A stretch of 64,000 nucleotides of DNA. Origin: Dimorphilus gyrociliatus. Lineage: Eukaryota > Animalia > Annelida. The translations under genes and the position numbers were made by a program. The DNA lies in NCBI GenBank assembly GCA_904063045.1, contig CAJFCJ010000017.1, positions 310,001 through 374,000 on the forward strand, read 5' to 3'. The notes under the pieces were generated by a model. It made no database searches. It was not told the DNA's origin and saw only the letters and a program-made list of their open reading frames with translations. This document shows positions 1 to 64,000 of this stretch, in pieces. Position 1 is the first letter of the stretch; each line of letters opens with the position of its first letter.

Positions 1-1691
1 CATTTTTCCCTGGTGTTTAAACTGCAGCGCACTTGTAACATTTCTCTCGGCTCCATCGAAACATTTCGAAAGGCTTTCAATGGAAAGAAATGAAGAATCT
101 CTTAAAAATTGTCCAATAGTATTATCGAATCTATCATAAAAACAATCTATAATTTGTTTTCGTAATTCTGTGGATTGCGATTTTATATCTTTCAAAGCTT
201 TATCTATATGTTCATTTATTGTGGATGAAAACATTTTCTTATCTTTTTCATTGTCCATTCTTTCTTCTTCGAATAACTCTTTCGATTTTTGATGATATTT
301 CTTACGTAATTCTCTTCCACGATTTTCAATTTCACTATCATCTATGTCCATTGGAACACATTCACAAGACAACTCTACAGTTTCCTCTTCCAAATCCTTA
401 AAGATGTCTTCTGCTGTATTTCTAACTTTTCTATACGACAACAATTCCCTCACCGATCTGGGATTTTTGATTCTATCGTTTGTTTCCAGATTTTGTAAGA
501 CTTTCTCGATATTTTCTAATATTTCTGGTCCAGTTCTTGCCATATTTAATATTTTATCACAAAACTCGAAAAGATCTCCAACAAACGCTTCCATTGCAGT
601 TCTGAAATTATCTCCGAAATCTGTAATATACAAAAATTCATTGATTTAATGATTATCTTCCATTTAAAATTGTTTATTTACCGTTCAAGTTGATTTCATC
701 ATTTTCCTGATCATCCAATCTTGGATTAGGTAACAAAGAAAATTTCGTTTCTTTCCGCCAAATGTTCTTCAGAGTTTGACCTAAATCTTCGTAATTCTTT
801 TAATGATATACCGTTAATTATCAATGAAATAATAATACGAAGACAAAAATCCCATTACCTCAAGCTGTTTTGCTTTGAATTCATCATTGAATATGCCATG
901 CTTATACTTATCTCTCTTACTTCTGTCTCTTAGAACAAATAAAAGATTCTGAAGTAGGAAGATAAAAGGCTATTTAAGTAATATCACTTTCATATATAAA
1001 TTAATCTTACTGAAAAATTTTTCAGCTCATTCTCCGATCGATTCTCAACACTTATCATTAAACAATGCTAAAAAAAACGTCATTCTAATATCATTTTCTT
1101 ATCAATTTTAATAACCCAATCAACTTACACAAAGGGCTTCTGTTTCGGACTCTTTTAATACTTCCTTTGTATTTAAAATAGTTAGTGATGAAACGTGAAG
1201 TAATATTGAAAAAATCAATAAATCATTAATCTGTAATTTTTCAGGACTGTCTAAACCCTGCGAATCCACGAACAGTATGTGGTAACCCTTCCTATGTATA
1301 ATATATTGAATGAGAAAAAAAAAGCTAATGGATAAACTTAAAACAAAAGAAACCTTTCAACTGAAAAAGGCCAGATATCGATTCCTGTGGAATATAAGAT
1401 TAATCTGAGACGGTTGTTAATTAAGTCAAAAACAGAAAATAAACCTTTTGTGACAGATGCATGATTCTCGTCGTATCGAGCATGAAATCGATTTTCAACT
1501 TTATCCGCCGAAGAATACAAGTAATGAAGAATAAGATTTAACAAAGTACTCTTTCCACTTCTTAATACCCCAGTTATACTAATAACAATACATTTCTTGT
1601 CCCTACACTCCTTCCGTAGAAAATCAATAGCTGATATATTCAATTTCGGAGTATTATTTTCATCAATTTTTAACAAATTTATCGCAGACAT
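1..1691 (-). CDS. Atlastin/guanylate-binding protein (GB1/RHD3)-like large GTPase, multi-exon, 3' end outside window
   Basis: Exon 1 has P-loop VISITGVLRSGKSTLLNLILHYLY. Exons joined over ~55-60 bp GT-AG introns give G2-like TGIDIW, G3 FVDSQG, G4-like LLFVLRD and FSLLPNP, matching atlastin/GBP motif order. The last exon (from ~622) is a helical, charged region still open at position 1. Confidence 0.8.
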
Positions 1692-1996
1692 TATCTACGA
1701 GTGCCAACAAAATCTTTATAACAACCTACTTTCACTATACGATGAATATATGAAAAAACCATGGTTAGAATTATACATCAATAATAGTTTTAACCATACT
1801 TGTCTATAAAAAAACGGATACTTCTGATAGAAAGAATGCTACTTGGTGTTTATATTATAACAACGTTAAAACTATAATAACACCCTTAATATTTGGATAT
1901 TTATTTGCTTACTTTGAATAAGCAAATCAATATTTTATTTATTATTAATCATACAAAAAAAACATTCCTTTTCACTTATAACAAACAATAATAAAT

Positions 1997-4900
1997 TTAA
2001 CGAAATTTTACAATCAATATTGCGATTAGAATAATTGTTGTTATTATAAACACACCTAGTCCAGCTCCCAAACCAATTGCTATATACTTATATTTCTCGT
2101 AGTCCTCCTTATCTTCCTTTGTTGGTTTAGTTGACTTTCGTAATTCAACTGTTGTTGTTATCTTTGATGTTGTAATATTTTCATATTCAGAAGAATCTTT
2201 GTTGAATGTCACTTCTGTATACATCTGCGACGGTACGACTGTTATCTTCTCTGTTTTTGGTTCTCTTTTATTTGTTGTTATATCAATTTTCTTTGTTTCT
2301 AACACATCAGTTGTCACATCTTTAAAAGAGGTTGTTTCATATGGATTAAAAGTCGTCATAGGCATTTCTTTTGTCGATTCAAACTTTGATTTATCAACAT
2401 TCGAAGGTATTACTTGTACAGTAAAAGTCGATGTACTCGTACAAGGATTTAACGATTTATCAGATACTGTAACTATCGTTTCAAAAATGCCTACTGGAAG
2501 TGGAGATTCCAATGTATTTATTTCTCTTGTCTCTTCTTTCATATTTAGAAACGGCGAAACGTCATTACTTCTAACATTCACATTATAAATTAACTGAGAA
2601 TTTAGACCGAAATCCTTATCTGTTGCTTCAATGTTATAGATCGTAGAATTTGCAGATATACTAGAATTAACTGTGATTGTTATTCCATTCTTTGGTTTTT
2701 CTATTATCGCACAATCATTTATATCTAACACCGTTAGGTTGAACGATATTGTTTCCGAGTTCGAAGGAACTCCGTTGTCTGACGCCACAATATCAATTAA
2801 ATAGCTGCCGGGATTCAACTTTCCCGCAGTACGAATTACGCCCGTATGTACATCGATAGAAATAGCTACTGAGGTGGAGGATATCGAGTAGGATATAAGT
2901 CCTGATTCCCCGATGTCAGTGTCTTTCGCTTCAACTGTTAATATATACTCTCCGATGTCAGAACGCTCTCCAACTACGGCTGAATACGAATCCTTTACAA
3001 ATTTAGGAGTTGCCATGTTAGGTTTGACAGTCAACGAACAGTCGTCACCTTCGAATCCTTTCTCGCAAACACAAGTATTATTCGAAGCACAACGACCATT
3101 TTGGTTACAATCTGATACTTTATCACATAGTGGTACATCACACGACTCCCCGGACCACGATTCGTCGCAATTACATTTGTCAAACGATTCGCATCTGCCA
3201 TGTTTCGAACAGTACGACAACTCTTCGCATGAAAATTCTGTACAAACTTTACCAGAATATCCTTTCTTGCACTCACATTTGTTTGGGGAAGCACAATCAC
3301 CGTTAGATGAACATTGCGGATCACAGATTGGTAAGCCGCATGTCCTTCCAGCATATCCATCATCGCAAATACATTCTGTAGCATTTTTACATATTCCTCT
3401 TTCGTTACAATTGTCCATTAGAGGACATTCTTTTAAGATTCCACAATCATCTCCGCTATAGCCATCTTCGCATGTACAAACTCCAGGTTCGGTGCATTTA
3501 CCGTGACCACTGCAATCATTTTTACAGATTGGCTTAGAACAACTTAGACCAGTCCATTCTTTGAAACAAAGGCATTGATCGAAAGCAATACAAATTCCAT
3601 TTTGAGAACATTCGCCTCTTACCTCACAACTGAATGTGGCGCAATTTGTTCCATTGTAACCAATCTCACATTTACAAATGTCGTGGTCAATGCATATCCC
3701 ATGATCTGAACAACCTTCACTGCAAACAGCCTCTTCTGAGCAATTTTTTGATGTCCATCCTTCATCGCATTTACAAACATCTGATTTAACGCATTCTCCT
3801 TTTGATGAGCAATTGCCTTCGCAAATTGCCGCCATCTCACAAGTCGGTCCTTCGAAACCAGGAACACATTCGCAAAAGCCAGCCGAACAGTTTCCATTAA
3901 CACACTTTCCACATTCCCCAATTTCGCATGATTCCCCAGACCAGCTTTGTATACAAACACACTTTCCTCCAACACAGTTTCCTCTATTGGAACACTTCTC
4001 CGGACATTCATTGGCTTTCAGTACAGCTTGATTTCGTACCTTCGGATCATCGGTAATTACAACATCGTAGATACATTGATCAATCTCTTCCTTTGATAAT
4101 CGGTCAGATGTACAAACTTCTTTCGCAGTATTAATGTCGGATTGCGTAAATCCATTCAGTGAATAGAGAGGCTTATGCGTTGGATCAATATACGATTTAT
4201 CCATTGAGTCTTTCTCGTGAAAGTTTGATTCGGTATCAGACCAAGAATTAGGCAGTCCACCTCCATTTCTAATAGTCCGCTTCATTCTCCAAGATTCTAC
4301 AAATTGTACGGGATAAGTGTAATTTTTACCATCTGGACCCATAAGATCGTCCGAATCGTCATCGTTGAAATATCCACAAATGCCAGATGTCTTGTTGATC
4401 ATCTCATTTATTGGTGTTGTTATTAGAGTCAAGTATTGTCTCTTCATCTTAGAGCTGTATGATGCTACAATCGATAAACTAGCTCCATTTGAGAATTTTA
4501 AGGACACGAATAGAATGGTCGGATCATCTTCGGAGATTTCCTTCGCACGCAGGGAAATATCTAATCGAAGACTATCATTATGAAATTTGAATTTGTTCTC
4601 AGTGTTCAAATTGGACAATTCATTTCCATCAAGACGAAGAACAGGTAGATCTGTTAGTGTTGATGGAAATTTCGTGTTGATCGTTAAAACTGATGTATTG
4701 CCGAGTTTCAATGCAATCGCACCAATAAATGATGTTCTCTTAAAAGCAAAGAATCGAAACTGATAAGCTAAAAATGGTGATCGACAACCCCAGAATTGAC
4801 CGATTCCAAAGTAATCGAAAGATCTACCATCCAACGTTGCTAAATGAGGATCTCCCCAGTTCCTTCTAGGCAATCTTTGTTCGCAAGAACGGCCACCCCA

Positions 4901-7900
4901 TCCTCTATTACATGCGCATCTTGATCTGCAGTTCGCTGTTGCTACACAAAATCCGTTTCCACTGCAGCTAGAATCTGGTGGGCATGACGGTTGATCGCAA
5001 TTCGGTCCGGTTCTCTGTGACGTACACACACCATTAACACCACATTCATTTTCACAGGGACAAGTTCCATCAGGCTTTCTAACTACAATTCTGCCATCAG
5101 GACACGGTTCGCACGGTTCGCAGCGACATCCTTCTGGGCCGATTGTTGATTGAGTTCCATCTTCACATTCACAAGGGCATTCGAATTCTGGATCGTCGAG
5201 AGGTTTAGCTGTACCATCCGAACAGCAAGAACATTCACTATTCTTCAATTTCCAACTCATCATTTGCTTTTCGCCTGTACATTGACATCTACACATACAC
5301 TCTTTCTTTGTCGGATGAGGCATTCCGTAACCGATTTGTCCGTTATCTTCCTCACAGAGACAACATCTTTGCTCAACATCCCATGATTGTGGTAAAGCTA
5401 CACATGTACTTGTCAATTTTGATTCCCTTCTAGCTAAAGGAAATTGTAAAGATCCGCCAACGATGAAGGCGTGAAATTTTCCTCTCATAACTGTATTACC
5501 GAGATATAAACTAGCACTATTTGGCTTATCGACATTCGAACATGTTTCAGTATCACAGAATCCAGCTTTAAGTATAAATTCTTGACCCACATCAATAGAT
5601 GCTTCCGCCCGTAATTTAAATTTAAATTTTCCCTTGATCTCAACATCCTCCATCCAATCCTTGAATGATTTTATTATTCCTCTTCTATTACGTTTTTTCT
5701 TTATTTTATCATAAATTTTCTTTAGGACTTTTAGTTTGCCTAAAATACCAAGATCTGGCCACAATGCACGTATTCCGGCCCTTAAAGTTACAACTGTCTC
5801 AGCTGTAGCCGACCATTTTCCATTAATATTCCCAGGCCCAACGTTGATATCCGCTCCCTTTCCTAGTGATCTTAAACCGCCTCCCCTACTATAGCCTGCT
5901 CCTACATCGTAACTTGCACTTGCAGATCCACTGGCAGAAAGCGAAGCTTCAGCACCGACAGAAGCTTTTATAGGACCAACGCTAAACCTTCCAATGTTAA
6001 TCACACCGGGCACTGGCACGCCAAACACAGGAATTATAAATGGTCGCTTAGTAACAGATGGTAAAGGAATTTCAGGGAAGACTGTATATCTACTTGACTT
6101 TCCCGAATATCTGGCATTAATTGATGCATCATAACCTAATCGACCATTAGCTAAAAGACTAAAAGAATCAACGCTAAAGTCATGAGGTGATATTTTCACT
6201 TCCAGTGCTATTCCATTGGTAACTTTAATATTTCCACTAACACCGACAGATATTCCATTTTGCTAAAGAAAGTTTTGATTTAAACTATTGTCGATAAGAA
6301 ATGTTATTTAACTTACGCTCCATTGGCGATTAAATGGTTGGGATGCTGTAACCGTAACTTTTCCTCCAAACGAAGATCTTTTCTTTTTTGTTTTGGTTGA
6401 TATTTTGTCTATATTAAATTCTGTAGAATTCATTGTTTGCGAGACAGACGACATATCAATGACTTCAGCCGATATCCATCCCGATGATAGTAGCCTCTTG
6501 TTTAAAACAAATCCTAGAGCTGGTAAAGCAGTCCTACCCACTATCAATTCGTTTTCTCTAATAGATTTATCGTAATCTCGTCTATCCGTGTAAATAAGAC
6601 CACTAACGCTGTCGCCAGTCTTGCATTCAAGCTCAGAAGGTAGATTTTCAATGTTATCCAGATTATCACTTGGTTGTAAGCCCCTTGAACAATCCACCAA
6701 ATCAGATTCAATAAACACATCATTCTGACTTTTTCTAACTTTGGTAACTCTTTCCAAAAAGCCTTTAGGACTACTCGACAAAAGAACATCTCCTCTTTCG
6801 AAATTATTCACCTTTGTGTACACAAAATAAGACCATATTTTGTTATTTTCGTACGAATATTCCCTTCCTGAGCATTTATAAACTTCATCTCCAACATCAC
6901 TGTAGGTTTGATTAGAGTCAATAAAATTCTGCATTTGTTCGGGTGATGGAACTAAATCAACAGCTCGAGGATTTTCAATATCGTTGGAAGTACCTTCCAA
7001 TCTTACGTGAGCGTATTTTACAACTTCAAGTGGATCGGCTTGCTTTCCAACAGCTATTGTATATTTTGCTGGAGATCTTTTAAAGTCATAAATTTTATGC
7101 ATGATTCCATTCGCTTGGGGACTGAGTATGATATTTCCTTTTCTGAAGAATCTTTCAATTTCTGGAAATATCAAAATTTCAAAAAATCCTTCACTGTCTC
7201 CTTTCAAAGTTTGTCTAGCTGAACATTTGAAAATCCTTCTGCTTGGAGAAATTTTTATGACATTTTCATGAGTTTCCATATAATCTCTTCTGGATGGTTT
7301 TGTTAAATCTGGTCTAATCATGCCCAGTGGACATTTCGTTTCGTTCCAAGATATGCACTTATCATTCTGAGCAGTTGATGAATAGCAGGCTACCATATCT
7401 TTGCATTGCTCGCAAAAACCTTGTGATCCAGTTTGTGTAAAATTGCACAAATGCTCTTTGCATTCTATTTGTTGAATTTGTTTTGAACATGAAGAAGGAC
7501 TAATAGTAAGACAGTTCCTGTAAAAGTAGTTTTTACATTCCGATAACGGTTCCTTTGCTGTTCCTGGTATGCATTTTTCGGTGGAATCACACCATCCACA
7601 ACCTTCAGCTTTTGTACACTGTACGCAAGACGAATATCGAGGACATTTTGACGCACCACAGTTTGATCCGTACCATCCAGGTTGACATTTACAAATGTTG
7701 GGTCCTTTGCAACTTCCTCTACCTGAACAATCAGACACATCACGACAAGATATTTGGGAACAATCGTCTCCAGTCCAACCAGATTCACAAATACATTGCG
7801 TCCCAACACATGATCCTCTTCCATAACAGTTAGAAGGACAAAGTCCAGAACTCGATTTTCTACAAATCCATGGTTTCAAGATTGATAATTGAGAAGGGCT

Positions 7901-10900
7901 ATCTGTGAACCAAATATCGCTCACTTTAACCTTTCCATCAACATCTGTATATCTTAGTAAATCCGTCAGTCTATCGACACCTCGAAGAGCTGCTTCTGTT
8001 AGAAGAAAAGCCGAATTCTTCTTACACCATACATCAGCTTCCGCTTTTGAACCAGCTCCAACGTGAAAGTGATAACATGACCCTCGAATAAATTTCCAGC
8101 CAAGAACACAACTTCCAGACGTTGCTAAGCTGAGAGGTTCACTTTGCAATATTGGAACAAACTGAAGTATTGGAGATCCCTCAAGTGATTTACCATCTTT
8201 AATTCTCTTTCCAATTTTGTCGATATCCAAACTTCCCCACCAATTATATTGACAGTTACCACTTTGAAAGTCAGCATTTTGTAGACTGTAAGCCACCTCG
8301 TATGGTGTTTGAGGATTATTTAATATATTGTTATTGATGTACAAATTTCTGCTGACAGATGTAATCACAGCATCATTTCCTTCGTCTGGGTATTTTTTGT
8401 TAAAAATGAACGTATTCAACGATATATTAGTATTCAAATTGTTGGAATTGACGTATAGTAGGGTACCCTGGGCGGTATTATTATACAGAAGATTATTTGT
8501 GAAAGTGGTATCCGCATTTTCAATGTAGATTAAGTGATCACGTGATTTGGAATGTTGAATATTACATTTATCAAAGGTAACGGTAGCATTATTAATCCCG
8601 TAGTTGTTCATGCGAAGAAGGCTGCTTTCGTGTAAATTAGTAATAGAGTTTTGAGTAAACACCAAATTAGAGATTCTCGATTCAAAAGTTGAATTGAAAT
8701 AGACTCTAAGCACTTGTGAATTGCTTAATTTAGGAATATTCAAATTTCTGACGAGAACATAGGCACTATGAAGATCTATGTTTATCAAACTGGACGATTC
8801 GATGATGGGATGATTTTGATTAAATGTTAACCTTTCCAACCAAACGCTGTTGTGTATTTCGCTATTTCTATTATGAATATCTAGGCATCCTGTTTGGCAA
8901 TTTTCAAAACTTGTATCAGTAACTTTCAACTCAGTAGCTTCTCTCTCAAATGGACACGTTTCATAATCTGTTTGATCAATACCAATGAAAGATTGACAAT
9001 TACTGTGAATCGATCCGTAGAGAGCAATTCGAAATTTTTTTCCTTTCAATTTCTTCAAAGATATTCTAAAGTTTTTCCATTTCGTTTCCAAGTGTAACCT
9101 ATCTAAAAAGATTAGCCGATCTTCCAAGTCAGCGTAGACTGTTATTGTTTCACCTGGTATTGAATAGGCTGAGTTTTTGTATGCGCTTAATTTGAAAAAG
9201 CATAAATCATCTGTTGGATTGACGGTGGTGTCATAGATAAGAGCATTGGTTATCCCAGCATAGATAATTCCATATCTGCATTGAATATTTGAACTGTTAA
9301 AGAGGGCGAGATAATGGCCACTACTTGAGAGAGGAAAATCTTTGTCATGTCTAAGTCCGTAAGAAGCCGTTATATTATTAGCTGCAAGCCTTTGAAATGC
9401 TTTAAACGGACCGTTTCCTATTGAACGTCTATCGTTAACCCATTCACATGTATTCTCTTCAAAGTTGCAAGTATTTGCTGTAATTAATAAAAACGAAAAT
9501 ATGTTAAGCGTTATATGTTTGAATAAAATACTTACATTGTTGTTTAATTGCAGTGATTGTCAATTTCATATCATGACGGAAATTTACATTTAGCAAAAGT
9601 TGAACTCTGATCTTTCTTGTCGTTGATATAATGTTTATTTCCTTGATAGTTCTGGTTAACGAACTAATTAATGCATTACCTTCACCTTCATAAATCCTTA
9701 AGAAAATTTCTCCACTGATGTATCTTTTATAACGAGCTCTGACTTGTATTCTTTCGCCTTCTGGCGCTTCAAATATTACTGAACATCCTCTATGATGTGT
9801 AGATTTTAACCATGAGGCCTCAAACCAATAACCAAATTCTCCTGCTCTCACTGGAAATTTTGCTTCAGCAGAGCAGAAATAAAGTGGAGACCATTCTCCT
9901 CCAGTGATGGGTACAAAATCTAAGTTTTCCCTTGGCTTGAACTCCTTCCATAGAATAGCTCTTCCGACGTTACCAATTGTTGAATGAACTATTGATGCAC
10001 TATGATCATTATTTACCAGTTGAATAGCTGTGTCAGATATGTTATCAACCTTCAAGCCTTTAATTATCCAATTCTTTAAGTTATAACTGTTAATGACTGT
10101 CAAAGCTCCTGTTCCTTTTGAAAACGATACATTGTTTAATTTTGGTGCAGGACTCGAAAAAGATACAATTTCAATTCTATTCAATTCAACATTTGTAAAA
10201 AGACTCTGACGATTTCCTTTAAACAGGTATATTCTGTTTGATGTATATTCTTCTATGCAAGTTAATATCGGTACGTAGTTAGTCACTCTTGTAGGAACTT
10301 TTACGCAATTCATCAGGCTATTGGCATTTGTACAATCTAAACTCCAACTAGCCAAATATCGTGTAGAGATTGCTCTAAATTGTACACGGGCACCTGAAAA
10401 TGATCTTTTATTAAAATAATTTAAAAACTGGTTGAAAAAAACCTGACCTAATTTTCCTTTGAAACAAAATGAATTACAAATATCCTTTTGCTCTTTTAGA
10501 AAGTTTCCATCGTATTTAAAAGTAACGTAAAGCCACGCTCCATTCTCCAATACTTGAACATATTTGTTTTGTATCCTATATTTATCTGGGATAGGAGAAC
10601 CTGAAATTTGAATTGGATTGTTGTCTGTTCCTTTCACAGACATACTTCCCAATATCCATAAACTGGAACAAGATGCAAAATGCAATTTGGTATCTCTCCC
10701 ATCAATTTCAAGTTGTTTTTCAATGACAGTGTTTCCAGTGATATATACATTTCCAGATACTGACAACGAATTTGATATATAACCTTTAATGTCTTGAAAA
10801 TTCAGTTCAGGTTCTGGCAAGTCCATTGTTGAAGTCATTGACGAATCTCGATAAGATGGAGATAAATTTAATCTTGGAAGGAGTCCGTTAGTTCGTCCAT

Positions 10901-13900
10901 CAAAGATTCGTTGATAAGGATTATCCGAACTGAAGTAGTTTCGAGATACCTGGAAACGACATTGTTCATCTCGTCCTATTTGACATAAAAGATTTGTCCG
11001 AATTTCGTATTTATTCAATGGATTATTGAATTTGTTCTTGATAACCCTTTCAGGAAATGAATCCCCTTCGAGATTGATACAACTATCAGCACTATTATCA
11101 TTAAAGCTGTTATCTTCAACAACGACATTATGACCAATTTTTCCAGTTAATCTCAAATTGACCAAATCAGATGACGTATTACATTTGGTAAATGAATTGG
11201 ATTTCATTTCAAGACCTCCTTCACTAACATGAAAATTTATAATTTGTTGTTTTGAAGATGCATCATAGAGTTGATTTCCGGAGAAAACTACATTGTTTTC
11301 TATCGGTTTCTTGAAGAAATCTGTAGAAATAACGATGAACGATTCGGTTACATTACTTTTGAGAAATTTATTATCCATTATTTCAATTGGTCCTGATCTA
11401 TGATTAAGAAGGAAGATATTTTTAAAGTTTTTGACGTCTCTAAATATATTTTGTGAAATTTCCAATTTTCCATTAACTGGAAAATCAAAAAGGTTGATAT
11501 ACTGCGAACCCTGACCAGCTACATTAAATATCGTGTTATTTTTAATGATATATGACATATCAGCAGTCAATTCACTCCTAAACGATCCACGTATTATGCC
11601 ACTTAAATATTTTGTTGTATCAGTTGTAATCCAATTGCTTATCAGATTCAAATTAAACTTGACATATTTAGAATACATCAAATCATTCAATATTATTGGA
11701 GTATGACATTTAAAGATTGAATCTGTAACATTAACGGATAATGATTTTTGACGTCCAATTGGAACTTTTATAGCCTGTGATTGTCCTGTGAATTCACAGT
11801 TATATATTCTAACTGATCCCTCATCAACAAAATCTGTAGGTATGGAAACTGCAGCTGTTCCTTTCACGAATTTAGAATATTCAATATTGATATTAAAGTT
11901 TTCTTCAGTTGAAAAACTCAAGTGAAACTTAGGAGACTGGAAACTAGAGCTTTCAATTGAAAATGATGACGAAATATTTCGATTTTCCGCTATAATTCAA
12001 AGACAACGAATTAATTATATACTGTATAAACAGTGTTATATAACTTTGATTACTTACTTCCAACGTCAACACTATAAACAGCAATATAGTAGTATATCGT
12101 TATATAATAGCGCTTCTTTAAATACACTGTCCCCCTGTAATCTTGGATTGTCTGAATAGTCCACGGACCTTGTATAGGTTGATTGCCGTCAATACTTTGA
12201 ATATGACCAATCGGTGTATCGAAACTAGTTGTTCGGGGAAACAGGACAAACTTTAATGTCATATCCTTATCGGTTAAAAACCTTAAATAACAATTGACAT
12301 TCTTATTTCTTTCCAGATTGACCGATAAAGTTAAATAATCATGTTTCGGAATATAATATGAATTTGAACAATCATCGTTCGTTATTGTTTCAATATCTAG
12401 GTTATACTGGTCCAAGTTGTATCTGATTGAATGTGTATTAGTAATTGACACTTGTGAATCATGGAAAATTGAATCTTTTATCCTAAAAATTCTTCCGTTA
12501 ACTTTAAACTGTTGTTGATTATTCAGACTTGTAATATTCATATTTTCAAAAGTGATCTCCTCGTCCATAATTGTGTTGTGAGCCAGAACGTTAAAGTCAC
12601 TGTTTGTACTAATCCGCACATTCCTGACAGTATGTCTTAGAAATTCAAAATACAAATCTGAGCCAAGTAGTCCAGAGTTGAAAATAGATAATCCTTCAAT
12701 TAAACTCGGTCTAGAATTTGCTAAATAACTGACACCAATCCATCTTCTTTCGTTACATATTAATACTAAACCTCTCGAAAAAGTACACGGTCCCAAATGA
12801 GTTTTACAAGTACTATAATAACTTGTTGGACAATCTAATGTTATAGCCTCTCGTTTTCCAATATTCCAATAACTAGCTGAAGTATATCCCGCAAAACCCA
12901 TATTGTGACAAATTGCGTTGTAAGTGTCTTCTTTACCTTGCTCATAGCAAACAGGATATTCTTTTGAATTTATATTCATGAAAGTTCCTCTACTCAAAGA
13001 TGAGAAAACTGTCTCTACCTCAACATTTTTAATTTTGATGATAATATCGTCTGGTTGTTTTCCTCTAAATTCCAGTTTACCATAAACTTCAATTCCAGTA
13101 TATGGCCAAGCGTGTATCTCTACACCTTTCTCCACAATAACGTTGGCATTTCTTCGAATTCGAAGCGTTGCTTTAAGTTCATAAACTCCTTCAGTCAGTG
13201 TGACATTATTCTCAATATCACCACCTAAAACAAATTTCTTATAATCAAAGAGATAAGTTTGATTGACTTCGATGAAATTTTCCAAGTCGGAATATGTAGG
13301 ATTAATATCAACAAATAACGATTTGACAACCGCATGACGACCAATAACACGTTCCCAAGCATTGGAATCTCCCCAGAAGTTTCTTGTAGCGTTTACTCTT
13401 AAAGTAGATGTGGAAGAAGGTAGAAGTGATAATTCATACGGCATCTTTGGATTATTTAAGTTATTGAAATTGATATCAATTTCACTATTCGATTTAATCT
13501 TTATTGTAGAAGTTACGTAATTGGGGAAGTGTGTGATTATATCAGAACTTAAGTCTACAGGAATCGTATTATTTGTAATGTCATTATCTTCTATCTCAAT
13601 AGCACCTACATTCGAAGATGATGAGATATCAATAAAAGATTTTAGACTATAACAACTCTTTATTTTATTCCTCCTCACTACAGCACTAAACTGTCTTGTG
13701 TCAGAGGATATTGCTAAAAGAAATCCACCATAAGATCCAATCATTGAGTTATTATAAATATCAAAAACATATTTATGTAATTCAATTGCATAGTTCAGCT
13801 TACTCAATAACGAATGAAACGTGTTATTCGCTATTCTGATTTTATAATGTTGAGCATTATTCCTTTGACTATTTTCAAACATATGTTTCAAGTTATTTTC

Positions 13901-16103
13901 AAAATTATTAGATTCAACTGTAATTTTTGCTTGATTTTGTATATATAGTCCACTTCCATTCTTGTGATTTCTTATCATATTATCCACGAATGACAATACA
14001 ATTACATTTCCATTCAATAAAGTATTACCTTCTACATGTACACCATTTATAGCATTTTCTTCAATGTTACTTTCACTAATTGTTAAAGCTTGCCAAGAAC
14101 CATACATCATTAACCCGTAACGATTATGATTTATGACACACTTTCGTACATCGGTTAAATAGGAAGGATTATTTAAATTTATACCATAATTATCATTTTC
14201 CTCAAACCTGCTACCATTTATTATAATCGAATTTGTTGGTTTATCAGTTTTCAAGCCAATGCCATTTTGTGTAAATATCGAATTAGTAAGAATACTTAGA
14301 GTTGATTCTGAAATATCATTTATTAAATTCTTCAACTTGCCATTTAGAGTATGAATAATTGTATTGGTGTCACTAATTAGCGACTAATTTATACGTACTA
14401 GGCTCTACAGAATCAATTTCAATGTACAGTATTTTATTGGAGCTTACTCCTCTTAAATTTAAAATGATATATTCTTGACTAGATTCCAAATTAGCTGCTT
14501 CGAACGCTTCCCACGAATAACTTGCAGGACGATTCAAAAGGAATGGTGATGTTTCATCTTTACCATCTTTTATTGTTCCTTTAAACGAATAATCCCATTT
14601 AGAAAATTTCAATGAGAGAACTTGACCATCTTCCGCTTTGAATACCTTTAAATGATCAATTATCAATAAATGATTAACAATAAGAGATATTTTAAGTTAC
14701 AGTATTCTTTGGATATATACAATTGTTTCCAAGATAGTATAGTTTTGGATATGAAATATCTTCCGGTAAACATAAAGAGCATTTTATATCGCAAAGACTT
14801 GTCGGCGTTAAGTGTTCAGGAAGGACCCATTTTGCGGAAGATGTAATAGTAAGACCAGTCTCGTTATTTTCTACAAAAGTAAACAAGAAGAGCAGAGAAT
14901 AAACAATTATGCGTATAATTATTTCATTAAATACTTTCGGCAGTTATTTCATTCAAGCTGACTTTTTCATGTGAATCTATGATTAAACCATTCATTTCAT
15001 TGTTTCTAACTGATATTCTTTGTATGTTGAGTTCTTGTTCTGATTCCGTATTTCGTAAGTATAGAGCCGGATCGGAACTTTTCACATTCTCAGCCACGAT
15101 ATCCCTAAAAGCGATGTTGGGAATAAAACGAAATACATAAATAGGCCTATATTTTAAATATAAAATTGTCTATTTACTGATAGGAAAGAATAGTTGAATT
15201 TATAATGTGAACACCGACGCCGATGAGTTTGACATTATTAAAAGATGTTTGTTGAGAAGATCTGATAAGAATACCACTTTTTAGTCTAGGTCCATAACAT
15301 GTTAGTTTCATTGTTTGGTAATATCCACTTGCATCTAAATATAGATATTATTCATTACAAAGCTATTAAATGTGAATAACGAAGAAATGTTTTTTTGTAA
15401 AGAAATAGAGGGATAATAGGAATTTTCCTATATTTTCTTCTAACCTTCTAATTTACAATCCTTAATAGATTTAGCCGTTTGGTCACAAGTTACTTTGAAA
15501 CAGTTTTGTACTCTTTTACCTCTTGTAATAGCAGGTGCTATGTTCGTTTCGTAAAATCTTAGATATTTACAAGTTAACTAGAAAGAGAATGATATGCAAA
15601 TTGGTTCTTGTTTTTTTTTTTTAATATTAAACTTACACTTCTTAAATTTGAACTATCCTCTCTAGGTTCGAAACACACATCTTTGTATTGTCCATTTCTT
15701 GAGTCGAATATCATAGGCTCAAATGTACGACCTATATAAACATTATTTGTTTACCCTGCGACTTGGAAACTAGTTTGACTTTACCTTTTCCGCCTGCTTT
15801 TGAATTATTAAGAAATATAAAATCTTTATTTGAACTGAAATTGTCTTGACGAAAAATTATAGTCTGTTCCTTTACAGCTGAGATTAGCACAGGCTCCTCC
15901 TCTATTTCAATAAGACTGTCATCTTCTGCAAACGCAACATTAGCCCCAGAATTGACTATAATCCCTTTGGGTCTAACTGTTCCAGTAATTTTATGAGTAC
16001 CAGCTGATAATATCAGTGTCTTTCCATCGTAGCTTGAATCGATGTCCACAGTTTTCGCAACGAATATATTTATATATAGAATAAGTAGATAATGAAATAT
16101 CAT
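1997..16103 (-). CDS. Giant mosaic type-I membrane protein A (Bark/Anakonda-like beta-helix/SRCR/CUB units, MAM, C-type lectin, EGF, PSI, vWD, 10 EGF, 2 cadherin, TM); about 12 exons, est. ~4,400-4,500 aa
   Basis: ATG 16103 with signal peptide MIFHYLLILYINIFVAKT. Track ORFs 15732-16103, 14692-14886, 14373-14666, 12050-14335, 9504-11921, 6308-9127 and 1997-6199 join via GT-AG introns (phase-checked e.g. at 15732-15784, 9482-9537, 6263-6316). Motifs: MAM CNFEENTCEW; CLECT-like CVLGWKFIRGSCY...KPWIC; PSI CVQCTKAEGCGWC; vWD WGDPHLATLDG...SGICGYFNDD; cadherin AKDTD/SDNG/LDINDC; TM IAIGLGAGLGVFIITTIILIAILIV, then KFR-stop. Confidence 0.85.
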
Positions 16104-16871
16104 TTCCCAACTATTCGTTTCAAATACAGCCTTATCTCTTTACTTTTCTGTTAGAAATGAAAATTTATTGTTGAAATTTGTAATACTATTCACTATTGTC
16201 CTGCAGACGGCGCTTCTAAAAGTCCTACTTATTCGATGGGCCATCGAAATTGAAATGAAATATAGGAAAATGTTGTCTGGAAAATAGATATTTACCTTGT
16301 TTTCAACAAGGAATTCCTTTATATAGGTTTCGTTTGCCCCTTGTTTGTCTTTATTTCGGTTTTTTATTCAAATTTGCAATTTGTCGCTACAACTAACTTT
16401 TCGTTAATTACGATCGTCTGCCTATAGATAGTCTATATATAATTCAAATAAAGGGGATTTTCTTTTATGAGTCATGAGGAAATCCTGCTTTCTTCTCAAT
16501 AGAAGAGTAATGTCTTTTCACATACTTGTTATTATGCTATATTTTTAAACAACACAGCAGTTTTTTTTCTTTTTTTACTATTACTAAGTACTTTTTAGTA
16601 CTATTCAGTACCAAGCTGTGTCCTGATCTTCTTCCGTGATCTAAAAATAGATTAAAAAGAAAACGATTCCCTCGGTGACATATTTTCAATCGTGTAGAAA
16701 ATTGAACGACGCAGTTTTTCCAAGAATTTCATACTATTTAACTAGTTGCAAATGTGAACGACTTAACGATAATAGTTATCCAAGCAATAAATAAAAAAGT
16801 CTTTTCTCGAAGCCTATGAGTTTAAATTCTATAGTTTCATTTTACATTTAAGGAGAGTTTATTATATAAGT

Positions 16872-17250
16872 TTTTTGGTGATATTTCTCACGTTAATACT
16901 CTTCTACGATTTTCAATTTCACCATTATCTACTTCCGTTGGAACACATTCACAAGACAACTCTACAGTTTCCTCTTCCAAATCCTTAAAGATGTCTTCTG
17001 TTGTATTTCTAATTTGTCTATACGACAACAATTCCCTCACCGATCTGGGATTTTTGATTCTATCGTTTGTTTCCATGACATTTAACAAAGTACTCTTTCC
17101 ACTTATAACTACTTTAGTTATACTATTAACAATACATTTTTTTCCATTTCACTCCTTCTTTAAGAAATCAAAAGCTGATTCATTACATTTCGACAATTTC
17201 TAAAAACTTTATCGAAGATATTTTGTTGGACTGCAAATAAAATATTTTTA
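16872..17250 (-). pseudogene. Internally deleted relic of the neighbouring atlastin/GBP-like GTPase
   Basis: 16872-17075 matches ~290-488 and 17081-17250 matches ~1537-1710. An in-frame TGA precedes a degenerate P-loop (KKE*NGKKCIVNSITKVVISGKSTLL). Confidence 0.85.
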
Positions 17251-17479
17251 AATTGCAACTTTCACATGACAATCAATGTATTTGAAAACATTATATTTCG
17301 TAATTGTTTAAACCATATATCTCTTGAAACGTAGGATTATTATTGAGTATACGACAGCATTAGAACTATAACAACAGAGCTATCGACCAAAAATATAATT
17401 TTATAATTATTAATTTTATTCATAAATCCTTGTAATATTTATCATTAATAACACAAAATAACGCATCTGGTCTTTAATA

Positions 17480-17648
17480 ACACTGATAATAAATTTAACG
17501 AAACTTTACAACTAATATTATGATTATAATGATTATTTATTACTACAAAAACAACTTATTAAACATTAAAATCATTTCCTATATACTCTTATGTCTCGAA
17601 ATCATCTTCATTTACTATCTTTGATATTGTAATATTTCGATATTCAGC
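17480..17648 (-). pseudogene. Degenerate copy of the stalk/TM/stop end of gene A
   Basis: aataataaatttaacgaaactttacaact matches 1987-2015, and ctatatactcttatgtctcg...tatctttgatattgtaatattt matches ~2080-2180 with an internal gap. Confidence 0.65.
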
Positions 17649-18335
17649 AATTTTACAATGAATATTGCGATTAGAATGATTGTTATTATTATAAACACAC
17701 CTAATCCAACTCCCAAACCTATTGTTGTATACCTATATTTATTAGAGTCCTCGCTATCTTCCTTTGTTGATTTAGTTGACTTTCGTAATTCAACCGTTGT
17801 TATTATCTTTGATGTTGTAATATTTTCATATTCAGAAGAAGAATCTTTGTTGAATGTCACTTCTGTATACATCTGCGACCGTGCGACTGTTATCTTCTCT
17901 GTCTCTGGTTCTCTTTTATTTGTTGTTATATCAATTTTCTTTGTTTCTAACACATCAGTTGTCACATCTTTTAAAGAGGTTGTTTCATATAGGTTAAAAC
18001 TTCTTCTTTACACTTCATAATAGATTCAGTCGTTTGGCCTCCAGGCACTTGGAAACAGTTTAGTACGCTATTGCCTCTTGTAATAGTAGGTCGTAGGCTC
18101 ATTTCGTGTAATCCTAGATCAGTTTCTTGAATTATAATGATACTTTCGATGTTCGAAACACATATCTTTGTATTGTCCATTTCTTGAGTCGAATATCAGA
18201 GGCTCAATACGTTATATATTATTATTTGCTATTTAGAAGCTGGCTTGACTTTACACATTCCGTCTTGTCGATTAACTTTTTTTTTTGATAATTGTAATAC
18301 TATTTATAGTTGTTTCGCAGACGGCGTTTCTTCCT
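17649..18335 (-). pseudogene. Collapsed copy of gene A: upstream motif and exons 2-3 fused directly to the stalk/TM exon
   Basis: 17649-17995 matches ~2004-2350 (TTDVLETKK...TM). 18000-18120 matches exon 3 (~15440-15570). 18150-18255 matches exon 2/intron 1 (~15665-15790). gcagacggcg at ~18317 matches ~16202. The fusion is out of frame. Confidence 0.8.
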
Positions 18336-18587
18336 CTTAATTTCGTCCTCTTTTTCATTGTTTTAACAATTGATTATTTAGAAAATGATTCCTATAAAAA
18401 TACATTTCAAATTCGGTAATTGAACAAACTTCAAATATTTTGTTATTGTTGAAAAAAGGAAAGAAATCTCCCATTGATGGCGTTTTAACCGAGATGAGTT
18501 TTTAAAGTCTATTTTCTATACAAAAATCCTTCAGGTATTTAATTTATTAATCATTCAAAAAAACATTTCTTTTTCTTTATGACAAAC

Positions 18588-20880
18588 TTAATGAATCCAA
18601 CGACCTCTCATTATTGCAACAAGAACTATAGAAATTGTTATTATTTCGAAACACAACGACCATTTCGGTAACAATCTGATACTTTATCGCAAAGAGGTAC
18701 ATCACATGACTCTCCAGACCAGAACTCGTCGCAAATACATTTATTAAACGATTCGCATCTGCCATGTTTCGAACAGTACGACAACTCTTCGCATGAAAAT
18801 TCTGTACAAACTTTCCCAGAATATCCTTTCTTGCACTCACATTTGTTTGGAAAAGCACATTCGCCGTTAGATGAACATTGCGGATCACAGATCGGTATAG
18901 CGCATGTCCTACCAGCATTTCCATCATCGCAGATACATTCTGTTGCATTTTTACATACATTACATTCCTCTCCCGTTACAATTATCCATTAGAGGACATT
19001 CTTTTAAGATTCCACAATCATCTCCGCTATAGCCATCTTCGCATGTACAAACTCCAGGTTCGGTGCATTTACCGTGACCACTGCAATCATTTTTACAGAT
19101 AGGCTTAGAACAACTTAGACCAGTCCATTCTTTGAAACAAAGGCATTGATCGAAAGCAATACAAATTCCATGTTGAGAACATTCGCCTCTTACCTCACAA
19201 CTGAATGTGGCGCAATTTGTTCCATTGTAACCAATCTCACATTTACAAATGTCGTGGTCAATGCATATCCCATGATCTGAACAACCTTCACTGCAAACAG
19301 CCTCTTCTGAGCAATTTTTTGATGTCCATCCTTCATCGCATTTACAAACATCTGATTTAACGCATTCTCCTTTTGATGAGCAATTGCCTTCGCATATGGC
19401 TGCTGTTTCACAAGTCGGTCCTTGGAAGCCAGGAACACATTCGCAAAAGCCAGCCGAACAGTTTCCATTAACACACTTTCCACATTCGCCAATTTCACAT
19501 GATTCCCCAGACCAGCTTTGTATACAAACACACTTTCCTCCAACACAGTTTCCTCTATTGGAACACTTCTCCGGACATTCATTGGCTTTCAGTACAGCTT
19601 GATTTCGTACGTTTGGATCATTCGTAGTCACAACATCGTAGATACATTGATCAATCTCCTCCTTTGATAATCGGTCAGATGTACACACTTCTTTCGCAGT
19701 ATTAATGTCGGATTGCGTAAATCCATTCAGTGAATAAAGAGGCTTGTGCGTTGGATCAATATACGATTTATCCATTGAGTTTTTCTCGTGAAAGTTCGAT
19801 TCAGGATCAGACCAAGAATTAGGCAGTCCACCTCCATTTCTAATAGTCCGCTTCATTTTCCAAGATTCTACAAATTGTACGGGATAAGTGTAATTTTTAC
19901 CATCTGGACCCATAAGATCGTCCGAATCGCCATCGTTGAAATATCCACAAATGCCAGATGTCTTATTGATCATCTCATTTATTGGCGTTGTAATTAGAGT
20001 CAAGTATTGTCTTTTCATCTTGGAGCTGTATAATGCTACAATCGATAAACTAGCTCCATTTGAGAATTTTAAGGACACGAATAGAATGGTCGGATCATCT
20101 TCGGAGATTTCCTTCGCACGCAGGGAAATATCTAATCGAAGACTATCATTATGAAATTTGAATTTGTTCTCAGTGTTCAAATTGGACAATTCATTTCCAT
20201 TAAGACGAAGAACAGGTAGATCTGTTAGTGTTGATGGAAATTTCGTGTTGATCGTTAAAACTGATGTATTGCCGAGTTTCAATGCAATCGCACCAATAAA
20301 TGATGTTCTCTTAAAAGCAAAGAATCGAAACTGATAAGCTAAAAATGGTGATCGACAACACCAGAATTGTCCGATTCCGAAGAAATCGAAAGATCTACCA
20401 TCCAACATTGCTAAATGAGGATCTCCCCAGTTCCTTCTAGGCAATCTTTTTCGCAAGAACGGCCATCCCATTCTCTATTACATTCGCATCTTGATCTACA
20501 GTCGACTGCTGCTACACAAAATCCGTTTCGACTGCAACGAGAATCTGGTGGGCATGCCGGTTGATCGCAATTCGATCCGGTTCTCTGTGACGTACAAACG
20601 CCATTAACACCACATTCATTTTCACAGGGACAAGTTCCATCAGGCTTTCTAACTACAATTCTGCCATCAACACACGGTTCGCACGGTTCGCAGCGTCATC
20701 CTTCTGGGCCGATTATCGATTGCGTTCCATCCGGAAGATAGTAGCCTCTTGTTTGAAACAAATCCCAGAGCTGGTAAAGCAGTCCTACCCACTACATCGT
20801 TTTCTCTAAGAGATTTATCGTTAGTCTCGCCTATCCAAATAAATAAGACTGCAAACGCTATCCGCACTCTTACATTCAAG
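18588..20880 (-). pseudogene. Copy B of the giant receptor: vWD-EGF fragment with two large deletions and frameshifts
   Basis: High nucleotide identity to ~3076-5161 and ~6475-6630. 1-bp deletion at ~20446-20450 (ttttt vs tttgtt at 4876-4881). 7-bp insertion (acattac) at ~18957. EGF region joined directly to a TM end reading ...RGRWIH*. Confidence 0.85.
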
Positions 20881-21330
20881 ATTATCAGTTTAGATTTAAC
20901 AGAGGTAATTTCATATGTAATATAATCTTGATAAAGGTTATATTATTTTTTTGAATACATGTTTTTTCATTTTGTGAAAAAATCCAAAATAGTTGAAAAA
21001 TATTTTTCAGCCATTTTGAATAATTGTTATTATACCTTTCCAATACTATTCTTCTTTTAGAGATATGTTTCATAATATTATATTTTATTTACTTATTAAT
21101 TATTGTTAATATTTGCAGTATAGTATAAAGAATCATTGATAAAACATGTGCAGTTAAATGTAAGAATTGCAAGCTATTTTTAGCACAATCACATTCTAAG
21201 GTGTCAGTTTGTCTGGATTGGGAAAAAAGAATCTTCTTTTTTTTTTTTCTTTTCCTTATGTGTTAATCTTTTATCATTTTCTTAGTATTATATATACTTT
21301 ACTTTAGTATTAATAAAAAAAAGTCTAGAA

Positions 21331-21428
21331 TTTCATGGGTTCGGTTTCACCAAAAAGGGGTACGATTTCACACAGATACGGTTTCATCTGGGTACGGTGT
21401 CACCGGTATGGTTACGTTTTCACCCCTA
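21331..21428 (-). mobile_element. Solo terminus of an Ac/hAT-like DNA transposon (TIR plus subterminal repeats)
   Basis: Minus strand begins TAGGGGTGAAA (21428-21418), 10/11 identical to the maize Ac TIR TAGGGATGAAA. Five degenerate copies of TGAAACCGTACCC follow. I found no partner TIR or TSD nearby. Confidence 0.6.
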
Positions 21429-22882
21429 TTCAGTTCAGAACTAGACTTTCCACATATCCATGGTTTCAAGATTGATAATTGAGAAGGGCTATTTGTGAAC
21501 CAAATATCGCTCACTTTTGTATTTCCGTCAACATCTGTATATCTTAGTAAATCCGTCAGTCTATCGACAGCTCGAAGAGCTTCTTCTGTTAGAAGAAAAG
21601 CCGAATTCTTCTTACACCATATTTCAGCTTCCGCTTTTGAACCAGCTCCAACGTGAAAGTGATAACAGGATCCTCGAATAAATTTCCAACCAAGAACACA
21701 ACTTCCAGATGTTGCTAAGCTGAGAGGTTCACTTTGCAGAATTGGTACAAACTGAAGTATTGGAGATCCCTCAAGTGATTTACCATCTTTAATTCTCTTT
21801 CCAAGTTTGTCAATATCCAAACTTCCCCACCAATTATATTGACAGTTACCACTTTGAAAGTCAGCATTTTGTAGACTGTAAGCCACCTCGTATGGTGTTT
21901 GAGGATTATTTAATATATTGTTATTGATGTACAAATTTCTGCTGACAGATGTAATCACAGCATCATTTCCTTCGTCTGGATCTTTTTTGTTAAAAATGAA
22001 CGTATTCAGCGATATATTAGTATTCGAACTGTTGGAATTGACGTATAGTAGGTTACCCTGGGCGGTATTATTATACAGAAGATTATTTGTGAAACTGATA
22101 TCAGCATTTTCAATGTAGATCAAGTAATCACGTGATTTGGAATGTTGAATATTACATTTATCAAAGGTAACGGTAGCATTATTAATTCCATAGTTGTTCA
22201 TTCGAAGAAGACTGCTTTCGTATAAATTAGTAATAGAGTTTTGAGTAAACACCAAATTGGAGATTCTCGATTCAAAAGTTGAATTGAAATGAACTTGAAT
22301 TACATGTGAATTGTTCAAGTTAGGAATATTCAAATTTCTGACGAGAACATAGGCACTATGAAGATCTATGTTTATCAAACTGGACGATTCGATGATGGGA
22401 TGATTTTGATTAAATGTTAACCTTTCCAACCAAACGCTGTTGTGTATTTCGCTATTTCTATTATGAATATCTAGGCATCCTGTTTGGCAATTTTCAAAAC
22501 TTGTATCAGTAACTTTCAACTCAGTAGCTTCTCTCTCAAATGGACATGTTTCATAATCCGTATGGTCAATACCAATGTAAGATTGACAATTATCCTGAAT
22601 CGATCCGTAGAGAGCAATTCGAAATTTCTTTCCTTTTAATTTCTTCAAAGATATTCTAAAATCCTTCCAGTCTTTTTCTAAATTTAGCCTGTCTAAAAAG
22701 ATTAATCGATCGTCCAAGTCAGCATAGACTCTTATAGTTTCATCTTGTGAGAAATACTTTGAATTTTTGTATGCCGCTATCTTGAAAAAGCATAAATTAT
22801 CTGTTGGCTTGACAGTTGCACCAAAGGCATTATTGATTATTATTAATTGATTATTCAAAATATGATTCCTATAATAATACAT
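21368..22882 (-). pseudogene. Copy C: truncated but uninterrupted 504-codon paralog fragment (MAM C-part, beta-helix, C-type lectin-like)
   Basis: 21437-22830 aligns to ~7847-9240 of gene A with no stop or frameshift. The N-terminus (MYYYRNHILNNQ) comes from non-homologous flank and the C-terminus (LNRGENVTIPVTPYPDETVSV*) from the hAT-like end. Functional status unknown. Confidence 0.65.
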
Positions 22883-23008
22883 TTCAAATTTCGAAATTGA
22901 ACAAACTTTAACAGTTCTGTTTTTGTTGAAAAAACCCTTTACATTATCTTGCGGTATATTTCAGTTGTAAGAAAGATATCTCCCATTGATTGCTTTTTAA
23001 CCAAGATG

Positions 23009-23462
23009 GGGGACTTATCTTCACGCAGACAGGAGAAGAAGCTGTATAGTTCTGTTTATTTTTTTGGTCTAAGAGTACAAAGGAACTTATACTTAAAAAC
23101 ATACTTTAGAAAAGCTCATAATCTTTAGCCAAGTTCTATTCATTTAACTTTTTTGAAAACAAGACATTTGAATACTAGACTTTGTGACATCCTGCTACTA
23201 TAGACAACAGACAATTCTCCATCTATTGATTGATAATTAGATGTTAAATCATCATTGCAGAATTGATGAAAGAAGCAAACTTAATTATCGCTTATAAGAA
23301 ACTATTAAGTCAAAGAAAGATATGTAGACAACAAAGGGAGACCAATCAGAACATTCTGAGTCAGATTTCTGTGGGAGATGTTGTGAACAGTTTCGCCTCA
23401 GCTGTGGGCGTTTTTTCCTGAACTCTTACCGGATAATTCTAACAATTGTCAAACAGATTTGC
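23009..23462. other. ~450-bp insertion of unknown origin within a duplicated 3' flank
   Basis: Flank 22845-23008 plus 23463-23620 aligns to 18365-18650, where this segment is absent. Confidence 0.6.
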
Positions 23463-23553
23463 GTTTTTAAAGTTCATTTTTTATAAAAAAATCCTTCAAA
23501 TATTTAATTCATTAATCATTCAAAAAAAACATTTCTCTTTCTTTATGGCAAAC

Positions 23554-23900
23554 TTAATGAATCCAACGACCTCTCATTATTGCAACAAGAACTATAGAAA
23601 TTGTTATTATTACAAGAAGACCCAATCCAACTCCCAAGCCTATTGTTGTATACATATATTTCTCAGAGTCCTCGCTATCTTCCTTTGTACGTTCACTTGA
23701 CTTTTGCAACTCAACTGTTGTTGTAATCTTTGATGTTGTAATATTTTCATATTCAGAAGATGGATATTTCCTGAATAAGTAGAAAATGAAATACCATTAT
23801 TAGATAAAATGATATTTGTCCTTGTTTTGTTGTTGTTCCCCAATTAAATCGCAATATCGCTACAACTAGCTTCACTAAACGAAAGTAGAGTAGTCTGCCG
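23554..23900 (-). pseudogene. Extreme collapsed copy: promoter and start codon fused to the stalk/TM/stop end
   Basis: ATG at 23797 reads MVFHFLLIQEISIF* (gene A: MIFHYLLILYINIF). It is joined out of frame to SSEYENITTSKITTTVELQ...IGLGVGLGLLVIITISIVLVAIMRGRWIH*. tcgctacaacta at ~23856 matches gene A upstream ~16384. Confidence 0.8.
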
Positions 23901-24375
23901 TTTAAATAGAATATGGCAATGATTAATATAAAAATTTTCTATATTAATCCTGAAAAACCATTGTACTTCTCTTGCTGGCAAAATCTACGCATTTGCAAGT
24001 TATAACAATACTGGTTCTACGCGAACCTTTAAACAAATGTTTAAATTAAAACGGTTTATTCGCAATAATAATACTTAAGCAAGTAACAATATGAGAGTTT
24101 GATAGCAGAGTAGATAGTTCGTAAAAGCAGGTTGCCAAATTGCCAAACTGTCTTCCAATGTTGAGGAGTAGATAGATGGTTCCAGTGGAGGTTGTTTCCA
24201 GATGATTTTCCCAGGTCCTTGGGTCCAGATGGAAGCTGCATGCCAAATGAGAATAGTGAGGATTTATATACTTTGAGGTTTGCCTCTGACATCCAATCAT
24301 CACTTTACAGTTGCCGAAATGTGTAGTTCATATTTATCTTTAGTAACAGGATGTTACAAGGTTGAACATTTAGGA

Positions 24376-24441
24376 AGGTTAATTGAATTATAACTTGGCC
24401 ACACCCTAGGCAAGTTAATTAAATTATAACTTGGCCAAACC
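24376..24441. repeat. Two-copy tandem repeat, period ~36 bp
   Basis: aggttaattgaattataacttggccacacc followed by aagttaattaaattataacttggccaaacc. Confidence 0.7.
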
Positions 24442-24868
24442 TTTATTGGTAATTAAAGATGAGCCTTCAAGCTGACTAATCAGACTTATGTTTGGCCAAT
24501 GTTATAGCATTTTCTTGCGTAAGTTTTAAGATGTACATGTATAAGTTGCATCAAATAATAGAGTTCAAGCATGTAAACTATAACCAAAGTTGTACACCAT
24601 GTTTTGAAATATCACAGTAGAGTTTTTTTTCGTACTATTGTATATACGAAGGTATTTGTTACTTAAGAAATACGCATGATATTAGTATTTATTAAGCCTA
24701 TTTTTTAAAGCCTATTAAATTAGAATCATTCAATGAGGTTCAATACTTTATTTAAAGATAATATTTCTTACGTTTGAACATTTAAAAGCAACATAAGAGT
24801 CTATTTATGCCTATTGCAAAAGGTATATAAAAATTGTACACAAGTGATGCAGTTGAAATAGTTTTTCT

Positions 24869-27800
24869 TTAAAATTTTAAAAAATTCAAGTTATTCCTCA
24901 TTTTGATAAAGTATACAATGCCAATTATCATACAGATTATGACAAGTGAACAACCAAGGCCTATTAAAACGAAAGTTACTGTCTTTTTAGAACTATTATC
25001 ATTGGTAGTCCCTAGAAAAGAGTTTGTAAAGTTTTCGTAGACTGTCGTTTCAAATGAATATTGCGTTGTTTGAGCAATATTTTCACCATTTTGAGTTACT
25101 TTTCTCGAATGATGATCGAAGAATGGAGAAGTTTGTGTATTTAATAATTCAGTAGATATTTTAGGTAGTTTGGTCGTCATTTCTCTAGTAGTTTTAGCAG
25201 TCGTTTCAACAGTTGTTTCAACAGTTGTGACAACAGTTGTAAGAATAGGATAAATATGATTTAAACTCTGCGATAATACATCAACACTAAACGTTACAGT
25301 TGATATGCAATTTTTGTCTGATTTGTCCAGAATTGTTAGTTTTAATTTATATTTACCAATTTGCAGTGGATATTTTGCAGTAATAATATTTGTTGAATTG
25401 ATAACAAAGCTATCAGATGATTGGCTATTTAATTCTGTTAATTTTTTAATTATATCAGATTCTGAAAGAACGTCTTCTTTATTTGTAAAATACTTTATAG
25501 GTGTTAATATTGTTCCCATTGAAGTATTGTAACCTATTTTTAAGATTCTATTCTCCTCAGGTATCCTAATTCGTGGACATTGTTTTATTTGCAAAACAGT
25601 CAATTTCAATTTTGCAATTGATTGTTGATTGTATAAATTTCTATCAGCAACAAGTAAAGTAACATCATATATACCAGGAGATAATTTTGCAGTTGTTCTT
25701 AAAACGCCATCTTTACTGTTAATTGCTATTGGAATTTTCGTATCAAATATGGAAAAATAGACAGATTTTCTTATATCAGGAGAATTTAAATTCAATTTTA
25801 ACAAATAACTACCAGTTTTCAAATATTCACTAACAACTATTGTATAATTACTGTTAATAAATTGTGGAGTTATTGTATCATTTTTAATCGGTATTGAGCA
25901 ATTTGAACCGGTAAATCCCTTTTCGCAGACACAAGTTTCCCTATCTAGACATCGACCGTTAATCTTGCAATTATTAGCATCTATACAGTTTACTTGATTG
26001 CATAATGCGCCAAACCAATATTTATCGCATGTACATTGATTAAAAAATGTACATTGGCCGTGTCCTGAACAATAATTAAGGGATTCACAAGAAAATTCTT
26101 TGCAATTATTGCCCTTGAAACCTTGTCGACATTGACAGTTGCTTGGACCAACGCAAACTCCATTAGTTTCGCAACCAACTGCGCAGATTGCTCTGCTACA
26201 ATCAAATCTGTCATATCCATAATCGCATATACATCTATCTAAATTCTTATCACAGATACCGTGGCCATTGCAGTTGTTTGCTAATGGACATTCAATTCGT
26301 TCACTACAATCCGATCCTGTGTATCCATTAAAGCATGAACACACTCCAGGATACTTACATAGTCCATTACCAGAGCATTGATTCTTGCAAACAGGTACTG
26401 AGCATGATTGCCCTTCCCATCCAAGAGAGCACAAACAATTATCATAGCCTATACACAAACCATTTCCTGAACACCAATTTCTGCTTTCACAGCTAAAGCT
26501 TGAACAGGTCGTGCCATTATAGCCTAAATTACATTCGCAGACCTCGTCGTCAATACAAATTCCTCGATTTGAACACTGATTGGAGCATTTTGATTTTCTA
26601 GAGCATGAAGAAGATGTCCATCCAGGATTACATTTACATTTATTTGAACCAACGCAAACTCCTCTAGGCGAACATTCTTCGTCGCAAACTGCTTTTCTCT
26701 CGCAATTGGAACCTTCATATCCATCGAAACAAATACAAAATCCTGCTGAACAATATCCATTTATACAATTTTCGCAATTGCCAATTTCACACGAATCACC
26801 AGACCATCCATCCAAACAAGAACATTTACGGTTGAAACAAATACCATGGAAGGAACATTCATTAGAACATTGTCTCAACTGAAGATGAAATTGATGACTT
26901 AACGATAGATCCTTTGAAAATAGAACGTCAAATACGCAGTTTGTTTTTTCTTCACCTTTCAAATTTTCCTCAGCGCATTCTCTAGCCGCTGAATTTTTTT
27001 CAGAATTAGAAAATTGATCTAACGAGTATATAGGCTTAAAATTTGGATCTGTATATGATTGATCCATTAAATCATCTTTATGAAAGTTAGACTTGTAATC
27101 CGACCAGCTTTTGGATAAACCTCCATCAGATCTTTTGACATTATTCATTCTCCATGAATTTCCGAATTCTTCCGATGTTTCGTAAACTGTATCATCAGGA
27201 CCAGTAAAATCATCATTAAGATTATTATTCATTAGACCGCAGAGGCCGGAAGTCATGTTGAACATGGATTTTGAAGGTACTAAAGCAAAGCTCAAATATT
27301 GCCTTTTCATAACAGGACTATACGATACAGCAACAGAGAGGAATGCACCATTTACGTAATCTATTGAAAAGATTAGCAAGGTAGTTTCATCACTGTTACT
27401 ATCAGTTTGAGGATTAAAAATAGTTAATTTAACTCTGCCAGAATCGAACGATCTCTTAGACATTCCTGTTAGATTTTTAACAATCGATCCATCTATTCTT
27501 ATCAAAGGTAGATCGCTTTTTTCAACGTTTACTCTTGTACTGATTGTAAGAATTGATGAGTGACCTAATTTTATACTGCTAGCACCAATGAAAGATGTTC
27601 CTTTGTAGCCATAAAATCGGAATTGATAAGCCAGCGTATCCGATCTACATCCCCAATATTGTCCTATACCGAAATAATTAAACTTTCGTCCATCTAACGT
27701 CTCCAGATGGGGATCTCCCCACATTTTTCTAAAAACTTTGTTCTCGCAAGCTAATCCCGTAAAGCCAGGGTAGCAAGTACATTTTGAATTGCACTTGGCG

Positions 27801-30800
27801 GTTGCCGTACACATTCCGTTGCCGTTACAATTTCTTTCTGGTAGGCAGACGGGTTGATCGCAATTAGACCCACTTCTATATGTTGTACAAACGCCATTCA
27901 CGCCGCATAATTGATTACATAAGCAAGATCCATCAGATCTTATTTTAGGTGCTTCTCCATTCGGACATTTTGGACAAGGCGAACATCTACAACCGTCTGG
28001 TCCAAAACTTGAAACAGTTCCATCCTTACACCTACACGGACACTCAAATACAGGATTATCAACAGGTTTTGCCGATCCATCAGAGCAGCACGAACAGGAA
28101 TCGTGAGGTAACATCCAACTAGAAGCTTTCTTACCAGTATCGCAAGTGCAAGGACACAAACATAGCTTTAATTTAGTGTTAAACCATCCAAGAGTTGATT
28201 TTCCGCCACTAATACACGAACAGCATTTCCCTTCAACAACGTCTCCTTCCCCGGAAGATTTACATGTACTATTTAAAAGATTATCGATATTTAATCCATT
28301 TCTAATAATAATCTTATTATTACCTTGCTAATCTCAAGAGATTACCATTCATATTATATTTCATTGATTCTCTACTTTCCATAAATTTCATATTTCCTTC
28401 GATGAAATCGTTTTTAACTGCAAGAACTGAAGAGAGAATTTGCATTAGTAAAAACTATTAGTAATAGAAACAACGTAATCTATACCGGCTGAAATTGCTT
28501 TCTTATCATCCTTGCAGATATTTCCATTGCAGTATCCATAAGTAGATGTTATTTTGTGATTAATATCTACATCAACTTCCGTTTCAAAACCGGAAGAAGA
28601 AGCATTCGACGATGTTTTAAAATCTAATTAAAGATATTCATAAAAACAAATACCGTACAAATGCAATACTCACTTTTCAATTTGCTCTTTAAACTGTCCA
28701 AGTTAGTGTTTCTTTCCAATTTATTATTAGTATTTGTACGTAACTTTAATTGTTTATAAACCTTAAAATCAGGCCATTTAATTGTTGACATAGTAGCAAT
28801 ATTCAAGTCAAATTGTCCAGTTGTTAACCAGTCTCCATCAATAGATGATAAACTTTGATTATATAAATTTCCGTAGCCGGATATTTCGCGTTTCTTATCT
28901 TTCGAATATTTAGTTTCAACGTAATAATCCGAATAGAAGTTTGTTTGTAAATTCAAGTTTGTTTTCCCGCCAAAAAATGTTTTGCTAGGTTTAACAAGTA
29001 CTTTGCCAGTTTTTATTGTACCTGGTATAGATATTCCGGAGATTTCAACGAAGAATGGAATTTCCTTTTCAATTCCTCGAACCACAGTATAATTTTGAAA
29101 TTGATCTATCTTATCTGTACTTTCAGAGTAAACTATCGAAAACTGAGTATTATATTTCACTAATCCATTAGATATTATATTGAAACTTTCAAGTGATGAG
29201 TCATAAGGTGATAGTTTCAATTCAAAAGCAATAGAATTTAGTAATGTAACGCTTCCTTGAATATTCAAAACATAATCTTCCTTCTATAAAAAAAAAACAC
29301 ATCATGAATATTAATGAACTGTTTAAAAAATTAATACTTACATTTATGTTATCTTTCAATTCAAATTTATTTTCTATTGTATTCTCTGAAGATTCTTTAA
29401 AAGGATTATTTAACGGTATCTTCTTAAGATTATTTAAATCTTGGACGGTAATCTCATCCATATTTGGTGAAATTGTAAACAAATCAATAACTTCAATTAA
29501 ATTCCAATTGTTTGTAAGTTTTTTACTATTAAGAACAACTCCAACAGATACTGCGGATTCTCTCCCAAATAGGAAATCCCCTTTATTGAACTTCCTACTA
29601 AACTTGTTCCTATCCATATAATAAAGACGATTTAACGTCTTATGATAATCGCAATTTAGATCTGACGATATAGTCGATATATTATTAAAAGCCAGAGTTT
29701 GATTTTCGTTGAAATCGTATAGAGAACAATCGATAATTTCGGTTTCAATAAAAACATCGGAATTGGTGTATTTAAAACTTTTTATCTCTTCTAAGAATCC
29801 ATTTGGTCCTCGATAAACCAATATATCGCTTTTACTTGAACCATCGAATTTCGTGATAAAATAATAGGACCATACTACCTTATCTTTGTAGTTGTATCTT
29901 TGACCTGAACATTTTATTACATTTTCGTTACCAAGATCAAGAAATAATAGACTAGAATCGTAAAATTTCTTCAAAGTTTTATCATTTTCTGGATAATCAA
30001 TGAATCTTGAAGAAATTATAGATTTAAAGGTGACGTTTACGCCAAAGTGACCATACTTTAATATCTGATCAACTGTCACCCACTTCCCAAGTATTATAGA
30101 GTAGTTTGCAGCAGAATACCACTCTTCTTCAACTTTGTGCATTACAGAAGATTTGGAGCTATATAGTATGCTTCCTAAAGGAAACAACTGATAATCTGTA
30201 TCGGGTATAATCAAAACTTGATATCTATCGTCATTTTCCCATAAAGCGTCAAAGGATGACGTACAACGATAGACGATTTTTGAATCTGATATGTTTTCAA
30301 CATTATCTTCAAGTTCTAACGAATTAAGCCTGTTTTCGGTATAAAGATTAGGGCTTACAGTTCCATCCCTACAGGTCTTTTCATTCCATATTTTACAATT
30401 ATTGCCAGAAGTTTTATAACACATTTCTAAATCTTTGCATTGTTCGCAAAGTCCCGTTGTAGAATCTTCATTCGCACTATTGCAGAATTGTTCCACGCAC
30501 CCTATATTTCGAATTTCTGCCGAACATGCTGACGTCGTCGAAACGGATATACAATTCCAATAAAACCAATTTTCACAAGAGCTTTCAGATCTTATGGCAT
30601 TTCCAGGTTGGCAAGTTTGCGTAGAATCACACCATCCACATCCCTCGTTGTTTGTGCATTGGTAGCATGATGTGTATCTCGGACATTTGGAAGAACCGCA
30701 ATTTGATCCATACCAATTTGGATCACATAAGCATTTATTTGGTCCAATACAAATTCCTCTTTGCGAACATTCCGAAATATCTTTACAGTCAAATTGGGAA

Positions 30801-33800
30801 CAAAACTCTCCTGTCCAGCCATCATTACAAACGCAACTTCCCCCAACGCATTTACCTCTACTAAAGCAATTAAATGGACAATAGGTAACAAATGGCAGAG
30901 TACATATCCAAGGTTTTAGTAGATCACCATTAACTGAAATATCATCAGTAGTAGTCCATATCTCGGTCATTTTGACATTACCAGTTAAATCCCGATATTT
31001 TAATACATCTTGAAGAGCTTCAGTAGTATCTAAAGTTGTTTGATTTATTAAGAAACCATCGTGATTTAGACACCAATTGAGTCCTTTATCAAAAGTTCCC
31101 ACACCCGAATAAAAGTAATAACAAGAGTTCTTTATTAAAAACCATCCGGTAGGACATCCAATAATTCCTGGTGAAGTAGGTGGTGGTTCGTTAAGAATTG
31201 GTTCAATTGTTATATTGTCCAAACCTAGAGGTTTTTGTATACTTATTATCCTTTTATAGATTTCTTCCAATTTCGTAGAACCCCACCAATTCTTTTGGAA
31301 ATTATAGAGAGAAGAAGATTTAACAGTACTATGTAATTCATATGGCAAAAGTGGATTATTGAATATATTATTCTGAACATCAGTATTAGAGCTTTCAACT
31401 TTAATTGCTATAGGTTGACTAAAAGATGAAGTATTCTTATTAAATATATAAGTACAATCTCTCATCTTGATGGTACTAATGCTCTGTATTAAAATGATAT
31501 TATCCTCCACGTTATTTTCGTAAAAGAAGTTATTTTTCATATCTACAGCCATATTGCTTGTTATATTAATAAAGTTCTTGTTGCACTGACTATGCGTAAC
31601 CGATAATCTTTCTATATTGGCTAACACCTTACGATTTCCCATATTCGTTGCTGTCAGTACGGTGGAGTTGCCTAGATAAGATACTGAATTCTGAGTAAAT
31701 GTTAAATAGGAATTGCCGTAGTTTGAATTAGAATTGAAAATGATTCGAGCAACAATAGAGTTCTTTAGATTATGAATATTCAAATTTTTTATCAAGATTT
31801 TACCATTCTCAATCTCCATATTAATTAATCTTTTAGCTGACAGGAGAGGTTGAGAGAAATCATTTCTCTCTATTGAAAATTGTTGATTACCCTCCAAAGA
31901 ATTTCCAAATATATCAATACAATCGGCCAAACAATTTTGAAAGTAATTACTATGAACTTGAAGACTAACATCATCATCTTTTCTATCGCACCTGTTAAAA
32001 GTTGTCTGATCAATTCCAGTAAACGATTCGCAATAATCCATAAAATGGTTCTTTATTATAATACGAAATCGTTTCTTTCTTAAATGCCAGACAGATATTT
32101 TATAAAATGTCCAATCTTCTTTTAACCTAATTGTTTTCAATAGTTCGTATTTGTTTCCTATTTCTGCGAATACTTCTAATTTTTGACCTTTATACGTTAC
32201 TGGAAATTTTTCGTAGGCAAAAAATTCAAATGAGCATATGTTATCTTCCGCCTCTATCCAATCACTTTTTATTAATCCTATAGCTCCGTATTGTAAATTT
32301 CTATAACAATACTGCCTATTTTGAGATTTTGGTCTGTTATGAAACATAAGATAATGACCTAATTGCGTTAATTGATTATCTAGGTCATTTTTAAGATTAT
32401 TCCCAAAATCTTTTGGAGATTTACGTTCAATGAAAATTGTTGATTGTTTGCTATTCTTTTCAATAGCATTTTCCCAGCCACAAGACGATTTTTCGAATGT
32501 ACATAGTTTGGTTAAATCTTTCGCTGGCATAACAAGTAGGTCAGTGTAATACCTGCCTTGTCTGATTATTTCTATTCGTATCTTTCTTTTAAAAGAGCGA
32601 AATACAAACGCTTTAGATATTACCTTTTCTTCTAACAATATATCATCATTATCGGCATCGAAGACAGAAATACTAGCGTAATCGCAGTACCAATTTATAC
32701 AAGAACCTCTTAGTTCAATAAAATATCCTTCGGGAGCCTCAAAAACTTTAGAACATCCGGCGTGACTATATGAAGTATACCAAGTGGCATTTGTCCATAA
32801 AGCAGCTTCGTTCTCTTCAAATCTATGTACAGATTCAGCTGAACAGAAATATAAAAGAGACCAGTTACTAACTACAGGAGCAGTAAAGGTATTATTCATA
32901 TCTTTCCATCCAATTCCGTTCATGACCCGATTAAATTTCGATTGAGAAACTGTTGCATTCTCATTTCTAACCAATAAAATACCATAATCGTGAATGTTCT
33001 CTATTGTCAGATTATGTAGATGTAAAGTTTTACGTCTGTCGTTCTCGACAAACGTTAAACCCTGTAGTCCAGCGTCAATGATACAATTTTCAAAGGATGG
33101 CGCTACTCCATAAATTGATAGAACTTCCATACCAGAAATACGAACATTTCTAAATGTACTTTGCTTCTTTTGATTATAAAGAATAATTTGATTTGCTTTA
33201 GATCCATAGCAAGTAAATAATCCGTAAGTCGTATACCTGCTATAGCTCTTTATTATTGTACAATCGGATAATTTTTTTGCAGAACCACAATCTAAAACCC
33301 AATCTGTTGATGGACCTTTTGCCTTATAGTACGAAGTCATTTCTAAAGAAAACAAGATAATATTAAAAATACAATTATTTTAATTAGTTGAATGAATATT
33401 CATAATTTACTTGTTTGTCCAGAGTAACAAAGAGATTGGCATAAAAATTTCATTCTATAGACTGATGTCAGTTTTACATAGTACCATTCGTTATTCTCCA
33501 ACACTTGCAAAAATTTATCAAACAGCCTATATTGTTTTCCATTGACTGTTTGGCGAATATGTATTGGATTATTCTCTTCTCCAAGAGCTTGAATACCACT
33601 TTTAAACCAAACTATTGAACACAGTTCAATGTTTATTATAGTTTTGTTTGGTTTTACGATAACGTCGTCTTCAAAAATTGTATTTCCATGGATTTCAATA
33701 GATCCCTGCATAACTCTTGGTTCGTTTATATAGCCACGGAAATATGAATGATTAGATATTTTTACTTGATCTTCAATATCAACAAGAGTCTTCATAGTTG

Positions 33801-36800
33801 AATCTTCAAAGATTGGAGATAAATTTAATCTAGCCAATACTCCATCGTTAAATCCATGATAAACTCTATCATAAGGACTTGAAGAATTCCAAAAATTCTT
33901 TGGAATTTTAAATCGACACGTATCATCATTTCCAAATTGACATAAGATGCCGACGAAGATTTCGTATTCTGTTTTCCAATTGTTAAAAGTATTCTTTTCC
34001 ATATAAGGAATTAAATTTCCCATCAATTTTATTGTATTTAAACCCTTATTAGACTTAATAGTATTACCAATAATATTATAACCAAGATTCTTCCCAGTTG
34101 TCAAAAATTGAAATAGATTAGATCGAATACTCGCTGATGATGTTATAACGTTCGAAGAGAATGTAAATTTCGTATAATGAATTCTAAATAGGAAAGTTGT
34201 CTTCGTACAAGTAATATTATCAAATTTATTTTCTGAAATATGTATCTTTCTCCCAGATATCGACTTATATTTAAGACGGCTAGATATTTGAATCAAAGAT
34301 GACGAAGTGATTGAATGATGTTGAAAAGTATTATTTTTAATTTCCAGCTCTCCATCAACGTATGATAATCTTAAACTTCCAAAGTTTTCTTGAACGTTAT
34401 TATTAATAATCTTCATTTTACCAAATACACTTGATTTAACAAAACCCAAATAAGAACGTTTTGGGCAAAAGACATTATTATTAGCAATTAGAATATCTGT
34501 TAGAAAATCCGTTTGATCGGCATGCATTCCATAAAAGTAGATGTTAACAGGACTAGAGCATCTAATATTATTATCAATAATCCTTAATGAAGCGTGATTA
34601 TGATGAACACCCCTCACTTGAACCTTACTTTCAAATATAGTTCCTCCTTCAATTTCGCATTTCTCAATACTTATACCAAGTGAACTAGGAAGAAATTCGT
34701 TAGCGTGTACAACTTTTTGATATTCACTTCCAATAAACTTTGAATGTTTAACGTTTATAGTTGATTTTTCTCTTAACGATCCTGATACTAATATACAAGA
34801 GCTTGCTTCTTTAACAACTACATCTTCTATAGTTATATCTATCTCTTTATACAATTCACATATGATTGAAGCAGATTGAGTAGGATATGTTAATGATTTT
34901 GAATATTCAAAGTGTGAATTATCCAATTTAAATGTACTTTTCAACGAAATATCTTCATTACTTCCTTCTGTATAGAAGATAGTATTTTTGAATATGAAAT
35001 TATTAAATATACAAAATATAACTGTTTACCTTGTTGGCTAATACTCTTTACAATAATATAATTAACAGAACTAAAGTAATCATGATTCTTCAATTGAAAA
35101 CTTGCAGTATTTCCTTTTATCAAATAGAAATATGTTCCATCATTTACGGTAAGGCCAATAACTTTGTATTGACTGTTCACATTCCCAATGACGTAATTAT
35201 CAGATCCACTTATTGTGTAAACTAGTATCTTTAAATATAGATTGTTATCAGTAGAGAATTTCAATGAGCATAGTTTATTCAATTTTCTATCCAATCTTGT
35301 TTGAATTGCGATATGTTCACCTTCTTTTATATTGTATAAAGATGGATCTGGGCAATTATCATTCACTAGCCTAATATCATCTCTTTCCTTTATATCGTTG
35401 ATATAACTAGCCGTTTTTGATCTATATATCGTTATACCAGCATTAAAGAAAGTAGAATTTCTAACTTCAATATGTTTTCCAGCTTGATATAAATGCGATC
35501 TCTCCTTTCCTTGTGTAATATTCAAATTTTCTAATATTATCTTATCATTTATCCAAGATTGGTGAACAGTTAAACTATATTCCCCTTTAGACTGAAGATA
35601 GATATTTTTAACTTTGTGTTGTAGAAACTCAAAGTATAAACAATATCCTAAAAGGCCGGCGTTTAATATCGAAAGACCTTCGATTGTGCTTGGTTGAGAA
35701 TTTGCGAGAAAACTTAAACCACCCCATGATCTTTTATCGCATGTTATAGATACAAAAAGTTCGCAGGGACCAGTGTCAACTGTACAAAAGTTAAAATCGG
35801 GTTTCGAGCATTCAATAATCGCTCCTATTTTACTTTCATCCTTCTTCCAAACTCTGTACTTATTGTGACTCTTGTAACCGATATATGCACCACTCTGACA
35901 AACGGCATTTAACATGTTCATATCTTCTGTAGATAGTTCTTTTAGTCCATATTTCGGTTCTTTAGGCCGTAGACAGACTTTATAATAAGTCGAGTTGACT
36001 TTAAAAGTTGATACAGAACTCCTGTCGGTGTTAATTCGATCTTGATTAAATTTATTACCTAGCATATTCATTACAACTCCATCTTGTTTTTTTCCCAGAA
36101 TATCTAGCTTACCGTAGACTTCTATCCCAGTATAAGGCCAAGCGATAATTTTCACTCCATCTTCAATAGTAACTTTAGAGCCTCTTTTAATTCTAGTAAT
36201 TGACTTCATCTCGTACGTACCCTTTTTAAGGACTACATCTTCAGAGATATCTCCTCCAAGCTTACCATTCTTATGGAATTTATAGAAATCTTCATTTTTT
36301 AAGATAGTTAACTGCGAATCCATATATCTAGGATTAACTATAATCTTTGAAAACTTATAAAACATGTGATCACCCATTACGCGTTCCCACACATTTAAGT
36401 TACCCCAATAGTTATTGCTCAAATCGTGGATAGCTCCATGAGACATACCTTCGCTAAATTTGAATTCAAACGATACTCTTGGATTGATAAAGGTGTTTTT
36501 ACGTATTTTGAATACAAAACGAGAAGTTATTTTAACAGTTGCATAAACATAATGAGGAAAATTTAATTGCAACTCGCTCTCAATGTAATTATCAACAAAC
36601 TGATTCTTCTCTATTACAGTTCCAAATATACCTTGTGACTTATCGACGTCTATTGTCAAAAGTGAATCCGCCATTGAGCAATTATATACTTTATTATCGC
36701 GTATTATTAATCCAAGACGATAGTCTTCCCTATGAACAATCGTCGCTAATCCACCTTTACAATTTGACATATAATTATCAATTATCTTAATGTTTGTTGA

Positions 36801-38955
36801 TTTTGAAATAGTTAACACATAATTCCCAGCTTCATTCGGTATAAATTGATTTTTTAGAATATAGACTTTAGCTGTTAAGTGAGCGACGTTACCGTCAAAA
36901 TTTAAAACACCTGGGACGTTTCTGAAAACGTTTCTTTCAATTCTTAAATCTATTTCTTTCAAAGTTTTTATCGTCTGTTTTGTAATTTGATTTTCAAACG
37001 TATTATCATAGAAGAATGTCTGAATGATTCCCTTATCGTCGCTAGATCTTGAAAAATGAACGAATGCCGATTCTTCTTCATTAGAAATGAATTTTGAATG
37101 TTCAATAATAAATTGTGAACAGCATCCAAATACTTCTAGACCATTTCTATTATTATTAACTTCGACGTCGCGTAAGTTTGTCAAACCATAAGTATATTTT
37201 AAATTTATACCATTTTCTCTATTGTTCATGCATTTAACATCTTTCATGATAATAGGAAGTTTGAAAAAATCTATATTCAATCCGTGTCTGTTACCGTTGA
37301 ACCTTGAATTTTGTATAAAACTAAAATTTGTTGAGCCTTTAAACGATTCAAGATAGATGAAAAATTCTTGATTCTCTTGAATATCTTTAACGTTTATGTT
37401 AATAAATTCTCCTTTAGTTTGATAATAATCATCGATATCTTTAGAATATTTATTTTCTACGATAGATGGAGAACTATCGTGTTTTCCGTCTCTAATACTA
37501 TAATTAACTTCATTGGAACCAAATACTTTAATTGTAAATAAATGCCCTTGTTCCGCTTTAAATACCTATAAAATAAATTATCAAAGAACATTCTCATTTC
37601 ATATGTAAACTCTTTAAAAAACCTTTCTTTGTGTACCCGAACATTTGGAATCAATAAAAAGAAGAGTTGGATATTTAATAGTAGTTGAAGTACAAATGGA
37701 ACATGACAATTGACAGTAATTTGTCTGAGAAACCGTTGGTCTATCAATGTATGGTGATCTTATAAAGATTCCATCTTTTTCGTTATCTATATAAATGGAA
37801 TTTCTATTATATCAGCTAGTCTATCACTAATAATAGTCTACCTATAGCTTCAATGTTATTTAATTGAAACTTTGTGTCAAAATTAACGAATAGACCAGAA
37901 CCAGAGCCTCTTTTAACCGTTACTGAGTTTAAATTGACCTCTTTCCTCCCTTTATTCTTTGTATCAATAAGAATAGATGGATTTGCATTGATATTACTGG
38001 CTTGAACATACCTATATTGAATAAGGAATATATCAAAACACTATATTACTTATAGAATACAAACTCAAATTTGTTCACATAGGATGCTGTTAGATGTATT
38101 CCAACATTGGTTATAACGTTTGAAATGGAAACGTCACTTATAGTCTCACCAATGATACCTTGGTATAGAGACCATCTGTAGCAGGTTATCTTTAATCTTC
38201 TCGATTCAAACTTTAGTCTTGCTAATAAGGTGATACATTATGATTTATACTGACTCCTTATTATTTCATTTATAATTAAATCTTACTGGAAAATTGACAT
38301 TGATTTGTAGTTTTAGCGTAAGATGAACAAGTAACTGAATAACAACCAGAGTAGAACGATAAACGTGTATAAGTATAGAATTGTTTGTCATAGAACCCCA
38401 AGTCTTGGCAATGAAGCTAAATAAAAAAGAGATAAGATAATGTTTATACTTCAATTAAGTAGTGTTTTTGTTTTGATTAAAACCTTGGCAAATGTTGCAG
38501 GATTACCCGAATACCCACAAATGTTGTAGGTGGCATTATTCTTTGATAGATATTTTGGATAATATTCATATCCTTTTGAACGTTTAATTATTAATTAATA
38601 GTCAAAATTAAACGTCTTTTAAAAGCTTACTTTGAGAATCCTGATAATCTATTGTCCATATATAGTTTTTACTTACAAATGGTGGTTTTTTGTGTTTCGT
38701 TAATATATGTATAGGCTTATCAACATCTCCAGCCAATTTTATTGACCCATATTTGACAAATAGTTTACTGGTATCACTGTTAAAAGTAATATTCGACCCT
38801 GCCTTTACAGTCAGAGATGAAACTGTCTTACTTCCGCTTATCACATAATTTCCTTCATTTATCACTAAATCTTGAAAGGTATAAGCATTTCTAATTATGC
38901 TACTTTCTAATAGAACAAAAATTATCCATTTTAGTAACTTAATAAATGAAATCAT
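24869..38955 (-). CDS. Giant mosaic type-I membrane protein D, full-length divergent paralog of gene A; est. ~4,400-4,500 aa
   Basis: ATG 38955 with hydrophobic leader MISFIKLLKWIIFVLLESS. Track ORFs 38608-38955, 34941-37280, 33400-34944, 29222-33355, 28624-29268 and 24869-28159 plus small exons join in phase. Same domain order as A (MAM CTFEKSSCGW, vWD WGDPHLETLDG, 10 EGF, cadherin-like, TM VTFVLIGLGCSLVIICMIIGIVYFI). Confidence 0.85.
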
Positions 38956-39024
38956 TATAAAAAATGCCGATTATAGCAAAATCTATCAAGAATGTCTCTT
39001 TGTGTGTAAAATAACATTTATACT

Positions 39025-39035
39025 ACGCATGCGCA
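39025..39035. promoter_or_regulatory. NRF1-like GCGCATGCG motif ~70 bp upstream of gene D
   Basis: acgcatgcgca in an otherwise very AT-rich intergenic region; function not testable from sequence. Confidence 0.3.
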
Positions 39036-39266
39036 TAAAGGTATATTACCCGCCACAATTATAAATATTTCCTTCAACTAGAGAGAACATTTTAGTTATT
39101 TAATACTACTACAATATTAATACGAAAATAGCGAATAAACAATATACTCTTTCGCTAATAGTTTGTTCTAAATTTTAATAATGTTTATTCTCTCAGTTAC
39201 CATAGCAATATTCTATGTTTACAATAAATAATCTTAGTTTATTGTTATATGTATATACTTTTTATA

Positions 39267-39271
<5 letters not shown>

Positions 39272-39308
<37 letters not shown>
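39272..39308. repeat. (TA)n microsatellite
   Basis: Uninterrupted TA run. Confidence 0.95.
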
Positions 39309-39311
<3 letters not shown>

Positions 39312-39434
39312 GAATTTAACGTATAAAAGTGCTGACAAAGTAAATTTATGACACAAAGAAATTTTTTTTGTTGACTATAGCTTTTTTTTTTGTTTTTTTA
39401 AAAAAAAAATTGTCAGCAGGAAAAGAAAAAACTA

Positions 39435-40930
39435 TTAAAAATGTTTAAATTCTTCAGGATATTTTTCAGTACTGGACACGGCTAACTTTTCTTCTTTGTA
39501 GGTATCGAAATTACGTAAATCCATTGGACCTTTGCATTTCGGAACGTAGGGAGCTCTTAAAGATTTATTATAAATTGCCCACCAATCTAATCCATTATTC
39601 CATTTATGATTTTTTATATCCAATACGCCATTCCTAAAAAGTATAAATTAATTAGTTAATCAATTTATTAATTAATTAATTAAAGCAAAAAAAAAAAACC
39701 TCAAGTTTCCAAATCTCCTTGTGATGTCAGTTTGTAATAGATTAGTTATCAGATCAGCAAGATCCTTTGAAAAGAAACTCGGTATATGAAAGATTCCCTG
39801 AGATATTTGCGTATAAATCTTCGTCATGTCATTATTCGTAAATGGAGGAATTCCAGCTGCCATTTCATAAATCAAAACTCCCAGAGTCCACCAATCAACG
39901 GATTTGTTATAGCCTCTACTCATAATAATCTCTGGTGCTATATACTCTGGAGTTCCACAAAAAGTCCATGTTCTATCTTTAATCTTCTTAGCAAAACCAA
40001 AATCTGTAAGCTTTAAATAGCCATCTAAACAGATTAGAATATTCTCAGGTTTCAAATCCCTATGCACTATACCCAAATTATGTAGATATTCGAAAGCTAA
40101 GACAACCTTTAAGTGTTTTTTAAATGATAAGAAAATAGAAAGATCTTGTAATTTTTAACTGAAAGAGTTATTGAATTAATGTTAAATATATACTTGACTA
40201 GCGTAAAATTTGGCTACTGATTCGGAAAATCGACCTATTTTCCTTAAATGAGTAAACATTTCACCACCCTCTACGAAATCCATAATTAGATATAAATTTG
40301 AATTATCTTTACAGCAATAGTGTAGTCCTACTATAAACGGATTTCGGCAAGCTGCAAGAATTCTTTTTTCATTAAGAGTATGTTGTATTTGTTTCTTAAG
40401 AACAATTCTCTCTTTATCCAATATTTTCATAGCGTAATATTTATTATGTTCTCTTTGTTTAACTAGTACAACCCTTCCGAATGAACCGGTTCCAAGAGTC
40501 TTAAATATTTCGAATTCGTTTAGAGACGTCTTTGTCGAACTTTCATTATTTAACCTCTCTTCGTATTTAATAGCAGCCTCCGCTAATAGTTCTTTAACTA
40601 GTAAAAACTTCGATTTAACATCGTACAGCTATTTTAATGAGTTAATTAATTATAAATACATTTTGTTATTAGCTCTTCATTCATACTATATCCCCCACTT
40701 CCAGGAGGTAGGACGGGTGGAATACCACCTTTCTTCCTTTCTTCAACCTGTCTATTTTCATCATCCTTACCATTTCTCCTTCCCGGTAATACTGATAGAA
40801 AGTTAGATTAGAAGAAAAGCACAATATTTAAAATATATTACATTTAGTTAATTAATTAATTAATTAATTAATTAAAAGTCTAACTAAACTATTAACTTAA
40901 CTAACAATCTAATAATTTCGATTTTATCAT
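39435..40930 (-). CDS. PRKACA: cAMP-dependent protein kinase catalytic subunit, divergent paralog
   Basis: [50 protein letters not shown] and terminal EEFKHF*. The ATG at 40930 is my best guess through two small introns. The symbol indicates family, not orthology. Confidence 0.85.
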
Positions 40931-41960
40931 ATTTATCCTCCTTCCCCAAAACAAATTTCCTTAATTAAAATTAAAAGTTTTATAAGGAAGATAAGGAAAA
41001 ATGTAATTCTTATTATTTTTGGTTAGTTTCTTAAATAATTAATAATTTAAACATTTAAAAATAATTAATACTATTAAAAAATTATGTTAGGCCTACCTAT
41101 AATTATTATTTAAATAATTAGTATTTCTATTTATTTTCTACTGCAAAAAGGAGAGCAGAATAGGAAACGAAACTTTCCCTATAATACAGTAAATATACTG
41201 TATAGTAGGCTATAAAGTTTGTATACTTTATAAATAAAATAGTATGGCGTTTGTTTCCCGTTTTTTAAAAAGATAAGAAATATTGAAATAAAGTGGTCTT
41301 TATTGTGTGAAATGTGTAATAATAGGGTTCTGTATTGTACAGTTATATAGTTTATCTTAATATAGGTTTATACAGCTATGTATATACTCTATATATATAC
41401 TGTTTGTACATATTGTTATTTATACAACGTAATAGTAAACAGGGTTCAAATACAGGTTTGCAATATTTGTTTAGTTTATAAGAAAGATTTATAATGTTTT
41501 TACAGATAATCCTAATTTTATATACGCCCACAACGATGTAGTTTATCTGATAGTCCTATATATAAAGCAGCTTGTACAGTAGGTTTGTGCTCTTTCAACA
41601 TTAATTTCCACTCTCTATAGTTTGTTCAATATGGAAGACCGACATTGTTCTCCCTTACTGTTATATCTCGAAAGAAATCAAGTACGTTCAAAAGCTATAA
41701 AAATGGCCAATTAGTCGTTTTATCCATTCATGTTTCAAAAATATTAACAAGAAAAACATAAAATTTAAACAGTACAAGTAAATTTCTTCGCTTAAAGCTT
41801 GAATGTTCTTTTGAACAAGCGCATGTATACACAGTGGTAGAAATAACTTAACTGATTAACTTAAAATATATACTGAACAATCAAGTAATCGTCAGTTAAA
41901 TGCAGTATAAGTGTATAAAAAAAAAACAACAAAGACAGGAAAAGAAGAAGAGTGTTTTTT

Positions 41961-44275
41961 CTACTCGCTATCAGAGAAGACAATATGCTGACAAGTTTCT
42001 CTCATTCTACTAGCGGCATTCATTAATTTTTTCGTCCCTCTCTCCTTTTTACGTTTCTTCCTAGACTCTCGGCATTCGGCTTGCTTTTCAGTAACCGTTT
42101 TGAAATATTCTTCTTCTTCCGTTGCTGTATTGATATAAAAGATTTTGTATGTTTTTTCTGTTTATATAGTATAAAATAGTCAAAATTGGCGACTTTAAAC
42201 GCTTACGTTTCATTCGGAAAAAGGTTAAAGAGTCAAAATTCCTTTTCAGAATTTGATTAGTTTGAGTGACTGTTTTGCAACGAACGTAACCTTGGCTAGC
42301 ATCGTCTTCAAAATCAATATAGTGGACCTGAGAAGGTCGTAGGCTTTCCTTAAAAAAGAAACTTGTATTAGTAACAAAATTTCCTTTTTTTTTACTTTAA
42401 TTATTTCGTACTTCGATATCCTGCCATTTTGAGGGAAACTCTGATTTGACTTTTAAAACTGTATTTGGAACAAGGACGGGCTTTCCATTTTCACCAATTT
42501 CTTCCTTATGTCGAGACACTATTTCAGAAAATCAACAAAATATAGTTTAGCCAACATAATAATTAATATATTCGAGAGTCTTACGTGCGTCCTTTCTTAG
42601 TATATCTGATTTTAATTCTTCTTCATCTGCCTTCTCTTCACTCATCAATTTAGACTTCTTTTCTTTCCAAGACTTCAGATTCTTTTTCAGATTTGCCATA
42701 CTATCTTTTTGTAAATTCAAATACTCCTTTTTAAGATTCAGCCATTCCTTTCTAAGGAAAATATGCGTAATTCATGAGCAACAATGGAGAATTATGCAAA
42801 CAAAAAGGCAAATAAAAATCTGGGGTAAAACAAAACTTAAAGGCGAGTGTACTTCTAGTCAGAAATCAACAATATCCGACGAGCAGAACACACGCATTCA
42901 AATATTTGCACAAACTGATATCGAAAATGGGAATAAAATTGGTGACAACATCGAACTACCAAAACCAGTGAAAATCTAGTCAAGATCCTTTAATACTAGA
43001 CCAGAAAAACACCAGTTCTGGTTGTGCGAAAATAAACTAACATGTGAAGAACTTTTGATTGAAAGATCTCAAAAGAGGCACACCCACTTGCTAATAACTT
43101 TTAATTCAGCAGGAAAATCGGCTAATGGCTTTCTCTTTCTAATCCTTTTCTTTTTCTGTTTCTTTATGTCTACTTGGTCGGATATTGTTACAGTTTTGGC
43201 CTTTTTATTGGGTAGTTCTTCCGTTTGACTATCTTCATTGTCTGATAATTTACGTTTCTGTTGATTGCTATCTAAAATAGCTTTCTCTTTACCATTCTCG
43301 CTATTTTCACCTTTATCATTCGTCGAATTCTCCGATTGTAACTCTAAATTTGTTTCTCTTTCCTCCGTTGTATCTTTAATAGAGTCGGTAAATGATTTTA
43401 CCTCTTTAGAGATTTCTATAAACAATATTCAACTTTAGCTTTAGTCTGTTTGCATAAATTATCAAATATTATACCTTCAATTTGCTTTTCTAAGATTTTT
43501 CCTTGTTTACACATCCTCGGGAATCTGCCAATACCATGAGGATCGCTATTGACTTGACTGACTGCCCGAGTAGCCGCTTCGACTGTTTCGAACTCTACAA
43601 AACCAAAACCTTTGAGGTCACCAGTACTTTTAAATCTAGGCAGGCTCACATAAACGACATTGCCAAATCTGGAGAATAGCTCTTTAATCCAATCATGCTT
43701 CACTCCCGGCGGTAATGGTTCCTTAAAGAGATAAAAACGATATAAAGCTTTCAGGAATAATAATAATCACACCATTACAAACCAAATATATAGTTCTATC
43801 GTCAATATCAAGTCTCGGTGAATACGGCTGTTTTCTTTTAACTTTCAGCTTATCGTCGCTTAACTAAAAATATTATACATAGTAAATCCTTTCTAATTAC
43901 ATTAACTATATTCTTTACCACTAATTTATCAGAACCGTTAATCGCCTTAACCATTAAATTCGTATCAGTCGTTAAAGCCGCCAGCTTATTAAATTTACAA
44001 AAAAGTTCAAGAGGTAAATCTATTGGATAAAATTTTATTAGAATTTGCAGTTAATACATAAATAGTAACTTACATCCATCCTCTGAATCATCAATTTTCT
44101 GCTTAAGAAAACGATCCTTGCCCAAATTCGCATCGCTAAAGTAAAATTCAATCTGTCGTTAACATTTAATCAGCCTATAATGAAAAAGTAGGTCAACGTT
44201 TAGTACCTGTTCGCGAACGCTCTTCAACAGCTTCTTCTTACGACTACGCCGCTTTCGGACATCTTTATCTTCCAT
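41961..44275 (-). CDS. LARP7: La-related protein 7 (La motif, RRM1, C-terminal xRRM)
   Basis: RRSRKKKLLKSVREQ|IEFYFSDANLGKDRF; GNVVYVSLPRFKSTGDLKGFGFVEFET; KEWLNLKKEYLNLQKDSM; terminal RGTKKL...HIVFSDSE*. Confidence 0.92.
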
Positions 44276-45015
44276 TCTGTTAAACAGACCACTTTCATAT
44301 AATGAGAATATAAAATATATAACAAAAAAACATATATATATATGTAATATTCTAGCTGCTTTACCTACACAAAAAATGATTGCCTTCTCTCAAACAAACC
44401 GTTATTGTACATATGCACAGGTAATTCTAAAATTACCTATTTACGGAGTCTACAAATCTTTAATAAAAGTAACTTTGTCAAGTTATTTTCAGAGTGATTA
44501 TGTGGCATTTGTACTTCTTCACTCTCGACGATATACTGTCGAGCGATATTTCAGAAGTACGTGCTAAAATCCAGTTAACTCTTACTCGTACTGAATATAA
44601 AGTAGTTTTTACATTATATTAATTTGATTGAAGAACAAATTTAAGTAAAAAATAAGCTATAACTCGAACGAATATAATATACAGGTACGTAGCAATAAAA
44701 GTCATAAAACCTTTCTGTCACTGTGGTTGCGCGAAACCGTGTTTGATGCGTTTCGGTCAAGAAAGAAAGAAGGTCGCCTATTGGTTGTGTCTTTTACTGA
44801 CCAATAAGATTCGAGAAGCTGAAAATTTTGTATCAAAAGCGGTAATTGGACTAAAAATATGTTAGCGGGAAATGGTTCGGTACTCTGTAAACTTTGAATT
44901 TATTATCGAAATTTGTTTCTTTTGTATATTTTATAAAAGACAAAAGCACAAAATATAATTAGTCCTATGATAGTCGAGTTCATCGCTAATTATATACGGA
45001 AAAAATTGACGTGTC

Positions 45016-47621
<2,606 letters not shown>

Positions 47622-48538
47622 ATCCAATTTTGGAAACGGTGTACTGCCGTCAGGAATTATTTTGCTGGCTTGATTTGTGACCGATCATATGAAAAAAAAA
47701 CAAGACAAGAAGAAAAAATTTCCAAAGTATATGCGTTACGTCTGACGGAAAAAAGAATCAACTTCCGTTTAATCCAAATGTTTAGACTGGTTGCCGCTCG
47801 TGGTGTGCACAGCCAGTTGTAGAATTGAAGAAGAGCAGGTAACCGAAGAAAACATCTTCTGCTTTGGTGTTGTCTTTCAAAAAATGATAAATATTTGAAG
47901 TTTAATTTTTTGTGTATAAGCTAAAATATCAGTCTGTGCAATCCACATAAAAATTATCCTTTTACCTGAATTACATAGCAATTATTTATGCTTCACTCAA
48001 GTGCAGACAAGTCTCTATTTAACATAAACTATGAATCAGCCTTTCTTATTTACCGAAATGGTTTCTAGTCATATTGAGCCTACAGATAAGTTGACATCTT
48101 ATTGATGTAGTTGAGAGATTGCAACCTCTAATTAACATTATTGATGAAAGACACTATAAAATTCTTTCATGTGATGGTTGTCTGCTTACAAGCACTTCCC
48201 ATCAATCAAATTTTATAATTTTCAGCCTACTTAATTGAACTTGATAGAAATAAGTAAAACATTGCCAAATTAAAAAGTACATGGTTTCACTACAGTTAAA
48301 TAGCAAATATATTTACACTACTTGACTTTGCTTTATTTGGAAAGGCTTTCAAAGCTTGTCATGGTATATCGTATTTCCATCTTATTCTCTTATTAACTAC
48401 TTTCTTCAGGTGTGAAAAGTAGTTAATTGCTTTATAAACATATACAATCTAAGGTTAGTTAGAAAATAAATATACTCTTTTGTGTTTGTATTGATTTGTT
48501 TTTGAGTACTTTTTTATTAATAGGAATGAAGGAAAAAA

Positions 48539-50068
48539 TTATTCAAGACCAATTAGCAGATCATTTTTGGTTTCACTTTGAATAGTTTTATCATCCTCAT
48601 CCTCGTTCAGAATTTCATCATCTTCGTCTTCATCATCGTTAAGATTTTGTGCACCATATCCAAACGTTGATTTGGATAAATCAACTTCAATTGGAAATAA
48701 CTGGGCTGTTTTTAAAACTTCGTGGCATTCTGTATGGTATACAGACATAGCACTGACTAGCTTCTGCAATTGAAATACGATATCCTGTACATGTTTCTGA
48801 TCGAGAAGTTCTAATTTTACTAGGACATCGGACCGTAGTTTAGCAAAACGAACTCTTGCTAATTGTCTACATCTAAGAACCAATCTGTATTCATAATTTC
48901 CTGTTTCGACTCTGTAAAGACATTCACCAAGAGCGGTATATGATTGTTCTTCATCGTCCAATTCTTTGACTTTGAGACAGTACGATAAATACTCAAATTT
49001 TGCATCCAAATACTTTTTAAGAGTTAGTCGGGTATCTGGAACAGCTTTGTGAAGGAATGTATTTAAATCCGAGACAATAGGTTTGACTTTATTGAAAAAA
49101 ACTATAGCAGCTTTTTGAATATTCCTATGAGCTTCTCCAAGCTGAGAAAAAGCTTCTGAGGCAGCTGGCTGTGGTTCCCTGCACCCTATACCACTAAAAA
49201 CATCACCAAAAGCTCGATGACATTGAGAAAGATTAAGAAACGATCGTAAATATCGTTTGCTATGCTCTACCATTCCCTTATAGACATGAGCTGTTCGCTC
49301 AAGTTCTTGTAACTTCTTTAACAAGGAATCGTTGCATAAGATTGCCCTGCTTAAACCTAATGCATCAGCAGTTGAAGAGTCCATCGACTCGACTACTTTA
49401 TGCTTAATCTTTTTTAAGACAATATCTAAAGTTTTTCCTTGCTTAGGATCAGCATGTAGTTTATTATATTTAATTGTAACAGCTCCTTTGACTGATTGAA
49501 TCATTCTAGCTACTTCAACTCGGCTTCTGCCCTTAACACTGTAAGTTTGAACTCCGACTATTTCATCTCCCGCTGCTAACGTTCCATCATTACCGGCTGG
49601 TGTGTTGTCAAAGACCTGTACCACGTACACACAGGGACAGTAAGGGGCACCACCACCAATTGATATGCCAATTAGGTTCTGGTCATCTTTATTCAAGGTT
49701 GCGGCTCCTGACGTAACCGTCATGCCCCTGTTGAGAAATACATGCTTATTATAACATATTAATCGTTTATGATTCAAGCAATACAATATCTTTCTATTGG
49801 CCCTACTTATCATCTAATAAGGTTCGAAATGTTCTACACTTTACTTTCTTATACATGTTTGGTGTGAGGTTTAAAGGTAGCAAAGAGTAATTACATAAAG
49901 TTCAGTGAGTACTAACATAGCTAGTGAGAAATGTCACTAAAATGAATTGAAAAAAGCCTATGTTCGAAACAGATGTTACTCAAATGAGCATAGAAAAATC
50001 ATTAAAATATCATATAATAAAGAATGTATAGCTTACATAGTATCTTCTTCTAGTTCATCAGCATACAT
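48539..50068 (-). CDS. PICK1: Protein interacting with C kinase 1 (PDZ + AH/BAR)
   Basis: Exon 1 MYADELEEDTM (50068-50037) spliced to GMTVTSGAATLNKDDQNLIGISIGGGAPYCPC; BAR region LDAKFEYLSYCLKVKE; acidic tail. Confidence 0.95.
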
Positions 50069-50399
50069 TTTAATGGCTTATGGACAAAGCAGAAACGATT
50101 AAAAAGTATATAGACTAGAATTTCGTGACTAAAATTTTTAATATTATACGGGTCTACAGCGGAAGTGGACGGTAGGAGAAACTGGTCAACAATCTGTAAT
50201 GTTTTGCCAATTCCAAAAATAAAAAATTACATTAAATAAAAAACGCTATTATGGCATATGATAACTCGTCTAGATTAGATATGAATAAATAGACAATATT
50301 CTCATGTTCGTTCCACTGCCAACATTGCAAAACTCTCTGAAGATATCTTGTTTTCTTCATATTCGGGCGATATTATGCTAAACTCTTATTGGTTCGGTT

Positions 50400-53300
50400 A
50401 TGCCGCAGTCACACATCTGGCTCATTTCCACATCGGGTAAAGTTTACACATTAGCTACTGGCGAGCAGACATATAAGCGAATACCAAGTATTGGTTTGCA
50501 GAAGCCAAATGTGAAAAAAGTTGCCTGTTGTCCTTGGGCAGCCTGGGCAATTGGATCTGATCATAATGTTTATCAGTTTGTCCATCACTCAGCTGTCCCA
50601 ATACGATATCAAGAAGAAGTTTACGAAAATGAAAGATGGCTTCCGACTCGTGGATGGTCTGGTAGACATCTGCTACCAGGTCTTGATCCTGCTAATTGGT
50701 CCAACAAAGACGGAACATACTACTTGGTTCTTGATGATGTCAAACTACCGTCATCTTCATGGAAATGGGAGCACGACTGGTACGTTGACGAAAACGTTGA
50801 TGGGGAAGTAACAGATAAAGGTGGTTGGCGTTATTCAACGTTAGACTTTATTAGGGGGAAATTTGGAGCTACTAAAAGATATAATTCTTGTGTAAGAAGA
50901 AGAAGATGGATTAGACATAGAATTTACAGGTATACTAATATTTTATATTTTTAGCGTTCTTATTTTACATTTTACTACCTTTTTTAAAGTTCTACTGGTC
51001 AGTGGTCTATTATTCCTCCCCTTCGCCTTGATCCCTTATCAGAGCCTTTAGTATCGTTAGCTGTTGGAGGATTCTCTCTACCTAACGCAACACCAGGAAG
51101 TGCAACCGTATGGGTTGTCAATATTATGGGTCAGATATATTATCGAAGCGGAATAGTGAGAGATAAACCAGAGGGAACAAATTGGAATCAATTGTCTATA
51201 TCATCAGGTGAAGAAGTATTGTGTATAAATGCTGGTCCAACCTATCTGATATGGGCTATTACTTGGTCTGGTGATGCGATGGTCAGAAAAGGAGTTAGTT
51301 GGAGATGTCGGATAGGAGAAGAATGGGTAAAAGTACAGGCTCCTGAAGAATCAGATCATTTAGTTCATGTCGGCGTGGGCTCGCATACTGTTTGGGCGGT
51401 CTCTGTTTCTGGTAAAGTGTGGTTTAGGAGAGGAATTACTGAAGCTAAGCCGGATGGAACGTCTTGGGTTGGCATGGTAGACCGCATGAGAACTGTTAGC
51501 GTTAATGCATCAGACCAAGTGTTAGGAATTTGTAATGATCTGAAATTACATTTTAGAAGAGGAATTACTCCAGAATCTCTAAGTGGTAAGACTTGGGAGC
51601 AGTTTGCCAAATTTTCCGTCGAACACTATAAAATTCCATCCACACTAACTCCTATTATCAGGCAAAAACGTCTTTCACAAACCAAGCCAATAAACATAAT
51701 ACCTTCAGCTCCTCCGGGAAGACAGAAACGTGACGTTGATCTAACCTCCCTTAGTGTAAGCTATCATAAGAGGACGCCATCAGAGGGCTCTAGTCTTGGC
51801 GATAATAGTGAAGATTTGGAAGAAGATGATACTGAAAGTGAAGAAGAGAACGAAGAGGAGTCTGAACCTGAAGACGACGAGAAAGGTCTAAAATGGATTT
51901 GGGTTTCAGCTTCGTCCTGTCTTGCTCAAAGCGAGGAGGAATTAACAATGTGGACTGTAAAACTGCTTACAAATTCAATTGAAAAATTATCTAATTCGTG
52001 GAAAAAAGAAATCCTTGAAAAATTACGTTCAAGACGTTTGAAAGAGTTTTCTTCATTTAAATCGAAAAAATACAGATTAGCAGTGGAAGAGGTAGGATGG
52101 ACAAAAGAGACGTCTATGCGACTGGCTTCAGACTCAAAACGACAGCAATGGATTGACTGTAAGATATGCTTGACTCAGGATACGCTACATTCTTCTTTAC
52201 TACTTCTTTGGGAAAAAAATCAACAGATAATGCCTGTTTCCGATATCCTTTGTGTTCATTCTTTGGCAAAGTTTCCTGTCTTTATTCTTTCTACAAAAAG
52301 CTCTAAAGATTATCGGAACTTGGATCGATTCTGTTTACAAGCTCAAAGCGAATCGGAAAGAGAAGAATGGTTACAACTTCTTAGATCGGTAGATTATAGA
52401 TCTGAAAATTGTCGAAAAGAGGCGTGGGCTATATCATCGTTTGGACAAGCCTTTTATCGAAGAAATGATGCTTGGAAATTAGCCGGAAGTGGTCATTTTC
52501 ATCAAGTATCAACAGATGGTGACTCTATTATCTGGACTGTTGGAGTCGATGGAGTTGCGTGGTTTTATGATGAAGGGAAGTCAAATATTCAATTAGATAA
52601 AAGTATTTCAATAATTTGGGAAAATCAACGGTGGAATCCGATAAGTGGATACAGTTCCCGACGTCTTCTTCTGGATCCACCTTCTTGGATGGACGAGAGA
52701 GGGCGTGCCTGTAATAAAAATGATGTAAAATTACCAAGTTCGAAATGTGTTTGGACTAACGATTGGGCTATAGATATGAAACCGGATGGAGGAGCTGATA
52801 AGGATGGTTGGCAATATGCCAGAGACTATACCCGAACATGGAGGGCCCAGAGGAAGCTTCGTCATTCTTATGTTCGTCGTAGGAAGTGGGTGAGGACTTG
52901 GCGATTATCTAGTTTAGGACCTTGGACAGAGGTCGACTTGAGTCCAGACGCTCCAAAGTTGTCTGAAGTCACAGTCAGAACTCTATGGAATGGGGAAGCA
53001 AAAGTATGGTGTTCAACTGAATCGGGTGAACTTTTAGAACGACTAAACGTAAGCGAGAGTTTGCCAGGGGGCAGTGCTTGGCGGCACGAGGCAATGGACT
53101 TAAAATTCTGTTCCGTTTCGGCAGCTGACGAGAGGAGGGTGTGGGCTGTTTCAACAGAGGGAGCAACTTGGTTGAGAGGTTCGAGACCAAGCGAAGAATG
53201 TTGGATTCATGTCCCTCCCCCGTCAAGTGTAAAACTAGTTCAAGTGTCTGCAGGTAGAGGTAGTGTATGTGTTAGAGACGAAAAAGGAAATATTTGGGAG

Positions 53301-53606
53301 AGAAGAGGCGTTAATGCTTCTTTACCAGAAGGTACAGATTGGCAGGAGATTGCTACGGAATCCTGTCACGTAGCCGTAGGTGATGATGATAGGGTAAGCT
53401 TTAAAATATCAATAATTGATTAACTACTTTGCAAACTAACAACATAATTATAATTGTAACAATGACGTCATTTTCCAGGTGTGGATTGTTAAAACTAGTC
53501 CAGAAAACGAATGCTTTCAAGACATTCAGCAAATTCTTCCAACAAATTGCGCAGTATTAGCGGTAAGCAATAAATAGGAGACATACTTATAGATATAGAA
53601 ATAGAC

Positions 53607-53638
<32 letters not shown>

Positions 53639-53717
53639 GTATAGTCGACTAAAAATGTTAAATAAATAATTTCCTGCTTGTTTACAGGATGGATGGAAAC
53701 ACGTTTGTCTTCGATGA
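50400..53717 (+). CDS. TECPR1: Tectonin beta-propeller repeat-containing protein 1
   Basis: MPQSHIWLISTSGKVYTL; two DysF domains (YENERWLP...GGWRYS...VRRRRWIR and WENQRWNP...GWQYA...VRRRKWVR); tectonin repeats (WAVSVSGKVWFRRG); PH-like region. Last exons 53480-53561 and ~53688-53717. Confidence 0.92.
53608..53638. repeat. (GATA)n microsatellite in the last TECPR1 intron
   Basis: Direct reading of the sequence. Confidence 0.9.
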
Positions 53718-54277
53718 AAAGATCCGTAAACTTATATTTATTTGATTTCAGAATTGTCTCAGGTTTACAAAGTGATATATGATTTATCCTTTTGTCTTTG
53801 AAATAAAAAATTTTCCAATTTTATTTAATCTATTGAAGTTCCTTTCATTGTAAAATAATCTTGCTATTTAAATATGTCGGTTTAAGGTTACTATGGAAAA
53901 AAAACAAGGAAAGTTTGATTGAAATTAGAACAATGAGACTATTTAAAGTCGAAGCTTGTTTTTTTCTTTTACAAATACGTTTATCTTGTAATATTAGAAA
54001 ATTAAGACTATTTAATTAACTTCTGCTTATTATCAAGCTATTGTCCCTAGCCTTTATTGATAAGACATGTGTCATGAATATCGGACAAGCTAGTCAATAC
54101 GCTGTCTCTAGACTTGTTGTTTTTTAAATGTACTTTGGTACACTATAGATAAATAACGCACTTGAAAACCTTAAATATTAAGATTTATTTCAATTCTAAA
54201 AAACAACAATTTGATTTTTATCAACGGGTTTCTTTAAGGGAATAACAAAATTCAAGAACATTTAAAGGTTAATAATT

Positions 54278-56632
54278 CTAAATATTTTCAATCCTATCTT
54301 CTTGCTGGTCTAGTTGTTTGCGAATCTCTCTTGGTAAATCAATTCCTACCTGATTTTCTAAATACATTCGAGTTTCTTCCATATCTTCTTTCCAATAATC
54401 TTTTGGTATACTCATTAACTGCTCCATATCAATATCTCCTAAACCAGAGGTATCTATTGAATTTGGTTTAGGTATTAAACCGATTGGACTACTTTCCGCA
54501 ATATCTTCCCCTTCTAAACGACGACAAATCCAATCCAGAACACGAATATTATCACCGAATCCGGGCCACAAAAATTTTCCTGTATTAATATCTTTTCTGA
54601 ACCAATTAACATGAAAAATTCTGGGCATAGGATGCTTTTTATTCATATCTAACCAATGACGAAGATATTGTCCAAAGTTGTAGCCGAAGAATGGTCTCAT
54701 TGCCATTGGATCGTGCATAATTTTTTTACCAGTATGTTCGGCAGCAGCTGTAGCTTCAGATTTCAAAGATGCACCAACAAAAACACCATGATCCCAGTCA
54801 CGAGCTTCAAATACAAGAGGTACACCTCGAGGTCTACGTCCACCGAAGATAATAGCATCAATGGGTACACCTTCGGGATCTTGCCACTTGTCGTGAATGA
54901 TCTTACAATTCTCGGCAGGTGCACAGAATCTAGAATTAGGATGGGCAATTCTTGATCCATCCCCAACTTGGCAGTGCTCTCCCATCCAATTAGTTACCTT
55001 TGTGCCCGCTGGTATTTCATCTTCAAGTCCTTCCCAAAATATACCACCATCTTCAGTCAATCCAACATTTGTGAAAATAGTGTTTTTCATACAAGCATCA
55101 AGTGCGTGAGGATTTGTTTTTGAACTAGTTCCCGGAGCGACCCCAAAGAAGCCAGCCTCTGGATTAATAGCGTGTAATTTTCCTGTTTTTTCATTAAACT
55201 TTAGCCAAGCTATATCATCACCAACGCATCTCGCCTTCCATCCTGGTAAGTTAGGACATAACATAGCTAGATTGGTTTTTCCGCAAGCAGACGGAAAAGC
55301 AGCACAGATGAAATACTCCTTTCCAGCTGGATTGGTAATGGACATAATTAACATATGTTCAGCAAGCCAACCTTCATCTCTAGCCAGAGTAGAAGCAATT
55401 CTAAGTGCAAAGCATTTTTTTCCTAATAGAGAATTTCCTCCATATCCACTTCCGTAAGATAATACTCTCTTATGTTTAGGTTCATGAAGAACCAAAACTC
55501 GTTCTGGGTTACAAGGCCAATGACTAATTGGTTTTTCTGTAACAAATTGTCATTTATAGAAATAAATCACTTGTAGAAACATTAAGCTATTGTTAGTATT
55601 AGGTCATGTACCTATTTATGATTGTTATTTTTAGTCAATTTTCATGACTTGTGATAAAAAAGAGGACATTGTATCATCAAATTATTAAAAAACAATTAGA
55701 AATAAAAATAGATATATTCACTTGGCAAAGGCCGTGGAACTCCAATTGTGTGAATACATTGAACAAAATCTGAATCTTTTGAGATTTTCTTCCATATACA
55801 AGGGTCAACTCTGGTCATTATTCTCATACTAAGCACTACGTAGTTATAATCTGTCAATTGTATACCAAACTTTGACATAGGACCACCAATTGGTCCCATA
55901 CTGAATGGAATAACATACATAACGCGACCTATAAAATATACAATTAATAAATAGTCTATTTATAGAAATTTAATTATGTACCCTTCATGCTGTTTGGCAT
56001 ACGATCCCGTAGCATTTCCTTTGTGGCAGTTTCTGTACTCATCCATCTACCTAACTCTCCTACGACATCCTCAGCAGTATGGGGAACACTGTCATATCTG
56101 TCATTAGTGACTAAAAATGTTTTTCCCTCAACTCTAGCAACATCGGCCGGATCCGTTCTGCACAAATAGCTAAAAAAACAGATCATAATAATGAGATAGT
56201 CTAGATACTACGTTTGACCTTACCAATTTTCGAATTTAGGATTTGTAAGAGGAAATAATAAGCCTCTTTCAACCAATTTGTCAGCAACTTCAGTAGCTTC
56301 GTCCTCACTTCCATCGCAGAGATAAACAGCTAACGGGTTTAATAATTTCACGTATTTTCCTATAAATCTCCTTGCCCTGTCAGGAAGTTCGTTCCATTCG
56401 CCCTTCATGACGCTAATCCTTAGATCTTCCCCATCATCTAGTGTTTGATAGACATCATACTCGGCCATAGGATATGTCATCGAATTGTGCCGAGTTCTCT
56501 CGTCTATAGCCACCGAGGGGGGAAGAACACGGAACTTATCCGACTGATTTTCCGAGCGTACCCTTGGACCTGCTTCATAGATCGTCATAACCGAAACCGG
56601 TTTATAGGACTATTAATATACTTACTGGACAT
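54278..56632 (-). CDS. PCK: Phosphoenolpyruvate carboxykinase (GTP)
   Basis: YLCDGS; [11 protein letters not shown]; YVIPFSMGP; [19 protein letters not shown]; [14 protein letters not shown]; VGDDIAW; FHVNWFRK. Predicted 7-nt first exon ATGTCCA|GTAAGT at 56632. Confidence 0.95.
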
Positions 56633-56695
56633 GCTTTGATTGATTTCAAATTGCTTAGTAAAATCAGAATTTACTAAAATCTTATACACATGGAT

Positions 56696-56716
56696 ATTTA
56701 TACCGAAATTGCGTCA
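56696..56716 (-). promoter_or_regulatory. Candidate TATA box with adjacent CRE/ATF-like site upstream of PEPCK
   Basis: Minus strand TGACGCAA (56716-56709), then TATAAAT (56702-56696), ~65 bp upstream of the predicted ATG. Confidence 0.4.
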
Positions 56717-57608
56717 GCTGGTGGCGCTCGATGGGTATAAATCACACATGTTACCACGGTCAAAGTTGAAGGTAACACATAAGTCGAAGATGGCCATTGG
56801 CTGGTGGCTCATTCATATTTATCACTGGTAGAAAATGTTAGGCCTAACAACTATAATCATATCTACAAGGTTTTAAGAATGACCTTGTGTAGTTTATTAT
56901 CAAAGTAAAACATACGGACATTTTACAAGCATGATACAGTCTAAAGTGAACTTGAAAAGCAAATCTATACTACGTAATTACGAAAATATAGCAATACTTG
57001 TAACAATAGTTTCTTTAAACCTTACAAAACTCCAACATAATTGTACAAATAAAAATTCACCTTCTCTATGCCAAGATATTTTTTTATATATAACGTGAGC
57101 AGTTCCTTCGGATCATGCAGTTTCCTTGACGATTATCTGAAAGAAGGAATTTAATGTAGGTTTTTTTTGTAAAATTTTTAATTAAGCCTGTTCTGTTGGT
57201 GTTTGTTATTTAAAATAATAGTATTCCGTATATAGCAACAAACCTCCTCTCGGTCATAAGTAGAATATATTCAAAAAATTTGATAACGCCCTATATGAAC
57301 ACCTCTTTTTTCAAATTTCGCTACTATTTAAAAAAAACTTCAAACTTTTTTCGTTTACAAGAACGTCAACAACGAATATACCTGACAGAAATAGGGTATC
57401 GTATCCTTGTCACTTTCTTCGGGTGACGTTTGTCTCAGTTATACATGGACCACCCCATCATTAAATCGCTTAACAATTTACTAGATTCTAGACAATTTTA
57501 CTGATAAGAAAATCGTACGGTTCGCTCACCTGATTGACTTTTTTTACACTGAAACCGTTAACTGAATTTCATTCACTCACCTGTTATATTTTTTTAAGTA
57601 CCGTGTGT

Positions 57609-58775
57609 TTAGGAACGGGATCGATCTGTTTTATTTGGCAATTAACACTTTCAATTTTAAATAATTTACTTTTTAATGGTTATAGTAATTTATACCTCTC
57701 TTTTTCTCCTTTCTTCGCTCTCTGGATTTGCTTCTACTCCTTCTTCCACGTCTCTCTCGACTTCTACTTCTTCTCTTTCTGTCACGGTTTCCATCTTTGC
57801 CATAATCACGACCGCCTCTACTTGATCTATCCCTCGATCTTTCATTTGAGTCAACAGATTGCGCATTTCTTCCGAATCGGGACTATTAAATGAATGTTTA
57901 AAAAAGACAAATTAATTTAAGCTTAACACCCTAAAGACGAATCCAAGATGAAAACAATTACTACCTCAAGTTTTTCAATTGTGGTTCGAACCCTGGCATA
58001 TCCCATATGCTGCTTTCCCATCAAGTGCTCCTCCTGACGCGAAGGTGCATCTCCAACAACCAAAAAGGCTCCACATACACTGCAAACTTCCATTTCTTTT
58101 GAGTTTGGATTTAGTTGACCTCTTTGCTACAAATGGTAAATAAGAAGGTTAAACTTGTAAATTTCATATCAAAAGTGAAAAAGACAAACCACGCCACTTT
58201 GTAGTTCAGCTCTATCTTCTTTTAATTTATCACATAGCTTTAAAACACCCTGGGCCTCCTCAACTTTACCTTCGCATCCCAATTCTTCAGCTTGACGAAC
58301 GAGCTCATTAATCCTTTGAGTTAAGAGTTCAATTCTCTCATCTTGGGTGGGTTGATTGCCGCTAAGAGCGTTTTGGGTATTATTTAAAGCTAATCGGTCT
58401 TGACCTCTTCTTATTCTTCTTTCCACATCTTGTAATATAGTCTTTAGATATCGTAAGAAATTGTCTTCATAACCACATTTCTCATAACGTTTACTTTTTT
58501 GATAGGCCTCTCGCATCTCATCATCATGAATCCTATCACAAGTTCCCAAGTCGGCTCTTGTATTAGTGAACAGATCATGGGGGCAGAAGCCACAGAGATA
58601 CCATTTGCAAATCTAAAAAAAAGAATTGTTTTAATTGCACGTTGAACTATTAAGGTCTCGCTAATCTTACCTCTTCATCATCCCATTTGGGTTCCCTTTT
58701 GGCACTGGTGGGATCAATATTACGCTGACGTCCCATGAGCTCGTCAAGTAGAGCAGCCGCCGCAGCTGCAGCCAT
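57609..58775 (-). CDS. LUC7L3: Luc7-like protein 3 (U1 snRNP-associated, RS domain)
   Basis: MAAAAAALLDELMGRQRN...|ICKWYLCGFCPHDLFTNTRADLG; RYLKTILQDVERRIRRG; MEVCSVCGAFL...HLMGKQHMGY; Arg/Ser-rich tail ending DRSRS*. Confidence 0.92.
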
Positions 58776-58992
58776 TTTTTTGATTATTAGGTCCCTAATA
58801 AAGGTAATTCAGAATAAAGTTGTATTTTTTTCTTCCAGGCCAATTAATTTTCGACCTATTTCCACGTTATTGACAAATTTTTCTTGCAGATAAGCGTCAA
58901 CGGGTCGTTAATGACACGGTACCCTATCTTATGAAGGTAAAAATGTACATAAAAACATTCAAAATGATGGATGTCCGGGAACCAGTTTTCGT

Positions 58993-59003
58993 TGCGCATG
59001 CGC
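58993..59003. promoter_or_regulatory. NRF1-type motif in the LUC7L3/ZNF710-like divergent region
   Basis: TGCGCATGCGC overlapping GCCAT (YY1-like core). Confidence 0.4.
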
Positions 59004-59335
59004 CATGTCGGCACATTTTCATAGAGGTTAATCTACGTAATATTAAAAATGGCTGACCAGTATATTTCATTAAAGAGAATAACTTAACTAAATTTATAAA
59101 ATGGCCTAAAAACATATCTCGTCCGTCGCTTGTCTGTCGATCAAAGGGATGAAATATATACTTTTGGCTTCTAGTCTTCTAGGGGGCCCAAAACTCGTAT
59201 GAATGACATAAAACAGCTTTATATATTTATATTCAATTGTTCTAACATGAAATACTGAGCCGATGCTAAATAGTAAGACAGAATTTGATTATTTTTATTC
59301 TTTGTCTATATGTTTTTCTGTCCATCTTTAAAGAT

Positions 59336-62314
59336 ATGGAGAATATAGGATTGGACTTTCATAATGCCAACCTTCAAAACATTCCATCGGCAATGCACCA
59401 GACGCCCTTGGTATCACACAATCATGTTCCACATGCGTCTATGCTTCCAGATTTTAGTCATGCTTCAACTCATAACGACACAGAGTTGCAAAATCAGCTA
59501 CAAAGTCGAGTGATTCATCCTCAGTTACCTGGTTTGGATTTTTTTGGTTTTCGAGCCCGAATGCCTCCTCCACCTCCTCCCAACCAAATACTAGACATGA
59601 ATTACGCAACACATTCAGAAGCTTTTACTCCTGTTAGTAGATTAGAAAATCAGCAATTTACAGCCCAATCATCCTTTATATATCATACACAACAACATCC
59701 TCACGTTCCTATTGTACATCATAATACGACCATGATGCAAAGACCCTTCAGCGTTGATTCTACTTTGAAATCGCCTTGTTCTGCTCCTAATTCAGTAAAA
59801 AATCACCCCATATCTTCCCCTTCAACACCTCCAAATGGTGAATCCGAGCCAAAAATGTTATTACTTCGTGACAAATCTGGGAAAAATGTTGTTGTAAATG
59901 CTAATGTTGTACAAACTTTTGACTATGATGGAACACCCTCGAAACAAGCTGCTCAAATTGAAAATCTTAACTTTTCTTCTGGAACTTTTACATCTGTTGA
60001 CGCTGGTCTTTTAACTAATCCCGTTATGATTAAAGACTTGATTGGGGATCAAAACGAAACTTCTGAGACTGAACAAATGGGCGAAATAGCCGTAGTTGAA
60101 ATAGAGGATGAAACAAGATCATCTGAAGACATTTCACGAAAAGAGCATCAGGTTGCAGATCAGAGAAGCAAATCGGAAGTGGAAAAAGAAGATGCGGATG
60201 GGAATAAAGACGAAGACGAACGCACAAATGGTGACGGTGCATATGATGAAGATGTAGACGAAGCAGACGATGTTACTGGCTCTGAGAATGAATCTAATAC
60301 CGAGTCAGGGGATGAAATAGATGAAGCAAAGAAGAAAGTAGCGGAAATCATGCAGAAAACTCCCATAATGAAAATGTCGTCTGAGCGGATGGAAGCTATT
60401 GCAAAGGTGACTGATGATCAATTGATGGTTAGAGAAAACGGAGAGAAAAGATGGCAATGTTCTCTCTGTATTAAGAACTATACAACCCGTCATAATCTCA
60501 TCACTCACGTACTTGGTCATTCCGGAGTGAAACCTCATAAGTGCCCGCTGTGCAAGAAGTCTTTCAAACAGTATTCTCACGCTCAAACTCATCTATTAAC
60601 ACATTCTAAAGTTAAACCCCACAAGGTAATCTCTAAAACTTCTTCCATCCTATTAATGACTGTTCCTTTTTTTATTATCTCCTAGTGTTCCTTATGCTCA
60701 AAGTCTTTCACTCAAACGTCACACCTGAAACGACATCTGGCGACGCATGCAAAAACTAAACCTTATGCGTGCGATCTATGCGGAAAAGGTTTTGCCTTTC
60801 CTTCCGAATTAAAATTACACAAAGGGAAGCATGAAAAGAATAACGAATGTGCAGATTGTGGTAGACAATTCAATAATTTGACGAAGCTGAAACGTCATGT
60901 TCTAAACGAACATAGGCATAAGGCGTGTACCGACCTTTCTTGCCCAGAATGTTCTAAAGTATTCGTTTATCCTAGTCAGTTAAAAGGTAAGAGTTTATAC
61001 AATTAATCGTTTTGAGCGTTAGTTAAATAAGGGGAAAAATATGATAGATCATCGAACAAAACACAACGGATCGCGTCCTTTCATTTGTAGCGAATGTGGA
61101 ATGGATTTTATGAAAGAGCACCACTTAAAGGCTCATCAGTTCACGCATAGTGGATTAAAGCCATTCGTATGCGAGGTAAAAAAAATTGGCTAACTTGCAA
61201 TCGATTTAGCGTAAAAAAATTGGTATAAATCACGCAGGTTTGTGGAAGATCTTTCAATCAGAAGGCAAATAAACAACGCCATCTCCTGACGCACAATAAA
61301 CTTAAAGACTATAGGTGTGACGATTGTGGAAAACTTTTCTCCCAACCGCAAACTTTGAAAGCTCATCTGGTTATACACGCCGAAAAGAAGCCTTATTCGT
61401 GCAACAATTGCGGTATGTTGTAGCTCTTTTTTATTTACTCGATAATTTTTCTTTCTTTTTCTGTCTCATTCTTTCTCTCTCTCTCTACGTTTACCTTTCT
61501 GTCTTTCTTTCTTTCTCTCTTTCTCTTTTACAACTTTTTTTTTATGTTCATTATTATTATTTCTCTTGCAAGTTTTTTCCCTTTCTTTATATGCCATTCC
61601 TCCCACTCTGTTCTATTCACTAATCAAACGGAAAAAAACTCTCTCCCACAAAGTCCCGATCGAACGTTCTTCGGCAAAAAAAAAAATGTCGAAGCGTCCT
61701 TGCCGGTTGTCATCGATCTGCCGTGCATTAATAATGTTTGTGGGTGAATGATTGATAATGAAAGCCGGAGGCGCGTTGGCCTTATTAAATATTTATACCG
61801 GGGATAAGTGCTAAACGACTCTTCCATTTGATGCAGGTCGAGAATTTACGAGATTGCATAACCTACAAGCTCATATGCATATGCATAATATGTCCAAGCC
61901 ACATGTTTGCTTTTGTGGAGCAAGTTTTACTTTGAAAGGTAAGAAAACGGGATACCTCTAACGAGCTCTGTAATTTCAACCATTACAGGCAATTTGAATC
62001 GACACCGAAAATCGAAACATGGTATTAGCGTTAGCACGGAAGAAGAGAAGGAGGCGGCTAAGATACTTAATTCAATGTCTCGTCAAGTGATCGAAGTAGA
62101 CGATTCCTCTTCGCCGAAGCATAAACGCAAATCTGTACCTCATCGATTACTCTTGAGCGATCAATCCAAGAGGAAAATAGTAATGGAAGAGGGTGATAAT
62201 AAAGGGGTAATTGAAGATGAGGTCAAAAAAGGAGAAGAGGAAGAGGAAGGGGAATTAGAAGAAACAGGTGAAGAAGATTATTACGAAGAGGAAGGAGACG
62301 AAGGGAACAGGTGA
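59336..62314 (+). CDS. ZNF710: C2H2 zinc-finger protein, ZNF710/ZNF366 family (11 fingers)
   Basis: First finger WQCSLCIKNYTTRHNLITHVLGH, also FTQTSHLKRH, FAFPSELK and last finger FTLKGNLNRHRKSKH, matching the ZNF710/366 array. Start and true last exon are uncertain: there is an acceptor just before the ATG and a possible donor at 62311. Confidence 0.8.
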
Positions 62315-63864
62315 CGCGGTAAAATTCAATGGGTGTATTGTATTTAAACAATATTCGTTAATGCATAGACACAAAACGGCTAATGTATTATAGATTAATG
62401 AGTCGTCTTTCTTTATCTTATATACAGTAGCCGCTGCTATAAACCTAACCGATACTTACGCGTAATTTTGAATAGATGCGACGAGGAGGCGGAATCAATA
62501 TGAGAAGACAGTGATTCCTTTGTCGACACCGACAACAAAATCACTAGTCTTCCACACCGATAGCCGCCAGAAATTTGTTTAATCAACTTCGCTTTTTTTA
62601 TTCTCGATGTTCGCGACGCCACTGCCACCGCCTTTTGCACTCACTGAAAAGAAAATTAGAGAAAAAAAAAGAAAAAAAAAAAAAACATCGTTAAAATTAA
62701 TAAAACGCATTATTCGAATGTACACACCTATGATGTAAATAGTTTACACAGACCTCGTATATAAACTAGAGGTGTATCTATATAATCCATACATACATAC
62801 ATACATATATGTATACAAGTCAATATACATTATATATATTAAGGTATATATACAATCTATAGATATATACAGTATATACTGCAGATATATATTTATGATA
62901 GATCTGCAGTATGTGTACAAATGCACAGAACAGGTGAAACGCGAACGCACTAAGCAGACGCTTAAAAAGGTGCCGCGTATAATAGAAATTGAAGAAGCCG
63001 TCAAAAAAAGAAACGACATTCGACGCCCGTTCAAACGTCGGTTGGAAAACGGTGTGAAATAGGCCTAATGAGGCATCGGTTATTAGTTCAATTTGTACAC
63101 GTTCGCGACTCCACCCCATTCACTTTCATAAGAAACGACTGCGTATAATCAAAGTCTTTGTAACCTCACTTCTATTATGTTCTACACATTCGGAAACGGC
63201 TTCCGAGTCGGGCGTCTAGAACTAATTAGCGTCTTGCATATACATGTGCGTGTATGTACTCGTTGTATAGACGGTAAACGGACGAAGAACAATTAAAACG
63301 CGTACACGTTCTAGGTAAATATTAGCAAGCAGAATCGATCGCTGCAGAACGAACTAAGCGCTTTGAGCCTCAGTCGACTGCAAAACCGCAATTGGCTCGT
63401 TTCGCATCGAACGTGTTTGATGCGCGTATAGCAGTTCTCCCCGATATAACTGATAATCGGTCGATGGGCGTCGAAAGGCGTCGAGTAGCACTCGACGTCT
63501 ACTGAACCTATTTATACATACGCTTTATGATTATTAATGTACGAAGGGCTTAGAGTATGCATACATGCATAAATTAATGTATAGACAAGCATATTTAATA
63601 TGTATAGGTAGTTATACACGTATAAATAAATTTATGCCTATTCCTACAGCATATATGAATAGAAAATATCCTACCTATTAAATATAAATGTAGTTATATA
63701 AATACTTACGAATAGAGACATCAAGCTGGAAAAATTAGACATATGCGACGCCTTAGATAGCAATATATTTATTATATATCTATATTTCTGCCGACTTAAT
63801 ATTAATTCTGATTCTATCTAGACACAAAAACATCTCTCTCAAACACACTATACAAACCTTTACA

Positions 63865-63868
63865 TATA

Positions 63869-63899
<31 letters not shown>

Positions 63900-63975
63900 A
63901 TATATATGCAGTATACACATATATAGATATAGATATTCATACATAATATGTTTATATATATATATATATATATAT
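63865..63975. repeat. Interrupted (TA)n low-complexity tract
   Basis: Direct reading of the sequence. Confidence 0.85.
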
Positions 63976-64000
63976 CATATACTTACTCTAAGTTTCTTGG

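What the first reader, a model, noticed from the sequence alone, without database searches (positions are those of the whole stretch)
9130..16103. Giant receptor with an Anakonda/Bark-like tripartite head on a vWD-EGF-cadherin stalk
Seen: the N-terminal ~2,300 aa of A (and D) repeat one unit three times. Each unit has a beta-helix cap (e.g. GGDIENNVTLTEGVYELKATLRIRRNANVIVEKGVEIHAWPYTGIEVYGKL), a reduced SRCR-like Cys pattern, beta-helix turns and a CUB-like module. Beta-helix blocks close with NP..YE...N(F/Y/W)(W/F)(G/S)...RI.D, and a C-type lectin-like domain follows. Established: Drosophila Bark beetle/Anakonda, a tricellular junction protein, has a tripartite SRCR/CUB/beta-helix ectodomain with a C-type lectin domain. 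Inference: here that head is combined with a MAM insert, an attractin-like EGF-EGF-PSI block, vWD, 10 EGF and 2 cadherins, with only a 3-10 aa cytoplasmic tail. I do not recognise this architecture as a named family. It could be a lineage-expanded adhesion, cuticle/mucus or pattern-recognition system.
Basis: partly seen in the sequence, partly recalled or inferred. Interest (0 to 1): 0.8.

Follow-up and report, generated by a model that had tools for sequence, protein, structure and literature searches.

The report
Ancient long-stalk Anakonda-like surface protein
A tiny marine worm has an expressed gene for a 4,455-residue cell-surface protein that carries the triple-repeat head of the fly junction protein Anakonda on a long, probably self-cutting, mucin-4-like stalk; the same unstudied design occurs from sponges to lancelets, and the worm also has an ordinary Anakonda gene.

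Summary
Real gene. Gene A (minus strand, 16,103 to 1,997; 12 exons; 4,455 aa) of Dimorphilus gyrociliatus is one spliced type I membrane protein; four introns, including the head-to-stalk joint, are seen in transcript contigs. The head is homologous to Bark/Anakonda: three helix closures in register, SRCR-type modules with 6, 6 and 5 cysteines, CUB-like modules and a trimmed C-type lectin fold. It is not Bark: the genome has a separate true Bark gene, a tree separates the two, and A lacks Bark's long PDZ-type tail. It is also not lineage-specific. The whole head-plus-stalk design occurs in a sponge, a nemertean, a brittle star and lancelets, with partial matches in an acorn worm, a tubeworm and Lingula, all unnamed. 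At least 11 copies exist in the worm. Most likely a cleaved, MUC4-like tethered surface coat or adhesion protein without signalling (about 50%). The scan found this family before on other contigs (s1-080710). No paper describing it was found.

The parts
1997..16103 (-). Gene A, 12 exons, 4,455 aa, type I membrane protein. Exons: 16103-15785, 15731-15637, 15577-15445, 15334-15178, 15104-14935, 14870-14701, 14645-14399, 14307-12058, 11989-10448, 10393-9536, 9477-6317, 6262-1997
   Evidence: last four introns seen in spliced contigs
16047..16103 (-). Signal-peptide-like N-terminus (aa 1-19)
   Evidence: sequence; inference, no predictor run
13229..16046 (-). Head unit 1 (aa 20-790): helix cap, 6-Cys SRCR-type module (15,788-15,288), beta-helix, CUB-like module (14,802-14,400), beta-helix closing at 13,381
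10788..13228 (-). Head unit 2 (aa 791-1,581): cap, 6-Cys SRCR-type module (13,027-12,740), beta-helix, CUB-like module (12,376-12,059), beta-helix closing at 10,940
8123..10787 (-). Head unit 3 (aa 1,582-2,432): cap, 5-Cys SRCR-type module, CUB-like module (9,884-9,537), MAM insert, beta-helix closing at 8,245
8954..9475 (-). MAM insert after CUB3; absent from Bark and the sponge gene, present in Tubulanus and amphioxus P0110
7859..8119 (-). C-type-lectin-like domain with the long loop region deleted
7514..7840 (-). EGF-EGF-PSI block
6395..7513 (-). Family-diagnostic module: Cys-rich helical part plus small beta-barrels; no Pfam or PDB family
6374..6394 (-). Furin-type basic site (KKKR); a basic site lies at this position in 24 of 42 relatives that cover it
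5285..6376 (-). Long-stranded beta-sheet module with a second basic site at about 5,698; shape resembles bacterial DUF8402/8403 and fungal DUF7029/7223 proteins
   Evidence: model made from paralogue F
4865..5281 (-). Cys-rich linker ending in an EGF-like repeat
4007..4858 (-). VWD domain starting with GDPH (aa 3,504), followed by a C8-like region
3029..4006 (-). Ten teneurin-type EGF repeats
2375..3007 (-). Two cadherin repeats
1997..2377 (-). Ser/Thr-rich spacer, TM helix (2,086-2,009), 3-residue tail and stop
16872..23800 (-). B: broken, deleted copy of A (MAM-CTL 93% DNA identity, VWD-EGF 95%, two TM copies, SRCR1 exons) plus a piece of the neighbouring GTPase gene
24869..38955 (-). Gene D (DgyrCDS10784), intact paralogue, 13 exons, about 4,460 aa, 33% identical to A and colinear end to end

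Best explanation
Gene A is a fast-evolving worm member of an ancient, unnamed animal family that is paralogous to Bark/Anakonda. It most likely works like a tethered mucin (MUC4 type) with an Anakonda head. The protein is made as one chain and cut in the secretory path, by a furin-type protease after the barrel module and by itself at GDPH. This gives a large outer part (triple-repeat head) held on a membrane anchor (VWD, C8-like, 10 EGF, 2 cadherins, Ser/Thr spacer, TM). The stalk lifts the head well off the membrane, where it binds like heads or matrix and glycans, as an adhesive or coat element of epithelial surfaces, and can be shed. With a 3-residue tail it does not signal by itself. Shown: gene, splicing, homology, distribution, conserved sites. 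Inferred: cleavage, location, ligand and role.
For: One spliced gene. Head homology to Bark with blank controls and SRCR register above all 50 shuffles in each unit. Same architecture in Oscarella, Tubulanus, Amphiura and Branchiostoma. GDPH in 14 of 17 members with the VWD start, sponge included; GDPH is an autocatalytic Asp-Pro site (PMC10880436) and is thought to split MUC4 into an outer subunit and a VWD-EGF-TM anchor (PMC8660890). Basic site in 24 of 42 relatives. Aka adheres homophilically through its ectodomain (PMC11698045). A separate Bark gene exists, and grouping the worm's family with it is rejected. Variants in a second population are 25 silent to 14 replacement codons.
Against: No localisation, binding or cleavage data exist for any member. 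Paralogues D, E and G lack the basic site, and E lacks GDPH and a TM helix in its public model, so cleavage is not universal. In FCGBP, GDPH cleavage stabilises the domain and does not release it (PMC10880436). Expansion and fast change also fit an immune role. NPxY tails in amphioxus members point to endocytosis there.
Confidence: 0.5

Rival explanations
1. Pattern-recognition or scavenging receptor: the SRCR, beta-helix and lectin-like head binds microbes or food particles at gut, gill or skin surfaces, and the family expands under microbial pressure.
For: At least 11 copies in a genome with few expansions, most of them immune (PMC7854359). Several copies in amphioxus, some with NPxY tails. 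Paralogues only about 30% identical. Neighbouring GBP-like GTPase gene was duplicated along with A.
Against: The lectin domain lacks its long loop. The worm's copies have no endocytic or signalling tail. D has a syntenic counterpart in a related genome. The worm's SRCRs have drifted below Pfam detection.
Confidence: 0.25
2. Junction protein working like Anakonda: the three repeats contact three membranes at cell vertices or in a wider intercellular gap, as a second or tissue-specific tricellular component.
For: The head is the part of Aka needed for vertex accumulation, and the cytoplasmic domain is not (PMC11698045). All three units are kept from sponge to worm.
Against: A true Bark gene is present. 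About 2,000 extra residues of stalk seem too long for a septate gap (own knowledge and inference). No PDZ-binding end. Many divergent copies are hard to fit to a homophilic vertex seal.
Confidence: 0.17
3. The membrane form is only a precursor; the working product is a released extracellular matrix, glue or cocoon protein.
For: Two basic sites and a GDPH site lie between head and membrane; no cysteine directly before GDPH in A; paralogue E has no TM helix in its public model.
Against: A 900-residue EGF-cadherin anchor is conserved from sponge to amphioxus, which is more than a disposable tether needs.
Confidence: 0.08

Closest known systems
Bark beetle / Anakonda (Drosophila; orthologue on contig C15 of this genome)
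   Same: [quoted passage not shown]
   Different: Bark goes from the lectin domain straight to the TM helix and a long tail with a PDZ-type end. A inserts a MAM and about 1,900 residues of stalk and has a 3-residue tail. They are separate branches in the tree.
Unnamed long-stalk proteins of Oscarella pearsei, Tubulanus polymorphus (XP_074657284), Amphiura filiformis (XP_072043066), Branchiostoma (XP_019641180, XP_035694471 and others), Saccoglossus (XP_006826010)
   Same: Whole domain order from head to cadherins, GDPH, often the basic site. These are A's true family.
   Different: Labelled uncharacterised or bark beetle-like and unstudied. Their SRCRs are canonical, tails are longer, cadherin number varies (six in the sponge), and the MAM is present only in some.
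MUC4, SUSD2, FCGBP (GDPH-type VWD proteins)
   Same: VWD starting with GDPH; in MUC4 followed by EGF repeats and a TM helix. A's VWD matches FCGBP and VWF in the PDB.
   Different: No NIDO or AMOP detected and no large mucin repeat; ten EGFs and two cadherins; Anakonda-type head.
Attractin / MEGF8 and teneurins
   Same: EGF-EGF-PSI block; teneurin-type EGF run.
   Different: Shared modules only; no kelch, laminin-EGF, NHL or YD repeats.
Bacterial DUF8402/DUF8403 and fungal DUF7029/DUF7223 proteins
   Same: Predicted shape of the barrel-plus-sheet module: TM 0.52-0.63 by the match for bacterial rows, about 0.37 for the fungal row.
   Different: Model against model only; no significant sequence match (best DUF7223 E 0.008 in 1 of 44 rows); functions unknown.

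Membership tests
Bark/Anakonda | Tripartite ectodomain | tested here: met
   Three closures in register in A, D, F, sponge, amphioxus and Mya Bark
Bark/Anakonda | One SRCR domain per repeat | tested here: met
   6, 6 and 5 Cys in register; 19.0, 13.6 and 9.7 bits against a profile built without the worm's copies, above all 50 shuffles each. Weak: below Pfam cut-off and no PDB hit
Bark/Anakonda | CUB domains | tested here: inconclusive
   Modules align with Bark's; the unit-3 profile's top three PDB hits are CUB proteins but only at E 0.013-0.3; not folded
Bark/Anakonda | Right-handed beta-helix blocks | tested here: met
   PF13229 E 3.5e-11; Bark profile hits at the closures
Bark/Anakonda | C-type-lectin-like domain followed directly by the TM helix | tested here: not met
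   Lectin-like domain present but followed by about 1,900 aa of stalk
Bark/Anakonda | Long cytoplasmic tail with C-terminal PDZ-binding motif (PMC5509417) | tested here: not met
   Tail is 3 residues; the C15 Bark gene has a tail of over 200 aa ending in a PDZ-type motif
Bark/Anakonda | Orthology | tested here: not met
   Separate Bark gene; Bark is one side of a 100% branch; AU test rejects the worm's family plus worm Bark; long branches limit the detail
Bark/Anakonda | Localisation at tricellular junctions and homophilic adhesion | not testable with these tools
   Needs antibody staining and aggregation assays
GDPH-cleaved membrane mucins (MUC4 type) | VWD with GDPH, then EGFs and TM | tested here: met
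GDPH-cleaved membrane mucins (MUC4 type) | Large mucin tandem repeat, NIDO and AMOP domains | tested here: not met
   No such Pfam hit in A or relatives; only about 90 aa of Ser/Thr-rich spacer
GDPH-cleaved membrane mucins (MUC4 type) | Actual Asp-Pro cleavage | not testable with these tools
   Needs protein work
Calcium-dependent C-type lectins | Long loop with sugar- and calcium-binding motifs | tested here: not met
   Region is deleted in A and its paralogues relative to Bark; judged by alignment
Unnamed long-stalk Anakonda-like family | Head, lectin-like, EGF-EGF-PSI, barrel module, sheet module, VWD, EGF run, cadherins in this order | tested here: met
   A profile built only from distant members scores A at 1,721 bits; its matched stretches span aa 48-4,385, but the unit-1 and unit-2 stretches hit overlapping profile positions

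The most novel reading that the evidence does not exclude
This long-stalk protein is the ancestral form, already present in sponges, and the tricellular-junction protein Anakonda/Bark arose from it by loss of everything between the lectin domain and the membrane. The triple-repeat head would then predate tricellular septate junctions, and the stalk would carry an undescribed barrel-plus-sheet module shared with bacterial and fungal surface proteins.
Probability: 0.4. Interest if true: 0.75.

Novelty: new variant of a known kind. Interest (0 to 1): 0.58.

Why it matters
Anakonda's triple-repeat ectodomain is described as unique, and the idea that it reads the geometry of three-cell vertices is still a model (PMC5509417). 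A second, older family with the same head on a long cleavable stalk gives a natural comparison: what the head binds, whether three repeats imply three membranes, and where the invertebrate tricellular seal came from. The family is unannotated in lancelet, brittle star, acorn worm and sponge, all workable animals. It is also a rare expansion in a genome known for compaction. The limit is that no function has been shown for any member.

Tried and rejected
Several separate genes: rejected by spliced contigs and by phase-matched introns in D. A as the worm's Bark orthologue, or a recent offshoot of it: rejected. Lineage-specific invention: rejected. My first model with a 420-nt first intron was wrong; it hid two SRCR exons. 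Word searches were nearly blind here: one returned only its query and a profile search only its first row, so their blanks mean nothing. First fold of the barrel module with 5 sequences was unusable (pLDDT 43). Fold searches of the good model found no PDB match (Foldseek none at E 0.001; best Z 7.8, small barrels only); at 746 residues this does not prove a new fold. Atlas feature searches scored under 0.9. A fragment alignment (A1) misaligned and was dropped. The worm-only SRCR profile found nothing in the PDB. Paper searches found no description of the family; the two original Anakonda papers were not read. Further paralogue loci could not be fetched, so their full architecture rests on the co-location of three probes.
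Full report
Source and gene. The window comes from a 77.9-Mb animal genome in 349 contigs; paralogues carry Dimorphilus gyrociliatus gene names. The finding's coordinates cover the 5' part of gene A on the minus strand. I built a 12-exon model from 16,103 to 1,997 giving 4,455 aa. Laying run X2 on 6,200-12,199 showed spliced contigs with GT-AG introns at 6,263-6,316, 9,478-9,535 and 11,990-12,057, and an in-frame 54-nt intron near 10,394-10,447. One contig runs from the head across the intron into the MAM exon; a second overlaps it by 30 nt inside that same open exon and runs to the last exon. X2 may be data used for the public annotation, so it is not independent of it. They have the same phases as in gene D, and the contig extends 3,548 nt beyond 12,199 against 3,399 nt of model. 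By its length the 3' contig ends near 2,036, so the stop codon itself is not covered. Method note: database searches were made exon by exon by reference, or with public protein ids. The joined model was used only inside local scripts and was sent to no search tool.

The head. Pfam sees only beta-helix in A's head. A Bark profile built from ten orthologues scores A at E 1e-24, with hits at the helix closures and the lectin-like domain; reversed and shuffled heads give nothing. The closure motif occurs three times, at aa 740, 1,531 and 2,392, as in Mya Bark at 875, 1,691 and 2,460. Each unit has an SRCR-type module aligned with Bark's, with 6, 6 and 5 cysteines. All three score above 50 shuffles against a profile made without the worm's copies. 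The CUB-like modules align with Bark's, and a unit-3 profile returns CUB proteins as its top three PDB hits, weakly. The lectin-like domain lacks its long loop.

It is not Bark. A search of the genome found a separate gene on contig C15 with canonical SRCRs, a lectin domain, a TM helix straight after it and a long tail. Its best relative is Mya protein bark beetle-like at 35% over 99% of the query. In a quick tree of 23 heads, Bark is one side of a fully supported branch and A groups with its own paralogues. Forcing the worm's family together with the worm's Bark is rejected. The tree is unrooted, used a simple model and has long branches, so only this split should be trusted.

It is not a local invention. 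Because word searches left the protein open, I ran the large profile search with the module after the PSI domain. It gave 89 hits. Named long hits are from Oscarella pearsei, Tubulanus, Amphiura, Branchiostoma and Saccoglossus; Ridgeia and Lingula have matches to the module. Segment profiles show the full order in the sponge, nemertean, brittle star and several amphioxus proteins: Bark-like head, lectin-like, EGF-EGF-PSI, barrel module, Cys-rich, VWD, EGF run, cadherins. The Saccoglossus models are partial. Amphioxus P0110 has three Pfam SRCRs and a MAM at the same place as A. A profile built only from these distant members scores A at 1,721 bits. No arthropod, nematode, mollusc, cnidarian or vertebrate was among the roughly 30 hits I could name; the rest are unnamed, so absence is not shown. 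In the worm, three probes co-locate in order at 11 loci, with further broken or partial ones. D has a counterpart next to the same kinase gene in another sequencing run. B, between A and D, is a broken copy of A.

The stalk. The VWD begins with GDPH in A and in 14 of 17 members examined, the sponge included. GDPH is an autocatalytic Asp-Pro site (PMC10880436) and is thought to split MUC4 into an outer subunit and a VWD-EGF-TM anchor (PMC8660890). A basic furin-type site follows the barrel module in 24 of 42 relatives; A and F have a second one inside the sheet module. A model of these 746 residues of paralogue F reached pLDDT 82: a Cys-rich helical part, small beta-barrels, then long beta-strands. 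It has no PDB match. Its nearest predicted shapes are bacterial hypothetical, DUF8402/8403 and fungal DUF7029/7223 proteins, which is a lead only. The worm's TM-bearing copies end 3 to about 11 residues after the helix; distant members have longer tails, and some amphioxus ones contain NPxY. Contigs from a coral metatranscriptome differ from A at 25 silent and 14 replacement codons, consistent with purifying selection, though some may come from B.

Mechanism. Shown: one expressed gene, an Anakonda-type head, a conserved stalk with cleavage motifs, no signalling tail. Established elsewhere: Aka adheres homophilically through its ectodomain and does not need its tail to gather at vertices (PMC11698045). 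Inferred: the chain is cut, the anchor holds the head far from the membrane, and the head binds like heads, matrix or glycans at an epithelial surface, as an adhesive or sheddable coat (0.5). Rivals are pattern recognition (0.25; the genome paper notes only nine expanded families, mostly immune, PMC7854359), an Aka-like junction role (0.17) and a released matrix or glue protein (0.08).

Verdict. A real, ancient, unnamed paralogous family of Bark/Anakonda: it works with the same head but fails the membership tests for Bark (stalk, tail, orthology). I found no paper on it. The scan noted the same family on other contigs (s1-080710); I reached this reading before looking, and that note is not independent evidence. 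New variant of a known kind; interest 0.58. If Bark proves to be a truncation of this family, interest would be about 0.75.

Noticed in passing
window 1-1,694 (-): GBP/atlastin-like GTPase gene directly downstream of A; pieces of it were duplicated with A into region B (16,872-17,075, 94% identical).
   Followed up: partly
window 16,872-23,800 (-): Broken copy B; one X2 contig resembles a diverged copy of the MAM region and may be a B transcript. Its VWD-EGF block differs from A at 24 silent and 18 replacement codons.
   Followed up: partly
window 39,438-40,628 (-) and L025:98-517: PKA-type kinase gene upstream of D; the same neighbour sits upstream of the D-like gene in run SRR23372228 (98% aa identity), so synteny is kept.
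   Followed up: yes
window 42,091-63,100: Ordinary neighbours by Pfam: RRM/xRRM protein (LARP7-like), MYST acetyltransferase with C2HC finger, single-exon PDZ-arfaptin protein (PICK1-like, 48,542-49,813), tectonin-propeller protein (TECPR1-like), PEPCK, LUC7, C2H2 zinc finger.
   Followed up: no
P0001 (DgyrCDS11743; L014-L016): Paralogue E has a 3,898-codon open exon, has lost GDPH, and in its public model ends in thrombospondin-like repeats with no TM helix.
   Followed up: partly
P0049, P0088, P0115: Amphioxus members end with an NPxY motif, absent in the worm's copies.
   Followed up: no
P0109: An amphioxus member appears to have four head units through an internal duplication; the Amphiura member lacks SRCR1 and the sponge member lacks SRCR2 and SRCR3 in the alignment.
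   Followed up: no
P0019: A Sinanodonta (mussel) protein combines Bark-like beta-helix units with F5/8, TIG and EGF domains: another mosaic using the same helix unit.
   Followed up: no
run X1 on window 6,508-12,199: A coral metatranscriptome holds seven short contigs 90-99% identical to A, so a Dimorphilus-like worm is probably in that sample.
   Followed up: partly
L020:3040-7564 (-): Next to the Bark gene on C15 lies a gene with PAN, C-type lectin and thrombospondin-like modules and a TM helix.
   Followed up: no
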